NCBI GenBank assembly: GCA_017411325.1
Contig: JAFQQJ010000019.1
Span: 129,540 to 193,539, forward strand
Reading direction: 5' to 3'
Source: Clostridia bacterium
GTDB lineage: Bacteria; Bacillota; Clostridia; CAKSNL01; HGM11501
Length of the DNA: 64,000 bases
Of this stretch, positions 1-64,000 are shown piece by piece. The translations under genes and the position numbers were made by a program. The notes below the pieces were generated by a model. It ran no database searches and was not told the origin of the DNA. It saw only the letters and a program-made list of their open reading frames with translations. The first letter of the stretch is position 1. Each line of letters starts with the position of its first letter.

Positions 1-2
1 TC

Positions 3-581
3 GGTGCAGGAATTGATATTACCCGCCCCGTAGGCTCCCTTGTCGTGGATATCGGCGGCGGAACAACGGACACTGCTGTTATCTCCTTCGGCGGAATTGT
101 TGTTTCAAATTCCATCAAAACCGCAGGAAACAGCTTTGATGAGGCTATCGTAAGATACATAAGAGATAAGTACGGTATCGCCATCGGTGAGCGTACGGCA
201 GAAAACATAAAAATAAACATCGGCTGCGTATTTCCGAGAGATGAAGAGCTCAGTATGGATGTGCTCGGAAGAAGTCTGGTTTCCGGTCTTCCCAAAACAG
301 TCAATGTCACAAGCTCAGAGCTTCTCTCTCCGCTTGCCGAGTGCTTTACCGATATAATTGATGCGGTGCAGGTCACCCTTTCGCAGACTCCGCCCGAGCT
401 GGTGTCAGACATAAGCACATCAGGAATAATGCTTACCGGCGGCGGAAGCCTTATATCAGGATGCGAAAAGCTTCTTCAGAGAGAAACAGGACTTTCCGTT
501 ACCCTCGCAGAGGATGCGGTTGCCTGCGTGGCCAAAGGAACAGGGCTTGCCCTTTCCGTAACAGAATATATAAACCGATGA
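3..581 (+). CDS. mreB: Rod shape-determining protein MreB/Mbl, 5'-partial
   Basis: Frame is open from the window edge. Actin-like motifs GAGIDI..P.GSLVVDIGGGTTD, AENIKINIG and GIMLTGGGSLI are present. Confidence 0.92.
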   Translation, partial: GAGIDITRPVGSLVVDIGGGTTDTAVISFGGIVVSNSIKTAGNSFDEAIVRYIRDKYGIAIGERTAENIKINIGCVFPRDEELSMDVLGRSLVSGLPKTVNVTSSELLSPLAECFTDIIDAVQVTLSQTPPELVSDISTSGIMLTGGGSLISGCEKLLQRETGLSVTLAEDAVACVAKGTGLALSVTEYINR

Positions 582-2767
582 GCATTTTAAATCGCAGACT
601 TGCACTAATATTCACAGGATTCACAGCGGGAGTATTTTTATATCAATACTCCCCTTTTCTTACCCTTGTGCTTTTGCCGCTTTCCCTTATTATGCTTAAA
701 TTTACGGGTAAGCGTGCCACAGCATTAATAATTGCTGTTTTAATGTTTTTCGCAGGCGGAGCATACACTTTACTTACAGAAAAAAGCGGGCTCGTAAAGT
801 CAGAGAAAATCGCAGGCATCGAAACGGAAATTCAGGGCACAATCATTTCCATTCCCGAGAACGAAAGCTATGGACAGAGTGCCGTCTGCAAAACAAAGTA
901 CGGCAATATACGCCTTATGACAAGCGAACCTGTCCTTGAGTACAAGGACAGTGTAACCTTTACGGCAAAGTGCTATTATCCCGATGAAAAAAGCCGTCCA
1001 TTCGCCTTTGACTATCCTTTATACTTAAGGACTAAAGGCATTTATCTTCAGGCTTTCGCAAGTGAGATCAGAGTAAATTCAAACGAAGCATCGATGCTTA
1101 ACCCGGTTGATGCCGCTACACTTCTTCGCACAGAATTAATCGATAAGGCAAATACCTTGTGGTCGGGCGAAGCTTTAATGTTTGCCCGCGCCATACTCTT
1201 GGGTGACACGTCCTATGCCTCGGATGAATTCCGTGACAAGCTTTCTGCGGGAAGTATATCCCATATTATAGCGGTTTCGGGTACTCATGTTTCTTTTGTT
1301 TCCGCCATGTTTTTGCTTCTTACATCAACATTTGCAAAGCGGAAACGGTACTTAAACCTTTTATCCGTCCCGCTTATTGTTGCCTTCGTAATCCTGACGG
1401 GTGCATCTCCCTCCTCAATACGCGCGGCAATAATGATGATATTTTACTTAATTGCCAAAAGCACCCTTTCACATTATGACGGTTTCACAGCTTTATCCAT
1501 AGCCGCCTTTTCTATATTGATTACAAATCCCTTTACCGCATTTTCATTAAGCTTTATACTTTCCTTTTCGGCGGTTTCGGGAATACTTCTTTTCGCAAAA
1601 CCGTTGTCGGATATTTTTACCCGCCTTCATACGGGATTTCTTGCAAACATTCTTGCCGTAACATTATCTGCCCAGGTTTTTACAATGATTACACTGTGTT
1701 TTTCCTTCGGAAGATTCCCCTTTACGGCATTGATTGCAAATCTTGCGGCGGTGCCGCTGGTACCCTTTATTATGGCTTCGGGATATCTTTCTTTCGTCAT
1801 CTCATTCATAGCACCGGCATTCAATATAGTTTCATATCTCACCGAGGTTTTAATGGGCATATGTATTGCAATTGCCGACTTTGCGGGAAAGCTTCCACTT
1901 TCCAATATTTATCCCGTATTTTCAGACAGCATCGTGTTTGCATCAATTTTTGTTTTCTTTATGGCTCTGCTTACCGCACTTCTTTTGTTCAAGGCAAGAA
2001 AGACGGCAATCGTATTTTTATGCCTTACCCTTTTAAGTGCGGCAATAAACTACAACCTGCCCGGAATTTACGGTGAAAAATCCTTTTATTTTACCGATGC
2101 AGGGCACGGCGACGCCACCTTCATATTCAACGGCAGAACCGCCGTTATGGCGGAGTGCTTGTCGCCCGAAAATAAGTTTATCAGAAACACCGTGCTTCCC
2201 GTTTTGAGACAGCACGGTCAAAGGGATTTAGATGCGGTTTTCCTTACGGAATACGATTCCCTTGATGAGGATGTTTCAGAGCTTATCCGAAGCTTCCCCG
2301 TAAAGCAGGTTTATATTCCGGAAGGTGCAGAATGCGAAGAGCTTAAGAACACAGCTGCAGAAATAATTTTCGTAAACGAAGGCGATACTTTTATTGTTGG
2401 CGAAATTTCCGTCAGCATCCCCCATGCTTCCGAAGGTACTTGCTCTTTTATCTTTTCAAGCTCGGATACGGATTTGTTAATCCCCGGAAATATGGAAGAA
2501 AAGAAAGAAAAGATGCTTTCAGAAAATATTTCGGATGTGGACATATTAAAGGCGCCCCGTCACGGAAACAAAGGCTCCTGCTCCGAAGCTTTACTTGATG
2601 CCGCAAAGCCGGAAGCTGTAATTGTCAGCACCGGAAGGGCACTGTCCGATAACTTCAGCGCCCGCCTTTCTTCATACAATGTTTATTCAACAAAGACGGG
2701 CGGCGACATAACCGCCATAGCAGAAAACGGACTTAAAATCACTCCTTACAAGAAGGTGACAAAATGA
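578..2767 (+). CDS. comEC: DNA internalization competence protein ComEC/Rec2 (TM + OB + Competence + degenerate MBL domain)
   Basis: ATG at 578 overlaps the mreB stop (ATGA). Motifs HIIAVSGTHV, GASPSSIRAAIM, SFILSFSAV, and C-terminal DAGHGDA and KAPRHG. Lies upstream of holA, the usual synteny. Confidence 0.9.
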   Translation: MSILNRRLALIFTGFTAGVFLYQYSPFLTLVLLPLSLIMLKFTGKRATALIIAVLMFFAGGAYTLLTEKSGLVKSEKIAGIETEIQGTIISIPENESYGQSAVCKTKYGNIRLMTSEPVLEYKDSVTFTAKCYYPDEKSRPFAFDYPLYLRTKGIYLQAFASEIRVNSNEASMLNPVDAATLLRTELIDKANTLWSGEALMFARAILLGDTSYASDEFRDKLSAGSISHIIAVSGTHVSFVSAMFLLLTSTFAKRKRYLNLLSVPLIVAFVILTGASPSSIRAAIMMIFYLIAKSTLSHYDGFTALSIAAFSILITNPFTAFSLSFILSFSAVSGILLFAKPLSDIFTRLHTGFLANILAVTLSAQVFTMITLCFSFGRFPFTALIANLAAVPLVPFIMASGYLSFVISFIAPAFNIVSYLTEVLMGICIAIADFAGKLPLSNIYPVFSDSIVFASIFVFFMALLTALLLFKARKTAIVFLCLTLLSAAINYNLPGIYGEKSFYFTDAGHGDATFIFNGRTAVMAECLSPENKFIRNTVLPVLRQHGQRDLDAVFLTEYDSLDEDVSELIRSFPVKQVYIPEGAECEELKNTAAEIIFVNEGDTFIVGEISVSIPHASEGTCSFIFSSSDTDLLIPGNMEEKKEKMLSENISDVDILKAPRHGNKGSCSEALLDAAKPEAVIVSTGRALSDNFSARLSSYNVYSTKTGGDITAIAENGLKITPYKKVTK

Positions 2768-3768
2768 ACTACAAGGAATTAAAAAAGCAGATATCCGAAG
2801 GGCTTTCATCCCTTTATCTATTCTACGGAGATGAAGTATACCTTAAAAATTATATGACCGAGCGGCTTATAAAAAGTGCGGTGGATTCTGATTTTGCGGA
2901 ATTCAATCACCTTACGCTTACAGCCGAAACTCTGACGGTTGATGCAGTTTCCGACTTTTTCGAGGCGTATCCCGTTATGAGTGAGCGAAAGCTTTTGCAC
3001 ATAAAGGATGCAGGGATTTTTTCCGCCAGACGAAGCGACAAGGAAACCTATGCCGCCCTTTTATCCGATATCCCCGATTTTGTCACCGTTTTAATTACAG
3101 AGGATGCTCCCGACAAGCGCGGTCAGGTGTATAAAGCCCTTTCCAAAAAGGCTGTTATATGCGAATTTAACTATCTTGACCGACCGGATTTAAAAAGTCA
3201 CGTATTAAAAAAGCTTTCATCGGAAAAGAAGGATATGGCCGCTTCCGACCTTGAATATTTCCTTGACTTAACAGGCCCGGACCTTACAAACATACGTCTT
3301 GAGACAGAAAAGCTTATTGCATTCACCGGTCTCCGTGAGAAAATCACCCGTGCGGATATTGACAAAAACATACAGCCCCCTCTCCTTTCAAAGATTTACG
3401 ATATTTCCGAGGCTGTTCTTTCAAAAAACAGCGACTATGCCTTAAAGCTTTTGTCGGATTTACAGAAAAACAACGAATCTTCTTTAAGGATTTTATCCGT
3501 CCTTGCATCATATTTTTCAGACCTTTACAGGGCATATGTGCTTTCAAGAGAAAATATGAGCTATCCCGAGATGGTGGAAGCTATGAAATTTCCGCCCCAG
3601 AGAAAATTTGTGGCAGATAAAATGTTTAAAAGAGCAAAAAGCATAAATCCCGACTTTTTAAGAGAGTGCATATCCGAATGCACAAAGGCTGAAAACGATG
3701 TAAAAAACGGACTTATTTCAGAAAAAAGGGCACTTGATCTCATCATATTAAAATTTCTGAATTCATAA
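2764..3768 (+). CDS. holA: DNA polymerase III subunit delta
   Basis: YLFYGDEVYL N-terminus, PVMSERKL and ETEKL motifs, 334 aa, ATGA overlap with comEC. Confidence 0.92.
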   Translation: MNYKELKKQISEGLSSLYLFYGDEVYLKNYMTERLIKSAVDSDFAEFNHLTLTAETLTVDAVSDFFEAYPVMSERKLLHIKDAGIFSARRSDKETYAALLSDIPDFVTVLITEDAPDKRGQVYKALSKKAVICEFNYLDRPDLKSHVLKKLSSEKKDMAASDLEYFLDLTGPDLTNIRLETEKLIAFTGLREKITRADIDKNIQPPLLSKIYDISEAVLSKNSDYALKLLSDLQKNNESSLRILSVLASYFSDLYRAYVLSRENMSYPEMVEAMKFPPQRKFVADKMFKRAKSINPDFLRECISECTKAENDVKNGLISEKRALDLIILKFLNS

Positions 3769-3795
3769 AAACTTTTAAAAAATCAAAAATAACTC

Positions 3796-3824
3796 TTGAC
3801 TTTTCCCCACTTTTGTAGTATTAT
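3796..3824 (+). promoter_or_regulatory. Sigma-A promoter of tRNA-Arg
   Basis: TTGACT (3796-3801), 17 bp spacer, TATTAT (3819-3824). Confidence 0.7.
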
Positions 3825-3838
3825 TTTTAATGTTGTAT

Positions 3839-3915
3839 GCGCCGTTAGCTCAGCTGGATAGAGCGTTTGGCTACGGACCAAAAGGTCGGGGATTCGAATT
3901 CTCCACGGCGCACCA
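3839..3915 (+). tRNA. tRNA-Arg(ACG)
   Basis: Acceptor stem GCGCCGT/ACGGCGC, D-arm GCTC..GAGC, anticodon arm TTTGG-CTACGGA-CCAAA, T-loop TTCGAAT, encoded CCA, 77 nt. Confidence 0.97.
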
Positions 3916-3918
3916 ATT

Positions 3919-3950
3919 AAAAAGCCATCCACAGGATGGCTTTTTTTGTT
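3919..3950. terminator. Bidirectional intrinsic terminator
   Basis: AAAAGCCATCC-ACA-GGATGGCTTTTTTT between the tRNA and a convergent ORF. Confidence 0.8.
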
Positions 3951-4463
3951 TTATAATAGATTTATTATTCTTAATCCCTTTTTCACAGCATAGTTATAGG
4001 CAAGCTTTGTTCCGCTTTCAGGTTGATAATCAAACAAATCCCGACGACTGTTCTTCCGTCTTGGCGGCATATAGTTTTCATCATAGTAAATAATGCAATA
4101 GTTGCTTTTATCAATCATTTCATAATTACGCTCAACATAACTCGCTCTGCCTGCGTTAATCATCCTCTCCGGATAATATGTATAGTCATAGTTTTCCAAA
4201 AGATAGGCTGCATAATCTTCGTCAATATAAGGAAACTCAGCCCTCACATAGATTCTACTTATGTGAGGGTATTTCTTTTTAAGCTCCGTAACAACATTCA
4301 CACAAAGTGTGTCAAATCGACTCTTACTACCGAATAAGAAGGTATCAACATTTTTATATTTAATTAAATCTTCAACAGCTTCTTTTATTCGATTCACCAA
4401 TTCATCAGAAATCTCTATCCTTCTATGTCCGAAGAAACAGCAGGTGTGTTCTTTTGTTTTCAT
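3951..4463 (-). CDS. SLOG-superfamily (YspA/DUF1273-like) protein
   Basis: CCFFGHR N-terminal motif, FLFGSKSRFD, YVERNYEMIDKS and SGTKLAYNYA resemble the YspA/DUF1273 pattern. ATG at 4463 chosen as start. Confidence 0.7.
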   Translation of the reverse strand: MKTKEHTCCFFGHRRIEISDELVNRIKEAVEDLIKYKNVDTFLFGSKSRFDTLCVNVVTELKKKYPHISRIYVRAEFPYIDEDYAAYLLENYDYTYYPERMINAGRASYVERNYEMIDKSNYCIIYYDENYMPPRRKNSRRDLFDYQPESGTKLAYNYAVKKGLRIINLL

Positions 4464-4478
4464 AATTATCCCCCACAC

Positions 4479-4562
4479 AATTATTGACCAATATCACGGA
4501 CAATATTTTCTCTGATTATATCATACAATATAAATAGTTGCAACCAATATTGGTCAATTATT
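4479..4562. promoter_or_regulatory. Inverted-repeat operator region between the divergent SLOG and XRE genes
   Basis: TTGACCAATAT (4484-4494) and its reverse complement ATATTGGTCAA (4547-4557). Perfect palindrome ACCAATATTGGT (4543-4554). Confidence 0.55.
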
Positions 4563-4580
4563 TATTGTGGGGTGTAATCT

Positions 4581-4829
4581 ATGGAACAGAAAATAAGGCG
4601 TGATCGCAATATGGGAGATAATTTAAGAAAGCTCAGACTTGATCACGATATATCACAGGAAAAGCTTTGTGCCGAGCTTCAGCGTCGTGGATGTGATATT
4701 GGTCGCAGCACGTATGCGAAATACGAAGCCGGTGAACTTAATATCAGAGCAAGCGTTATTATTGAATTAAAGAAAGTTTACAAATGCACATATGATGACT
4801 TTTTCGAAGGTCTTGATGTTAACGTCTGA
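4581..4829 (+). CDS. XRE-family HTH transcriptional regulator
   Basis: MGDNLRKLR...ISQEKL...RSTYAKYEAGE HTH_3 pattern. Confidence 0.88.
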   Translation: MEQKIRRDRNMGDNLRKLRLDHDISQEKLCAELQRRGCDIGRSTYAKYEAGELNIRASVIIELKKVYKCTYDDFFEGLDVNV

Positions 4830-4830
4830 C

Positions 4831-4869
4831 AAAACACGAAGCTACCGATTGGAAGCTCCGTGTTTTTTT
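4831..4869 (+). terminator. Intrinsic terminator
   Basis: Imperfect stem AAAACACG-AAGCT...AGCT-CCGTGTTTT followed by a T-run. Confidence 0.55.
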
Positions 4870-4938
4870 GTTTTATCGGTTGTATTTTTCATTTAATTAT
4901 GATATACTTAAGTTTATAAAATCAGCGGGAGGGTTTAT

Positions 4939-6069
4939 ATGAAATTACTTGATTTTAACGCTCTTTCAGAGAATATAGAGAAAATTGCAGATTATGACCT
5001 TGAAAACAACAATGTTTTCGGTTCATCCTACTTTGTATATCAGAAAGGAAACCTTACATATAAAAAGCATTTCGGCTACACGGGATTAAACAAAGAGCAG
5101 GAAGTTGATGACCGTACCATTTTCCGCCTTGCATCAATGACAAAGCCCATAACCGCCTTTGCAATGATGGTTTTAATTGACAAAGGCTTAGTCTCCCTTG
5201 ACACAAAGGCGAAGGATTTTATTCCAGAGCTTTCAAAAATCCACGTAATAACCCCCGAAGGCGAAGACCTTGGCGAAGTTGTGAGCGATGTAACCATAAA
5301 GCACCTTCTTACCCATACATCCGGAATCGTAAGCCTTAAACCCCTCTCGCTTTCAGAGGACGAGAAAGCATCGCTTAAGGCTTCCGTCAATGGCTTTTTA
5401 AAAAACGGACTTGATTTTGAGCCCTTTACCAGGGCTGCATATTCCGGAGTTGCCGCCTTTAACATTGCATCTGTCATAATTGAAACGGTGTCCGGTATGA
5501 GCTATCCCGATTTTATCAAAAAGGAAATCTTTGAGCCTCTCGGAATGGTTGACACCGCCTTTATCCCCACATCGGAGCAGGAAAGCCGTATAATTACAAT
5601 GCATGTTAAAATTGACGGGAAAAATGCTGTCGGCAAAACTTACCCGGGATGCATTTTCGGGGACTATCCCTGGACACATCCTCTTGGCGGTGCGGGACTT
5701 TTCTCATCCCTGCACGACTATTCAGCCTTTGCAAAAATGCTTTTGGCAGAAGGTGAGACTGAAGACAGAAAAGAGCTTGTTTCAAAGGAAACCTTACGCC
5801 TTATGAAAACGCCCTTGGTTCCTCAGGATGTTATGCCGCAAAACGCGTACAGCTGGGGCCTTGGCGTCCGTGTAATTACAAATCCTGATTACCAGATTCT
5901 TCCCGTGGGTACTTTCGGATGGTCGGGTGCATACGGCCCCCACTTCTGGATTGATCCCGAAAACGAAGTATGCGCCGTATTTATGAAAAATTCTCAGTTT
6001 GACGGCGGAGCGGGCAATAAATCGGCTGTCAGATTTGAACAGGCAGTATTTGATTCATTTAAGGAGTAA
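4939..6069 (+). CDS. Serine hydrolase, beta-lactamase class C / esterase family VIII
   Basis: FRLASMTK (SxxK), HLLTHTSG, YS motif, GGAGLFS, FGWSGAYG. No signal peptide. Confidence 0.88.
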   Translation: MKLLDFNALSENIEKIADYDLENNNVFGSSYFVYQKGNLTYKKHFGYTGLNKEQEVDDRTIFRLASMTKPITAFAMMVLIDKGLVSLDTKAKDFIPELSKIHVITPEGEDLGEVVSDVTIKHLLTHTSGIVSLKPLSLSEDEKASLKASVNGFLKNGLDFEPFTRAAYSGVAAFNIASVIIETVSGMSYPDFIKKEIFEPLGMVDTAFIPTSEQESRIITMHVKIDGKNAVGKTYPGCIFGDYPWTHPLGGAGLFSSLHDYSAFAKMLLAEGETEDRKELVSKETLRLMKTPLVPQDVMPQNAYSWGLGVRVITNPDYQILPVGTFGWSGAYGPHFWIDPENEVCAVFMKNSQFDGGAGNKSAVRFEQAVFDSFKE

Positions 6070-6078
6070 ACAATAAAA

Positions 6079-6123
6079 ATAAGCATTCATTCACGACCTT
6101 TACATAAGTGAATGAATGCTTAT
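6079..6123. terminator. Bidirectional hairpin terminator
   Basis: ATAAGCATTCATTCAC ... GTGAATGAATGCTTAT inverted repeat between convergent genes. Confidence 0.7.
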
Positions 6124-6338
6124 TTTTTAGGATATGCTTCTTTTATGTCGGTAATTCCCAAAAGATAGTCTGTACTTGTATTAAAAAGAGCAGCAAGCTT
6201 TATGAGTACATCTGTCGGAACATCTCTTTGCCCCGTTTCGTAGTAGGAATATCCTACCTGGGAGCAACTTAATATTTTCGCCACGTCAGACTGTGTCAAA
6301 TCCATATCCTCGCGGAGATTCCGTATTCTTATATACAT
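6120..6338 (-). CDS. XRE-family HTH repressor
   Basis: RIRNLREDMDLTQSDVA...YSYYETGQR...LAALFNTSTDYLLG. Confidence 0.92.
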   Translation of the reverse strand: MYIRIRNLREDMDLTQSDVAKILSCSQVGYSYYETGQRDVPTDVLIKLAALFNTSTDYLLGITDIKEAYPKK

Positions 6339-6376
6339 AATATCCCTGCTTTCAAGTGGTATATTGAGATTATACT

Positions 6377-6423
6377 ATATAACAAAATGCTATATTGACA
6401 AATATAACATTTTGTTATATAAT
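6377..6423 (+). promoter_or_regulatory. Consensus sigma-A promoter overlapped by two 19-bp palindromic operators
   Basis: TTGACA (6395-6400), 17 bp, TATAAT (6418-6423). Operators ATATAACAAAATGCTATAT (6377-6395) and ATATAACATTTTGTTATAT (6402-6420). Confidence 0.8.
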
Positions 6424-6443
6424 GTGCAAAGGAGGTGATTATT

Positions 6444-6602
6444 TTGTCTGATTTGGGCACAAAAGAATTTTCAAAAAAATGGAATGTATCTCAAGGAACT
6501 ATATCGAAATGGTGCAGAGAAGGCAAAATTAAAGGGGCCACACAAGATAAAAAAGGTAGTCCTTGGCATATACCGAAAGATGCAAAAAAACCCATAAAAT
6601 AA
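6444..6602 (+). CDS. Small excisionase-like / HTH_17 DNA-binding protein (52 aa, absent from the ORF track)
   Basis: RBS AAAGGAGGTG, then TTG. Manual translation MSDLGTKEFSKKWNVSQGTISKWCREGKIKGATQDKKGSPWHIPKDAKKPIK matches the winged-HTH excisionase pattern (W.VS..TI..WCR.G.I.GA...G..W.IP). Confidence 0.8.
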   Translation: MSDLGTKEFSKKWNVSQGTISKWCREGKIKGATQDKKGSPWHIPKDAKKPIK

Positions 6603-6616
6603 AGGAGGAAGGCAAA

Positions 6617-6826
6617 ATGGCATACATACCAAATAGCTGTCCGATGTGCGGAGAAATGACCAGGTGGAGAAGTGTAGATACTGCACATAAAGGATTTAGC
6701 GTAGGAAAAGCAGCAATAGGAGGCATCCTTTTGGGTCCTGTTGGTTTGGTTGGAGGGGCTCTTGGAAAGAAAAAAACAACCTACTGTTGCGGCAAATGTG
6801 GATTTACTCATGAATATAACGGATGA
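6617..6826 (+). CDS. Small protein: CxxC - glycine-zipper hydrophobic segment - CxxC
   Basis: RBS AGGAGG, ATG at 6617. CPMC ... KGFSVGKAAIGGILLGPVGLVGGALG ... CGKC. Confidence 0.75.
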   Translation: MAYIPNSCPMCGEMTRWRSVDTAHKGFSVGKAAIGGILLGPVGLVGGALGKKKTTYCCGKCGFTHEYNG

Positions 6827-6861
6827 AGATATAAAAAACATAAAAAGGATGTGATTATACA

Positions 6862-7368
6862 GTGGAGATAATTTTCCCAATTTTTATCCTTGTTATATGC
6901 TGTATTCCTATTTATAGAGCGATAAGGGATGCTGCTTGGTCAAAAGCTATTAACGAATGTGTAGCTAATTATTATAACTCAGGCCATGAGGTCGTATTAA
7001 AGAAGCGAGATGCACGATTGAACGGCGTCTTTGCAAGTATTCCTCAAAGCAAGGTGTCAGAAATTGAAGGAGACGGATATTTGATAATGTTTCGAGATGC
7101 TACGGCAAAAGAAGTACGCCTGGTAAGAAAAATAACGTTAAATGCTGATTTGGCCGAAAAAGCAAAAAAATCGGAGATATCTAAATATATGATAGGAAAC
7201 AGCATAATCGTTATAGAAGAGGTAGAACTTTCGAATTCAAGCATTAAAGCTCTACAAGATGGAGATGTAAAAAGAGCAGGATATTTGCATTTATATGAAG
7301 CTAGGAAAGGTTACCCCAGCTATACTAAATGCCAAGAAATAATAAGTTGGATATCTGGAGAAGGCTAA
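6862..7368 (+). CDS. Hypothetical protein with N-terminal membrane anchor
   Basis: AAGGA-type RBS before GTG, hydrophobic first 18 aa, AT-rich sequence, ends before a strong terminator. Confidence 0.6.
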   Translation: MEIIFPIFILVICCIPIYRAIRDAAWSKAINECVANYYNSGHEVVLKKRDARLNGVFASIPQSKVSEIEGDGYLIMFRDATAKEVRLVRKITLNADLAEKAKKSEISKYMIGNSIIVIEEVELSNSSIKALQDGDVKRAGYLHLYEARKGYPSYTKCQEIISWISGEG

Positions 7369-7395
7369 GAATAAGTGCATATTTGCCAAAAGAAA

Positions 7396-7440
7396 GAAAA
7401 GGTTAAAAAGAAAGCCAAAGGCTTTCTTTTTAACCTTTTT
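7396..7440 (+). terminator. Intrinsic terminator
   Basis: AAAAGGTTAAAAAGAAAGCC-AAA-GGCTTTCTTTTTAACCTTTT perfect long hairpin. Confidence 0.8.
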
Positions 7441-7443
7441 CAT

Positions 7444-7472
7444 TTGACAAAAGCCTTTAAAGTCAGTATAAT
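7444..7472 (+). promoter_or_regulatory. Consensus sigma-A promoter of the ABC-F gene
   Basis: TTGACA (7444-7449), 17 bp, TATAAT (7467-7472). Confidence 0.8.
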
Positions 7473-7500
7473 ACTTATATTATCTTAACAGGAGAATTTT

Positions 7501-9054
7501 ATGAGTATATTAAACGCAGAAAACATAAGCCACAGCTTTGGCGGAAGGCAGATTTTGGAAGATGCCAGCTTCCGCCTGCTTAAGGGCGAACATATCGGAC
7601 TTATCGGCGCCAACGGTGAAGGAAAGTCCACCTTTCTTAAAATAATAACAGGCGAACTTACCCCAGAAGAAGGTAAGGTTGAATGGTGCCGTCACATAAC
7701 CTACGGCTATTTAGACCAGTATTCCACATTGGAAAAGGGCAAAACCATTATGGACATTTTAAGAGGAGCATTTTCCCACCTTTCCGACCTGGAAGCTGAA
7801 ATGATTGCCATATATGACAAAATGGCGGATGTAGCAGACGATGAAATGGCAAATCTTATGGAGGAGGTCGGCACAATTCAGGAAATCCTGGACTCTTCCG
7901 GCTATTACACTATTGACACAAAAATCGTTGAGTACGCCAACGGCCTCGGCTTGTCGGAAATAGGCCTCGACAAGGATGTAACGGAGCTTTCCGGCGGTCA
8001 GCGTGCAAAGGTTTTGCTTGCCAAGGTGCTTCTTGAAAACCCCATGATTTTAATTTTGGACGAGCCTACAAACTTTTTGGACGAAAACCATATCAATTGG
8101 CTTACGGACTTTTTGCAGAACTATGAAAACGCATTTATATTAGTGTCCCACGATATGCCCTTCCTGACCAAAGTTACAAACGTAATCTATCACCTTGAAA
8201 ACACGGTTTTAACAAGATACAAAGGCACATACGATGACTTTTTAAGGATGTACGACTTGAAGAAGCAGCAGGTTGAGCAGGCATTTAAGAAACAGCAGAA
8301 GAAAATTGCCGACCTTGAGGACTTTGTTGCAAGAAACAAGGCACGCGCCGCAACCGCAACATTGGCTCGTTCAAGGCAGAGAGAGCTTGACAAGATGGAG
8401 AAAATTACCATCGCTCCCGAAAAGATACGCCCCACCTTCTCCTTTAAGTCAGACCGTACACCCGGCAAGGTGGTAATTTCCGCAAAGGATCTTGTCATAG
8501 GCTATGACTCTCCCCTTTCCAAAAAGATTGACATTGAGATTGAGCGAAACAAAAAAATCGCCATAAAAGGCGTTAACGGTCTCGGGAAATCCACACTTTT
8601 AAAAACATTGCTTAAGCTTATCCCTCCCATTGAAGGAGATATTCAGCACGACCAGTTTATAAACGTGGGCTATTTTGAGCAGGAGGAAATTGCCTCCGAC
8701 AAAACTGCCCTTGCCGAATTCTGGGACACCTTCCCCTCCCTTACCAACGCCGAGGCGAGAGCCGCCCTTGCAAAGTGCGGTCTTACCACCGACCATATCA
8801 CAAGTCAGATGAAGGTGTTGTCGGGCGGTGAAAACGCCAAGGTACGCCTTTGTAAAATTATGCAGAGCCCTGCAAATATTTTAGTATTGGACGAGCCGAC
8901 AAACCACCTTGACATTATGGCAAAGGAAGAGCTTGCCAAGGCCATAAAGGAATTTAAGGGAACAGTTTTACTCGTGTGCCACGAAGCAGAATTCTATCAG
9001 GGTATCGTGGACGAGGTTTGGGATGTTTCCTCCTGGAGCACAAAGATAGTTTAA
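7501..9054 (+). CDS. ABC-F family ATP-binding protein
   Basis: Two ABC cassettes (GANGEGKS, LSGGQ, LDEPTN; GVNGLGKS, LSGGE, LDEPTN) and no TM segments. Confidence 0.95.
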   Translation: MSILNAENISHSFGGRQILEDASFRLLKGEHIGLIGANGEGKSTFLKIITGELTPEEGKVEWCRHITYGYLDQYSTLEKGKTIMDILRGAFSHLSDLEAEMIAIYDKMADVADDEMANLMEEVGTIQEILDSSGYYTIDTKIVEYANGLGLSEIGLDKDVTELSGGQRAKVLLAKVLLENPMILILDEPTNFLDENHINWLTDFLQNYENAFILVSHDMPFLTKVTNVIYHLENTVLTRYKGTYDDFLRMYDLKKQQVEQAFKKQQKKIADLEDFVARNKARAATATLARSRQRELDKMEKITIAPEKIRPTFSFKSDRTPGKVVISAKDLVIGYDSPLSKKIDIEIERNKKIAIKGVNGLGKSTLLKTLLKLIPPIEGDIQHDQFINVGYFEQEEIASDKTALAEFWDTFPSLTNAEARAALAKCGLTTDHITSQMKVLSGGENAKVRLCKIMQSPANILVLDEPTNHLDIMAKEELAKAIKEFKGTVLLVCHEAEFYQGIVDEVWDVSSWSTKIV

Positions 9055-9055
9055 G

Positions 9056-9685
9056 AAAACAGGTGCTATAACAAATTATAGCAATTTTGAACCTTCCTGT
9101 AATGCGAAACAAGCTTCGTCATCCAACATTGAAACTGACAAAACTTACGTCCCCTGTGGTTATCCGGATGTAAACGTGGTAGGCGGAATTCAGTTAAGAC
9201 TTAATGAGCTCGGCTACACAGAGGTTGCTATCACAGGAACTTTTGATTCAAAGACCGAAGCCGGTATCAGAAAATTTCAGGAGAAAAGAGGACTTCCGGT
9301 AACAGGAGTTCTTGACGATGCAACCAAAGCCGAGATGGGCTTTTCCGAGGATTATTCCGTCTCTCGAAAAGGAAAAAATGCAACAATGGGGCACGCACCA
9401 TATTCGCCGCCATTTGATATGGATGCTTACAGGAGAAAACAGGAAAGGCTAAAGCGAGAAAAAGAAGAAGCCTTAAAAGCAAAAGAAGATGAGGAAAATC
9501 TACCCTTTTATAAAAAGTTAATCCCCCCGTTCCCTTTGCGAAAAATATACGAGGGTACTGCTCCCACAGCATCAGATCTGACGGAAGAAAATAAATTGCT
9601 GGAAAATTCCAACGAAGGAGTTTTGCAAGACGGAAATGTTATCGACGGAGCCAACTATCCTTATCCTGTTGACGGATATAATTAA
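9056..9685 (+). pseudogene. 5'-truncated peptidoglycan-binding (PG_binding_1) protein with charged linker and variable C-terminus
   Basis: DVNVGGIQLRLNELGY...TGTFDSKTEAGIRKFQ..RGLPVTG.LD..T is a PG-binding motif. The frame is open back to about 9050 with no ATG or RBS, and the GTG at 9176 lies inside the domain. Confidence 0.6.
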
Positions 9686-9701
9686 TAAGGAGGAGTTATA
9701 A

Positions 9702-10667
9702 TTGAAAATGAAAAAGCTTGTTATATGGAGATTTTTACTGCTACTTATATTCACCGCTATTGCAACTATTTTGGCGTACGGGATAGTCTGCTTTGACCAA
9801 AGATGGTCAAATGGCAAAAATGATATTTACAAGTTGCCGCTTTTCATAGCCATAGCCATAATTTCGTTTATATATTTTTTCGTGGGGAAAAAATATAATG
9901 ATGTAAATGTAAAAAAGCTTTTTCTTATTTTTTCAATTTGGACTGCAGTAATATCTTCAGTTTCTTTCCTTACTAAAAATCCTACGATACTTCTTTTAAG
10001 CGGAATACACTATTATTATTCCGGAGCAATTTTGGAAATATTCCCTGCGTCAACTCCCGTTATCATTCTTATATCGGGTTTTATTTCAGAAATGCTTGTT
10101 CTTACAACCGGCATCGTTTACGGAAGATTATCCAAGCCCGAGAAGAAATACACTTTCACATTCTATAAAATATCTTCTCTGTTATTGTGGATTCTCTCTA
10201 TGCTCTTTTTCTACTCAATAACTCTTATTTTCTTAAAAATCCCCTATACAGTACTTAAACAAAACATCGCACTTGAATCAGGACGTATAATTTCAGGCAT
10301 TCTTTGTTGCCTTTGGTACTTTTTTGCCGGAATAAAAACCTCAAAGGGCAATTTATTGAAAACACTTTCAGCCATTTCTCTATGGAACGTACTTGCTGTA
10401 ATATTAAGATTTGTAAGCACCTCCTTTATCCCCCTTTATCTCAGCGGAGGCTATATATCCATTTTGAGTGCAGTCTCTGTTTTTACCAACTCAAAAGCTA
10501 TAATTTATCTATCAGCTTTTGCAGTAGAACTCGCCTTAATTTCATCAGGTGTATTTTTAGGACGGCATCTTGATAAAAAGAAAGCACCATCCTTCAAAAA
10601 TGATGAAGAAAATGGATGCTTACAAGAAAGCACAGGAAAGGCTGAAGCGAGAAAAAGAAGAAGCTAA
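9702..10667 (+). CDS. Multi-pass membrane protein made of two ~140-aa homologous units (candidate immunity-like protein)
   Basis: Strong RBS AAGGAGGAG. About 8 hydrophobic segments. Both halves carry YFF.G.K, W and E....S/TG...GR patterns shared with 10886..11326. Confidence 0.7.
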   Translation: MKMKKLVIWRFLLLLIFTAIATILAYGIVCFDQRWSNGKNDIYKLPLFIAIAIISFIYFFVGKKYNDVNVKKLFLIFSIWTAVISSVSFLTKNPTILLLSGIHYYYSGAILEIFPASTPVIILISGFISEMLVLTTGIVYGRLSKPEKKYTFTFYKISSLLLWILSMLFFYSITLIFLKIPYTVLKQNIALESGRIISGILCCLWYFFAGIKTSKGNLLKTLSAISLWNVLAVILRFVSTSFIPLYLSGGYISILSAVSVFTNSKAIIYLSAFAVELALISSGVFLGRHLDKKKAPSFKNDEENGCLQESTGKAEARKRRS

Positions 10668-10848
10668 AAAGGCATCGGAAGAGGAAGAAAACTATTCTCC
10701 TTTGGCATGGCTGCTAAACTTACCTTTATATTTGCTATCACTTTTACTTGGCGAAGATGCCGTCAACGGTATGAACCCCAGAACAGAGGTAGCAGAAGAT
10801 CCTTTACAAGAAAGAAGAGGATTTATGGAAAAACGGTACTATGAATGA
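10612..10848 (+). pseudogene. Orphan C-terminal cassette homologous to the linker of 9056..9685
   Basis: MDAYKKAQERLKREKEEA versus MDAYRRKQERLKREKEEA, followed by an unrelated hydrophobic tail. Overlaps the 3' end of the upstream gene. Confidence 0.5.
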
Positions 10849-10885
10849 TTATAATAATTAGTATTAATTAAAAAGAGGGATAGAT

Positions 10886-11326
10886 GTGAAAAAGCTTATT
10901 ATATGGAGATTACTGATACTTCCAATCGGTTTCGCAGTAGAATGTGCGGCAGCAACCTTTGCCGTATATATTTTAAAAATACCTTCAAAAACAGGGCTTA
11001 TTGCAGGTACTATTTTCGGCGTACTTTCTGCAGCTGTTTTATACTTTCTTGCAGGATTTAAAAATCGCAAATCAAGTATCCCGAAAATATCCTTGTGGTA
11101 TTTTTTATGGACTGTGGCAGTTCTTGTGATTGCTTCATTTTTTAAGTCTCCCATTTTAGGCCTTGTTGCAGGCGGATATAGTTTATTTTCTCAAATAAAC
11201 TATTTTCTGCCGACAGGTGCAGAAATTTTATGTTCCGCTTTAGCATTTATTTTGGAAATTTTCTTTTTAGCCTCAGGTGTACTTTTTGGACGGCATCTTG
11301 ATAAAAAGAAAACCAAAATAGTTTAA
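10886..11326 (+). CDS. Four-TM membrane protein, paralog of 9702..10667
   Basis: RBS AGAGGG, then GTG. MKKLIIWRLL versus MKKLVIWRFL, and SGVLFGRHLDKKK versus SGVFLGRHLDKKK. Confidence 0.72.
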   Translation: MKKLIIWRLLILPIGFAVECAAATFAVYILKIPSKTGLIAGTIFGVLSAAVLYFLAGFKNRKSSIPKISLWYFLWTVAVLVIASFFKSPILGLVAGGYSLFSQINYFLPTGAEILCSALAFILEIFFLASGVLFGRHLDKKKTKIV

Positions 11327-11337
11327 GGAGAATTATT

Positions 11338-13539
11338 ATGAAGCAAAATGAAGTTTTCGCTTCCGCCCTGTGGCTTGGAAGCAACGATGATAATACCGAT
11401 GCCTTTTACATACTCCGAGGAAAATTTTCTGTTTCAGAGGTTAAAAAGGCGACTTTACGCGTTTTAGGCCTTGGCTTTTTCCATTGCTACATAAACGGAC
11501 GCCGGGTGGGGGATGATTTGTTTTTACCCCTTACAACGGACTATGAGCCCCGAAAAAACTTTCCGTCAGGCGAAATTTTATCGGGACACAGAATTTATGT
11601 CCCCGAATATGACATTACCGATATGCTATGCGAAGGCGAGAACGTAATCGCCATACATTTTGGCGGAGGCTGGTATACCTTTAATCATCCAATAGAAAAC
11701 TTTAAGGATTCCGATATGCGCTTCGGTGTCCCCAAGGCTATATGGCGCATTTTCGGAGAGGATAAAGGCGGAAGCTTTGAAGCATTATCAAGCGAAGAAG
11801 ACATCCTTCTTCCCGGCTTTATAAAAAATTATTTTTTCCCACGAAGGGAATATCAGGACTATTTCTTAAATTCAGAGGATGCCTTTTTGCCTGACTTTGA
11901 CGATTCGGATTTCCCGAAGGCGAAAGCCGTAACGCCGCCTTATACCACCTATCATTTTACAAGCTGTCCCAAAGACAAGGTGTGTGAAATTTTGTACCCG
12001 GAAAAGATTGCCGAAAACGAAGAATATACCTTGTATGACTGCGGTAAAAACACAACAGGCTATCCCGTAATTGAAATTACCCATCCCGAAAAGCAGGCTG
12101 TAAAGTGCATTTTTTCCGAGGAATTGTCCGGCAGTGCACTTGACGAAGGCTTTTCCCACTGGCAGGAATTTACCGTTATTTCCGACGGCAAAAAGCGCCT
12201 TGTCCATCCCCTTTTCACCTGGTTTGGCTTCCGTTACTTCGCCGTTTACGGAAAGGCGGAGTTAAAGTGTGTGGAGGTTATTCACTCGGATGTTACCGTT
12301 ACCGGCGAATTTGAGTCGGACAACGAAATGCTTAATAAAATCCATGAGCTTTTTATAAACACTCAGCTTACCAATATGCACGGCGGAATCCCCTCGGACT
12401 GCCCTCACCTGGAGCGCCGCGGCTACACGGGTGACGGTCAGCTTTGCTGCCACGCCGCAATGACCTTGCTTTCCGCAAAAGACTTTTACAGAAAATGGAT
12501 TTACGACATATTTGACTGTCAGGACACTTTGACGGGCCATGTTCAGTACACCGCTCCATACACCCATTCGGGCGGAGGGCCCGGAGGCTGGGGCTGTGCC
12601 ATAATCGAAGTTCCATACCGCTATTATCTCCACTATGGAGAAACCGATGTTCTTTCAGAATGCTATCCCAAGGCAAAACGCTATTTTGACTATCTTGAAA
12701 GCCACTCGGAAAACAATCTTGTAATAGCGGACAAGGAAGGCGAATGGTGCTTAGGCGACTGGTGTACCCCCACTTTTGTTGCTCTTCCCGCGCCCTTTGT
12801 AAACAATTATTTTTACATAAAAAGCTTGTACCGTGCCATCGAAGTTGCAAAAATCATCGGAAGCGAAGCGGACATCCCCCTTTTCGAGGAAAGAATCGAG
12901 GCACGCAAGAAGGCAATAAGAAATGCCTATTTTAACCCCTGGGACGGAAATTTCCTGGGCGGAGTTCAGGGGGCAAACGCCTTTGCCCTTGATATAGGAT
13001 TGGGCGACCACAGAACTTACCCCAACCTTATTTCCCGATACGAAAAAATGAATGAATTTGATACAGGTATTTTCGGAACGGATATTTTGATAAGGCTGCT
13101 TTTCGAGCGTGGCAACGGTGACCTTGCCGTTAAAATGCTGTCATCAGGCGGCGTTCACTCATTTTCCGAAATGGTTAAAAGAGGGGCTACCACCATCTGG
13201 GAATACTGGCCCGAGTCGCTCCGTAACCGCTCCCTCAACCACCCGATGTTCGGCGCTGTTACGGCATATCTTTACGATTATCTTTTGGGCATCCGCCAGA
13301 AAGAGGGCTCAAAGGGCTATGATGACCTTATAATCGCTCCCGTTTTAGTGGACGAAATAAATCATCTTTCGGGCAAAAGAGTTCTTCCGAAGGGCGAAGT
13401 TTCAGTATCCTATGAAAAGAAGGATGAAAAGGTTTATTTTACAATAACCATCCCCGAAGGACAAAATGCAGAATTTATTTTGAGAGAAACAAAATCCCCC
13501 CTTTCATCGGGCGAAAACAGATTTACACTTGATTTATAA
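11338..13539 (+). CDS. Alpha-L-rhamnosidase-family glycoside hydrolase (GH78)
   Basis: LGLGFF..YING..VG, IPSDCPHLERRGYTGD, GDW, GATTIWEYW, SLNHPMFG motifs. No signal peptide. Confidence 0.9.
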   Translation: MKQNEVFASALWLGSNDDNTDAFYILRGKFSVSEVKKATLRVLGLGFFHCYINGRRVGDDLFLPLTTDYEPRKNFPSGEILSGHRIYVPEYDITDMLCEGENVIAIHFGGGWYTFNHPIENFKDSDMRFGVPKAIWRIFGEDKGGSFEALSSEEDILLPGFIKNYFFPRREYQDYFLNSEDAFLPDFDDSDFPKAKAVTPPYTTYHFTSCPKDKVCEILYPEKIAENEEYTLYDCGKNTTGYPVIEITHPEKQAVKCIFSEELSGSALDEGFSHWQEFTVISDGKKRLVHPLFTWFGFRYFAVYGKAELKCVEVIHSDVTVTGEFESDNEMLNKIHELFINTQLTNMHGGIPSDCPHLERRGYTGDGQLCCHAAMTLLSAKDFYRKWIYDIFDCQDTLTGHVQYTAPYTHSGGGPGGWGCAIIEVPYRYYLHYGETDVLSECYPKAKRYFDYLESHSENNLVIADKEGEWCLGDWCTPTFVALPAPFVNNYFYIKSLYRAIEVAKIIGSEADIPLFEERIEARKKAIRNAYFNPWDGNFLGGVQGANAFALDIGLGDHRTYPNLISRYEKMNEFDTGIFGTDILIRLLFERGNGDLAVKMLSSGGVHSFSEMVKRGATTIWEYWPESLRNRSLNHPMFGAVTAYLYDYLLGIRQKEGSKGYDDLIIAPVLVDEINHLSGKRVLPKGEVSVSYEKKDEKVYFTITIPEGQNAEFILRETKSPLSSGENRFTLDL

Positions 13540-13558
13540 AACTTTGCGAGGTACAGCT

Positions 13559-14284
13559 ATGTCAACTACACTTAAAACAAGAATCGAAAGCTATGATGTG
13601 ACGCCAAAAGGACTTATGCGCCAGTCCACCATCTTCCGCCTTTGTCAGAGAGCTGCGGGAGACGACCTTGATAAGGTGGGCGGAAGCTTTGAAACATTAG
13701 TTTCCCACGGCCTTACCTTTGTGATTACCAAAATGGAAATTACGTATTTTGCCGATATTATTACCTATGACGAAATTGAAATTATAACATACCCGAGAGG
13801 TGTTAAAGGCCCCTCCTTTATCCGTGACTACGACATACTTAAAAATGGAGAAAGAGTTGCCTATGCCTCCTCCCACTGGGTTTTAATCGATATAGAAAAA
13901 AGAAAGTTCTGCCGCCCGGTGTCCCTTTCTTCCGTGTGCGAAATTATCCCCGATATGGATAATTTATATGAAATGGAAATGAGAAAAATCCACCCTGACT
14001 TAAGCGAAATGGAAAAAGCTGATGAGCGAAAGGTATACTATTCAAATATTGACCGAAACAACCATATGAATAACACCTTTTATCCCGACATTTTGTTTGA
14101 CTATCTCCCCGATAGCTATTTAGATACCCTGAAAGGCAAAACCGTAACCGTTCAGTACAGCTCGGAAATACTCTGCGGTGAGCACTTTACTGTTTATAAA
14201 AAGGAAGAAAATGGCGCTTTTACTCTCTCTGCAAGATGCGAAAAAGAGGATAAGGACATTTTCTCCGCAATGATAACAATGTAA
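13559..14284 (+). CDS. Acyl-ACP thioesterase (double hotdog)
   Basis: RIESYDV, RDY, A.ASSHWVLIDIEKRK, YSNIDRNNHMNN motifs. RBS GAGG before ATG 13559. Confidence 0.85.
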   Translation: MSTTLKTRIESYDVTPKGLMRQSTIFRLCQRAAGDDLDKVGGSFETLVSHGLTFVITKMEITYFADIITYDEIEIITYPRGVKGPSFIRDYDILKNGERVAYASSHWVLIDIEKRKFCRPVSLSSVCEIIPDMDNLYEMEMRKIHPDLSEMEKADERKVYYSNIDRNNHMNNTFYPDILFDYLPDSYLDTLKGKTVTVQYSSEILCGEHFTVYKKEENGAFTLSARCEKEDKDIFSAMITM

Positions 14285-14303
14285 AAAGAAAGGCTGTGAT
14301 TTT

Positions 14304-15353
14304 ATGAGTCTGGCAAAAATGCAGAATTTTGAATCAAGATCAATTTCTCCCGAAAACTTTACCGGTGAAAAGGGAAAAGGCGGAATGGCTTTGACGGGAA
14401 CAGGCGAAAACGCCGCCCGTGATCTTGGTCAGGGCTGGAAGGTTTCTCCATATATAGTGATAAAGCCCGGCGAAACCTTTCCCCTTGGTGCAATGGACGG
14501 TCCCGGCATAATAAAGCACATATGGATAACAGACAGCTGTCCCAAAAACAGAATGCTTATTATAAGAATGTACTGGGACGGAAGCGATACCCCCTCTGTT
14601 GAAGTGCCCCTGGGTGACTTTTTCGCATCTGCCGAGTATCAGCGCTATGCTCCGCTTGCATCAATTCCCGTTTGCGTAAATCCCAAAAAGGGGCTTAACT
14701 GCTACTGGGATATGCCCTTTTATAAAAACTGCCGTATAACCCTTGAAAATCTTCACTCAGAAGATGTTTCTGTATATTATCAGATTGACTATGTAGTAGG
14801 CGACATCCCAGAGGACTACGGCTATTTCCACGCCCAGTTCAGACGCGTAAATCCCCTTCCCTACAAGGAATGCTACACAATTCTTGACAATGTATCAGGC
14901 AACGGTCACTATGTAGGTACATATATGTTCTGGGGCGTAAACAACACAGGCTGGTGGGGCGAAGGCGAAATCAAGTTTTATCTTGACGGCGACAGGGAAT
15001 TCCCCACAATCTGCGGCACCGGCACAGAGGATTATTTCTGCGGCTCATGGAACTTTGACATAGGCGGAAAATATCAGGAATTCTGCACGCCCTATTCAGG
15101 TATGCCCAAGGTTATAAGACCGGACGGGCTTTACAGCTCGCAGCAGCGTTTTTCACTTTACAGATGGCACATAAACGATCCTGTCTACTTTAAGAAGGAT
15201 ATAAAGGTTACCATTCAGGCTCTGGGCTGGAGAAGCAACAAGCGCTATCTTCCCCTTCAGGATGACATTTCATCCGTTGCCTTCTGGTATCAGGACAGCA
15301 TTTGCAAAACCTTCCCGCCCTTCCCTTCAGTAGATGAGCTTGAAATTATATAA
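14304..15353 (+). CDS. DUF2961 / GH172-family glycoside hydrolase
   Basis: SRSISPENFTGEKGKGG, GPGIIKHIW, VPLGDFF, WWGEGE, GTGTEDYF. Confidence 0.9.
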   Translation: MSLAKMQNFESRSISPENFTGEKGKGGMALTGTGENAARDLGQGWKVSPYIVIKPGETFPLGAMDGPGIIKHIWITDSCPKNRMLIIRMYWDGSDTPSVEVPLGDFFASAEYQRYAPLASIPVCVNPKKGLNCYWDMPFYKNCRITLENLHSEDVSVYYQIDYVVGDIPEDYGYFHAQFRRVNPLPYKECYTILDNVSGNGHYVGTYMFWGVNNTGWWGEGEIKFYLDGDREFPTICGTGTEDYFCGSWNFDIGGKYQEFCTPYSGMPKVIRPDGLYSSQQRFSLYRWHINDPVYFKKDIKVTIQALGWRSNKRYLPLQDDISSVAFWYQDSICKTFPPFPSVDELEII

Positions 15354-15381
15354 AAAAGTTGAGGCAATGCCTCAACTTTTT
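15353..15381. terminator. Bidirectional terminator
   Basis: AAAAAGTTGAGGCA-A-TGCCTCAACTTTTT. Confidence 0.8.
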
Positions 15382-17317
15382 ATTTTATCAGATTTATTAC
15401 AGCTGCTTTATATCCCGGAAGTCCATCTATTATCACCTTGTTACCTTCTAAACTTGCCGAAACGCCGATGGCTTCAACCTTTGAATATTCGCCGTCCAGG
15501 AGTATTTCAGAATCAATTATCTCGTCCGTGTTCATATTAAAGAGAGCAACGGAAAGCTCTTTTTCGTCCTTACTTTTTGCCTGAATGGTATAAAGATAGG
15601 GATTTTTAAGGCAGCAGGCAGGAATATTTTTTCCGCAAAGCTCCTCTATCACTTTATAAAGCTGTGCCTGACGGTAGTAATTTTTGGAATAGTTTACATT
15701 ATCTCCCGATGAAAAACCCCAAAGGCTCGAAAGGGCGTTATAGCAAAGCACATAGTATTTTATACCGTCTTCGCCACTATATATATAGCTTCCCGGAGTG
15801 TCATCCGGCATAAATTTTGTTAATACTTTCGCTTCCTTCCTGCATTCTACCTTGCAGGTCGAAACCTTTTCAAGGCCCGTTATGGTGTCTTTTGTTTCGG
15901 GATAGTATTCGCCTTCAAAGCCTCTTCCCTCATAGCTTATAAGACCTGTATCAAAACCTCGCTCATTTAGCCTTAAAGCACCCTGAATGTCCACAATAAC
16001 TCCGTTTTTCATATCCTCTTTCTTTATATAGCGTGCATTTTCCCCAAAGGCAACAATCGGGTAGTCGCCCCCTTCAAAAACTGTGGGAATGCCGTTTTCC
16101 GCAAAGAATCGACCGCCTGAGGTAAAGCTCATTTTTTCAAAATTTCCGTGGCAGAAAAAGTCAGGAGCCATTTTTGATATGTCAAAGGCGGCAACCTGAT
16201 GCATTTCTTCAAAAATGCTTACGCCCACACATTTTTTATCCTTGAAAAACCGCCTTATTCCTTCTCTCAGCGGATTATTTCTTGCGTGGCGTGCCACATA
16301 GCCCATTTCATAATTTACCGGCCTTGTATAGTCAAACATATATTTAAGCACACCGTCTAAATTTCCCGATGCCATAAGAGCCAGGTCGAAAAGCTCAAGA
16401 TTGGCAGAACCGCACTTGTCCGTGTATCTGGGGCGGGGGTAAACATCGCCCTCGGCAAATACCTCTATGCCCTCTTTCCTGCACCAGGAAGCCTGCATAC
16501 GGGTGTTTTCTATCTGCGATGTAACACGGAGTGAATTGTTGTGATAAGGCGCTCCGAAGGTTCGTACGAATGGCTCGGTATTTCCTGCAAACGCCCTTGA
16601 AAGCTCCATTACATCCGTACCGGAATAATCCCAGGTGTCCGGGGTTGTGCAAAAGCCCATTCTGATTTTCGGGTTTACCTTGTCAAGTGCTTTTCTCATT
16701 CTTCTTGCGAAATTCAGCATACTTTCACTCTGAACTTCCATCCAGAGCTTGCGGTTATTCTGATTTTCCCTTGAAAAGATGAAAGCTGCAATTTCCTCCC
16801 TCGGTATAAACTTACCGATTTTTTCGGAAAACATTTTGAGATGCTTATCACAGCAGCAGGCGGTATAAAGACTTCCCCTGAAATTAAGTCTGAAGTCATC
16901 GTCGAACATTATTATATCGGGACTTAATTTTCCAACCAGGGTAACCACTTTTTCAAAGTGAGTTAAAAACTTTTCAGAAAGCGGGCAAAAAACGCCGTTT
17001 TTAGTATCTCCGTTTGAATCGGTAATAAGGTCGAAGTTATGAGTCAGCCTTACTTCACCAAACTCGTAGCTTAAGGTAGAGCCGTGACCGATTGAGCCCA
17101 TCCAGACTCCCACCTCAAAGCCTTCCTTTTTAAGCTTGTCTATGTAACAGGCTCCCTTTTCGGAGTCGGAAAAAAATTCGAAATTAGTCTGAGTGGGAGG
17201 ATTAAGTCCGCACACGAAAACACGCTCTACCCCTGCCTTTTTAAACTCCTCTAAAAATATAGGGTAGCTATCCTCATTTAAGGAGCCGATACTTACCGGC
17301 ACTGCAATCTTATACAC
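15380..17317 (-). CDS. Uncharacterized glycoside-hydrolase-like protein (putative TIM barrel + C-terminal beta domain)
   Basis: Long ORF with CPLS, DIIMFDDDFR, CCC..H and AEGDVYPRP motifs. GTG at 17317 follows GGAG. No family can be named. Confidence 0.55.
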   Translation of the reverse strand: MYKIAVPVSIGSLNEDSYPIFLEEFKKAGVERVFVCGLNPPTQTNFEFFSDSEKGACYIDKLKKEGFEVGVWMGSIGHGSTLSYEFGEVRLTHNFDLITDSNGDTKNGVFCPLSEKFLTHFEKVVTLVGKLSPDIIMFDDDFRLNFRGSLYTACCCDKHLKMFSEKIGKFIPREEIAAFIFSRENQNNRKLWMEVQSESMLNFARRMRKALDKVNPKIRMGFCTTPDTWDYSGTDVMELSRAFAGNTEPFVRTFGAPYHNNSLRVTSQIENTRMQASWCRKEGIEVFAEGDVYPRPRYTDKCGSANLELFDLALMASGNLDGVLKYMFDYTRPVNYEMGYVARHARNNPLREGIRRFFKDKKCVGVSIFEEMHQVAAFDISKMAPDFFCHGNFEKMSFTSGGRFFAENGIPTVFEGGDYPIVAFGENARYIKKEDMKNGVIVDIQGALRLNERGFDTGLISYEGRGFEGEYYPETKDTITGLEKVSTCKVECRKEAKVLTKFMPDDTPGSYIYSGEDGIKYYVLCYNALSSLWGFSSGDNVNYSKNYYRQAQLYKVIEELCGKNIPACCLKNPYLYTIQAKSKDEKELSVALFNMNTDEIIDSEILLDGEYSKVEAIGVSASLEGNKVIIDGLPGYKAAVINLIK

Positions 17318-17443
17318 AAAAAACCACTCCTTTGCCATATATTAACACAGAAAAAAATCGGTGTCAAGGAATATACTACCCTTTCTTAGTACTATATTAC
17401 ACCTTTACAAGAGATAGGAAAAATCTTCCGGGCAAAACATACA

Positions 17444-17474
17444 TTAAGCCGAGGAGTTTTGACTCCTCGGCTTA
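17444..17474 (-). terminator. Intrinsic terminator of module 1
   Basis: TTAAGCCGAGGAGT-TTTG-ACTCCTCGGCTTAA. Confidence 0.75.
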
Positions 17475-17487
17475 AATATGATTACAT

Positions 17488-20427
17488 TTATTTAGTTATT
17501 GTTATTTCCTGTGTTTCGCCGTTCCATGCCACATTATATCCGAGCTGTTCGGATACAAATCTTACGGGGATGAAGGTTCTTGAATCCTTTATTACAGGCA
17601 CAGTTCTCAAGGTGTAACGAACATTTCCATAGGAGGGATCTTCTACAAACACCAGCTTATAGCCAATCTGAAGTGTAAGGTCAATATTCTCACCCTTAAC
17701 GCCGATGGTCTGATTATCGCCGTTCCAGGAAATTTCAGCACCCATAAGCTCTAAAAGTCCTCTTAAGGGAATTAATGTTGTGCCGTTTACGATATAGGGT
17801 GCAACGTCGATGGTTTTTGACTTATCTTCGCCGTTTTCCCTGTACTTAATCTCGTTGGAGCCAACGGTAAGAACATACTTCTCGCCGTCATCTTCACCCT
17901 CGTACTGATAGAAGTCAAGCTCCGCTACACTTACACGCTTAGCGAAATATTCGTGCACGGTAAACTCGATATATCTTATCTTCATCTCTTCAGGCAGGGG
18001 GATTTTCTTTGTGGAAAGATCCTTATCCAGCACCATATCTTCTGCAACGGCCACCCAGTTTTCGTTGTCCGCACTTACCCACACGCTTGCCTTGAGCCAG
18101 CAACCGTGAAAGTCATTGGTGTCACGGGGAGTATAGGTAATTTCCTTTACCCTTTGTGCTTTTTTCATATCAACAACGAAAATTACCTCTTCACCGGTTT
18201 CAAGCTGTTCTGTCTGCCAGAAGGATTTAACGGTTCCGTCAAGTGCCTTGTCGGGAGTAGAGGTAGCCCAGCTTTCACCCTCATAGCTTATATCAAATAG
18301 CTTTTTATCAATTTTATATAAGACTCCCGCTTTTTCAATTTTCCTGAAGCTTTCATAGTCCACGGTTTCAAAGTCGGGATTTTCGCCAAGAACATTTATC
18401 TCAGCCAATGTGCCGTAGCCGCCCACCGCAGAGGTTATTTCAACTCTTATCTTAGATGCCTTTATGTTTGAAAGGAAGAAAATTTCCTTATCGCCCACGC
18501 TCTGCTCAAAATAAACATTTTCCTTTATGAGCTTAAGCTCATCCCCGCTTTTTTCTGCCGCATAGAGGTTTGCAATGATAAAGTTTCCGTTCAACGAATC
18601 CTGTCTGGGTGTTAAGTTAACACCTGATATGGTTTTTGCAAGACCGAAGTCGATGTCTATGTTATAGGGAGGATTATCGTGGCCGACAACTGCGCCGTCC
18701 TTCGCCTCATACTTTGAGTGCCAGTAGGTTTTCTTGTCTCCGTCAAGGGCAAGCTGAATGCCATGGCTTCCCATTGTGGAGTTAACCTTAATATCCCAGG
18801 TCCCTCTTGCAAGATAAGGAATGCCTGTTCTTGACTCGCCTTCGTAAACGGCCGTATTATCTGCCTTTCCGTCCTTTAAGAACTCAATTTCAGCGGCAGA
18901 GCCGAAGTTTGCAATTCCGCCCGTTATTTCAATTTCAATAGCCTTCATCTTTTTATTGCCCCAGGTTGCTGATTCGGGCTTGTTGTTTTTGACAACAGAC
19001 GTATAATTTGTGAAGTTTCCTACATAAATTTTCTCAAAGCTTACGCCGTCGGCAGAGCCCTTTATGTTGTAGGATGAAATTGTTCCTACCGCGTTATCGG
19101 TTCTGGGGGTATAAATCCAGCCCGACACATCAATCGCTTCGGAAAATTCAACCCTTATGGTGAAAGGAAGAGGGTCACTATACGTAATGGTTGAGCCTTC
19201 TGCCGTATACTTTGAATGCCAGTGGGTTGATTTGTCGCCGTCAAATGCCTTGGCAACAGGGGTAAATTCGCTGGATGCTGTAATTTTCCAGTCTGCGCCT
19301 CTGGGAATTTTAGTTCCCGAATAGGATGCTTCGGAAGAAGCCTCAGCGGCTCCTTTTTTTGTATAGAACTCAATTTCCGCTGCTGTACCAAATCCTGAAA
19401 TTGATGTGACAATTTCAATTTTCATTGCCTTCATACTTGTCTTCGGAAAGAAATCATCCGAAGGCTTTGCATCCTTTGCGGGGCCTTCCACATAGGGGAA
19501 TTTGCCTGTGTGAATTTTTTCAAAATTCACACCGTCCTTCGATGCATAAAGGTTGTAGGTTTTAGCTGTTCCCGTTCCGTTATCGGTTCTCGGGGTGTAG
19601 CGCCAGCCTTCGATTTCCACGGTTTTACCGAAGTCAACCGTTATGGTGTGGGGGCATTCTTCCTTGCTTACGATTTTTGTTCCCTCTGCCTTGTATGCCG
19701 AATGCCAGTAAGTTGACTTGTCCCCGTCAAAGGCTTTCCCTGCGGCGTTTCCGGTGCTGAAAGCACTTGATGCACTTATATTCCATGTGCCGTCGTTTTT
19801 AAGAAGCTCTCCTGCTAAGGCTGTGCTTGCAGCGGGTGCTTCAGCTTCGGGTGCAGTTGCACTCTGTTCCTTAAAGGCTTCGCCGTTTTCGATTGCAGTT
19901 CCGCTTGTTCCCTTTAAGAACTCAATCTCCGCCGCAGTTCCGTAGCCGCCGCGGCTATTTGTTACCTCGATTTTTATGGCTTTCATGGTGTATGCACCCC
20001 AGGAAGCCTCGGAAGGAGTAAACTCCGCCTTTGTCTTGGTTTCATAATCAAAGGTGCCGGTAAATATTTTATTGAAGTTTTCTCCGTCCTTTGAAGCATA
20101 GATATTATACGCCAAAACCGTTCCTGTTTCATTATCCTTACGAGGTGTGTAACGCCAGCCGGAAATTTCGGTATCCTTGCCGAAATTAATTGTGATAACG
20201 TGGGGGCATTCGTCGTGGCTTAAAATTTTGCTGCCTTCTGCCTTGTAGTTTGAGTGCCAATTGGTGGATAAATCACCGTCGAAAGCATTTTTAATGCTTG
20301 TGCCTGTCTGGCTTGTAACAGAAATTTCCCAGGAGGAATCAAAGGGAACAGCTTCCGATGCACTTACAGCCATGCACATGGACATAACCATAAGAAGAGA
20401 AAGTAAAATTGCAAATATTTTCTTCAT
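17488..20427 (-). CDS. Secreted protein with 5 discoidin (F5/8C, CBM32-like) domains + C-terminal copper-amine-oxidase N-terminal-like (stalk) domain
   Basis: Signal peptide MKKIFAILLS. Repeated AFDGD..T.WHS.Y / YTPR.D / AEIEF units. C-terminal DVAPYIVNGTTLIPLR..E..GA.I.W and RTFIPVRFVSEQLGY.V.W. Confidence 0.85.
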   Translation of the reverse strand: MKKIFAILLSLLMVMSMCMAVSASEAVPFDSSWEISVTSQTGTSIKNAFDGDLSTNWHSNYKAEGSKILSHDECPHVITINFGKDTEISGWRYTPRKDNETGTVLAYNIYASKDGENFNKIFTGTFDYETKTKAEFTPSEASWGAYTMKAIKIEVTNSRGGYGTAAEIEFLKGTSGTAIENGEAFKEQSATAPEAEAPAASTALAGELLKNDGTWNISASSAFSTGNAAGKAFDGDKSTYWHSAYKAEGTKIVSKEECPHTITVDFGKTVEIEGWRYTPRTDNGTGTAKTYNLYASKDGVNFEKIHTGKFPYVEGPAKDAKPSDDFFPKTSMKAMKIEIVTSISGFGTAAEIEFYTKKGAAEASSEASYSGTKIPRGADWKITASSEFTPVAKAFDGDKSTHWHSKYTAEGSTITYSDPLPFTIRVEFSEAIDVSGWIYTPRTDNAVGTISSYNIKGSADGVSFEKIYVGNFTNYTSVVKNNKPESATWGNKKMKAIEIEITGGIANFGSAAEIEFLKDGKADNTAVYEGESRTGIPYLARGTWDIKVNSTMGSHGIQLALDGDKKTYWHSKYEAKDGAVVGHDNPPYNIDIDFGLAKTISGVNLTPRQDSLNGNFIIANLYAAEKSGDELKLIKENVYFEQSVGDKEIFFLSNIKASKIRVEITSAVGGYGTLAEINVLGENPDFETVDYESFRKIEKAGVLYKIDKKLFDISYEGESWATSTPDKALDGTVKSFWQTEQLETGEEVIFVVDMKKAQRVKEITYTPRDTNDFHGCWLKASVWVSADNENWVAVAEDMVLDKDLSTKKIPLPEEMKIRYIEFTVHEYFAKRVSVAELDFYQYEGEDDGEKYVLTVGSNEIKYRENGEDKSKTIDVAPYIVNGTTLIPLRGLLELMGAEISWNGDNQTIGVKGENIDLTLQIGYKLVFVEDPSYGNVRYTLRTVPVIKDSRTFIPVRFVSEQLGYNVAWNGETQEITITK

Positions 20428-20442
20428 TATCTCATCCTCCTT

Positions 20443-23199
20443 TTAGTTTAAGTGGGAAAGCACACTGTTTACATTAGCTTCCGGTGCGCCCGACTTACTT
20501 ACAGTGTAAATTCCGTTTCCGAGACTCTTAACTTCCCAGCCGTAGCAGTCGGAAATCAAGGTAAGGGGAATCATAAATCTTCCGTTTTCGTAAACAACGG
20601 GAGCTGTCAGAGTTTTTGCAACGCCGTTTACTCTTACCTCATTTGAGCCAAGAACTGAGTATGTAAAGGTGTTATTTACGATTTCCTTTTTGTCAGCATT
20701 CAAATCATAGTGATAGGTGTAGAAGGTGTTGTTTGCGCTGTCATATTCTGTCTTGGAATGACCGTATTCCATAATTTCATTATACGCATCCTCGGGAACA
20801 TAGAGTGTTCCGTTCATTTCAACGGGAGCTACTCTTATGTCGGACTCGAGTGTATATCTCTTTGCTCCGCAGGCGATTAACTTGGGACTTCCTGCCTTTA
20901 ATACGGAGGTAGATGTTTCCTTAAGAGCCTTTCTGTCTGCATCGGCTAATGCCGTCTGCTCAATTTCGGTAAAGAGATAGTTAAGCTTTCCGTAAGGAGC
21001 AACGCTGCCGTCTGAATAGAAATTCAAGTAATCGCTCGATACATCAACAGAGTCAGACCACTTAAGCTCCAAGTCAACCACGCCTGTTTCACCGATTACG
21101 CTTCTGGGAATTGCAAGCTGCATCATATTACCCTTTATTGTGTAATTTACATTTGCAACATTTGTTTTTCCAAAGGGTCCGTCGCCAAACATTGATACAA
21201 CGCCCTTTTCTATGATATAGTCATAGCCTTCCCAGCCAGTAGCATAGTTTCTGTCGGTATTTAAGTAGAGCGTCATAAAGTTTTCGGAATCACGGATATC
21301 CTTTTCACACTCTGCCATAAAGTAGATGTTATCTTTATCAAAGGTTGCCTTTGCACCCTTAATAGAGTTTACCACGGTTGTGGTATAGTGCCATTTCTCG
21401 CCGTTTCCTTTGTGCTTTCCGTAACCGTCGGCATCTCTTTCATAGTCCTGATATGCATTTACGAAGTAAGGGCCAACCTCTGCCCACTGACTTGCATCAC
21501 CCGCAAGATCAATGGTCTTCATACCGAAGGCAACAGGTGCCTTTCTCGCACCCTTATACTTTCTTACAAGGTCGATTAACATATTGTAGCAATCGTCCTT
21601 TAAGGGACCGCGGTTAGGCTCAAAGTCACGGCTGTTTTCATAGTCGAAAAGGTCAACAAAAGCGTTTTTGTTTCTGCCGTAGGATTCAAAGCGGATTGCA
21701 TCCCATTCGTTCCATCCGTCAATCATCATAAATTCGGGATCGGCGTCAAGCGCAAATGCCGCCTGCTCACGGAAGAAGTATGCTTCTCTCATACCCTTGT
21801 CGGTATAGTCTTCGCCGAAGGCTTCGGAAAACGCTCTTCCCTTGCAGTATTCGGAAGAGAATGCGCCAACCTCTTTCTGTCCGTAAATTGTGGACTGATT
21901 GATTCCAACGCCCACAGCGACATAGCCCACTCTTCCCGTTTCGGGATTCACATCACGGAGAGTCTGGGGGAAGTTTTCAAGCCACATCCACTCATCTATC
22001 TTTGCTTCGCCGTTTCTGGGACCGTTGTACTTAACATTGAAAAGAGAATCTATTTCCGTAAAGAGTGCCTTTTCGGCATCTGTCTTCATAGCAGACTCAT
22101 AGTTTTTATAATCCGCCCAGCCGTAAAGGAGCGGCGCGCCGTCCTTATAGTACCAGATGTCGGTATAGTCGTTTTCAACAAAGCAGGTATAGTAAAGTGC
22201 CGAAACCGCTCTTGCCGCATTGTCCGGTAAAACTCCGAGATTAAGCATAACACAGAGCTTGGGTGCGTCAACGCCCGTAGATTTAGCATCACGAAGTGCT
22301 TGTGCCAAAGTGTGAATTGTTGTCTGATATGTATTTCCGCCGTTTGAATAGTCAAGGAACAAGGAATCAACCCCTGCTATTGCAAACATTTCCGCGTGCT
22401 TACGGTAGGTCCAGTAGTCAAAGGAATCATAAAAGCCGAAAACGGGCTCGCCCCAGAAGTATTTACCCTGAATATCCCACGCCTTGTGGAAATAATCCTC
22501 TCTTGATCCGGGATTTGCCGCAATGATTTCGGGAATTACTGCCGCGTTTCTGTTGGAAGAATCCACTCTCCAGTTCCAGTAAAGCATACCAACCTCGCGA
22601 AGGCCTTCCTTTACGCCGCCAACCTCTTCATAGGTGGCAACGGCTCTTCCGAAATTGTCAACTCCAACCCAGGTATCGGAATAGAGGTCAATTACTTTTG
22701 AATCGTCAACCTTTGCAGAGGTCACATCCTTTGTAACCTTTTCTTCCGACAAGGTAATTTCCTTTATTGCGATATAGTTTGTCGTGCCGTTTCCGTATAA
22801 ACTGTAAAAATAAAGGTCGTGAACACCCGTCACAGGCTCGATTGCCGCCTTTACGGTTACATCGGTGTTTTCAAAGTCGGGCATTATGGTAAGGTTACCG
22901 ATAATTTTGCCGTTTTCGGGCGAATCTATCATAATAAGATAGGTGTCGCCGTTGTTTCCGCCTGAAACATAGAGGGTATTGTTAAGCTTCATACTTACGG
23001 AATTCATTCCCGTAAGGTCAACGCCCTTAAATCCGAAGCTGTCGCCACGGCTAAGCCCCCTTATAAAAGCGTCATTTGCATCAAAGCTGCCGTTTTTAAT
23101 TGAAATATCTCCAACCTTTAACGCAGCATCTTTGGCAAAAACACTCATACAGGATAAAACCATAATGAGCGAAAGTGCCAGACATAAGATTTTTTTCAT
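20443..23199 (-). CDS. Secreted CBM6-like + GH99/GH71-like glycoside hydrolase + degenerate stalk domain (module 1)
   Basis: Signal peptide. FKGVDL..IDSP..G..IG..TGVHDLYF (CBM6-like). VGMLYWNW, FWGEP.FGFY, HAEM...AGVD, DGWNEW, SRDFEP. C-terminal GTLYVP and FMIPL..I...YG.EV. Confidence 0.72.
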   Translation of the reverse strand: MKKILCLALSLIMVLSCMSVFAKDAALKVGDISIKNGSFDANDAFIRGLSRGDSFGFKGVDLTGMNSVSMKLNNTLYVSGGNNGDTYLIMIDSPENGKIIGNLTIMPDFENTDVTVKAAIEPVTGVHDLYFYSLYGNGTTNYIAIKEITLSEEKVTKDVTSAKVDDSKVIDLYSDTWVGVDNFGRAVATYEEVGGVKEGLREVGMLYWNWRVDSSNRNAAVIPEIIAANPGSREDYFHKAWDIQGKYFWGEPVFGFYDSFDYWTYRKHAEMFAIAGVDSLFLDYSNGGNTYQTTIHTLAQALRDAKSTGVDAPKLCVMLNLGVLPDNAARAVSALYYTCFVENDYTDIWYYKDGAPLLYGWADYKNYESAMKTDAEKALFTEIDSLFNVKYNGPRNGEAKIDEWMWLENFPQTLRDVNPETGRVGYVAVGVGINQSTIYGQKEVGAFSSEYCKGRAFSEAFGEDYTDKGMREAYFFREQAAFALDADPEFMMIDGWNEWDAIRFESYGRNKNAFVDLFDYENSRDFEPNRGPLKDDCYNMLIDLVRKYKGARKAPVAFGMKTIDLAGDASQWAEVGPYFVNAYQDYERDADGYGKHKGNGEKWHYTTTVVNSIKGAKATFDKDNIYFMAECEKDIRDSENFMTLYLNTDRNYATGWEGYDYIIEKGVVSMFGDGPFGKTNVANVNYTIKGNMMQLAIPRSVIGETGVVDLELKWSDSVDVSSDYLNFYSDGSVAPYGKLNYLFTEIEQTALADADRKALKETSTSVLKAGSPKLIACGAKRYTLESDIRVAPVEMNGTLYVPEDAYNEIMEYGHSKTEYDSANNTFYTYHYDLNADKKEIVNNTFTYSVLGSNEVRVNGVAKTLTAPVVYENGRFMIPLTLISDCYGWEVKSLGNGIYTVSKSGAPEANVNSVLSHLN

Positions 23200-23214
23200 A
23201 TTTGTTTCCTCCTT

Positions 23215-24084
23215 TTACATTTCAAGTATATATAAATTTCCACAGACGTCGCTGTAGAGCAGCGCTCCATCATGGAAATCTATCATTTCCGCCTCCGCTT
23301 CCATTCCGAGGGTACGGAAGTCAAGAAATTCAACTTGCTTTTTCTTTTTAACATCAATTATGCGAAGTGCGGGGAAGTTTACCTTATCCCCCGTAAAGCC
23401 TTCGACGGAGTAAATTTTGCCGTCATTAAAGCATCCGCCCTGGATAAAGCGGTGGCGCTCCGTATCAAAATATTCTTTAATATCTTCTTTCTTTAAGACA
23501 ACCTTTTTTATGCCGTATTTTTCGTCAATTTCTCCGTCCGTTATTTTTGGCATATCAAAGGCAAAATATCTTGTCAAATTATCGCCGTCCTTCATGGTGT
23601 AGCCGTAATAAAGCTTTTGCTCTCTGTCAATTACAAAGTTTCCGTAGGGGCGTATGTCACTTCTTTCGCCCGATGATTTCCAGACTTCATCCTCTGCAAA
23701 ATCAATTGTAATCATCTGCAGGAGCGTTGTTTTGAAGCTTTCCCCATCCCGCTCCAATCTGTATACAAGGCTTGTTCCCTTAAGTGGATTTTCAGAGGCA
23801 GCATAGTTATTGTATATGTTTGAATAAAGCAGCGGAAACTCGTCATCGGGAGAATAATATTCGCATCCGAAATTTACCGCATTGGAGTGAGGCACTATTT
23901 CCTCCGCCCTGTCAAGATAAAAAGATGCAATGGCAGTAAGCTCTTTTGGCTTCTCTGCCGATTTGTCAACCTTTGTAAGATCATAAACACCGCAGTGTCC
24001 CCTGGAGTTAAAACGGAAAAGAAGGTCAGAGAAGATGGCTCCGTCCTGATCGCCGCATATTTTTGCGATATGCCTTATTTTCAT
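23215..24084 (-). CDS. Hypothetical protein (possible beta-propeller), co-operonic with module 1
   Basis: RBS GGAGGTG before ATG 24084. QDGAIF, HSNAVNFG and QGGCF repeat-like motifs. 15 bp gap to the next gene. Confidence 0.65.
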   Translation of the reverse strand: MKIRHIAKICGDQDGAIFSDLLFRFNSRGHCGVYDLTKVDKSAEKPKELTAIASFYLDRAEEIVPHSNAVNFGCEYYSPDDEFPLLYSNIYNNYAASENPLKGTSLVYRLERDGESFKTTLLQMITIDFAEDEVWKSSGERSDIRPYGNFVIDREQKLYYGYTMKDGDNLTRYFAFDMPKITDGEIDEKYGIKKVVLKKEDIKEYFDTERHRFIQGGCFNDGKIYSVEGFTGDKVNFPALRIIDVKKKKQVEFLDFRTLGMEAEAEMIDFHDGALLYSDVCGNLYILEM

Positions 24085-24298
24085 AAAAAACACCTCCTTA
24101 TTATATTATAAGGGATAACCAGGCTTTTTTCAACAGCATTTTCTTATATAAAACCAACAACTTTTTGTATAAAACGAACATTTGCCGTATACAAAAACTT
24201 TTTCCTTCGGCGTATTTAATTTTATGCATATTTTTTATTGAAAACAGCAAAAAAAAGTGTTATACTTGAAAAAAGCAAATAAGAAAGGGCTGATTTAT

Positions 24299-25282
24299 AT
24301 GACCATTAAAATAGGTATCGCAGGCTACGGCAACTTAGGCAGAGGCGTTGAGTGTGCCGTTATGCAAAATCCCGATATGTCCCTTTACGGAGTTTTCTCA
24401 AGAAGAAATCCCGAAACGGTGAAAACCTTGACGGGCGCTCCCGTTTATTCTATGGACGACATTTTATCCCATAAGGGTAAAATTGACGTTCTTATAATCT
24501 GCGGCGGAAGTGCAACCGACCTTCCGGAGCAGACACCATACCTTGCAAAGCACTTTAACGTAATTGACAGCTTTGACAACCACGCAAATATCCCCCGCCA
24601 TTTTGCCAATGTCGATGCATCGGCAAAGGAAGGCGCTACCCTTTCAATGATTTCCGTCGGCTGGGATCCCGGAATGTTTTCCATTAACCGTTTATATGCA
24701 GAGGCAATCCTTCCCGAAGGCAAGGATTATACCTTCTGGGGCAAGGGCGTAAGCCAGGGCCATTCCGACGCGGTAAGAAGAATCGACGGCGTTATTGATG
24801 CAAGACAGTACACAATTCCCGTTGAGAGCGCATTAAACGGTGCAAGAAGCGGCGAAAATCCCGACCTTGAAACAAGAGACAAGCACGAGCGTGAAGTGTT
24901 TGTAGTGGCAGAAGAAGGTGCTGATTTGGCACGAATCGAAAACGAAATCAAGACTATGCCCAACTACTTTGAACCCTATAACACCACCGTTCACTTTATC
25001 ACTATGGATGAAATGAAGAAAAACCACGCATCCCTTCCCCACGGCGGATTTGTTATAAGAAGCGGAAAGACAGGGCTTTCAAAGGAAAATAATCAGATTA
25101 TTGAATACAGCTTAAAGCTTGATTCCAACCCCGAATTCACCTCCTCCGTCCTTGTTTGCTACGCAAGAGCGGTGTACCGTATGAGAAACGAAGGAATGAC
25201 AGGCTGTAAGACCGTTTTTGATGTAGCTCCTTCCTATCTTTCTCCCAAGACAAACGGGGAAATAATTTCTCACCTTTTATAA
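24299..25282 (+). CDS. ddh: meso-Diaminopimelate D-dehydrogenase
   Basis: IGIAGYGNLG, CGGSATD, SVGWDPG, FWGKGVSQGHSDA, SNPEFT. Confidence 0.95.
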   Translation: MTIKIGIAGYGNLGRGVECAVMQNPDMSLYGVFSRRNPETVKTLTGAPVYSMDDILSHKGKIDVLIICGGSATDLPEQTPYLAKHFNVIDSFDNHANIPRHFANVDASAKEGATLSMISVGWDPGMFSINRLYAEAILPEGKDYTFWGKGVSQGHSDAVRRIDGVIDARQYTIPVESALNGARSGENPDLETRDKHEREVFVVAEEGADLARIENEIKTMPNYFEPYNTTVHFITMDEMKKNHASLPHGGFVIRSGKTGLSKENNQIIEYSLKLDSNPEFTSSVLVCYARAVYRMRNEGMTGCKTVFDVAPSYLSPKTNGEIISHLL

Positions 25283-25292
25283 GGAGGGTTAT

Positions 25293-26288
25293 ATGAAGGT
25301 TTTAAGGTTTACCGATTCACCCATAAAGGTTTTCGGCGTTCCGTTTTTTCGTGAAAACCAAAGGCTTGAAAGGCTTCCCGACAGCATAATAAAGGAGCTT
25401 CCTAACCTTTCGCACCTGGGCAAAAGATGCCCGGGAGCACGTCTTTGCTTTCGCACCGATGCCGAAAGCTTTGATGTTAAGATAACTCTTAAAACTCTTT
25501 CTCCCGATATCGGTATGAGCATTTACGCCTGCCAGAGTGCGGCGGTTTTAACGGGAAACCGAAAAAGCTTTCGCTTTGAGGGACTTATTTTCCCGCCCGA
25601 CTATAACACGAAAACCTTTGGGAGAACCGTAAGAAAAAGTGCCGCCATGGAGGATGTTACAATTTTTCTTCCGAGAAACGAAGTAATAGATGACCTCTCG
25701 CTTTCCTTCCCCGATGAAGCGGTGATTTTAGCTCCCACACCCTACGATTACGGACCTGTCCTCTTTTACGGTTCTTCAATTACCGAGGGCGGATGCTGTC
25801 AGAATATATTTAACAGCTACAATGCCATTTTGTCAAACCGCTTAAATATGGACTATTACAATTTCGGCTTTTCGGGAAATGCAAAGGGCGAGCTTATTAT
25901 GGCGGATTATATAAACACCATCCCGATGAAGGCATTTATTTATGACTATGACCATAACGCTCCGACTCCCGGACATTTAAGGGAAACTCACGAGCCGTTT
26001 TTCCTTCGCATTCGCGAAAAAAATCCCGACCTTCCGGTTATTATGATGACTCGTCCCGGTAAAACCGATTTATATGACGAACGTCGTGCAATCGTTAAGG
26101 CGACCTACGAAAACGCCCTTTCCCGCGGGGATAAAAACGTATATTTCATAGACGGGCAGACCTTTTTCGGAGAAGATGACCGTAACCTTTGCACCGCCGA
26201 CAACATTCATCCCAATGACCTGGGCTTTTACCGTATGGCAAACGTAATTGAGCCTGTCCTAAAAAAAGCACTCGGCATACAATTATAA
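25293..26288 (+). CDS. SGNH/GDSL hydrolase
   Basis: FYGSSITEG, NFGFSG, DYDHN, DNIHPNDLG blocks. Confidence 0.88.
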   Translation: MKVLRFTDSPIKVFGVPFFRENQRLERLPDSIIKELPNLSHLGKRCPGARLCFRTDAESFDVKITLKTLSPDIGMSIYACQSAAVLTGNRKSFRFEGLIFPPDYNTKTFGRTVRKSAAMEDVTIFLPRNEVIDDLSLSFPDEAVILAPTPYDYGPVLFYGSSITEGGCCQNIFNSYNAILSNRLNMDYYNFGFSGNAKGELIMADYINTIPMKAFIYDYDHNAPTPGHLRETHEPFFLRIREKNPDLPVIMMTRPGKTDLYDERRAIVKATYENALSRGDKNVYFIDGQTFFGEDDRNLCTADNIHPNDLGFYRMANVIEPVLKKALGIQL

Positions 26289-26373
26289 TAACACCGCCAA
26301 ATGATTTTGTCTTTGCACAAAATTAAAAAACTATAACACAAAATTAAAAAATTTATATATAAAGGAGATAGCT

Positions 26374-26673
26374 ATGGTAAAGCATATTATCGTATGGACA
26401 CTTAAAGAAATGTCCGATGAAGAAAAGATTAAGGTTAAAAAGGGCATTAAGGAAAACTTAGAAGCCCTTAAGGGAAAAATCCCCGGCCTTTTTGAAATCA
26501 CCGTTCACACGGAGGCTCTTCCCTCATCAAATGCCGATCTGATTCTTGATTCAACCTTCCTTGATGAAGCATCCTTAAAGGGCTATGCGGTGCATCCCGA
26601 CCACGTTTATGCGGCAGACACCTTCGTACGCCCCAATGTTCAGATAAGAAGCTGTATAGACTACGAAATATAA
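26374..26673 (+). CDS. Dabb-family stress-responsive A/B barrel protein
   Basis: MVKHIIVW..K, LKGKIPG, Y..HPDH, DYE C-terminus. Confidence 0.88.
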   Translation: MVKHIIVWTLKEMSDEEKIKVKKGIKENLEALKGKIPGLFEITVHTEALPSSNADLILDSTFLDEASLKGYAVHPDHVYAADTFVRPNVQIRSCIDYEI

Positions 26674-26679
26674 AAACTG

Positions 26680-26720
26680 TTAAAAACACCGCAAGGCTTT
26701 GCCTTACGGTGTTTTAGTTT
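26680..26720 (+). terminator. Intrinsic terminator
   Basis: TAAAAACACCGCAAGGC-TTT-GCCTTACGGTGTTTTA. Confidence 0.75.
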
Positions 26721-26753
26721 TAATCAGCGTTCTTCTTTAAGCTCTGCTGTACC

Positions 26754-26841
26754 TGTCATTCTGAGTGGAGCGTCAGCGACCGAAGAATCTCTGTTCAACC
26801 GGTGCAGGAAACAGAGATCCTTCACTGCGTTCAGGATGACA
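26754..26841. repeat. Inverted dimer of the TGTC-tagged palindromic (REP-like) repeat
   Basis: TGTCATTCTGAG...CGAAGAATCTC (26754-26791) and GAGATCCTTC...TTCAGGATGACA (26814-26841). Same family as 37873-38842. Confidence 0.85.
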
Positions 26842-26988
26842 GCGGGGTGGTTTAGGATGACAGCGGGGTGGTTCAGGATGACAGCGGGGTGGTTCAGGAT
26901 GACAGCGGGGTGGTTCAGGATGACAGCGGGGTGGTTCAGGATGACAGCGGGGTGGTTCAGGATGACAGCGGGGTGGTTCAGGATGACA
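26829..26988 (+). repeat. 21-bp tandem repeat (about 7.6 copies) derived from the REP end
   Basis: (GCGGGGTGGTTCAGGATGACA)x7 from 26842 to 26988. One copy has TTTAGG. No spacers. Confidence 0.95.
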
Positions 26989-27127
26989 TTGAGTTTAGTT
27001 TATGATGATGTTGAATTTAGCTCAGGATACATCAGGTTCAATTTCGCATAACATTGCGTTTTGTCCCCGGTGTGCTTTTTGACTATATCGGTAATTTGTA
27101 AAGCAGTTCCCGTTACAGCAGAGTTAC

Positions 27128-27160
27128 AAAAAAACTCCGAGGCTTAGCCTCGGAGTTTTT
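27128..27160 (-). terminator. Intrinsic terminator of the giant surface-protein gene
   Basis: AAAAAACTCCGAGGC-TTA-GCCTCGGAGTTTTT. Confidence 0.8.
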
Positions 27161-27163
27161 CAA

Positions 27164-30100
27164 TTATTTACCTAAGTTTAAGAGTCTCTGAAGCATTGTA
27201 ACTGCTTCTGCCTTTGTAGCATTAGACTTGGGACCGAATGTACCATCGGGATAACCGTTGATAATTCCCTTGTCAGCTGCCCAGTTAACCTGGTAGTTTG
27301 CATATGTTGCAATTTCTGCCTGGTCAGCAAAGCCTGCTTCCTTGGTAATTGTCCAATCGTGACCCATAAGAGTTGCATAACGGTAAATCATTGTAGCCAT
27401 CTGCTCACGTGTGATGTTCTCATAAGGAGCAAAGGTGGTTTCTGATGTACCCTGTGTGATTCCGCTCTTAACTGCCCAAGCTACTGCATTTGTGAACCAG
27501 TCGCCAACGTTAACGTCGGTGAAGTTGTGTGCACCGTCAGTAGTCTGACCGGACATTAAGTAGAGAATCTGACAGAATTCAGCTCTTGTAATGCTCTTGT
27601 CGGGCTCAAACTTGCCGTCTGCTGTACCGTTTACAAGGTAAGCTACATACATTTCACCGATGGTCTTTTCACCCCAGTGACCTGCGATGTCAGAAAGCTC
27701 GCTTGCGCTTCTTACTCTTCTGTAATAGGGATAAAGTGTTACGTTTTCGATTACACCGGTATTTGCATAAGGTACTGTAAATGCCTCGTCAAGATACCAG
27801 CCGATGAAGTCGTAGCCTTCCTTAGCAGCGGGATCTGCGATTATTGTGCCGGTTGCAGCCTTCTGAGTGCCGATACCAACCAATGTGATTGTGTGCTGGT
27901 TAACATTTGCACCTGTTCCAACGCCGCCACCGATAAGACCTGTGCCGGAGGAAGAAGATCCGCCGCCACCGCCAACGGAAGGTCTCTTTGTACCTTCGTC
28001 ATCGCCGCCGGATTCCTTAGCTTCCCAAACTGCTGTGAATGTTACATCCTCAGCAACCATTGTAAATCTTGCGCCTGCCTTATAGGTTTCGCCGTCGCTG
28101 GAAGCTTCCCAACCAACGAACTTGCTGCCTGTAAGCTTTAACTTGCTTTCGGGTAACTTGAAGGTTTCGCCTTCTGTGTAAAGGTCTGCTTCGGGAAGTG
28201 TTCCTGTAGCACCGTTTACATCCTCGTATGTTACGGCGAATACGTCAACGCCTGCAGCAACTGCGAGGATTTCGATGTCACCCTTTACGTTCTTAACAAC
28301 GATTTCACCTGTAGCTGAATCGTAGGTGTAGTCCTGACCTTCCTTAAGTTCAGCACCGTCCATTACAACGGTGATTTCTTCGGGAAGCTCTTCTCCCTCT
28401 TCGGGAACAAGAGTGATTTCAGCATTTTCACCGTAAGGTACCTTTGTTTCTTCGATTTCTGCTTCGAGCTTCTTAACGTCAGCTGTAATCTTTGCATAAC
28501 CTGCTTCGATTGCAGCAAATTCAACTGTTACTGTTGCATCGCCGAAGAGATCGTCGATTTCATATTCCTGAGATGCAGAACCTGTGTAGGTAATGTCACC
28601 TGTAAGGAGATTTTCTGTTACAACCTTTTCGGTGAATGTGATTTCGCCGATTGAGCAATGGCTGTTTCCTGCTGTGAAGGTTGAGTAAATTTCAAACTTG
28701 ATACCGTCGATATAGCCTACATCTGCAAGAGCTATCATATCGGTTATATCATTCTGATTTGTGTTGCCTTCTGCAAGAAGTACATCGTAGTTTTCGCCAC
28801 CGTCTGTTGTTGCCCAAACCTTATAATCCTTAACCTTCTGTCCCGGATAGTAAGCTGTACCGTCAGTATTCATTCTTCTTGTATGAGTCATTTCGGAAAT
28901 CATCATAGGCTCATCAAAGAGAGCTGTGATCCAGTAAGGACCGTCGGAAAGCAGATGAGTGGGGTTGGGAGAACCGGTTGTCTTTGTTTCGTATTCGGAA
29001 TGCCAATAGGTTTTGTCATTTCCGTCAAATGCTTTGGTTACGGGTTCCATTGCATTTGTTGCAGCAAATTCCCAATCCTTCTTGTCGGTAACGCGAACAT
29101 ACTTAACGTCATCTTCGCCCTTACCTTCAAGTGTCCAGCCAGCGGGCTCATAGCCTGCTGCGCCTTCAGCTACGAATACAAGGTTTTCGTGTCTTCCTAC
29201 CATGGAGCCTGATGCAACTTCTTCTTCAACCTCTTCGCCTGTTGCCATATCAGTGTATCTTACAACAGCCTTGAGTGTTCCGTTTTCGCCTGCAGAATAG
29301 TTTACTTCATATTCTTCAGCTTCAGCAATTGTTACGGGAACGAGTATGTCCTTACCTACGGCAAAGCCTACGGAAAGAACTATTTCGTCACCTACATTGT
29401 AACCGCCGTCGATGAAGAAGTACTTGGAAATTGTGAAGGATTCTTCGTCGCAGAAGTAGTAAGCGGAATTTACGGGTACTAAAACGTCTTCTCCGTCTTC
29501 TTCTGTTACGATAGAGATTGTGCCGAGTGTGATGGAGTCATTCCATTCAACATTGAATGTAAGGTCTTCAAGTGTTGCCAGGCTGTATGTTGCTGAGCCG
29601 GGCTTGATGTCTGCTGCTTTAAGGTCTGCATTTGCGCTGGAAGGCTCATAGAGACAGATTTCTTCAAGACCTATGGGCTGCCATGCACCGTTCTTGGTGG
29701 GATATACTCTTACATATCTTGCACTTACATTTGTGGGAACGCCGTCAACGATAAACTTCATATCGTCAAATGCGTTTCTGTTGTAGTTAAGGCTGTCAAG
29801 GTTTCCTGCACCGAAGGTCTGGATATCGGACTTAACCCAGTTAATACCGTCGTTGGAAACTGCCATATAACCTTCCTTGATGGTTGTGAAGTACTGTCTT
29901 ACACCGCCGTCAGCCCAGATTCTGTGGTAGAGTCTTACACCGGAGAACTCGTGAGGAATCTTATAGTCAACCTCGAAGTAACCGGGAGCATCGTTCCAGA
30001 TTGCACTTGTGCCGCTGGGGCTGTAAATCATAAATGTATCGTCGTGCGTTAATGCTGTATGAGCCCAGTCGCTGTTGGTAAGTGCCGATCCGTCAGACTT

Positions 30101-33100
30101 GGTTGTTACCTTTCTGTTGGTGATTGTAGCGATATTACCGCTTGCAACACCGGAAACGATTCTTGCTTCGTGATCGAAGTGGTAAGGTGTTACTTCCTGG
30201 GGGAACATCTTCTTGGAGAAGTCCATATACTTAACAGTAACGGATCCAACCTTACCTGTGGAGGTTTCGATTGCAAGAACTACATCGCCTTCAGTTGTAA
30301 TTGTATTAAGAGCAGCTGCCTTAATTACGATTGTATCTGTTTCAGCATCATACTCATACTGAGAAGCTGTAAGTGTTGTAGAACCAAGAACAACCTTGGA
30401 GATTGTTGTATCGCCGATATCCTCGATGGAAATTTCGATTTCCTCATCTGTTGCATTAATGTCCTTCTTAACAGTCGCATCGCTTAATACTGCGAGAGCG
30501 GGCTTTATGAAGTGAATTGTATCAGCAGTGGGATAGTTTGCACCGGTGATATTGATTCTGATGTAACGGAAGTTGGAATTCTGGTTAAACTTCATTACAT
30601 AAGCACCTGCAGCACCTGCAGCCTTGCCTGTGTAAAGTTCGGTCCATGTTGCATAGTCATCAGAACCGGAAATTGTTACACTGGGCCAGTCAGCAGAGTT
30701 TGCACGGGACTGATAACGGATACCGCCAACTTCTTTCACGTCTGTTCCCATATCAACATCGATATAGTGATTCTTGGTATCGGGAGTTGCACTTCCGTTT
30801 ACAGAAGTATATGCACCGTGATAGTTCTGTACGTGCTGTCTGTTATAAGCAGCCTTAACGAAGGTGTTTACGGGATGCAATCCGGGATTTGCCGCATTGT
30901 TTCTTACCTTCCATGTAGCACCTGTTACAACTTCGTCAGCAAGGAATGTTGTTGTAACATCAGAGCTTACCTGATACCACTGGGCATAAATCTTAACTGT
31001 GTATTCCTTTGTTGTGTTATCTTCAAAGGTTACTGTAACGGGCTGTTCATAACCAACAGTCTCGTCAGCACTGAGCTTTGCGAAAACATCTGCCGCGGGC
31101 TTGAAGTGGTATCTCAAAATTGTGATTTCTGTGGGATTCTGTGCGAATTCAACAGCTGTTTCACCAACAGAAACACTCTTTGCAGTCTTGCCTGTTGCAT
31201 TTGTGAGGGTAAGTGTTCCGGAACCGTTGTAGTCAGTTCCGCTTGTCAGCCAGTATTCTGCAACGGAAAGGTCTTTTACGATTAACTTAACCTTTGCAGT
31301 TTCGCCGGATTCGAAGGAGATTTCAGCTTCGTATTCGCCGACTTCAAGGCTTTCAAGGTAAGATGCCTTGAAGGTGATGCCCTTAGTTCCGTCAAGAACA
31401 TAGTCTGTATCAGCAGTGATTGTATCAGAGCCAACCTTTACGCCTGTTACGGCATAGGTGTTGTCAGAGTTGAATGTTCTTGTTGCATCTTCGATATCTT
31501 CGGAAAGGTCAACATTGATGTCGCCGCCGACTACTCTTGTGGAAGCAGCGATGAATACGATTTCATGAGTGAACATAAAGCCGTGTGAATTCATCTGCTG
31601 ATAACTATCAACGTCAACTCTTGCATAACGGTAGTTTGCATTGTCCTGAAGGTTAACCTGTGCTGTCTTTGAGTTGTTGCCGGAAATGCTTCCGAGCTTA
31701 GTCCATGTAACAAGGTCATTTGAACCGTAGAGGCTTACATCTACCATATTGTAGGACTTATCTGTGATGCGTACGCCGGCAAACTTTGTTGCATTGCCAA
31801 AGTCAACCCATGTGGAGTAGGGACCTACTGCACGGGCAAAGTGCTGTTCGCCCTTTTCTGCACCTGTTTCATCATAATATGTTGATGTCCAGGAGTTGGA
31901 GTTTGTAGCATCGCCGTAGTTACCGTTGAACCAGTTTGCAGCTGCGTGTGCAAGGGATGCACCGCCGTTTACTGTTACCTGCCAGCCTGTGGGTGTGATT
32001 CCGTCAGCATCTGCTGCTGCAAGAGCACCGTTTACTGCTCTCCAGGTATAGTTTGCATTAAGAACGATTTCCTTGGTTGTGCCGTCGGAAAGAGATACTT
32101 CAACAACGTGCTTTCCGGGGCCGTTATTTGTGATTTCACGAACGAAGAAGCCGTTGAAGGTGTTTTCTGTTACTTCGTCACCTACTGCGATGCCGAGAGT
32201 AGCATTTGCTCTTCTGAACTTCATATAGTTGCCGCCGTTATTGTGGCTTGTGATACTGTTCTGAGTGGATGAGTAGAGCCACATTCTGTATTCTTCGCTC
32301 TTATAGTAGTTACCGCCGAGGGTAAGTGTGATTGTGCCGTCACCGTTTGTTACAGCCTTCCACTCGTCAGCAGCGTTTGTAACTTCTTCACCGTTATACT
32401 TAACGCCTGTAACTGTTACATCGTTAGCAGCTGTGTAAAGCTTGTATTCAAGTGTTGCATAACCAAGCTTACCGCTTGCAGAATCGGTAGGATCAATGCT
32501 TCTTACAAGACCTGCTAAAGCTGCTTCTGCCTTTTTAAGGTCTGCAATATTGATTGTTGCCTTATCTGTATCAGAAAGAGATTCGTAAATTTCACGAAGC
32601 TCTGCTACTGCTTCAGCATCGTCAGTTGTTACTTCGGAAGCGGGAAGCTCCGCAATCATGTTGTTGAGCTCGGTTCCTGCAAGTGCAAGCCAAGCAGCTT
32701 CTGCAGATGTAAGCACATCATAGTTTTCTACTGCTGCCTGAACAGCGGGAGCTAATGCATCGTATGCCTTACGAGCAGCATCGATTGCAGTTTTGCTTTC
32801 CATTGTTACGGGTGTGCCGATTGCATTAATTAAGGTTTCAACAGCTTCAGCCTGAGCTGCGAGTGCTGCTGTGATTTCTGTAGGAGTCTTTGTTTCAACG
32901 CCTGCTACGGGATTAAGAAGTCTTACTTCTTCAAGTCCCCAGTGACCGGAATTTGTTGCAGTACACTCAATTCTTACATAACGTGCTTTTACGTTGTATG
33001 CTGTGCCGCCAAACTTAACGGGAAGTGTTGTACTTCTTGCAGAATCAACTGAGAATGTGTCTGCCTGAACCCAGTTGATTCCGTCTTCGGAAACATATAC

Positions 33101-36100
33101 ATTACCCTTTGTGAAGTATGCGGCGGAGTTCTGTCTTCCGTAAACGCGTACGCCGGAGAAATCAGCAACATAGCCAAGGTCATAATCGATGTAGGTCTTC
33201 TTGTAGTTGTAGCCAGCTTCCATTCCGCCCTTATAGCCACCTATGCACCAGTCAAAGCATACCTGGAATGCACGTCCTGCACCATCGGTTCCGCCGATTT
33301 CCTGGTAATAAGCAGCATCAAGAATGACGCCGTCTATCAAAGTACCTTTGCCAAGGTTTGAGTAGGTAGAAGTAAGGTCGGTAACTGTATTATCAGCTTT
33401 TACGCCATATGCCTTGGTTGTACCGATGGGATATTCCATATTAACTTCATCTGTACCGAGTGCTACCTTGAGAGCAACGGGCTTTAATACCTGAAGCTCT
33501 GTAATGTTTGTATAGGATGTATTTCCGTCAATGCCGGAAACAACGATAAACTTAATACCCTTGAACTTGTTGTTTCTTCCCTGTGCGAGATAAGCTTCCT
33601 TATATTCTTCCTTGGTTCCGGAAGTGAAGCCAAGCTTTGTTTCGCCAAGAATGTCAACCCATGTTGTTCCGTCGTAAGTTCCCTGCATCTTTATCACATT
33701 GGGAGATGCACCGCCGCCACCTTCAGTTCTGGGGAATACTCTTACGCCGCCAACCTCTGTAAGCTTATCAAATATAATAGTTACGGTTGTGTCTTCATCT
33801 GTATAGATATGATCTGCCACATTTGCAATTGAGTGCCAGCAGTTACCCATATTTCCGTAAACAGTACCGTCGTAAAGCTTATCTACTCCGTAAGAACCGG
33901 AGGAACCATATTCACTTCCTACTGTCCATGTCCAGTCTGTGGGATTTTTGTAGTAGTCATCAAGTGCATCCAAAGCGCTCTTTGTCGCTTCCTCAAATTC
34001 AGCAACGGTAAGAGCCTCCTTGCCCTCAACGGGATCGATAAGTCTTAATTCGGATACGGACCAGTGCTCATTTGTATCTGCTCCGCCTGTCTGAACTGCT
34101 TCAAGCTTGATATAACGTGCTTTGATGTTTTCATTTACACCCTGTGCAAGAGCCTTTGCATCGAAGAATAAATCGGTGCCGGCACCTTCTGAAAGCTCAG
34201 CCTGTACCCAATCAGTTCCGTTGTCGGATACATAGAGATAACCCTTTGTAACGGACTGCGTGTTCCATACATTACCTTCAGCATTCTTTCTTGCGTATGC
34301 TCTGATACCGGAGAAGGTCTGCTCTGCACCAAGGTCAACTATAAGCCATGCAGTCTTTGAATCTGCAGGATAAATTGCATAGTTTATTTCAGCATGGTTG
34401 TTTGCTTCGGGAAGGATATTGTCCGTAAGTTTACCAAGGTTTGCCATGGTCTTTCCTGCTGTGGAGCCACTCTCAATCTTCCATAAGGGATAGGTTGTAA
34501 AGTCATCATCCTGGAAGGGTGATGTGTACTCTACGGGCTTTAATATCTGAAGCTCAACAATGTTGGTGTGAGCGGTTGTGCTTCCGCTTAAGTTCTTTTC
34601 AACGATGTAGCGGATACCCATAAACTTATTGTTAAGATCGCCGCTTAAGAGGTTTGTGCCCTGCCATACACCGTCGTCTGTTGTAGCGTCATCATCTGTG
34701 CCGCCCTTAAGGCCTGTGCTTAAATCGTCAGCAGCAACGAACCAGTTTTCACCGTCATAGGTTGCTTCAATTCTTACAACGCCGGGGTTACCGCCATACT
34801 GACGGTTATTGTTTGTGGAGTCGTGACGACCGTAAACTCTGAAACCGCCAACATCAATTGCGGTTTTGAACATTACCGTAATTGTTCTCTGCGCTTCTGT
34901 AACGGGGCTTGTTGCAGAAGAATGCCAGTAGCTGCCGTTATCGTCCGCACCAATTGTTCCGTCAGCCTTAACGTTGTCTGTAACACCGTCAAATGCATCT
35001 GTAACGGGAGAACCTGCGTTCCATTCGGAGCCTGCTTCCATAGAATCGAAGTACTTGGAAGGATCGTAATAATCAAGAGAATCTTCGGGAATTACAACTG
35101 AAGCTTCTGTCTTTTCCTTGAAGCCTGTAACTGTCACTGTATCAAGAGAGTCATTTTCCTTTACAAGTAAAAGCTCCTGAACAGACCAGTGTGCGCCGTT
35201 TGTCTGGCTTGTTTCTACCTTTATATAACGTGCAGTTACGTTATAAGCTGTTCCCTTTGCCTTTAAGGGTGCTTCCATATATACATCATCTGTGGATGCA
35301 TACTTTGACATATTGGAGCCGTTTCCGGGCACGCCGAGGGCTTCATCAAACGCCTTACCAACCTGTGTCCATGTATCGGTGTACTCTTCTGCCGCTACCC
35401 AGGTGCTTCCGTCGTCGGAAACATAGATTGTGGCATTCTTCATGGACTGGTTGGGCTGTCCCCAACGACCGAAGAGACGTACAGCGGAGAAGGTGTATGC
35501 CTTACCAAGGTCAATTTCCATCCACGCCTTGTCGCCCTCAGCCTTGAAGATATTGTTCATCTCCATATGAGGATCGCCGCTTGCAGCACCTGTGTAGGGA
35601 TTATAATAACCTTCAGCTTCGTTTACGAACTGATAGATAGTCTTATCAAAGAGACCGCCGAGAGGTCCGCCTGTTACGCCCTGAGTGGAGTTTCTTGCAA
35701 CAACTGCGGGAGTTGTATCAAACCAGATAACATCTTCCTCATAAGCATAACCCTTCTTGGGCTTTAATACCTGAAGCTCACAGAAGCAGGTGTGTTTGTC
35801 TGTTGCATTGGATATATTTTTATCAACCTGGAACTTAACAGCCTTGTATGCAACGCCTGTCTGAACTAAAAGTTCAACACTCTGTTCTGTAGTGCTGTAT
35901 GTGATTTCAGTGCTGGGAAGAATTTCTTTAAATGTCGTTCCGTCAGTAGATGCAAGAACAGTTACCATTTTTGGATTTCCGCCCTTGTTATCAAAACGGG
36001 GGAATATTCTGAAGCCGCCGATTTTCTGTGCTTCAGTAAATGTAACTGTAACAGTTCTGTTTTCTGCTGTTGCACCCGCTGTGGGACTTGTATGCCAGTA

Positions 36101-37606
36101 TGCACCGTCATCTGTTGTAGCGGTTGTTGCCTGCCATATGCCGTCGAAAAGGTTACCAACGGGTTTCCAGTCGCCGCCATAGCCGGAGGGGCTTGTTGCT
36201 GTAAACCAAGCACTCTGGAGGTAATAATCTCTCTTGGCTTCTGCAAGAGCGGGATCATATTCTTCTGCAGTAATCGTATCAAGTTCTTCATCAGCATCAA
36301 GCATAATGATTTCTTCAATATCAAACTGACCGTGAGCATTTACACCCGTTACACGGAACTTGATATAACGTGCTTCAACGTTTACAGCTGCGCCGTCAAA
36401 TTTAAATCCGAAATCACCGTACTGAGGTGTAACTTCTGTTGTACGGGTGGTGGTTGCAGATGCAAGTGTGCCCCAGGTTTCTCCGTCTTCAGAAACCTGA
36501 ATTTCAAGGGCTGTTGCCTTTCTTGCCTTCATACCTCTTGCCTTATGGTCGTCCATAAGTCTGATACCGGAGAAGGTTTTAACATCACCCAGGTCAATCT
36601 GAAGAACAGTTGCATTTGAAGTATCGCCTGTATACCAGCCCATTGCACCTTCGGTAGCACCGCTGATTGTGGGGAATACGTCAAAATCAGCAGTTGTGGA
36701 TGCACCGGTCTTTAAGCCTTCGGTATAAAGTCCGTTATAGGTGGACGCAAGGTTACCCTGAAGGCTACCGGATACCTTTGTAACAACAGCACCGGTAAGT
36801 TCGGTAAGATATGTAACACCGTCGCCTTCAGCGGGAACAAGAGCCTTTGCTGTTACGCCTTCAACATTTGTTACAGAAAAGTCCTCGGATGTGAGGGTGT
36901 CGTTTGCATCGTTTTCGTCAAGAAGAACGATTTCTTCAATTTCCCATTCGCCCCAGTTGTTAACTGCGGTTACGTTAAACTTAAAGTAACGTGCTTCTAC
37001 GTTTACAGCTGCAGAGCTTTTCTTGAATGCAAAGTCTCTGTATTTAGTTGCAAAGTCTTCATTTGTTGCATTGTCAAGGGCATACCAAAGCACACCGTCA
37101 GCGGATACTGACAGCGAAACGGTCTTTGCCTTTCTTGCGCTGTAATGTCTTGCTCTTGAAGAGTCATAAAGACGGATACCGGAGATAGTCTTCGCTGCGC
37201 CCATATCAACGGTAACAGTTGTCTTACCCGGCTGACCCATAAAGCCTGTGGGTGTTCCGTTGGGCTCATAAAGTCCCTGGTCAGCATTACTTACTGTATA
37301 CTTACCGTCGATAGTCTTTGTGATGTTACCTTCAGCAGATCCTGTGCTTACCTGGCTTACGCTTGCGCCGGTAAACTCGGTGAAGTATGTAACACCGTCA
37401 CCTTCAGCAGCTTCAAATGAAGCCACGTCGGAGTTAGCCAAAAGCTCAACTTCCTCCTCCCCGTAAATTTCAACTAATTCGTCCTCGGAAACTTCCTCAA
37501 TTGCAGGAATTTCCAGTACCTCTTCTGCGAAAGAGGTGATTGCTGCCGCAGGTGCCAATGTCATAATCATGCACAATGCGAGCAGTACAGATAAGATTTT
37601 TCTCAT
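27164..37606 (-). CDS. Giant (3480 aa) SLH-anchored surface protein with about 12 discoidin/CBM32-like domains, X2/Ig-like spacers, helical repeats and InlB B-repeat-like domains
   Basis: Signal peptide. Repeated discoidin motifs (FDG, YWH, FSG.R, VS.DG..W, ARY.K, E..L). AIDAARKAYDAL helical repeat. F.GWY.D repeat. Gly/Ser linker. Three SLH motifs (F.P...ITRAEF, ITREQMA, ATKAEA). Confidence 0.88.
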   Translation of the reverse strand: MRKILSVLLALCMIMTLAPAAAITSFAEEVLEIPAIEEVSEDELVEIYGEEEVELLANSDVASFEAAEGDGVTYFTEFTGASVSQVSTGSAEGNITKTIDGKYTVSNADQGLYEPNGTPTGFMGQPGKTTVTVDMGAAKTISGIRLYDSSRARHYSARKAKTVSLSVSADGVLWYALDNATNEDFATKYRDFAFKKSSAAVNVEARYFKFNVTAVNNWGEWEIEEIVLLDENDANDTLTSEDFSVTNVEGVTAKALVPAEGDGVTYLTELTGAVVTKVSGSLQGNLASTYNGLYTEGLKTGASTTADFDVFPTISGATEGAMGWYTGDTSNATVLQIDLGDVKTFSGIRLMDDHKARGMKARKATALEIQVSEDGETWGTLASATTTRTTEVTPQYGDFGFKFDGAAVNVEARYIKFRVTGVNAHGQFDIEEIIMLDADEELDTITAEEYDPALAEAKRDYYLQSAWFTATSPSGYGGDWKPVGNLFDGIWQATTATTDDGAYWHTSPTAGATAENRTVTVTFTEAQKIGGFRIFPRFDNKGGNPKMVTVLASTDGTTFKEILPSTEITYSTTEQSVELLVQTGVAYKAVKFQVDKNISNATDKHTCFCELQVLKPKKGYAYEEDVIWFDTTPAVVARNSTQGVTGGPLGGLFDKTIYQFVNEAEGYYNPYTGAASGDPHMEMNNIFKAEGDKAWMEIDLGKAYTFSAVRLFGRWGQPNQSMKNATIYVSDDGSTWVAAEEYTDTWTQVGKAFDEALGVPGNGSNMSKYASTDDVYMEAPLKAKGTAYNVTARYIKVETSQTNGAHWSVQELLLVKENDSLDTVTVTGFKEKTEASVVIPEDSLDYYDPSKYFDSMEAGSEWNAGSPVTDAFDGVTDNVKADGTIGADDNGSYWHSSATSPVTEAQRTITVMFKTAIDVGGFRVYGRHDSTNNNRQYGGNPGVVRIEATYDGENWFVAADDLSTGLKGGTDDDATTDDGVWQGTNLLSGDLNNKFMGIRYIVEKNLSGSTTAHTNIVELQILKPVEYTSPFQDDDFTTYPLWKIESGSTAGKTMANLGKLTDNILPEANNHAEINYAIYPADSKTAWLIVDLGAEQTFSGIRAYARKNAEGNVWNTQSVTKGYLYVSDNGTDWVQAELSEGAGTDLFFDAKALAQGVNENIKARYIKLEAVQTGGADTNEHWSVSELRLIDPVEGKEALTVAEFEEATKSALDALDDYYKNPTDWTWTVGSEYGSSGSYGVDKLYDGTVYGNMGNCWHSIANVADHIYTDEDTTVTIIFDKLTEVGGVRVFPRTEGGGGASPNVIKMQGTYDGTTWVDILGETKLGFTSGTKEEYKEAYLAQGRNNKFKGIKFIVVSGIDGNTSYTNITELQVLKPVALKVALGTDEVNMEYPIGTTKAYGVKADNTVTDLTSTYSNLGKGTLIDGVILDAAYYQEIGGTDGAGRAFQVCFDWCIGGYKGGMEAGYNYKKTYIDYDLGYVADFSGVRVYGRQNSAAYFTKGNVYVSEDGINWVQADTFSVDSARSTTLPVKFGGTAYNVKARYVRIECTATNSGHWGLEEVRLLNPVAGVETKTPTEITAALAAQAEAVETLINAIGTPVTMESKTAIDAARKAYDALAPAVQAAVENYDVLTSAEAAWLALAGTELNNMIAELPASEVTTDDAEAVAELREIYESLSDTDKATINIADLKKAEAALAGLVRSIDPTDSASGKLGYATLEYKLYTAANDVTVTGVKYNGEEVTNAADEWKAVTNGDGTITLTLGGNYYKSEEYRMWLYSSTQNSITSHNNGGNYMKFRRANATLGIAVGDEVTENTFNGFFVREITNNGPGKHVVEVSLSDGTTKEIVLNANYTWRAVNGALAAADADGITPTGWQVTVNGGASLAHAAANWFNGNYGDATNSNSWTSTYYDETGAEKGEQHFARAVGPYSTWVDFGNATKFAGVRITDKSYNMVDVSLYGSNDLVTWTKLGSISGNNSKTAQVNLQDNANYRYARVDVDSYQQMNSHGFMFTHEIVFIAASTRVVGGDINVDLSEDIEDATRTFNSDNTYAVTGVKVGSDTITADTDYVLDGTKGITFKASYLESLEVGEYEAEISFESGETAKVKLIVKDLSVAEYWLTSGTDYNGSGTLTLTNATGKTAKSVSVGETAVEFAQNPTEITILRYHFKPAADVFAKLSADETVGYEQPVTVTFEDNTTKEYTVKIYAQWYQVSSDVTTTFLADEVVTGATWKVRNNAANPGLHPVNTFVKAAYNRQHVQNYHGAYTSVNGSATPDTKNHYIDVDMGTDVKEVGGIRYQSRANSADWPSVTISGSDDYATWTELYTGKAAGAAGAYVMKFNQNSNFRYIRINITGANYPTADTIHFIKPALAVLSDATVKKDINATDEEIEISIEDIGDTTISKVVLGSTTLTASQYEYDAETDTIVIKAAALNTITTEGDVVLAIETSTGKVGSVTVKYMDFSKKMFPQEVTPYHFDHEARIVSGVASGNIATITNRKVTTKSDGSALTNSDWAHTALTHDDTFMIYSPSGTSAIWNDAPGYFEVDYKIPHEFSGVRLYHRIWADGGVRQYFTTIKEGYMAVSNDGINWVKSDIQTFGAGNLDSLNYNRNAFDDMKFIVDGVPTNVSARYVRVYPTKNGAWQPIGLEEICLYEPSSANADLKAADIKPGSATYSLATLEDLTFNVEWNDSITLGTISIVTEEDGEDVLVPVNSAYYFCDEESFTISKYFFIDGGYNVGDEIVLSVGFAVGKDILVPVTIAEAEEYEVNYSAGENGTLKAVVRYTDMATGEEVEEEVASGSMVGRHENLVFVAEGAAGYEPAGWTLEGKGEDDVKYVRVTDKKDWEFAATNAMEPVTKAFDGNDKTYWHSEYETKTTGSPNPTHLLSDGPYWITALFDEPMMISEMTHTRRMNTDGTAYYPGQKVKDYKVWATTDGGENYDVLLAEGNTNQNDITDMIALADVGYIDGIKFEIYSTFTAGNSHCSIGEITFTEKVVTENLLTGDITYTGSASQEYEIDDLFGDATVTVEFAAIEAGYAKITADVKKLEAEIEETKVPYGENAEITLVPEEGEELPEEITVVMDGAELKEGQDYTYDSATGEIVVKNVKGDIEILAVAAGVDVFAVTYEDVNGATGTLPEADLYTEGETFKLPESKLKLTGSKFVGWEASSDGETYKAGARFTMVAEDVTFTAVWEAKESGGDDEGTKRPSVGGGGGSSSSGTGLIGGGVGTGANVNQHTITLVGIGTQKAATGTIIADPAAKEGYDFIGWYLDEAFTVPYANTGVIENVTLYPYYRRVRSASELSDIAGHWGEKTIGEMYVAYLVNGTADGKFEPDKSITRAEFCQILYLMSGQTTDGAHNFTDVNVGDWFTNAVAWAVKSGITQGTSETTFAPYENITREQMATMIYRYATLMGHDWTITKEAGFADQAEIATYANYQVNWAADKGIINGYPDGTFGPKSNATKAEAVTMLQRLLNLGK

Positions 37607-37872
37607 GATGTTTCCTCCCTTTGCTTCTTATCATATTGATAGTATTTTTTTGCACGATTTCAAGATGCGGAGATTCGTCAGCCGACAATCCACGCATTAT
37701 GATATCATACTGTATCATATATAATACATCAAAATGCCCCCCTATGTCAACAAAAAAAAACTTTTTCGAAACATTTTTTTTACCTTTCTGTAAAGAAACG
37801 TCTTTCTTTTGGCGAAGTGCACAAAGTTTTTGTTTTTTTATGTGCATTTCGACGGATGGGAGGGGAAAAAGA

Positions 37873-38064
37873 GAGATTCTTCGTCCTGCGGACTCAGAAT
37901 GACATAGGGGGGGTGCTGTCATTCTGAGCGGAGCGTAAGCGCAGCGAAGAATCTCACGCTTCACTGTCATTCTGACGACGGCGTTTTGCAAAAAAACGCC
38001 TACGGAAGAATCTCACTCCAGGCACCGTGCGGGAGATCCTTCGGGCAGTGCCCTCAGGATGACA
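37873..38064. repeat. Left array of TGTC-tagged palindromic repeats (4 units)
   Basis: Reverse unit 37873-37904, forward units 37917-37955 and 37965-38014, reverse unit 38033-38064. Consensus TGTCATYCTGA...GAAGRATCTC. Confidence 0.92.
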
Positions 38065-38116
38065 CGGGGGGTGAACGACAGCGGGACAGTTTTATAATAA
38101 AAGAGCGGCACGAACT

Positions 38117-38401
38117 TTACTCGTACCACCCTTTACTTAAATCATCCCATTCGGGATTTATTTCATTTATCAGCGCATCCTTCTTTGCCCTTAGCCACCC
38201 TTTTATCTTTTTTTCAAAAGCAATAGCCTCTTTTATATCAGAAGTTTCATTATAATATACAAGCTTAGTCAGGTTATACTTGCTCGAAAACCCTTCTACA
38301 AGTCTATTCTTATGCTCATAAATACGCCTTTTTAAGTCATTGGTCACCCCAGTATAGAGCACCTTATTATTTTTATTGGTTATCATATAGACGTAATACA
38401 T
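38117..38401 (-). CDS. Small standalone GIY-YIG nuclease (94 aa, UPF0213-like)
   Basis: YYVYM...LYTGVT..L.RR..EHK...F..KY....LVY....AIAFEKKIKGW.R.KK..LI...NP.W.DL. RBS AAGGAG. Confidence 0.92.
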   Translation of the reverse strand: MYYVYMITNKNNKVLYTGVTNDLKRRIYEHKNRLVEGFSSKYNLTKLVYYNETSDIKEAIAFEKKIKGWLRAKKDALINEINPEWDDLSKGWYE

Positions 38402-38421
38402 AAGTTCATCTCCTTTTTCTT

Positions 38422-38452
38422 ATTATACTAAATTGAAAGGGATATTTCAATT
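38422..38452 (-). promoter_or_regulatory. Sigma-A promoter of the GIY-YIG gene with an overlapping inverted repeat
   Basis: Minus strand TTGAAA (38450-38445), 17 bp, TATAAT (38427-38422). Palindrome AATTGAAA-N6-TTTCAATT (38431-38452). Confidence 0.7.
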
Positions 38453-38469
38453 ATTATTTCAAGATAAAA

Positions 38470-38842
38470 GAGATCCTTCGGGCAGAGCCCTCAGGATGAC
38501 ATGGGGGGAGGGCTGTCATTCTGAGCGGAGCGTAAGCGCAGCGAAGAATCTCACGCTTCACTGTCATTCTGACGACGGCGTTTTGCGAAAAAAACGCCTA
38601 CGGAAGAATCTCTCACTCCAAGCACTGTACAGGAGATCCTTCGGGCAGAGCCCTCAGGATGACATGGAGGGAGGGCTGTCATTCTGAGCGAAGCGTCAGC
38701 GTAGCATTGTCATTCTGAGCGGAGCGAAGAATCTCACGCTTCACTGTCATTCTGACGACGGCGTTTTACAAAAACGCCTATGGAAGAATCTCTCATCTAT
38801 CACCGTGCAGGATATCCTTCGGGCAGAGCCCTCAGGATGACA
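38470..38842. repeat. Right array of TGTC-tagged palindromic repeats (7 full units + 1 partial)
   Basis: Reverse units at 38470, 38633, 38811. Forward units at 38514, 38562, 38677 (partial), 38708, 38745. Higher-order period 163-178 bp. Confidence 0.92.
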
Positions 38843-38856
38843 CGGGGGTGCATAAC

Positions 38857-38884
38857 AAAAAAGGAGGGATTGCTCCCTCCTTTT
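38857..38884 (-). terminator. Intrinsic terminator of module 2
   Basis: AAAAAAGGAGGGA-TTGC-TCCCTCCTTTT. Confidence 0.75.
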
Positions 38885-38885
38885 A

Positions 38886-41369
38886 TCATTTCGTTATTGT
38901 AACTGTCTGTGCCTCTCCGTTCCAGGAAACGTTATAGCCTAAAATTTCCGATACGAATCTTACGGGTATAAAGGTACGGTTTTCCGATATCACCGGGGGA
39001 TTTAAGAGAGTATACATCATCTTGCCCTTGGGATAGCGTGTATCAGACACCCACACGATATTGTTCCATATCTGAAGCTCGATTGTCATAACCTCGGTTT
39101 TAAGGGTGATTTTCTCCTTTGCACCGTCCCAGGCAATTTCTGCGCCCATTTCCTCAACCAATCCTCTTAAGGGGATTAATGTTGAGCCGTTTACGATGAA
39201 GGGAGCAACATCCAAAACCTTTTCACTTTCGGTCTTTTCCCTGCCTTTAACGGCTTTTATGGTTTTATCGCCGATTTTAAGGGTATAGGTTTCGCTTGCT
39301 TCTTCCGTTCTTTCCTTTCGTGCCGTTCCCGACTCAAAGAAGGAAATGTCCGTTGCGGAAACTCTGCCCGCGTTATATTCCAGAATTTCGATATCGAAAT
39401 ACTTAACCTCGATTTCCTCGTCAAACACAACTACCTTTTCCGATACATCATCGGCAAAGGTGACTTCCTTTTCAGAAAATTCAAGACCATCAACTGACCA
39501 GCGCAAGATTGCCTTGTACCATAAGCCGTGTTTATCCTCAGACCGTCTCGGAAGATAATGGAATTCCTTAATCTTATATACCTCGCGGAACTCAACCTCG
39601 ATGGTTACGGGGCGTGTTCCCGTGGTTTCCGTCTGCCATATGGTATCCGACCTTCCGTCAAAGGCTCTGTTTATGGTGTTATTGTTCCACACAGGCTCTG
39701 TGCAGTAGCCCGTCGTCTCCTCCGTCGGTATCTGATAGAGTCTGTGAAGCACCTCATAGTCCTGATATGCGGAAAGTGCCACGGTTTCAAGGTCGTCCCT
39801 TCCCTTTACGGCACTAAACTCCGCAAAGCTTCCTATGTTACCGTTTCCTCCCTTTATTATAAGACGTATTCTTTTAGCCTCGATATTTCCCACAAGGCGG
39901 AAATTTCTTATTGCACCGAATGCCGCCGTCTGCGAAAAGGCGATGGACTCGTTTTCAAGTATAGTGTAAAATGCGCCGTCATCCGAGCCTGATGCCTGAA
40001 GGTCAAAAAGCTTTACGTCGCCGGAGTGGGAATCGGTTCTCGGCAAAATTACAAATTCCGAAATTTTTGTAAGCTCGGGAAGTGTGAAGTCGATGGTATA
40101 AGGCGGCTTCTGCAGATTTTTCGCCTTGCCGTCCTCAACCTCGTAGTAGGAATGCCAGATGGTCTTCTGTTTTCCGTCAATTAAGTTTTTCGCAGGTGCA
40201 CCCTTAAATTCCGAGTCCGCAGTAGCCGTCCAGCCTGCCTTCGGCACTTCGTTTTCAACTGTGAAGTCGGAGGCGGGCTCTGCCGGTTTTTCCTCCTTGG
40301 GCTCATCCTTTGCAGATTCGCCTTTTTCGCTTCCTTTAATAAACTCAAGCTCGCCGCAGGTGGCATAGCCTGTTCCGTAGGAATCGGTTATTTCAATTTT
40401 TACGCCGAGAAGCTCCATATCGCCCCAGGAGAGTGTCTGCGCTGCGTGGCGCATGGCATCTGACGAAAGCTTGTATTTAAATATTTCCTTATATTCTTCC
40501 CCGTCGGTTGTTCCGTAAACGGTCATCGCCCTTACGGTTCCCGATTCAGAGTCGCTTCGGGGGGTGTAGATAAGTCCCGACACGGTAAGGGGGCTTACGA
40601 AGTTTACGGTGATATAGTGGGGCCACTTTTCAACATCCGTAAGCTTTCCGTCTACCACACCGTAGCGGGTATGCCAGAAGGTAGAAGGATTTCCGTCAAA
40701 TATTTTCTTTATTGTTCCGCCAAGGTCAGATGTGGTCTCTACAAGCCAGGATGCATCATAGGGGATTTTTTCATAGGGAGCTTCCTCTTCCTTTTTACCG
40801 TCAGCGGTAATTGTACCGGGAGTTACAACGGCGTTTTCAGCCTTTGCCTCACCGCCTGTTAAAAACTGAAGCTCACCGCAGGTGGCATAGCCCGAGCCGT
40901 ATGAATTGGTTACTTCAATTTTTATGGCGGTCATTTCCCTGTTGCCCCAGGAAACTGTTTTGGAATCGAAACGCCCGGCATCGCCTGAAAGCTTATATTC
41001 CGCAATTTTTGTAAAGGTTTCCCCGTCGGTGGATGAGTATACATTCATCGCCCTGACGGTTCCCGAATCAGAATCGCTTCGGGGTGTGTAGATAAGTCCC
41101 GACACGGTTAACGGGCTTATAAAGTTTACGGTTATGTAGTGAGGCCACTTTTCAACATCAGAAAGCTTTCCGTCAACCACACTGTAGCGGGTGTGCCAGA
41201 AGGTTGATGCATTTCCGTCAAATATCTTATTGATTGTTCCTCCAATGTCGGAGGTTGTTTCAACAAGCCAGGATGCATCATAGGGGATTTCCGTTTCCGC
41301 GGCACATACAGGCACAAGGAGACTTATTGCAAGCAAAAGTGTAAGAATTATCGAAAATATTTTCTTCAT
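38886..41369 (-). CDS. Secreted protein with 4 discoidin domains + stalk domain (module 2)
   Basis: Signal peptide. Two near-identical IPYDASWLVETTSD units plus two further discoidin units. C-terminal DVAPFIVNGSTLIPLRGL and RTFIPVRFVSE. Confidence 0.85.
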   Translation of the reverse strand: MKKIFSIILTLLLAISLLVPVCAAETEIPYDASWLVETTSDIGGTINKIFDGNASTFWHTRYSVVDGKLSDVEKWPHYITVNFISPLTVSGLIYTPRSDSDSGTVRAMNVYSSTDGETFTKIAEYKLSGDAGRFDSKTVSWGNREMTAIKIEVTNSYGSGYATCGELQFLTGGEAKAENAVVTPGTITADGKKEEEAPYEKIPYDASWLVETTSDLGGTIKKIFDGNPSTFWHTRYGVVDGKLTDVEKWPHYITVNFVSPLTVSGLIYTPRSDSESGTVRAMTVYGTTDGEEYKEIFKYKLSSDAMRHAAQTLSWGDMELLGVKIEITDSYGTGYATCGELEFIKGSEKGESAKDEPKEEKPAEPASDFTVENEVPKAGWTATADSEFKGAPAKNLIDGKQKTIWHSYYEVEDGKAKNLQKPPYTIDFTLPELTKISEFVILPRTDSHSGDVKLFDLQASGSDDGAFYTILENESIAFSQTAAFGAIRNFRLVGNIEAKRIRLIIKGGNGNIGSFAEFSAVKGRDDLETVALSAYQDYEVLHRLYQIPTEETTGYCTEPVWNNNTINRAFDGRSDTIWQTETTGTRPVTIEVEFREVYKIKEFHYLPRRSEDKHGLWYKAILRWSVDGLEFSEKEVTFADDVSEKVVVFDEEIEVKYFDIEILEYNAGRVSATDISFFESGTARKERTEEASETYTLKIGDKTIKAVKGREKTESEKVLDVAPFIVNGSTLIPLRGLVEEMGAEIAWDGAKEKITLKTEVMTIELQIWNNIVWVSDTRYPKGKMMYTLLNPPVISENRTFIPVRFVSEILGYNVSWNGEAQTVTITK

Positions 41370-41382
41370 CTATACCGCCTCC

Positions 41383-44124
41383 TTAATTTAAGTGTGACAT
41401 TACGGCATTTACCGTATCTTTAGGTGCTGTTCCCCTCATGCAAAGGGTGTATGTTCCGTTTCCGAAGCTCTTTACCTCATAGCCATAGCACTCTGCAATG
41501 AAGGAAAGAGGAATGTAGATTATTCCGTCAACCGCCTTAACGGGAGCAGAAAGCTTGACGGGCGCTCCGTCCGCCTTTGCATCAAGTGTGCCGATAGTGG
41601 TATATGTCCACATATAATTTACAGCTTCGGTAAGGTCATCGTTCATTTCAAAGTGATAGGTACGAAGTACGTTGTAGAAGGAATTGTAGTCCGTCTTTGT
41701 TCTGCCGTAGCCCATAACCTCATTGAAGGTATCTTCGGGAATGTAGAGAGTTCCGGCCTCTTCAAAGGCACGGACATTTCTATCCTTTTCGTATACCGGC
41801 ATCTTTGCGCCCGAAACTATCATATTTTCCGCACCCGCCTTTATGACGGATGTATCGTAAAGGCTTGCACGTTCGCTTTCTGTAAGAGATGTTTCGGGGA
41901 TTTCTGTATATACATAGTTGAATCTTCCGTAGGGAGCCGTGCTGCCTTCCGAGTAGAAGTTCATAAAGTCTTCCTTGCCTGAAACAGAATCCGTCCACTT
42001 GAATTCAAAGTCAACTGTGCCTGTTTCACCTATTACACTTCTCGGAATTTTAACTGTCATGCTCTTTCCTTCTATATTCAATTCAGCTGTTCCCATTACT
42101 TCAAAGTAGGTGCCGTTTGCCTTGGAAAGTGTTCCCTTTCCGTCAACGTTTACGGCAAAGTCATAGCCTTCCCATCCCGTCTTATACATTCTGTCGGTGT
42201 TTATATAAAGGTTTAAGAAGTTTTCGCCTTCTTTTATGTCGTCTTTGCAGTTTACAAGGAAATAGAAGTTGTCCGCATCAAAGGATACCTTTGCAGAAAG
42301 GATTGCATTTACTACCTTTGTTTTGTAGATATTGGGCTCAAAGTCTGTTCCCGCCTTTGCATAGCCTATGCTGTTACGCTCATAGGACTGGTCTGCATTG
42401 AGGAACTCAGGGCCTACACCGTTCCACTGCGAAAGGTCGCCCGCAATATCAATGGTTTTCGCTCCGCTTGCCGTAGGTACGGTGCGTACACCTTTATACT
42501 TTCTGATAAAGTCAACCATCAGGTTGTAATAGTCGTCCTTTAATGCTCCTCTTGAAGGCTCAAAGTCACGGCTGTTTTCATCATCGAAGGTATCAACAAA
42601 GGCGTTGGGATTTCCGTACCAGTCCTCAAAGCGGATTGCGGTCTGCTCGTTCCAGCCGTCAATGTAGATAAATTCGGGCTCTGCACTGAGGGCTAATGCT
42701 GCCTGCTCACGGAAGAAGTATGCCTTTCTTGCACCGTCAGCTGTATAGTCCTCGCCGAATACCTCGGAAAATCCTCTTCCCTTGGCATATTCGTTTGATG
42801 CCGCACCGCCAAGTCCCATTGCCGCATTGGTAAGGGTATTTATGGAACAGCCCACAGCCATAAATTCAGGTCTTCCCGTCTCGTCGGGGTTACGGAGCTT
42901 CTGGGGGAAGTGTTCAAGCCAGAACCACTCGTTGGGTTTAACCTCGCTGTCTCTCGTTCCGCCGTAACGGAAGGTGAAAAAGTCGTGAATTTCATCTACC
43001 AGCGAAAGCTGTGCCGTGTCCTTTGAATTTGCCTGTGCAACGGCATATTCCTTACGGGTATTTGCAAAAATAAGAGGCTTTCCGTCAAGGTAGTACCAGA
43101 TATCTGAATAGTCGTTTTCCACAAAGCAGCTCATATAAATGGATGCAGGCTGCGTAAAGCTGTACTGATTGGGCATTACGATTGATCCAAGCACGGAAAT
43201 TTTCGGAACGTTGAGCCCCGTCGATTTCGCATCGCGGAAGGCTTCTGCCACAACCTTAAGAGAGCTTACAAAGTTATAGCCGTTATTTGTATAGTCAAAG
43301 AATATTACGTCAACGCCCGCATGGGAAAGCATTTCGGCGTGCTTTCTGTAAACCCAGTAGTCATAGGAATCATAAAAGCCAAGTGCCGGCTCTGACCAGT
43401 AATATATGCTGTTTAAGTCCCACGCCTTGTGGAAGTAGTCGTATCTTGCTTCGGGTGAAGCTTTAATTACGTCCCCGATTACCGTCGCACGGGTTTTAGC
43501 CGTATCCGATGTAAACCAGTTCCAGTACATTATGCCCACATCACGTCCGTCGGTTTTAACGGCCCCTGCTTCAGGATAGTCTGCCACCTTTCTTCCATAT
43601 GAATCCGTTGCCGCCCAGGTATCGGAATAAAGGTCAATGACAGCATCATCGGATACCTGAACGGATTTCGTATCACGCACATAATCTTCCTTTGAAAGAA
43701 TGACCTTTTTAATATCGCTTCCGCCGCGGGATGCACCGTAGAGCGAAACGAAGTAAAGGTCGTGTTTTCCTTCCGTCGCTTTTACGGGTGCTTTGAAAAG
43801 GTCTTCTCTGTTTTCGTCCATTACAAGATAGCCTGTTACATTGCCTGTGAGCGGATCGTCGGTTTTAATCATAAGAGTATCGCCGTTTGCCCCTCCGGTA
43901 ACAACATTTTTCGCTTCGATTGCGATATGCTTTATCCCGGTAAGGTCCACATTCTTAAACCCGAAATAATCGTCCTTTTTTGAATACCGGAGAATTTCTC
44001 CGTTTATTGTTGCTCCCGACAAAATATCCGCATCCGCCGCATTAAGTTTAATTTCACCCTCTGCAGATACAGGAATTGAAAAAATCATCAGGGTTGCCAG
44101 AATAATTGCAAGTATTTTTTTCAA
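41383..44124 (-). CDS. Secreted CBM6-like + GH99/GH71-like hydrolase + degenerate stalk domain (module 2)
   Basis: TTG start after AAGGAAGGG. FKNVDL, GKHDLYF, VGIMYWNW, WSEPALGFY, DGWNEQ, SRDFEP. Paralog of 20443..23199. Confidence 0.72.
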   Translation of the reverse strand: MKKILAIILATLMIFSIPVSAEGEIKLNAADADILSGATINGEILRYSKKDDYFGFKNVDLTGIKHIAIEAKNVVTGGANGDTLMIKTDDPLTGNVTGYLVMDENREDLFKAPVKATEGKHDLYFVSLYGASRGGSDIKKVILSKEDYVRDTKSVQVSDDAVIDLYSDTWAATDSYGRKVADYPEAGAVKTDGRDVGIMYWNWFTSDTAKTRATVIGDVIKASPEARYDYFHKAWDLNSIYYWSEPALGFYDSYDYWVYRKHAEMLSHAGVDVIFFDYTNNGYNFVSSLKVVAEAFRDAKSTGLNVPKISVLGSIVMPNQYSFTQPASIYMSCFVENDYSDIWYYLDGKPLIFANTRKEYAVAQANSKDTAQLSLVDEIHDFFTFRYGGTRDSEVKPNEWFWLEHFPQKLRNPDETGRPEFMAVGCSINTLTNAAMGLGGAASNEYAKGRGFSEVFGEDYTADGARKAYFFREQAALALSAEPEFIYIDGWNEQTAIRFEDWYGNPNAFVDTFDDENSRDFEPSRGALKDDYYNLMVDFIRKYKGVRTVPTASGAKTIDIAGDLSQWNGVGPEFLNADQSYERNSIGYAKAGTDFEPNIYKTKVVNAILSAKVSFDADNFYFLVNCKDDIKEGENFLNLYINTDRMYKTGWEGYDFAVNVDGKGTLSKANGTYFEVMGTAELNIEGKSMTVKIPRSVIGETGTVDFEFKWTDSVSGKEDFMNFYSEGSTAPYGRFNYVYTEIPETSLTESERASLYDTSVIKAGAENMIVSGAKMPVYEKDRNVRAFEEAGTLYIPEDTFNEVMGYGRTKTDYNSFYNVLRTYHFEMNDDLTEAVNYMWTYTTIGTLDAKADGAPVKLSAPVKAVDGIIYIPLSFIAECYGYEVKSFGNGTYTLCMRGTAPKDTVNAVMSHLN

Positions 44125-44300
44125 AGCTATTCCCTTCCTTTCAGTTTGATAATATAATTATACATTATCCCGTGCTTTTTGTCTTTATCATCAATTCCGA
44201 CGTATTTATCATTTATTCCACGAAAAATTTTTCTTTTCTTTTTGGGAAAAATGTGGTATTATATATTAATGGAAGAAATTTTGAAAGGAGAAGTGTCATT

Positions 44301-46493
44301 ATGAGCGAAGAATTAAAGGCCCGTCAGGTGGATCAGCTCATCACCGATACCTTAAGAACAAACTATATGCCCTACGCCATGAGCGTTATTGTATCCCGTG
44401 CAATCCCCGAGATTGACGGTCTTAAGCCCTCACACAGAAAGTTACTCTACACTATGTATAAAATGGGCTTGCTTACAGGCGTCAGAACAAAAAGCTCCAA
44501 CGTTGTGGGACAGACCATGAAGTTAAACCCCCACGGCGATATGGCAATATATGATACATTGGTAAGACTTACAAGGGGCAATGCATCGCTTTTGTACCCC
44601 TTTGTTGACTCAAAGGGTTCCTTTGGTAAAAAGTACAGCCGTGATATGGCGTCTGCCGCAGCCCGTTATACGGAGGTTAAGCTTGCCCCCATATCAGCGG
44701 AGCTATTTTCCGATATTGATAAAAACAACGTTGACTTTGTGGATAACTTTGATGCCACAATGAAAGAGCCCGTGCTCCTCCCCGTTACTTTCCCGAATAT
44801 ACTGGCAAATCCCAACCTCGGTATTGCCGTTGGTATGGCAAGTAACATCTGCTCCTTTAACTTGAAGGAGCTTTGCGATACAACCATCGCCCTTATGAAG
44901 GATAAAAATGCCGATATTACGGAAACACTTCTTGCTCCGGATTTCCCCGGCGGCGGACAGATACTTTATGATAAGGAGCTTTTCCGCTCCATCTACGAGA
45001 CGGGACGCGGAAGCTTCAAGGTTCGCTCCAAGTGGCGTTATGACAAGAAGAATCAGTGTATCGAGGTTTATGAAATCCCCTACACCACCCAGGCAGAACT
45101 TATCATAGAAGCAATCGCAAAGCTTGTGAAGGACGGAAAGGCAAAGGAGATATCAGACCTTCGCGACGAAACAGATTTAAGCGGTCTTAAAATTACCATT
45201 GATGTAAAGCGCGGCACAGATCCCGATAAATTAATGGCGCTTTTATTTGCAAAGACACCCCTTGAGGACAGCTTTGGCTGTAACTTCAACATCCTTGTAA
45301 AAAACCGCCCCATGGTACTGGGTGTCCGTGCAATATTGCTTGAATGGCTCGCCTTCAGAATGGATTGCGTAAAGAGAAGAATTCTGTTTGACATTGACAA
45401 GAAAAATTCAACACTTCATCTTTTATACGGTCTCCGTAAGATTTTACTTGATCTTGACAAGGCGATAAAAATTGTCCGTGATACGGAAAACGATGCGGAT
45501 GTTGTTCCCAATTTAATGCAGGGCTTCGGCATCGACGAAACCCAGGCAAACTTTGTTGCGGAAATAAAGCTCCGTAATATGAACAAGGAATACATCTTAA
45601 AGAAAATCGCCGATGTGGATGAGCTTGAAAAGGAAATTGCCGATCTTACGGAAACAGTTAAGAGCGATGCGAAAATCAAGAAGCTTATCGCTTCTGAGCT
45701 TAAGGATGTTGCCGCAAAATACGGTGAGGAGCGAAAGAGTGAAATCATTCAGGCAGATGATGTTCCCGTGGTTGAGGCAGCAAGTGAGGTTGAGGACTAT
45801 AACTTAAAGATGTTCTTAACAAGGGACAACTACTTAAAGAAAATTACTCTCGTTTCCTTAAGAAGTGCAGCAGACCATAAGCTTAAGGACGGTGACGAAA
45901 TCATTTCAGAGCAGGAATCCACCAACAGAAGTGATCTTTTACTCTTCTCGGATAAAGCTGTTGTTTACAAGATGAAGATTTCAGATCTTCCCGACTGCAA
46001 GGCAAGCTCCTTCGGTGAATACATCCCGAACTTAATTGAGCTTGACGAGGGCGAGAAGATTATAAAGATTGTGGCAACGGACAATTACGAAGGCATTATG
46101 CTCTTTGCCTTTGAAAACGGTAAGGTTGCAAAGGTGCCCTTAAAGAGCTATGAAACCAAGACCAACCGTAAGAAGCTTATAAATGCATATTCCGACGCAT
46201 CCCCCATCGTGGGAATTATCTATACGGTTGCCGAGACAGATGTGCTCGCTGAAACCAGCAATGCAAAGCTTCTTTGCTTTAACACCGAATCGGTTAATAT
46301 GAAGACCACCCGTGATACTCAGGGCGTAAAGGCACTTACACTTAAGAAGAATGCAACACTTAAGTCAATCTGTCTTGCATCCGAATCCAAGGTTGCCGAC
46401 CCCAAAAAGTATTACACCAAAAACATCCCTGCCGCAGGCTTTTTCCTGAAGGCCTCGGACAAGGCACCCCAGATGTCGTTATTTGAAGATTAG
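44301..46493 (+). CDS. Type IIA DNA topoisomerase subunit A (GyrA/ParC family, probably ParC-like)
   Basis: RBS AAGGAG, ATG 44301. YAMSVIVSRAIP..DGLKP..R, NPHGD, AAARYTE catalytic Tyr, GIAVGMA. No QxRGGxG GyrA-box seen. Confidence 0.88.
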   Translation: MSEELKARQVDQLITDTLRTNYMPYAMSVIVSRAIPEIDGLKPSHRKLLYTMYKMGLLTGVRTKSSNVVGQTMKLNPHGDMAIYDTLVRLTRGNASLLYPFVDSKGSFGKKYSRDMASAAARYTEVKLAPISAELFSDIDKNNVDFVDNFDATMKEPVLLPVTFPNILANPNLGIAVGMASNICSFNLKELCDTTIALMKDKNADITETLLAPDFPGGGQILYDKELFRSIYETGRGSFKVRSKWRYDKKNQCIEVYEIPYTTQAELIIEAIAKLVKDGKAKEISDLRDETDLSGLKITIDVKRGTDPDKLMALLFAKTPLEDSFGCNFNILVKNRPMVLGVRAILLEWLAFRMDCVKRRILFDIDKKNSTLHLLYGLRKILLDLDKAIKIVRDTENDADVVPNLMQGFGIDETQANFVAEIKLRNMNKEYILKKIADVDELEKEIADLTETVKSDAKIKKLIASELKDVAAKYGEERKSEIIQADDVPVVEAASEVEDYNLKMFLTRDNYLKKITLVSLRSAADHKLKDGDEIISEQESTNRSDLLLFSDKAVVYKMKISDLPDCKASSFGEYIPNLIELDEGEKIIKIVATDNYEGIMLFAFENGKVAKVPLKSYETKTNRKKLINAYSDASPIVGIIYTVAETDVLAETSNAKLLCFNTESVNMKTTRDTQGVKALTLKKNATLKSICLASESKVADPKKYYTKNIPAAGFFLKASDKAPQMSLFED

Positions 46494-46495
46494 TA

Positions 46496-46526
46496 AAAAG
46501 ATGTGAGCCGACGGCTCACATCTTTT
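46496..46526. terminator. Bidirectional terminator
   Basis: AAAAGATGTGAGCC-GAC-GGCTCACATCTTTT. Confidence 0.8.
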
Positions 46527-48919
46527 TATTTATATATCTCTTCTGCATAGCGGACAGCTTCCATAGCGTCCTTTGCGTATTTATCCGCGCCGATTGCTTT
46601 TGCATAATCTTCGGTTAAAACCGCACCGCCAACCATTACCCTGCAGGATGGTAATTCCCTGCGGATTAATTTTATGGTTTCCTCCATATAAGGAACGGTT
46701 GTGGTCATAAGAGCGCTTAAGCCAACGAGGGGTGCATTTTTCTCCTTTGCCGCACGGACAATTTCCGAAGGCTCCACATCCTTACCAAGGTCTGTCACAT
46801 CAAAGCCGTAATTTTCAAGGAGAAGCTTTACGATGTTTTTACCGATGTCGTGAATATCTCCCTTAACCGTAGCAATTATAACGGGACATTTTTTATTCAT
46901 ATCGCTCTTCTGACTTTCCATTGCTTCCTTAACTTCAGAGAAAGCACACTTTGCCGCTTCCGCACTCATCAAAAGGCCGGGAAGATAAACCTTCTTTTCC
47001 TCAAAGCCCTTACCCACTATATCAAGGGCGGGGATGATTTCCTCTTCCACCACCGAAAGGGGTGCTTTTGTTTTAAGAAGCTCTTTTGTAAGACTCGTTG
47101 CACTTTCCGTAAGCCCCTTTATTATGGCGTCGGAAAGAGCGGATGCACCTTTAAGCTTTGCATTATCGGCTTTTCCTGCCGTCTCCTCCATTTTATGATT
47201 TTCTGCAAAGGAAATGTATTCCGTGCAGTTTTCGTCCATATCCGAAAGTGCCATATATGCACGGTAGGTTCTCATCATAGGAATCGAAAAGGGATTCATA
47301 ATTGCGGCGGAAAGTCCCTTTGAAAGCGCCATTGCGAAAAACGTCGCATTTATCCCGTCACGCTCCGGAAGCCCGAAGGATACATTTGAAACACCGAGTG
47401 AGGTGTGACATCCGAGCTTTTCCCTTATTATGTTAAGTGCCTTCAAGGTTTCCTTCGCGGCGGAGGAATCCGCGCTTACCGTCATTGCGAGGGTATCAAA
47501 AATGATATCCTTTTTATCTATGCCGTATTCTTTCGCCTTTTTTATAATCCTTTCGGCTATCGCCACTCTGCCTTCGGCTGTTTCGGGAATTCCCTTTTCA
47601 TCCAATGTGAGTGCAACTAAAAGTCCTCCGTATTTTTTTGCCAGCGGGAAGATTTTTTCCATACACTCTTCCTTGCCGTTAACGGAATTTATCATTGCCT
47701 TACCGTTATAAAGCCGTAATGCCTTTTCCATTGCATCTGCATCCGATGTATCAATCTGTAACGGAAGATTTGTCACCGCCTGAATGGCACAAACTACCGA
47801 TGTCAGCATTGCTCCTTCGTCAATTTCGGGAAGCCCGGTATTTACATCAAGAATTTTCGCCCCGGCCTCCTCCTGTGAAAGCGCTTCCTTCAGGATGTAA
47901 TCCATATCGTTTTCGCATAGTGCCTGCTTAAGCCGCTTTTTTCCTGTGGGATTTATCCGCTCCCCTATTAAAACCGGCTCATTTCCGAAATACACAGCGT
48001 GGGTATAAGAGGATACCACCGTGAGGTTTTTATCTTCGATGGGCTTTGGCAAAATATCCTTTGTTGCTTCCTTAAGCGCCCTTATATATTCCGGGGTTGT
48101 GCCGCAGCATCCGCCAACGATTCTTACACCCTTTTCGACAGCCTTTTTCATTTCCTCGGCAAATTCAGCGGGTGTTACATCATAACAGGTTTTTCCGTCC
48201 ACACTTCTGGGAAGTCCCGCATTGGGCTTTAATATAATTGGCGTTGATGCTACCTCAAGCATTTTTTCATATATGGGCTTAAGTGCCTCCGGCCCGAGCG
48301 AACAGTTCATACCAAATGCAGAAACTCTCATACCTTCAAGCATTGAGCTCATAGCTTCGGGGCTTGCCCCGGTCATTAAAAGTCCGTCTTCCCCGTAGGC
48401 GTTGGAGCAGAAAACAGGAAGATTTGAATTTTCCTTTGCCGCAAGGACTGCCGCCTTGGTTTCATAGCTGTCATTCATTGTTTCAATCATTATCAAATCC
48501 GCGCCGTATTTTTCGCCAAGTGCCACGGTTTTTGAAAAAATTGAAACAGCTTCAGAAAATTCTAAATCCCCGTAGGGCTTTAAGAGTTTACCCAAGGGGC
48601 CTATATCAAGCGCCACATATTTTTCGTGGTCGCCTTTTGCCTCATCTCTCGCCTCATTTGCAATTTTAATTGCCGAAGCAATTATTTCTTCAAGCTCATC
48701 ATCTGAAAACTTAAGGCTGTTTGCACCGAAGGTGTTGGTGTTTACAACATTACTTCCCGCCTCAAAATAGTCCTTGTGGATTTTCTTTATTACATCGGGA
48801 TGTGAGATGTTCCACCTCTCCGGAAGCTCTCCGGGCATAAGGCCTTCCTTTTGAAGAAGCGTTCCCATTCCGCCGTCAAGATATAAAATATTGTCTTTTA
48901 TATAATCAAGTATTTTCAT
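46526..48919 (-). CDS. metH: Cobalamin-dependent methionine synthase (Hcy-binding, pterin-binding and B12-binding domains; no AdoMet reactivation domain)
   Basis: LDGGMGT, GMNC, GGCCGTTP, IGERINPTGKK, ATVKGDIHDIGKNIV, SALMTTT. Confidence 0.92.
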   Translation of the reverse strand: MKILDYIKDNILYLDGGMGTLLQKEGLMPGELPERWNISHPDVIKKIHKDYFEAGSNVVNTNTFGANSLKFSDDELEEIIASAIKIANEARDEAKGDHEKYVALDIGPLGKLLKPYGDLEFSEAVSIFSKTVALGEKYGADLIMIETMNDSYETKAAVLAAKENSNLPVFCSNAYGEDGLLMTGASPEAMSSMLEGMRVSAFGMNCSLGPEALKPIYEKMLEVASTPIILKPNAGLPRSVDGKTCYDVTPAEFAEEMKKAVEKGVRIVGGCCGTTPEYIRALKEATKDILPKPIEDKNLTVVSSYTHAVYFGNEPVLIGERINPTGKKRLKQALCENDMDYILKEALSQEEAGAKILDVNTGLPEIDEGAMLTSVVCAIQAVTNLPLQIDTSDADAMEKALRLYNGKAMINSVNGKEECMEKIFPLAKKYGGLLVALTLDEKGIPETAEGRVAIAERIIKKAKEYGIDKKDIIFDTLAMTVSADSSAAKETLKALNIIREKLGCHTSLGVSNVSFGLPERDGINATFFAMALSKGLSAAIMNPFSIPMMRTYRAYMALSDMDENCTEYISFAENHKMEETAGKADNAKLKGASALSDAIIKGLTESATSLTKELLKTKAPLSVVEEEIIPALDIVGKGFEEKKVYLPGLLMSAEAAKCAFSEVKEAMESQKSDMNKKCPVIIATVKGDIHDIGKNIVKLLLENYGFDVTDLGKDVEPSEIVRAAKEKNAPLVGLSALMTTTVPYMEETIKLIRRELPSCRVMVGGAVLTEDYAKAIGADKYAKDAMEAVRYAEEIYK

Positions 48920-48920
48920 T

Positions 48921-49802
48921 TTAGTCCTCTTTTAATATCGCGGAAAGATTTTCCTGAATTTTTGCCGCAACAAACGGCTTGTTCATGGAATAAACGTGCA
49001 CGTTCATAATGTTATTTGCATAAAGGTCAATTATCTGATCCGTCGCATAGGCAATTCCCGCCTGACGCATTGCATCGGGATTATGGCCGAATTTATCGAC
49101 AATGCTGATAAAGCGGCGGGGCATAAACGAACCCGAAAGCTTTATGGCACGCTCCACCTGATTTGCATTGGTTATGGGCATAATGCCCGCAATTACGGGA
49201 ACGGTGATTCCCGCTTCCCTGATTTTATAAAGAAAGTTATAAAGTAAGTTATTATCAAAAAACATCTGGGTGGTTAAAAACTCAAGCCCTGCATCCACCT
49301 TTTCCTTCAGATACTTTATGTCATCCTTCTGATTTAAGCTTTCGGGATGCACCTCGGGATAGCAGGCACCGCCGATGCAGAAGTCGCTGCCGCATTCTTT
49401 AAGCTCGCGAACCAGATCAACGGCGTTTTTATAGTGCCAGGAGGATTTATCGCCTGCTTTAAGCTCATCCGTAAGGTCTCCCCTCAGGGCAAGTACATTT
49501 TCAATCCCCGCATTTTTCATATCTGAAATTCTTTCGCGAACAGTTTCCTTTGTGGATGAAACACAGGTAAGATGCGCAATCATTGACACACCGTATTTTT
49601 CCTTTATGCTTTTAGCAATATCAAGAGTATACTTGCTTGTACCGCCGCCTGCACCATAGGTCACACTCATAAAGGAGGGGCGAAGACGGGCAATTTCCTC
49701 AGTTGCCTCTTTTACACTTTCAAATGCCGTATCGGTTTTCGGAGGGAAAACCTCAAAGGATAAGCGGGGCTTTTCACCTTTCAGTATTTCTCTAAGCTTC
49801 AT
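48921..49802 (-). CDS. metF: 5,10-methylenetetrahydrofolate reductase
   Basis: SFEVFPPK, SVTYGAGG, AHLTC, LALRGD, YPEVH, TQMFFD. Start 49802 or 49820. Confidence 0.95.
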   Translation of the reverse strand: MKLREILKGEKPRLSFEVFPPKTDTAFESVKEATEEIARLRPSFMSVTYGAGGGTSKYTLDIAKSIKEKYGVSMIAHLTCVSSTKETVRERISDMKNAGIENVLALRGDLTDELKAGDKSSWHYKNAVDLVRELKECGSDFCIGGACYPEVHPESLNQKDDIKYLKEKVDAGLEFLTTQMFFDNNLLYNFLYKIREAGITVPVIAGIMPITNANQVERAIKLSGSFMPRRFISIVDKFGHNPDAMRQAGIAYATDQIIDLYANNIMNVHVYSMNKPFVAAKIQENLSAILKED

Positions 49803-49869
49803 ATTATCAGCTCTTTTCATATGTTTTAATTTTTATAATAGCATAAAAGCCTTTATTTTGCAATAAAAA

Positions 49870-49897
49870 AATACTGCGGATAATAAATCCGCAGTAT
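49870..49897 (-). terminator. Intrinsic terminator
   Basis: ATACTGCGGAT-AATAA-ATCCGCAGTAT preceded by an A-run. Confidence 0.7.
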
Positions 49898-49902
49898 CAA
49901 AA

Positions 49903-51453
49903 TTATTTCTTAATAACGATTGCCTGCTCAGCCTGGTTCCATTCGCAGTTGATGCCAAGAACCTTTGTAAAGAAGATAACGGGAACTGTTGCGCTTCCGT
50001 CAGCAGCTGTATGAGTGGGCTTTGCAAGAAGAAGTCTTACGCCGTTTGAAGCGAGGTAGTTTGAGTTCTTCTTGAAGTTGTATGTTACGCCGCCGTATGT
50101 AACTGTGATATCGTCACCGGATTCAGCATAGGAGCCGCCGAGAGCTTCCATAGTATACTTGAAGGGAAGCATTGTTGCACCGCCTACGATGTAGGGAGCT
50201 GTTACTGTTCCTGCTGTGCCGTTTGCATTTGCACTGGTGTTTCCGAGCTTAAGAACGATTTTTCCGGAACCGGGAGCTGTATCAGCAGTTGTTGTTGTCT
50301 TAACTATCTGAGTCTGAACTACTGTCTCAAGGGGGCCGAAGAAATCAACCTCAGCTGCCATACAGTATCTTGAGCTTTCTTCAATGATAACTCTTACAGC
50401 CTTAACTGTTACGTTTTTACCGAAACCGAAAATTCTTTCCTTGGGATCGTTGCCGGAATATGTATTTATAGCTGTGCAGCCTTCAACATACTTCTTACCG
50501 TCTGTGGAGTAAAGAACTCTTACCTTTAACCAGTAACCGCCGGTGCTGTCCTGTCTGGGAGTGTAGCTGATACCGGAGATTTCTGTCTTCTTTGTGAATG
50601 TAAAGTCAAGTGTGAAGGGAGCCTGGTCATAGCCTGTGATTGTGGAACCGGATGCTGTATACGCACTGTGCCAGTAGGTCTTTATATCACCGTCAAGCAT
50701 CATGGGAGAAGATCCGCCCTGACCATCACTGGTTGCCTTTACGGAAATACCGGTCTTGTCAATCTTATCTCCGACTTTCTGTACAGCCGTTGTCTTTGTA
50801 ACAGCTGCCTGAGGTGTAGCAGGAGCAGCGGGAGTTGCAGAAGCAGCAGGAGTAGCGGGCTTTGCTGCGCCCTTCTGGTTAGAAATAGTCTTTGCTGCAG
50901 CTTCATCTGTGATTAAAGCTATTTCCCCGATTTCCCATTCGCCCCAGTTATCATTGCTCTTCTGAGAAGAAAGAGAAATGTACTTGGCTGTGATTTCTTT
51001 TCCGAAATAATAATCATCAAACCAGAACTGATCGTTTGCGCTTCTTGTGTTTGCAACATCTGTCCAGGTTTTTCCGTCAGAAGAAATCTTTACAAGAAGA
51101 ACTTCTGCTCTTCTGTGATCCTTGCCGTTCATGTTGGGGTCAGCATTTGTACCTTCCGCACCTGCTACGCAGTTTTTACTCATCCACGCACGGATACCGG
51201 AGAATTTCTGCTCAGTGCCCAAATCAAACTGGATTGTACCCTTAAGCTTTGCACCGAAGTCATTTCTTGTTCCGTCAACAAGAGCAGTTGTCTTGGCGCC
51301 GGAATAAGCCGCTGTATCCTTTCCGTCGTATGTAATTGTTGCGCCTGTTATTTTCTTTGCGCCCTTCATATCTTCTGTGCCGATTTCAGCAGCAAATACG
51401 GATGCGCTCATTATCATAACAAGTGCTAAAATTAATGCTAAAGTCTTTTTCAT
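49903..51453 (-). CDS. Secreted protein with 2 discoidin domains, Ala/Pro/Thr linker and stalk domain
   Basis: Signal peptide. DLGTEQKFSGIR, MLDGDIKTYWHSAY, YTPRQD. C-terminal APYIVGGATMLPF..EALG and VPV.FF..VLG...W. Confidence 0.82.
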   Translation of the reverse strand: MKKTLALILALVMIMSASVFAAEIGTEDMKGAKKITGATITYDGKDTAAYSGAKTTALVDGTRNDFGAKLKGTIQFDLGTEQKFSGIRAWMSKNCVAGAEGTNADPNMNGKDHRRAEVLLVKISSDGKTWTDVANTRSANDQFWFDDYYFGKEITAKYISLSSQKSNDNWGEWEIGEIALITDEAAAKTISNQKGAAKPATPAASATPAAPATPQAAVTKTTAVQKVGDKIDKTGISVKATSDGQGGSSPMMLDGDIKTYWHSAYTASGSTITGYDQAPFTLDFTFTKKTEISGISYTPRQDSTGGYWLKVRVLYSTDGKKYVEGCTAINTYSGNDPKERIFGFGKNVTVKAVRVIIEESSRYCMAAEVDFFGPLETVVQTQIVKTTTTADTAPGSGKIVLKLGNTSANANGTAGTVTAPYIVGGATMLPFKYTMEALGGSYAESGDDITVTYGGVTYNFKKNSNYLASNGVRLLLAKPTHTAADGSATVPVIFFTKVLGINCEWNQAEQAIVIKK

Positions 51454-51595
51454 ATAAGTTTCCTCCTATTATGCATTATGGTATAGTATATTATAGCACA
51501 ACAAGTCCCTTTTTCACAATCTTTTTTTCTGTTTTTTCTTCTCTTTTCCCGCTTTTCGTCATTTTGCACAAACCAAACCTTATCTTTTTGTGAAA

Positions 51596-51628
51596 AATTA
51601 CACCCGCAACAGCTGTGCGGGTGTAATT
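51596..51628 (-). terminator. Intrinsic terminator of module 3
   Basis: AATTACACCCGCA-ACAGCTG-TGCGGGTGTAATT. Confidence 0.75.
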
Positions 51629-51633
51629 CATAC

Positions 51634-54366
51634 TTATTTTTCTATGGTAATTGTCTGTGTTGCGCCGTCCCAGCCTACTGTGTATCCGAGACGTTCTGAC
51701 ACAAATCTTAAGGGAATGAAGGTTCTGCCGTTTTCAATTCTGGGTGCAACGGGAGAGGTATATCTTATGCCGTTTACCCATACACGGTTATTTTCAATCT
51801 GAAATTCGATGGCTGTTCCTTCGGCTTCCACGGTGATTTTCTTGTTTTCGCCGTGCCAGGTAACCTCTGCACCCATTTCCTCAAAGAGACCGCGAAGGGG
51901 AATCATTGTTGTTCCCTCAACAATAAAGGGCTCAACATCTATAGTCTTCACTCTGCCCTCTTCGCCCTTTGTTACCCTGATATCCTTTGAGCCTATATGA
52001 AGAGTATAGCATTCCTTTTCCCCGGAAAGGCGGGCAAGCTGATCTTTTTCGCTTTCGTAGAACTGAACGTCCGCACAGGTGGCATGGGCACTTGCCTTGC
52101 TGCCTCCGTCATTGGTTGTAACTAAGATGTCTATGCGGAAATATCTTGTGGTTATGGGCTCATAGAAGGGAATCCTCATAAAGTTGAAGGACTTATACTG
52201 GGTGGGGTTAAGAACATAGCTATCCACAAAGTCATAATTTTCACCGTCCGCTGATGTGCTTATTTCAAACTCAACCCAGTGACCGCTTAAAAAGCCCTGA
52301 CCTCTCGGCATAAAGCCGAAGCCCGAAAGAGTGTATTCCTTTCCGAGGTCATACTCAAGATAAGCGGGCATTACCTTTTTATTGAAGCCCTCAGTTGAGC
52401 CGTCCTCGTTTCTGTACTGAGTGTGCCATACGGAATATTCATTCCGGTCAATGGTTTTGATTGCAGTTGAGTGCATATCGTTGGCGTTTTCAAAGGGATA
52501 GGGCTGTTCGCTACTTGCCTCTACCTTAACCTCGCTTCTGTCTATGGGAAGCATTTTATAGTCGCCGTAGTTATCTCTCATTTCCGCCACAGTTACTGTC
52601 TCTTTATAAAGAGTGGGCTTAAGCACACGGATTTCCGATGCAACGGCATAGTTACTCATAGAGTCCACAATTACAAGCTTTATTGCCTTTGCTTTAACAT
52701 TTCTGCTCATTACAAGCTCGCAGGGCGTTCTTCTCTGGTCCTTTGTTGTGGTTCCGCCGTAGGAGAAGGTGAAATCCTCAACCGCGGGATAGAAGTTTTC
52801 GCCGTCATCAGACACATATAAGCTTACGATTTTGAATATACCCGCACTGCTCTGGGATTCGTCTCTGGGGTAATATCTGATGCCGGAAACCTCGGTTTCC
52901 TCCGGGAAGGTTATGATATAGTCAAAGGGGTTCATATCATGGAAAACGATTTTTCCGTCCTCAACCACATAAGCAGAATGCCAGAAGGTAGCAAGGCTGC
53001 CGTCTATGGCAAGCTCGGGCTTTGTCATTGCGCTGGAGGCTGTCACCTTCCAGTCTGCGCCGGGAGTCATTTCATCTTCTTCATACTCCGACTTTGCAGC
53101 TTCTATTGGCTTTGTTTCTTCCTTGGCTTCTTCCTTTTTACCGGAGGCTGATGCTCCGCCGATTCCTGTGGTTGCATCAATTTCTGTTGCAGTAAGCTTA
53201 ACAGCTGTTACTTCGGCTGCCTTTAATTTTTCGTCACTCTTAAGGAGTGAAAGCTCTGACATTGTGCCGAAGTCCTGCTGTCCTTTTGTAATAGTAAGTC
53301 TTACAGACTTTACACCTACGTTAGAGTCAAACTTTATCGTTCTTCCGACTTCACGGTCGGAAAATGAAGGATTGTAGGAAAGCTTTACATCACCAAGCTT
53401 TGTATAGGTGCTTCCGTCTTCGGAAATTTCAATACCCATTCCCTTTACAACACCTGCCGTGCTTCCGCCGAGTCTGGGATAATAGCGGATACCGGATATT
53501 TCCGTCACATCGGGAAGGGTAAGCTCGAAGGTATAGGGCATCGGATCCTTTTCGGTGATGGTAGAGCCTTCTGCCTTGTAGCCTGAATGCCAGATGGTGT
53601 CAATGTTTCCGTCAATGGCGTTTTCCGCCTTCTGTGCTATGCTGGAAGCAGAGACTGTCCAGCCGGATTTATCGGTAATTTCGTCCTTTACCTTACCGCT
53701 GTCGGCACCTGCACCGCCAACTGCCGCAGAGCCTGTTTCCTTTGCGATATTCTGTGTTTCAACGCCGTTTTCCGTTGCGGGGATTACGGTTTTTGCAAGC
53801 TTAACGGATTTCGCATCTGCGCTTGAAAGACTATCCTTCTTTTTAAGAAGGGAAAGCTCCGCCATTGTGCCGAAATCGCTGTAGCCCTTTATTACGTCAA
53901 ACTTAAGGGACTTTATCTTTACATTTGCCGTAAAGTCAACGGTTTTTCCGCCTTCACGGTCGGAATATGCGGGATTGTACTGAAACTTAACCTGTCCCAT
54001 TTCGGTGTAGTTTTCACCGTCTTCGGAAATGTATACTATGATATCGTAAAATGTACCTGCCACACTTCCGCCAAGTCTGGGGTAGTAGCGGAAGCCCGAA
54101 ACTTCCGTTTCCTCGGGAAGTGTAAGTGTTACCGTATAGGGCATGGGATCCTTCGCCGTAACCTGACCGCCCTCTGCGGTGTAGCCCGAATGCCAGATGG
54201 TGTCTATATCACCGTCGATAGCACGTTCTATTGCCTGAATCTGGCTTGTAGCCTTAATTGTCCAGCCGTCTTTTGAAATTTCATCATCAGCTGCGAAAGA
54301 TGTAAGGGCGAAAACAGATGAAAGAATTATTGATAATGCGAATATTAAAGATAATATTTTTTTCAT
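51634..54366 (-). CDS. Secreted protein with 4 discoidin domains + stalk domain (module 3)
   Basis: True start MKKILSL after GGAGG. AIDG.IDTIWHSGY / RYYPRLGG units. C-terminal EPFIVEGTTMIPLRGL and RTFIPLRFVSE. Confidence 0.85.
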   Translation of the reverse strand: MKKILSLIFALSIILSSVFALTSFAADDEISKDGWTIKATSQIQAIERAIDGDIDTIWHSGYTAEGGQVTAKDPMPYTVTLTLPEETEVSGFRYYPRLGGSVAGTFYDIIVYISEDGENYTEMGQVKFQYNPAYSDREGGKTVDFTANVKIKSLKFDVIKGYSDFGTMAELSLLKKKDSLSSADAKSVKLAKTVIPATENGVETQNIAKETGSAAVGGAGADSGKVKDEITDKSGWTVSASSIAQKAENAIDGNIDTIWHSGYKAEGSTITEKDPMPYTFELTLPDVTEISGIRYYPRLGGSTAGVVKGMGIEISEDGSTYTKLGDVKLSYNPSFSDREVGRTIKFDSNVGVKSVRLTITKGQQDFGTMSELSLLKSDEKLKAAEVTAVKLTATEIDATTGIGGASASGKKEEAKEETKPIEAAKSEYEEDEMTPGADWKVTASSAMTKPELAIDGSLATFWHSAYVVEDGKIVFHDMNPFDYIITFPEETEVSGIRYYPRDESQSSAGIFKIVSLYVSDDGENFYPAVEDFTFSYGGTTTKDQRRTPCELVMSRNVKAKAIKLVIVDSMSNYAVASEIRVLKPTLYKETVTVAEMRDNYGDYKMLPIDRSEVKVEASSEQPYPFENANDMHSTAIKTIDRNEYSVWHTQYRNEDGSTEGFNKKVMPAYLEYDLGKEYTLSGFGFMPRGQGFLSGHWVEFEISTSADGENYDFVDSYVLNPTQYKSFNFMRIPFYEPITTRYFRIDILVTTNDGGSKASAHATCADVQFYESEKDQLARLSGEKECYTLHIGSKDIRVTKGEEGRVKTIDVEPFIVEGTTMIPLRGLFEEMGAEVTWHGENKKITVEAEGTAIEFQIENNRVWVNGIRYTSPVAPRIENGRTFIPLRFVSERLGYTVGWDGATQTITIEK

Positions 54367-54379
54367 TTTTTCCGCCTCC

Positions 54380-57031
54380 TTATATAAGCTCTGCCGCACG
54401 AAGTGCCGCATCGGTATTTATTTCTTCTCCGAATGCATAAATTCCGTTTCCTAAGCTCTTGACGTCATAGCCAAGTGTGTCAAAAAGGAAGGTTACGGGA
54501 ACGTATGCGATTCCGTCAACATCAACTACGGGATTTGTAAGTGTTATGTCAACACCGTCCGCCACACCGGAAAGGGTGTTAAGTGTTGTATAGAAAAGAC
54601 CTTCCTTTGAATCAATTTTAAAGAAGCTTCTGTAGCCCTCGTAAATTGTTCTTGTTGTGCCGTAGCCTATTGCATCCTTAAGCATTGTATAGGGAACATA
54701 AGCCGTTCCGTTAATTTCTCTTACTCCGTAAGCGTTGTTTGCTTCAAAGGCATCCATAACGCCGCCACGGATAACCGCCTTAGAGGAGCCAACCTTTACA
54801 ATGGTTGTGTTTTTAAGGAGCGCTCTGTCAGCATCCGTTACACATCTTTCGGGAATTTCGGTATATACATAATTAAATCTGCTTGCGGGAGCGCATATGC
54901 CTGTAACATAGAAATTCATAATGTCGGAATCGTCTGAATTGTCCGCCCACTTAAATTCAATATCGGTTACATCTCCGATTCCAACTAATGCTTTTGCCAC
55001 CTTAATCTGAAGCTGTTTTCCACTGAGCACCTGCTCTGCCTTTCCTATTGCGTTCCATGCGCCGTTAAAGCTGTAAACATCGGTGTTTGCCACTTTTATG
55101 TCATAGCCTTCCCAGCCGGTTGCACGGTTTCGGTCGGCGTCAATGTAAAGTGCCATCCAGTTATTGCCCGAAGGTGCGGTAATATCCTTTTCGCAGGTAG
55201 CACTAAACCAGATAAATTCATCATTTCTTGCAACCTTGCTTGTTTTTATATTGTTTCTTGCAGTTTTATTTACATAGTGATTTTTTCCGTAGCCTGCCGC
55301 ATCACGGTCATATGCTCCGCGTACATTGCAGAAAGTGGGTGCCACATTATCCCAGGATGCGGGATTTGCCATATCAATGGTGGTTTTTTCACTTGCAGTG
55401 GGTGCGGGACGAACGCCCTTCCACTTACGGATGGCATCAACCATCAGCATATATCCGCTGTCACGGTTTCCGCCCTTTGCAAGGGCAAGATCACGGGTGT
55501 TAACCTGGTCAAAATGGTCGATAAAGGAATTTTTGAATTTACCTGAGTAGTTTTCCTGTCTTCCTACGGTCCATTCGTTCCAGCTTGAAATCAGCATAAT
55601 TCTTGCATCGGTTTCAAGGGCGCCTGATACCTGTTCTTCAAAGAAGTAGTTATACTTATACGCATCGGCATCCCAGATGTGTCCGAAGGTTTCGGTGTAG
55701 TTTTTGCCTCTTGCGGTTTTATATCCCATGGGAACGAGCTGTTCCGTTTCGATGGACTTGTTGCAGCCGCCCGCAACTGTTACGGTTTCGGCATTTCCAG
55801 AAGAGTCCACGCCATAGGTCTTCATAGGATATTTTTCAATGATAGACCATTTGTCGGTTTTATCGGAAAGGCTATCGTTCCAGTCTCCCTCAATTCCGCG
55901 GAATGTGAAGAAATCAAGAATTTCTTCGGTTAATTTAACATCCTCGGGATCATTTTCGTTAAGATAACGCTCCATTGATTCCTGATGTCCCATCAAAAGG
56001 GGCTTGCCCTCGTGATAATACCACAAATCCTCGTAGTAGCCGGGCTTGTAGAAGGTACGGTACATATAGAAAAGCATGGTTTTTGCATTTTCTGTGGGAT
56101 ATGCCATATTACATGCCAGAGTAAATTTTGGCACATCCACGCCATCTATCTTAGCATCACGGAACGCCTGGCAAAATACCTCCATATTGCGGCGGAAAAC
56201 CGCAATTCCGTTGGTATCGTCAAAGAACAAAAAGTCTACCCCTGCCTCGGATAAAAGCTCCGCATCCTTTCTGTATACCCAGTAGTCGTTGCCCGCATAA
56301 AATCCGTATAAGGGCTCGTCCCAGAAATACTCGGTCTTACCCTTGGGCCACGCGGGATGAAGATATCCGTCTTCCTTATATGCATCGGGATGCTGAAGCT
56401 GGAAGGTTGAGTTATTTATAACCGCCTCGTTATCCTCGTGTCCTGTATTCCATATCCAGTAAAATAAGCCGACTTCCTTACCTTCCTTAACGCCGCCGAC
56501 TTCGGAATAATCGGCAACGGCACGACCAAGCTCGCTTGTTCCTGCCCAGGTGTCGGAAAAGTCGTCAATTACCGGCGCAGTTACGGGCGTATAGCCTTCT
56601 CTTTCGGTAATTCTTTCGTCGGACAAGGATATTTCAAAAATATCCGATGCGCCTGCAGGGCCGTAGGTTGAAATTATGTATAAGTCGTGCTTGCCCGTAA
56701 CCGATACGTTACAGCCAAACTCGTTCTTGCCTTCCTTATAAAGGTCAATCTCACCTATAATTTCTCCCGTGGGCTTGTCGATTCTAACCTCAAAAAGGTC
56801 ACCGCTCCAGCCCGAGGTCCAGTTTGCCTCCGCCGTCATTCTTACAGACTTTACATCCGTAAAGTCAACGGAGGGAAAATACACATAGTTCCCTTTCTGC
56901 ATTTCAAGAATGCCCGAGGTTAATTTTGCCCCTTCCGTTTTTTCAACGGTAAGAGGAGTTTTTGCCGCAAATGCATTGACAGTCGATATCGCCATAACAA
57001 TGCAAAGGGCAACAGCAAGCATTTTTTTCAT
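54380..57031 (-). CDS. Secreted CBM6-like + GH99/GH71-like hydrolase + degenerate stalk domain (module 3)
   Basis: FPSVDF, EVRIDKPTGEIIG, TGKHDLY, VGLFYWIW, FWDEPLYGFY, ISSWNEW, TRDLAL. Confidence 0.72.
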   Translation of the reverse strand: MKKMLAVALCIVMAISTVNAFAAKTPLTVEKTEGAKLTSGILEMQKGNYVYFPSVDFTDVKSVRMTAEANWTSGWSGDLFEVRIDKPTGEIIGEIDLYKEGKNEFGCNVSVTGKHDLYIISTYGPAGASDIFEISLSDERITEREGYTPVTAPVIDDFSDTWAGTSELGRAVADYSEVGGVKEGKEVGLFYWIWNTGHEDNEAVINNSTFQLQHPDAYKEDGYLHPAWPKGKTEYFWDEPLYGFYAGNDYWVYRKDAELLSEAGVDFLFFDDTNGIAVFRRNMEVFCQAFRDAKIDGVDVPKFTLACNMAYPTENAKTMLFYMYRTFYKPGYYEDLWYYHEGKPLLMGHQESMERYLNENDPEDVKLTEEILDFFTFRGIEGDWNDSLSDKTDKWSIIEKYPMKTYGVDSSGNAETVTVAGGCNKSIETEQLVPMGYKTARGKNYTETFGHIWDADAYKYNYFFEEQVSGALETDARIMLISSWNEWTVGRQENYSGKFKNSFIDHFDQVNTRDLALAKGGNRDSGYMLMVDAIRKWKGVRPAPTASEKTTIDMANPASWDNVAPTFCNVRGAYDRDAAGYGKNHYVNKTARNNIKTSKVARNDEFIWFSATCEKDITAPSGNNWMALYIDADRNRATGWEGYDIKVANTDVYSFNGAWNAIGKAEQVLSGKQLQIKVAKALVGIGDVTDIEFKWADNSDDSDIMNFYVTGICAPASRFNYVYTEIPERCVTDADRALLKNTTIVKVGSSKAVIRGGVMDAFEANNAYGVREINGTAYVPYTMLKDAIGYGTTRTIYEGYRSFFKIDSKEGLFYTTLNTLSGVADGVDITLTNPVVDVDGIAYVPVTFLFDTLGYDVKSLGNGIYAFGEEINTDAALRAAELI

Positions 57032-57052
57032 ATTTTTACTCCTTCCTTATTT

Positions 57053-57074
57053 AAACAGCCGACGGCTGTTTTTT
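57053..57074 (-). terminator. Hairpin after the AEC transporter gene
   Basis: AAACAGCC-GAC-GGCTGTTT. Confidence 0.5.
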
Positions 57075-58054
57075 TACATTCCGAACCACTTATTAACCAG
57101 CATAAATATAAGAGGAATGGTAAGGCATGACAAAAGGTGTGAAACCACCGCCATACCTGCCGCCTTTGAGGTATCCTTTCCGTAGGCACTGGGAATTACA
57201 ACGGTATTTAAGCCGAGGGGCATTGAAAGTGCACAAACGGCACAGATAAACACCGTTTCATCAAAGGGAATGAATTTGGCAAGTCCCAAAAATGCCAATG
57301 GAATAATTATAAGCCTTATAAAGGTTGCCGCATAAATTTTAACATCGGTAAAGGTTTTCTTCATATCAATGGAGGAAACCGTGATACCCGTAAGAAGCAT
57401 TGCAACAGGACTCATACAGTCGCCGGACACCGTGATTACGCTTGTTATAAAGCCGGGAAGGCGTAAGCCCTCTTCGTTCCAGGGCATCGGCACCGTACTT
57501 AAAAGCCCTATAATCATACCTATTATCATAGCGATGAACATAGGATTTAAGAAAGATTTGAGGCTTTCTGTAAGACTTCTCTTTTCACCGCTTCCGCCGA
57601 TTAAAAGTGCAGGCACGCCCCAGAGATAAATCATTATCCACAAGGGCAGTGTGAAAATTATGTAATTCAAGAAAAGCTCTTCGGGGAAAAGTGCCTTTAC
57701 CACGGCATTACCCATAAAGCCGAAGTTTGCAAAGGCCAGGCCGTAGGTAAAAATGTTCTGCTCGTACTTATCCTTTGTAATCAGCTTTGAAATAAATGTG
57801 GCAATGGGCATCATAATAAGTATCATTATAAAGCTTATGCCGAAAACCTTTCCCGCCTGTCCTATTTTATTTACGGTGAAGTTGTTTATGAAGGTTCCCA
57901 TTACAAGGGCGGGGACAAAAAGGTTGTTTTCAAGCTTGGATAAAACCGTTGCCGAATTGTCGGGAATAATTTTGAATTTCCCCAGAATATAGCCTATTAC
58001 AATAAAGGCGAAAAGAAATGCTGTCTGATTTAATGTTGATAAAAATCCGTCCAT
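57074..58054 (-). CDS. AEC (auxin efflux carrier) family permease
   Basis: About 10 TM segments. FANFGFMG, NPMFIA, SPVAMLLTG, MP...NTVV motifs. Confidence 0.88.
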   Translation of the reverse strand: MDGFLSTLNQTAFLFAFIVIGYILGKFKIIPDNSATVLSKLENNLFVPALVMGTFINNFTVNKIGQAGKVFGISFIMILIMMPIATFISKLITKDKYEQNIFTYGLAFANFGFMGNAVVKALFPEELFLNYIIFTLPLWIMIYLWGVPALLIGGSGEKRSLTESLKSFLNPMFIAMIIGMIIGLLSTVPMPWNEEGLRLPGFITSVITVSGDCMSPVAMLLTGITVSSIDMKKTFTDVKIYAATFIRLIIIPLAFLGLAKFIPFDETVFICAVCALSMPLGLNTVVIPSAYGKDTSKAAGMAVVSHLLSCLTIPLIFMLVNKWFGM

Positions 58055-58213
58055 AATCTGCTTCCTTTCATTTAAACGTGTACCTTTTATTATAATTTAA
58101 TTCATATATTTTGTCAATATTATGATAACACGGCTGTTTCCTTCGTTCAATGTCTAAAACGGACTATTGGTTGTGGTTTATGAACTTTCTTATTATAACA
58201 TAATTCCCTCTAT

Positions 58214-58266
58214 TACGCAAGTGCGTATACGCAAAAATGTAAAATATTTTACAATATCTTTGTAAA
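58214..58266. promoter_or_regulatory. Cluster of palindromes upstream of the XRE gene
   Basis: TACGCA-AG-TGCGTA-TACGCA (58214-58233) and TGTAAAATATTTTACA (58238-58253). Confidence 0.5.
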
Positions 58267-58278
58267 GGAGGCCTTTTA

Positions 58279-58521
58279 ATGGACGTCAAAGATATAATAG
58301 TAAAAAGATTTACCGAGCTTTGCTCTGCCAGAAACATGAAAATCAACGAGCTTGCTAATATTTCAGGTGTTACTCCGTCAACCGCTTACAGTATGATGGA
58401 CCCTTCCCGCAGAGATGTATCAATAAGAACCATCAAAAAGTTTTGCGATGGATTGGAAATAACTTTAGGAGAGTTCTTTTCAACAAAAGATTTTGACGAT
58501 CTTGAACAGGAAATAAAATAG
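58279..58521 (+). CDS. XRE-family HTH regulator
   Basis: RBS AAGGAGG. ELANISGVTPST...TIKKFCDGLEITLGEFF. Confidence 0.88.
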   Translation: MDVKDIIVKRFTELCSARNMKINELANISGVTPSTAYSMMDPSRRDVSIRTIKKFCDGLEITLGEFFSTKDFDDLEQEIK

Positions 58522-58532
58522 GTTGTTTTGAT

Positions 58533-59042
58533 ATGAATTTACCAATCAGAAAAAGAACAAGATTAAAAGGTTATGACTATTCCGCTCCCGGAGAGTATTT
58601 TGTTACCATATGTACAGCTCAGAAAACGCATTTATTCGGAGAAATCAAAAACTCAGAAATGCATTTAAGCTCAATTGGCAAAATAGTTAATAGAGAAATC
58701 CTCGGTATAGCATCGCATTATGAAAACATCCGTATAGACAATTATGTTATTATGCCTAACCACATCCATATGATTATTGTTGTTGAACAAACTGAAGGGA
58801 TTAATCCCTTCCCTACGATAAAAAAATATGATATACCCAATGTGTTTGGAAAATTCAAGGCCGGAGTGACAAAAATTGTAGGGAATCCATTTATGCATTC
58901 CGCCAAAAAAATAATTTGGCAACCATCCTTTCACGATCACATAATACGTGGCGAAAAAGATCGCCTGAAAATTTCTGAATACATTAATACAAACCCTTTA
59001 AAATGGGAATTAGATTGCTTTTATAACGATGAAAGACCGTAG
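58533..59042 (+). mobile_element. Y1 HUH transposase, REP-associated tyrosine transposase (RAYT)-like, IS200/IS605 superfamily
   Basis: RK..RL..YDYS..G.YFVTICT, YVIMPNHIH (HUH), WQPSFHDHIIR, YI..NP catalytic Tyr. No tnpB. Confidence 0.88.
58794..58901. repeat. Two GTAG-tagged REP-like palindromes inside the RAYT coding sequence
   Basis: GAAGGGATTAATCCCTTC-CCTAC (58794-58816, reverse) and GTAG-GGAATCCATTTATGCATTCC (58878-58901, forward). Confidence 0.7.
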
Positions 59043-59060
59043 CAAACGCTACGGTCTTTT
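59031..59060. terminator. Bidirectional terminator
   Basis: AAAGACCGTAGC-AAAC-GCTACGGTCTTT. Confidence 0.75.
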
Positions 59061-59062
59061 CC

Positions 59063-61768
59063 TTATTTTTCTATTGTTATTGTCTGTGTTGCTCCGTCCC
59101 AGGAAACCTTATAGCCAAGCTGTTCGGATACGAATCTTAAGGGAATAAAGGTTCTTGAATTATTTATTCTGGGGGCAACGATTACGCCGTGTCTTACTTC
59201 ATTTACGAAAACTCGTGTATTTTCAATCTGGAAAATCATTTCTGTTTTTCCGTCGGAAACGGTGATTTTTTCCTCGTCGCCGTTCCAGGAAACAGTTGCG
59301 CCCATTTCTTCAAAGAGACCGCGAAGCGGAATCATTGTTGTTCCGTCAACGATGTATGGCGCAACATCAATAACCTTTGTCTTTTTCTCTTCGCCCTGCT
59401 TTACGGAAATTTCCTTGGAGCCTATTTTAAGGACATAGGCTTCCTTTTCGCTTTCCAGTCTTGCCTTCTGAACGTTTTCCGTTTCAAAGAAGCTTACATC
59501 GCCTGCCGATGCGTGGGATGACTGAATTTCTCCGTTGTCGTTAAGAGTTCTGAATATTTCAATCTGGAAATATCTTGCTTTTACCGATTCAGGGAAGGCA
59601 AGCATATGATAGTTATAGCTGTTTGCCTGGGTATCGTTGAAAAGGAAGGTGTCGATTTTTTCAAAATTATTTCCGTCAACGGAATACCATATTTCAAATT
59701 CAACCCAGTGACCGCTTCTGAAGCCACTTCCTCTGGGCATATAGCCGAGGGCGCTTATCTCATACTCTTTGCCGAGGTCAAATTCAAGTAATGCTGGCAT
59801 AACTTTCTGATTGTAGGCTGAGCCGTCCTCGTTTGTATATCTTGTGTGCCAGAGTGAATAAACGCTTTCGTCAAGAAGCTTTGAAGCATAAAGGCTGTGA
59901 GTGGGGTTTTCGCTGGACGCTGTTACCTTAACATCCTTTTCGTCGATTGCAACAAGGGCATAATCGCCGGGATTTGCCGCAATGTCGGATACCTCTACGG
60001 TTTTAAGTCTCTCAACCGGCTTTAATACCCTTATTTCTGCGGCAACACCAAAGTTTGATGCCGCATGGGTTATAGTAAGCCTTACCGCCTTTGCCTTTAT
60101 GTTTTTATTAAAGGAAACCTGGCAGGGTGTTCTGTCGCCAAAGCCTGAGTTTTCGCCGTAGTACATTGTATAATCAGTTACCACGGGAACAAAATTTTCA
60201 CCATCGTCGGAAACGGATGCCGTTACGATATAGAATATACCGCTGGATGCTTCGGGCTTCTGTCTGGGGTAATACCTTACGCCCGAAATCTCCTTTTCTT
60301 CGGGGAAGGTTATGGTAAAGTCGAAGGGAGGTGTATCCTGAGAAACGATTGAGCCGCCCTCTGCCTTATATGCTGAGTGCCAGTAGGTGTTCATTTTACC
60401 GTCGATGGCGTTTTCCGCCTTTACCATTACGCTGGAGGCTTCAGCCGTCCATCCTTCGGGAACATATTCATCAATTTCGTACTTGATATCAGCTGAAGGA
60501 GCGCTCGCCGCAGGTGTAGTAGTACCCGAAGCAGGCTTTTCTTCCTTCTTTTCTTCTGTTATTTTAACCCCGGTAATATCAGCCGCCTTTAAGGCTGCAT
60601 CGCTCTTTAAGAGATGAAGCTCCGCACAGGTGGAAAATCCGCCGTGACCGTTTGTCACAGTAAGGCGAAGTGCCTTTATCGTAACATTAGAATCGAACTT
60701 TGTAGCCCTTCCTCCCTCACGGTCGGAATATGCTCCGTTATAGGTATACTTCACATTTCCGAGAGAGGTGAAGTTTTCACCGTCAGCAGATATCTCAACC
60801 CCTGCCTCAAGAATTGTGCCTGCAACCGCACCGCCAAGGCGGGGATAATAGCGGAAGCCAGATACTTCAAGAGTATAAGGAAGCGTAAGGGTTAAAACGT
60901 GGGGATAAGGATCAATTTCCGTTATGGTAGAGCCCTCTGCCTTGTAGCTTGAATGCCATATGGTATCAATATTTCCGTCCACCACATACTTTGCAGAGCC
61001 TACGCCACTTGTTGCTTCCGCAACCCAGAAATCCATATCGGTTACTTCATCGTCGTGCTCTTTTTGGGGTTCTTCCTCTTTCTTGACATCATTAGCTCCT
61101 GCAGAAGCACCTGCTGCATTTGCCTTGGGGGATGCATTTTCTGCTGCAATATGCTCTGTGGGCTCTCCGTCCAAGGTTGCGATTATGAGCTTTTCTTTTA
61201 AGTCAACATCCTTAAGGCTTACACTTTTAAGGGTGCCGTCGCTCTTAAGAAGAGAAAGCTCTGCCATTGTGCCAAAGTCCGTATATGCACGAAGCACGTT
61301 TAATTTAATGGACTTAACCTTGACATTGCCCGTAAAGTTCACGGTTTTTCCGCCCTCACGGTCGGAATATGCACCGTTATACTGAAACTTTACTTCGCCC
61401 ACTTCTTCATAGTCCGTTCCGTTTTCGGAGGCGTAAATCATCACATCGTAAAATGTGCCCGATACCGCACCGCCGAGGCGGGGGTAATAGCGAAGACCGG
61501 ATATTTCCGTTACTTCGGGAAGGGTTAATTCGATTATGAAGGGTGGTCTGTCCTGACCGGTTATTGTTCCGCCATCAGCGGTATAGCTTGAGTGCCAGTA
61601 GGTATTTATATCACCGTCGATGGCATTTTTAACGGGAATAATTTCGCTTGATGCAGTAATTTCCCAGCCGTCCTTGGGAAGCTCATCGTCCGCCGCAAAG
61701 GAAGAAACTGCGGAAAACACAGAAATTATTAATGAAAGAGCCGCAATTAATGATAATATCTTTTTCAT
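59063..61768 (-). CDS. Secreted protein with 4 discoidin domains + stalk domain (module 4)
   Basis: True start MKKILSLIAA after GGAGG. Close paralog of 51634..54366. Confidence 0.85.
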   Translation of the reverse strand: MKKILSLIAALSLIISVFSAVSSFAADDELPKDGWEITASSEIIPVKNAIDGDINTYWHSSYTADGGTITGQDRPPFIIELTLPEVTEISGLRYYPRLGGAVSGTFYDVMIYASENGTDYEEVGEVKFQYNGAYSDREGGKTVNFTGNVKVKSIKLNVLRAYTDFGTMAELSLLKSDGTLKSVSLKDVDLKEKLIIATLDGEPTEHIAAENASPKANAAGASAGANDVKKEEEPQKEHDDEVTDMDFWVAEATSGVGSAKYVVDGNIDTIWHSSYKAEGSTITEIDPYPHVLTLTLPYTLEVSGFRYYPRLGGAVAGTILEAGVEISADGENFTSLGNVKYTYNGAYSDREGGRATKFDSNVTIKALRLTVTNGHGGFSTCAELHLLKSDAALKAADITGVKITEEKKEEKPASGTTTPAASAPSADIKYEIDEYVPEGWTAEASSVMVKAENAIDGKMNTYWHSAYKAEGGSIVSQDTPPFDFTITFPEEKEISGVRYYPRQKPEASSGIFYIVTASVSDDGENFVPVVTDYTMYYGENSGFGDRTPCQVSFNKNIKAKAVRLTITHAASNFGVAAEIRVLKPVERLKTVEVSDIAANPGDYALVAIDEKDVKVTASSENPTHSLYASKLLDESVYSLWHTRYTNEDGSAYNQKVMPALLEFDLGKEYEISALGYMPRGSGFRSGHWVEFEIWYSVDGNNFEKIDTFLFNDTQANSYNYHMLAFPESVKARYFQIEIFRTLNDNGEIQSSHASAGDVSFFETENVQKARLESEKEAYVLKIGSKEISVKQGEEKKTKVIDVAPYIVDGTTMIPLRGLFEEMGATVSWNGDEEKITVSDGKTEMIFQIENTRVFVNEVRHGVIVAPRINNSRTFIPLRFVSEQLGYKVSWDGATQTITIEK

Positions 61769-61781
61769 ATTTCCCGCCTCC

Positions 61782-64000
61782 TTATATAAGCTCTGCTGCA
61801 CGAAGTGCCGCATCAACATTTATTTCTTCGCCGAAAGCATAAATTCCGTTACCTAAGTTTCTTACGTCAAAACCGAACAAATCAAACATAAGCATTACAG
61901 GAACATATGCAATTCCGTCAACATCAACCACCGGGTGCTTAATCTTGATTTTCGCACCGTCAATTGTTGCCTCAAAGGTGCCCACGGTTGTATAAGCCAT
62001 ACCCTCTTTTGCATCAATCTTAAAGAAGTTACGCTCTCTTTCATAGGTTAAAAGCGTGGTGCCGTAGCCGATTGCATCCTTAAGCATTGTATAGGGAACA
62101 TAAGCTGTATTGTCAATTTCCCTCACACCGTAAGCGGTATTTGCCTCAAAGGCATCCATAACTCCGCCGCGGATAACTGCCTTGTTTGATCCGATTTTTA
62201 CAACGGTTGTATTTTTAAGGGATTCTCTGTCTTCTTTTGTTACAGCCTTTTGGGGAATTTCGGAATAAACATAGTTAAATCTTCCCGTGGGTGCAGTTAA
62301 ACCTATTATGTAGAAATTAAGAATGTCCGAATCGTCGGAATTGTCCGCCCACTTAAATTCGATATCGGTTACATTTCCGATTCCGACCAATGCTTTTGCT
62401 ACTTTAATCTGAAGCTGTTTGCCGGATAATACCTGTTCTGCCTTTCCGATGGCATTCCATGTACCGTTAAAGCTAAATACATCGGTATTTACAATTTTGT
62501 AGTCATAGCCTTCCCAGCCGGTTGCGTGATTTCTGTCAGAGTCGATATAAAGTGCCATCCAGTTATTGCCCCCGGGCGCTGTTATATCGCTTTCGCAAAT
62601 GGCACTAAACCAGATAAATTCATCGTTTCTTGCCGCCTTGGAAGTTTTTATATTGTTTCTTGCAGTTTTGTTTTCATAGTGATAATCTGCATAGCCGTCA
62701 ATATCTCTCTCGTATACACCCTTTACATTGTAGAACGTGGGTGCGACATTATCCCAGGATGCGGGATTTGCCATATCAATGGTGGTTTTCTCACTTGCAG
62801 CGGGAGCGGGACGAACACCCTTCCACTTACGGATAGCATCCACCATAAGCATAAAGCCGTGATCCTTGTTTTCGTCAACTGAAATGCCAAGGTCGCGGGT
62901 TCCGGGAGAATCGAAATGGTCAACAAAGGAATTTTTGAACTTGCCGATATAGTTTTCGTTTCTTACGGCAGTCCACTCGTTCCAGCTTGAAAGAATCATA
63001 ATTCTTGCATCTGTCATAAGTGCGCCGGATACCTGCTCTTCAAAGAAGAGGTTGTATACGGATGTGCCGCTCTTCCAGATATGGCCGTGGGTTTCGGTGT
63101 AGTTTTTGCCTCTTACAAGATGAGGAAGGCTCATAGGTGTAAGCGACGCATCAACGATTGATGCATTTCTTGCGGCAGATACGGAAACTGTTTCAGGGTT
63201 GCCGGCAGAATCCACACCGAAGGTTATCTGGGGATAACGGTCGGTAAATGTCCACTTTGTGGGCTTTCTGTCTTTCGTATGGCTCCAGTCGCCCTCACTT
63301 CCGCGGAAGGTGAAGAAATTCATAATTTCGTTGTAAAGCTTAACATCTTCGGGATCGTCCTTATCAAGGAATCGCTCGAGTGCTTCTTCGCTCGCCATAA
63401 TTAATGGCTTACCCTCGTGATAGTACCACAAATCTTCATAAAGTCCCTGTTTGTAGAAGGTTAAATAGAGATATTCAACCATATACTTGGTGTCGATAAC
63501 GGGATATGAAAGGCTGCTTAAAATTGTGAACTTGGGAACGTCAACGCCGCTTTTTTTCGCATCGGAGAAAGCCTCTAAAAATACGCCCATATTCCTTCTG
63601 AATATGCCTTTTCCGTTACTGTCGTCAAAATACAAAAAGTCAACGCCCGCCTCGGAAAGAAGCTCTGCATCCTTTCTGTAAACCCAGTAGTCAACGCCCG
63701 TATAGTAACCGTATAAGGGCTCCGCCCAGAAGTAGTTGGTTCTGCCCAACGGCCACGCCGGATGAAGGTATCCGTCCTCTTTATAGGCATCGGGATACAA
63801 CTTTTGGTATGTTGTGTTATTTATAACGTTTACGGTATCTTCCTGGTTTACGTTCCATATCCAGTAGAAAAGTCCTACTTCCTTGCCTTCCTTAACGCCG
63901 CCGACCTCGGAATAGTCAGCAACTGCTCTGCCAAGGCCCGAAACGCCTGCCCAGGTATCCGACCAGTCGTCCACAATCACATCATCTGACACGGGAACAT
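61782..64000 (-). CDS. GH99/GH71-like hydrolase + degenerate stalk domain (module 4), 5' end beyond the window
   Basis: VGLFYWIW, FWAEPLYGYY, LSSWNEW, TRDLGI. Close paralog of 54380..57031. Confidence 0.72.
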   Translation of the reverse strand, partial: VPVSDDVIVDDWSDTWAGVSGLGRAVADYSEVGGVKEGKEVGLFYWIWNVNQEDTVNVINNTTYQKLYPDAYKEDGYLHPAWPLGRTNYFWAEPLYGYYTGVDYWVYRKDAELLSEAGVDFLYFDDSNGKGIFRRNMGVFLEAFSDAKKSGVDVPKFTILSSLSYPVIDTKYMVEYLYLTFYKQGLYEDLWYYHEGKPLIMASEEALERFLDKDDPEDVKLYNEIMNFFTFRGSEGDWSHTKDRKPTKWTFTDRYPQITFGVDSAGNPETVSVSAARNASIVDASLTPMSLPHLVRGKNYTETHGHIWKSGTSVYNLFFEEQVSGALMTDARIMILSSWNEWTAVRNENYIGKFKNSFVDHFDSPGTRDLGISVDENKDHGFMLMVDAIRKWKGVRPAPAASEKTTIDMANPASWDNVAPTFYNVKGVYERDIDGYADYHYENKTARNNIKTSKAARNDEFIWFSAICESDITAPGGNNWMALYIDSDRNHATGWEGYDYKIVNTDVFSFNGTWNAIGKAEQVLSGKQLQIKVAKALVGIGNVTDIEFKWADNSDDSDILNFYIIGLTAPTGRFNYVYSEIPQKAVTKEDRESLKNTTVVKIGSNKAVIRGGVMDAFEANTAYGVREIDNTAYVPYTMLKDAIGYGTTLLTYERERNFFKIDAKEGMAYTTVGTFEATIDGAKIKIKHPVVDVDGIAYVPVMLMFDLFGFDVRNLGNGIYAFGEEINVDAALRAAELI

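What the first reader, a model, noticed from the sequence alone, without database searches (positions are those of the whole stretch)
37873..38842. Standalone GIY-YIG nuclease gene embedded in higher-order arrays of TGTC-tagged palindromic repeats: candidate nuclease-driven REP system
Seen: a 94-aa GIY-YIG ORF with intact YVY, YTG, Arg, His and Glu motifs, its own consensus promoter and an RBS. It is flanked by 12 units of one repeat family (4 left, 8 right). Every unit has a 4-nt TGTC tail and a conserved ATYCT...AGRAT stem, but the inner hairpin varies (GAGCGTAAGCGC, GGCGTTTT..AAAACGCC, GGGCAGAGCCC, GTCCTGCGGAC). Units form a repeated [reverse-forward-forward] block of 160-178 bp, so 37873-38064 and 38470-38664 are direct repeats bracketing the gene. 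Established: GTAG-REPs are cleaved and maintained by flanked RAYT HUH transposases (REPtrons), and palindromic repeats with YGTC-type ends are known in many bacteria. Inference: here a GIY-YIG nuclease occupies the position a RAYT has in a REPtron and may nick or propagate these hairpins. As far as I know, that function has not been mechanistically characterised.
Basis: partly seen in the sequence, partly recalled or inferred. Interest (0 to 1): 0.8.

Follow-up and report, generated by a model that had tools for sequence, protein, structure and literature searches.

The report
Ssn ssDNA nuclease with cognate hairpin repeats
The small GIY-YIG gene and the TGTC-tagged hairpin repeats around it are a new example of the Ssn nuclease and repeat system described in 2025, so the pairing is real but already explained.

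Summary
A 94-aa single-domain GIY-YIG gene (38117-38401, minus strand) sits inside 12 units of one repeat: TGTC, ATYCT, GA, a variable inner hairpin, GA, AGRAT, C. The genome holds 88 full units against 1-5 in shuffles.

The nuclease-repeat link is real. Across 80 homolog loci from many phyla, such units are about 17 times denser within 600 bp of the gene. 63 of 80 loci have at least one unit and 48 of 80 have units on both sides.

The system is already published as the Ssn family (cd10448) with Ssn-related motifs (Chenal et al. 2025, PMC11893778). SsnA binds the hairpin only as ssDNA and cuts a few nucleotides upstream. Our protein is 49% identical (E=5e-29) to a 94-aa Neisseria-genus protein flanked by canonical NTS repeats, and the catalytic Tyr, Tyr and Glu align.

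Three things appear new:
- The published search string misses this repeat class (0 of 88 units).
- The repeats bracket giant surface-protein genes.
- A close relative has lost ssn at the same locus yet keeps 39 repeat heads.

Propagation of the repeats by the nuclease remains unproven. Verdict: new member of a known kind, modest interest.

The parts
38117..38401 (-). ssn gene: a 94-aa single-domain GIY-YIG nuclease of the Ssn family
   Evidence: ORF. Pfam PF01541 at E=3.6e-19. 49% identity, E=5e-29, to an NTS-flanked 94-aa Neisseria-genus protein. Y5, Y16, G18, R26, H30 and E63 are conserved in 80-81 of 81 aligned homologs.
38422..38450 (-). Promoter-like site TTGAAA-17-TATAAT upstream of ssn
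   Evidence: 11 of 12 consensus matches. This is a pattern match only. The region gave 5 sites against 2.5 expected.
38410..38415 (-). AAGGAG ribosome-binding site 8 nt upstream of the ATG
   Evidence: Read directly from the sequence.
37873..38064 (.). Left repeat block of 4 units: 37873-37904 (-), 37917-37955 (+), 37965-38014 (+), 38033-38064 (-)
   Evidence: All 4 units fold as a 5-bp outer stem, a 2x2 GA/GA internal loop and an inner stem.
38470..38664 (.). First right repeat block of 4 units: 38470-38501 (-), 38514-38552 (+), 38562-38612 (+), 38633-38664 (-). It is a direct repeat of the left block.
   Evidence: family D3, 90% over 128 nt, spacing 597. Folds.
38677..38842 (.). Second right block: truncated unit 38677-38707 (+), then 38708-38735 (+), 38745-38792 (+), 38811-38842 (-)
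   Evidence: The truncated unit lacks the 3' arm and does not form the outer stem.
26754..26988 (.). Second repeat cluster, on the other side of the giant gene: one full unit (+), one full unit (-), and a 21-nt tandem array of head-only fragments (26829-26988, 7.6 copies)
27164..37606 (-). 3480-aa surface protein gene (F5/8 type C x8, SLH x3, CBM_X2) with a repeat cluster on each side
   Evidence: ORF, Pfam, flanking clusters.

Best explanation
This is an Ssn-family (cd10448-type) site-specific single-strand DNA endonuclease gene sitting among its cognate Ssn-related motif (SRM) repeats.

**Mechanism, inferred from the characterised Neisseria, N. elongata, N. wadsworthii and Wolbachia enzymes.** The 94-aa protein binds a repeat unit only when that strand is single-stranded and folded. 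It reads the base of the hairpin: the GTC head, the ATYCT/AGRAT stem, and the C just after the stem. It then cuts a few nucleotides 5' of the head, on that strand only.

**The repeat class here.** The unit has a 5-bp outer stem, a conserved tandem GA/GA internal loop and a freely variable inner hairpin.

**Likely role, inferred and weaker.** The enzyme trims ssDNA that carries the repeats. That would limit recombination across the loci the repeats bracket, which in this genome are mainly giant surface-protein genes.
For: **Shown here**
- The protein is a single-domain GIY-YIG of 94 aa.
- It is 49% identical (42 of 85 residues, E=5e-29) to a 94-aa protein from a Neisseria-genus genome. That protein has Y6, Y17 and E64, the residues mutated in the paper, and is flanked by 15 canonical NTS copies within 3.3 kb.
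- 20 of 61 Neisseria-genus genomes hold a homolog, with E from 9.6e-8 down to 1.4e-23; 19 of the 20 are at 5.7e-16 or better.
- One homolog lies 50 bp from a canonical NTS in locus L163.
- The units share the features the paper found critical: GTC before the palindrome, a palindrome starting with AT, and C right after it. T precedes GTC in 84 of 88 units. GA follows the 5' arm in 81 of 88 and precedes the 3' arm in 85 of 88.
- 10 of 12 local units fold into the same outer stem.
- Across 80 homolog loci, generic units run at 2.76 per kb within 600 bp against 0.165 per kb beyond. 63 of 80 loci have at least one unit and 48 of 80 have units on both sides.
- Repeat-arm class clusters on the protein tree: 18 changes against 35.7 +/- 2.2 in shuffles, with 0 of 500 shuffles as low. 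Each class spans several phyla.
- Within the genus, the two ssn-positive genomes have the most heads (91 and 71). The 10 genomes where ssn was not found have 0-39.
- Occupied spacers are enriched next to genes of 1500 aa or more: 8 of 29 against 23 of 2018, odds ratio 50, p=2.7e-10. Those genes carry F5/8 type C domains, and the one in the window also has SLH domains.

**From the paper**
- ssDNA-only binding and cleavage upstream of the motif.
- Loss of activity in the Y6A, Y17A and E64A mutants.
- 71% of homologs flanked by SRMs.
- NTS clusters near surface-protein genes.
- Reduced transformation by NTS-bearing DNA.
Against: - No biochemistry exists for this protein or this repeat class.
- The published SRM search string matches 0 of the 88 units here. 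It hits within 600 bp of the gene in only 10 of 80 homolog loci. Membership of the repeats therefore rests on shared anatomy, not on the published definition.
- The CDD cd10448 assignment could not be run.
- Repeat-rich relatives without a detected ssn exist: G068 (39 heads, 95% complete), G122 (85 heads, 95%) and G089 (14 heads, 98%). UvrC is their only GIY-YIG match. The repeats therefore do not need the nuclease to persist.
- ComEC and DprA are present, but they are near-universal, so competence is not shown.
- The role in recombination control is taken from one species in another phylum.
Confidence: 0.82

Rival explanations
1. A selfish, IS-like or REPtron-like element. In this reading the repeat-ssn-repeat unit is or was mobile, and the nuclease generates and spreads the repeats.
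For: - The gene is flanked on both sides in 48 of 80 loci.
- Homologs reach 60-69% identity across unrelated phyla.
- Repeat class follows protein clade, not phylum.
- Some genomes are multi-copy: 9 matches in G003 and 3 in G006.
- The two ssn-positive congeners carry the most repeats.
- A head-only 21-nt array has 7.6 copies here but 2 in each of two congeners without a detected ssn.
Against: - The gene is single-copy in this genome.
- It lies at the same locus, between the same genes, in G065 although the flanks are only 70-80% identical. That argues for vertical descent.
- Its absence from G068 maps to the repeat blocks themselves, which looks like recombinational deletion and not excision.
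- GIY-YIG enzymes are hydrolytic nucleases with no known strand-transfer step (general knowledge, not tested here).
- Repeats remain abundant where no ssn was found.
Confidence: 0.12
2. The repeats are ordinary REP-like intergenic hairpins, such as terminators, mRNA stabilisers or protein-binding sites, unrelated to the nuclease. The gene happens to lie in a repeat-rich spacer.
For: - About 88 of 91 heads are intergenic; only 3 lie inside a predicted ORF of 349 aa or more.
- Units occur in spacers between tandem or convergent genes.
- Repeats persist in genomes without a detected ssn.
- No Rfam family matches, so this reading is neither helped nor harmed by that search.
Against: - Units are 17-19 times enriched next to homologs in 80 independent loci from many phyla.
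- Repeat class co-clusters with the protein tree.
- The published enzyme family binds such motifs with nanomolar affinity and does not bind RNA.
Confidence: 0.04
3. A free-standing GIY-YIG homing endonuclease or a UPF0213/YhbQ-type housekeeping nuclease with no repeat specificity.
For: It has a GIY-YIG domain. There is a weak hit to the group I intron endonuclease model TIGR01453. There is a weak hit to the UPF0213 structure 1zg2.
Against: - TIGR01453 scores 21.3 bits against a cut-off of 56 and covers only residues 4-35.
- The protein has no DNA-binding extension; it is 94 aa.
- 1zg2 matches only at E=0.004.
- The UPF0213-like 91-aa protein of a Neisseria genome gives no tblastn hit at E up to 10.
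Confidence: 0.02

Closest known systems
SsnA / NTS and the Ssn family with Ssn-related motifs (Chenal et al., Nat Commun 2025, PMC11893778; Results, Discussion and one Methods section read)
   Same: - A 94-aa single-domain GIY-YIG protein with aligned catalytic Tyr, Tyr and Glu, 49% identical to a Neisseria-genus homolog.
- The gene is embedded in oriented hairpin repeats with a GTC head, an AT-initiated palindrome and a C after it.
- Repeats are dispersed in intergenic clusters that bracket surface-protein genes.
   Different: - The host is an animal-gut Clostridia-type genome, not a Gram-negative.
- The repeat stem is ATYCT, then a tandem GA/GA loop, then an inner hairpin of variable sequence and length. 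Units are 21-67 nt.
- NTS has a continuous 9-bp ATTCCCGCG stem.
- The published degenerate search string finds none of these units.
- Copy number is about 90, against hundreds in Neisseria.
- No biochemistry or transformation data exist for this organism.
CGTC-tagged palindromic repeats (Di Nocera et al., BMC Genomics 2013, PMC3733652; passages read)
   Same: A tetranucleotide tag at one end, which that paper says often changes to TGTC. Stems begin with A-T, A-T pairs. That paper found no dedicated transposase.
   Different: Those families have 8-9 bp stems and 4-5 nt loops. Here the stem is interrupted by GA/GA and the inner hairpin varies. No Clostridia are mentioned in that paper's main text (0 occurrences).
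REPtrons: RAYT (IS200/IS605-type HUH tyrosine transposase) with GTAG-tagged REP/BIME repeats
   Same: A single gene flanked by the hairpin repeats that its product recognises as ssDNA. Units are arranged in alternating orientation in composite arrays.
   Different: The enzyme fold and chemistry are unrelated: a GIY-YIG hydrolase against an HUH/Tyr transesterase. The tag is TGTC, not GTAG. No transposition activity is known for Ssn.
UPF0213 / YhbQ-type small GIY-YIG proteins (e.g. PDB 1zg2, BH0048)
   Same: Small single-domain GIY-YIG proteins of about 90-107 aa.
   Different: Similarity is only marginal: E=0.004 to 1zg2, and no tblastn hit to a Neisseria UPF0213-like protein. Whether UPF0213-type genes have flanking repeats was not tested here.

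Membership tests
[quoted passage not shown] | Single-domain GIY-YIG protein of about 94 aa with no extra DNA-binding domain | tested here: met
   94 aa. PF01541 covers residues 1-73. The only other Pfam hit is the overlapping T5orf172 domain, E=1.6e-4.
[quoted passage not shown] | Homology to Neisseria SsnA at E<1e-10 (the paper's tblastn criterion) | tested here: met
   BLASTP gives E=5e-29 and 49% identity over 85 aa to L213:1489-1770. That is a 94-aa protein of a Neisseria-genus genome with Y6, Y17 and E64, flanked by canonical NTS.
[quoted passage not shown] | Catalytic residues equivalent to Y6, Y17 and E64 | tested here: met
   Y5, Y16 and E63 align with them. They are conserved in 80 of 81 aligned homologs.
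[quoted passage not shown] | Top CDD hit is cd10448 | not testable with these tools
[quoted passage not shown] | Gene flanked by oriented hairpin repeats with a GTC head and a C after the palindrome | tested here: met
   4 units to the left and 8 to the right. 10 of 12 fold with the shared outer stem.
[quoted passage not shown] | Repeats match the published SRM search string HGTCWYN(0-2)YYVSBRHN(0-5)WNVSBRGN(0-2)RNCYNB | tested here: not met
   The string gives 10 hits in the genome and none lies on the 88 units. My implementation matched all 24 expansions of the NTS consensus. The string is a search aid and not a biochemical definition.
[quoted passage not shown] | ssDNA-specific, strand-specific cleavage a few nt upstream of the motif | not testable with these tools
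   This needs purified protein and oligonucleotide assays.
REPtron (RAYT + GTAG REP) | HUH/Tyr IS200/IS605-type transposase and a GTAG tag | tested here: not met
   The protein is GIY-YIG. The tag is TGTC.
CGTC-tagged REP superfamily (Di Nocera 2013) | CGTC or TGTC tag at one end, stem starting with two A-T pairs, 8-9 bp stem and 4-5 nt loop | tested here: inconclusive
   The tag and the AT start are met. Stem and loop geometry differ: a 5-bp stem, a GA/GA loop and a variable inner hairpin.
GIY-YIG homing endonucleases (I-TevI type) | NCBIfam TIGR01453 above its cut-off, and a C-terminal DNA-binding domain | tested here: not met
   21.3 bits against a cut-off of 56.05, covering residues 4-35 only. 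The protein ends at residue 94.
UPF0213 / YhbQ | Clear sequence similarity to UPF0213 members | tested here: not met
   1zg2 matches at E=0.004. The Neisseria UPF0213-like ORF is not hit at E up to 10.

The most novel reading that the evidence does not exclude
This is a distinct Ssn specificity class. The enzyme would read only the base of the hairpin: TGTC, a 5-bp ATYCT/AGRAT stem, a tandem GA/GA loop, and the 3' C. It would tolerate any inner hairpin. The class is shared by Bacillota, Chloroflexota and candidate-phyla bacteria, and the published motif search misses it.

In this gut anaerobe the repeat arrays would act as ssDNA-cleavage fences around giant surface-adhesin genes. Head-only tandem arrays would be scars of cleavage and repair.
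Probability: 0.25. Interest if true: 0.5.

Novelty: new member of a known kind. Interest (0 to 1): 0.3.

Why it matters

The case adds three small points.
- **Repeat diversity.** Ssn-linked repeats are more varied than the published search string captures. It found 0 of 88 units here and hit within 600 bp of the gene in 10 of 80 homolog loci. Published estimates of how often Ssn genes lack repeats may therefore be too high.
- **Repeats around surface-protein genes.** This pattern, first seen in pathogenic Neisseria, recurs in an unrelated Gram-positive-type gut bacterium. That hints at a general role.
- **Loss of the gene.** A natural ssn-minus congener with the locus otherwise intact shows that recombination between the flanking repeat blocks can remove the gene, and that the repeats outlive it.

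A nuclease that ignores the inner hairpin could also be useful as an ssDNA tool. That property is untested.

Tried and rejected
- **Rfam.** An E-value scan of 37600-39000 gave nothing near any gathering score. The best hit was 25 bits against a cut-off of 56.
- **Hammerhead-like reading.** I considered reading CTGA...GAA as a hammerhead core. I dropped it by eye: most units lack the required G8/A9, and A15.1 is G.
- **Two named Neisseria genomes.** N. lactamica and N. mucosa, reached through NTS hits, hold no homolog. Their small GIY-YIG is UPF0213-like. I moved to a genus-wide search.
- **NTS-bearing loci.** Only 2 of 120 hold a homolog. This is expected when a genome has hundreds of NTS copies, so it says little.
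- **G064 fragment.** A GIY-YIG fragment at a contig end in G064 turned out to be the UvrC N-terminus, not ssn.
- **PDB sequence search.** No close solved relative; the only hit was 1zg2 at E=0.004.
- **Expression.** Two metatranscriptome runs, held as contigs only, gave no contig over 38131-38478. They gave only short, diverged pieces of the neighbouring genes. This shows nothing about transcription either way.
- **DNA runs.** Two DNA runs hold the locus at 100% identity, but their contigs break inside the repeats. The ssn gene ends up on 540-584-nt contigs. Failure to find ssn in metagenome-assembled relatives is therefore weak evidence of absence. G068 is the exception, because there the spacer is contiguous.
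- **ComEC and DprA.** Both are present. The same families also ring in 10-11 of 14 control genomes, so competence is not shown.
- **Literature.** Searches for GIY-YIG with 'repetitive extragenic palindromic' gave 0 papers. GIY-YIG with COG2827 gave 1 irrelevant paper. YhbQ or UPF0213 gave 8 papers, none relevant by title or abstract. SsnA, cd10448 and 'Ssn family' terms returned only the 2025 paper as relevant.
- **Supplements.** Supplementary Data 3-5 of that paper could not be opened. They may already list this repeat class or Clostridia hosts.
Full report
**What is there**

The window is G000:C14:129540-193539, in a 2.94-Mb, 42% GC genome of 66 contigs. At 38117..38401 on the minus strand lies a 94-aa ORF. 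It matches Pfam GIY-YIG at E=3.6e-19 over residues 1-73. A promoter-like TTGAAA-17-TATAAT (11 of 12 matches, 38450..38422) precedes it. An AAGGAG lies 8 nt before the ATG.

The gene is embedded in 12 heads of one repeat, 4 to the left (37873-38064) and 8 to the right (38470-38842). Eleven are full units and one (38677-38707) is truncated. The left block and the first right block are direct repeats: 90% over 128 nt, spacing 597.

**Anatomy of the repeat**

Genome-wide there are 91 exact TGTCATYCTGA heads in 40 clusters. I also used a structural definition: GTC, then a 5-nt arm A[T/C]NNN, then 4-60 nt, then the reverse complement of the arm, then C. This finds 88 ATTCT/ATCCT units, against 1-5 in five shuffled genomes.

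- T precedes GTC in 84 of 88 units.
- GA follows the 5' arm in 81 of 88 units.
- GA precedes the 3' arm in 85 of 88 units.
- Unit length runs from 21 to 67 nt, median 35.5.
- ATTCT heads pair with AGAAT tails and ATCCT heads with AGGAT tails. Only 3 heads have a tail of the other type alone in range.

Folded as ssDNA, 10 of the 12 local units give the same minimum-energy shape. It has a 5-bp outer stem, a 2x2 GA/GA internal loop and an inner stem whose sequence differs between units. Z-scores run from -0.18 to -4.24. One unit prefers another fold, and the truncated unit has no outer stem. About 88 of 91 heads are intergenic; only 3 lie inside a predicted ORF of 349 aa or more. Rfam has nothing.

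**Is the nuclease tied to the repeats?**

The genome has only one copy of the gene (tblastn). I fetched 80 loci encoding homologs at 42-82% identity. They come from Bacillota, Chloroflexota, Spirochaetota, Bacteroidota, Pseudomonadota, candidate-phyla bacteria and others.

- The exact head occurs 78 times in the 78.2 kb within 500 bp of the gene, against 30 times in the remaining 584.5 kb. That is 19-fold, and 21 of 80 loci have a head.
- The 8-mer TGTCATTC lies within 500 bp in 41 of 80 loci. Variant stems such as GTCATTGCGAG and GTCATTCCGA are enriched too.
- With the generic structural definition, units run at 2.76 per kb within 600 bp against 0.165 per kb beyond. 63 of 80 loci have at least one unit, and 48 of 80 have units on both sides.

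I then built a quick maximum-likelihood tree of 81 proteins on 90 columns. It is poorly resolved. L075 was dropped because of a stop codon, and 16 rows had no units and went unlabelled. On this tree the dominant arm class (ATYCT, ATYCC, ATTGC or other) changes 18 times. In 500 label shuffles it changed 35.7 +/- 2.2 times, and no shuffle was as low as 18. Each class spans several phyla. Related sequences share labels, so this is not a probability. It does show that repeat class follows the protein and not the host phylum.

**What it is**

A literature search returned Chenal et al., Nat Commun 2025 (PMC11893778). I read its Results, Discussion and the Methods section on the SRM search. The paper reports the following.

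- It defines the Ssn family (CDD cd10448, GIY-YIG_unchar_3).
- The 94-aa SsnA of N. meningitidis binds the repeat CGTCATTCCCGCGMAVGCGGGAATCYRG (NTS). It binds only as ssDNA and only on one strand, and cuts a few nt upstream.
- The three nucleotides before the palindrome govern cleavage. The C right after the palindrome governs binding.
- The Y6A, Y17A and E64A mutants still bind but do not cut.
- 71% of homologs have Ssn-related motifs nearby and 42% have them on both sides.
- NTS copies cluster around surface-protein genes, and SsnA lowers transformation by NTS-bearing DNA.
- The authors point out the repeat-gene-repeat layout and the analogy with RAYT and REP elements.

An earlier paper (Di Nocera 2013, PMC3733652; passages read) described CGTC-tagged repeats. 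It noted that the tag is often changed to TGTC, that stems start with AT, and that they "apparently lack a dedicated transposase".

**Membership tests**

- I scanned genome contigs with the NTS consensus. That led to two named Neisseria genomes without a homolog. A search of 61 Neisseria-genus genomes followed: 20 of 61 hold a homolog, with E from 9.6e-8 to 1.4e-23 (19 of the 20 at 5.7e-16 or better) and 35-52% identity.
- One of these (L213) encodes a 94-aa protein with Y6, Y17 and E64. It has 12 forward and 3 reverse canonical NTS copies within 3.3 kb.
- BLASTP of our protein against it gives 42 of 85 identities (49%), E=5e-29, with no gaps. Y5, Y16 and E63 align to Y6, Y17 and E64.
- Across 81 aligned homologs, Y5, Y16, G18, R26, H30, E63, K67 and R71 are present in 80-81 rows.
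- The protein is not a homing endonuclease. TIGR01453 scores 21 bits against a cut-off of 56.
- It is not UPF0213. The structure 1zg2 matches at E=0.004, and a Neisseria UPF0213-like ORF gives no hit.
- One feature failed. The published degenerate SRM string gives 10 hits in this genome and none on the 88 units. It hits within 600 bp of the gene in only 10 of 80 homolog loci: 1 of 17 ATYCT loci, 7 of 19 ATYCC, 0 of 15 ATTGC, 1 of 12 other, and 1 of 17 with no units.
- The CDD assignment and the biochemistry could not be tested.

**Context in this genome**

Repeat clusters sit on both sides of the 3480-aa gene at 27164..37606. That gene has eight F5/8 type C stretches, three SLH domains and a CBM_X2 domain. 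On contig C63, every spacer in a run of four tandem 2124-2399-aa genes holds a cluster. The three of these that were scanned carry F5/8 type C domains.

I defined spacers as the gaps between crude ORFs of at least 150 aa. 73 of the 91 heads could be placed in such a spacer. 8 of 29 occupied spacers adjoin a gene of at least 1500 aa, against 23 of 2018 spacers overall (odds ratio 50, p=2.7e-10). 6 of the 12 giant genes are flanked. This mirrors what the paper reports for Neisseria.

**Relatives, and evidence against a strict dependence**

I searched 61 genomes: the window's own and 60 relatives. The control pattern gave 0-3 hits per strand. Head counts were as follows.

| Genome | Heads | Completeness | ssn status |
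|---|---|---|---|
| G000 | 91 | 97.8% | present |
| G065 | 71 | 87% | homolog at 82% identity |
| G122 | 85 | 95% | not found |
| G068 | 39 | 95% | not found |
| G064 | 34 | 75% | not found |
| G080 | 21 | 73% | not found |
| G089 | 14 | 98% | not found |

- ssn was found in 2 of these 7 repeat-rich genomes. In G068, G122 and G089 the only GIY-YIG match is a UvrC-sized protein. G080 gave no GIY-YIG match at all. G064 showed only UvrC pieces.
- Within the genus, the two ssn-positive genomes have 91 and 71 heads. The ten others have 0-39.
- Caveat: in two metagenome runs that hold this locus at 100% identity, contigs break inside the repeats. The ssn gene ends up on 540-584-nt contigs. It is therefore easily lost from binned genomes.

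G068 is different, because there the orthologous spacer is contiguous on a 152-kb contig.

- Window 27126-38071 aligns to L228 104-9824. Window 38783-46000 aligns to L228 9848-17078. L228 9618-9848 matches both repeat blocks.
- The segment with ssn and the middle block is missing, and the junction lies inside the repeats.
- G065 keeps ssn at the same locus although its flanks are only 70-80% identical, against 82-90% for G068.
- One loss in G068, by recombination between the flanking direct repeats, is therefore the simplest reading. This is an inference.
- It shows vertical inheritance of the gene within the genus, and persistence of the repeats after its loss.

**Mechanism**

Shown here:
- family membership by sequence;
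- the shared repeat anatomy;
- the cross-phylum association;
- the genomic distribution.

Inferred from the published enzymes:
- binding of the folded unit as ssDNA;
- strand-specific cleavage a few nt 5' of TGTC;
- dependence on GTC and on the 3' C.

More weakly inferred:
- recognition that is limited to the hairpin base and is indifferent to the inner hairpin;
- a role in trimming ssDNA and so limiting recombination around the bracketed surface-protein genes.

ComEC and DprA exist but are near-universal. Propagation of the repeats by the nuclease is not shown. I give it about 0.12.

**Verdict**

This is a new member of a known kind, with a repeat class that the published search string does not detect. 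Interest is modest.

The paper's supplementary tables could not be read and may already cover this repeat class.

Noticed in passing
window 26829-26988: A 21-nt tandem array (7.6 copies, 98% matches) is made of head-only repeat fragments plus 10 upstream bases. The orthologous site has 2 copies in each of two congeners where no ssn was found, and in G068 the heads are mutated. Similar head-only fragments crowd the ssn locus of G065. Their origin is unexplained.
   Followed up: partly
G000:C63:24851-59654 (L217, L218): A tandem run of four 2124-2399-aa genes, with 920- and 995-aa neighbours, has a repeat cluster in every spacer. The three giant genes that were scanned carry F5/8 type C domains.
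   Followed up: partly
window 38708-38737: The shortest full unit (28 nt) collects a contig depth of 370-450 in two gut metagenome DNA runs, against 13-20 for the flanks. It also shows depth in two RNA-library runs. Near-identical units are therefore abundant in many other organisms or loci of those samples.
   Followed up: no
L038, L047, L049, L052, L056, L058, L061, L070 (Acidobacteriota) and L076-L080 (Bacteroidota): Two well-supported clades of homologs have no detectable unit of the generic form within 600 bp. They may use a different head or stem, or may have no repeats.
   Followed up: no
G003 (Sphingopyxis genome), loci L201-L206: This genome gave 9 matches at E from 1.6e-4 down to 7.6e-19; the six strongest are at E 9.8e-13 or better. 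One has an internal TAG, and two sit 1.4 kb apart. This multi-copy state contrasts with the single copy here.
   Followed up: no
window 1193-1978: A ComEC-type competence domain (PF03772, E=8.2e-50) lies in an 801-aa open frame at the start of the window.
   Followed up: no
window 15257 and G000:C59:3752: Isolated heads inside ORFs of 349 aa and 458 aa lack the 3' arm. They look like chance matches, not repeat units.
   Followed up: yes
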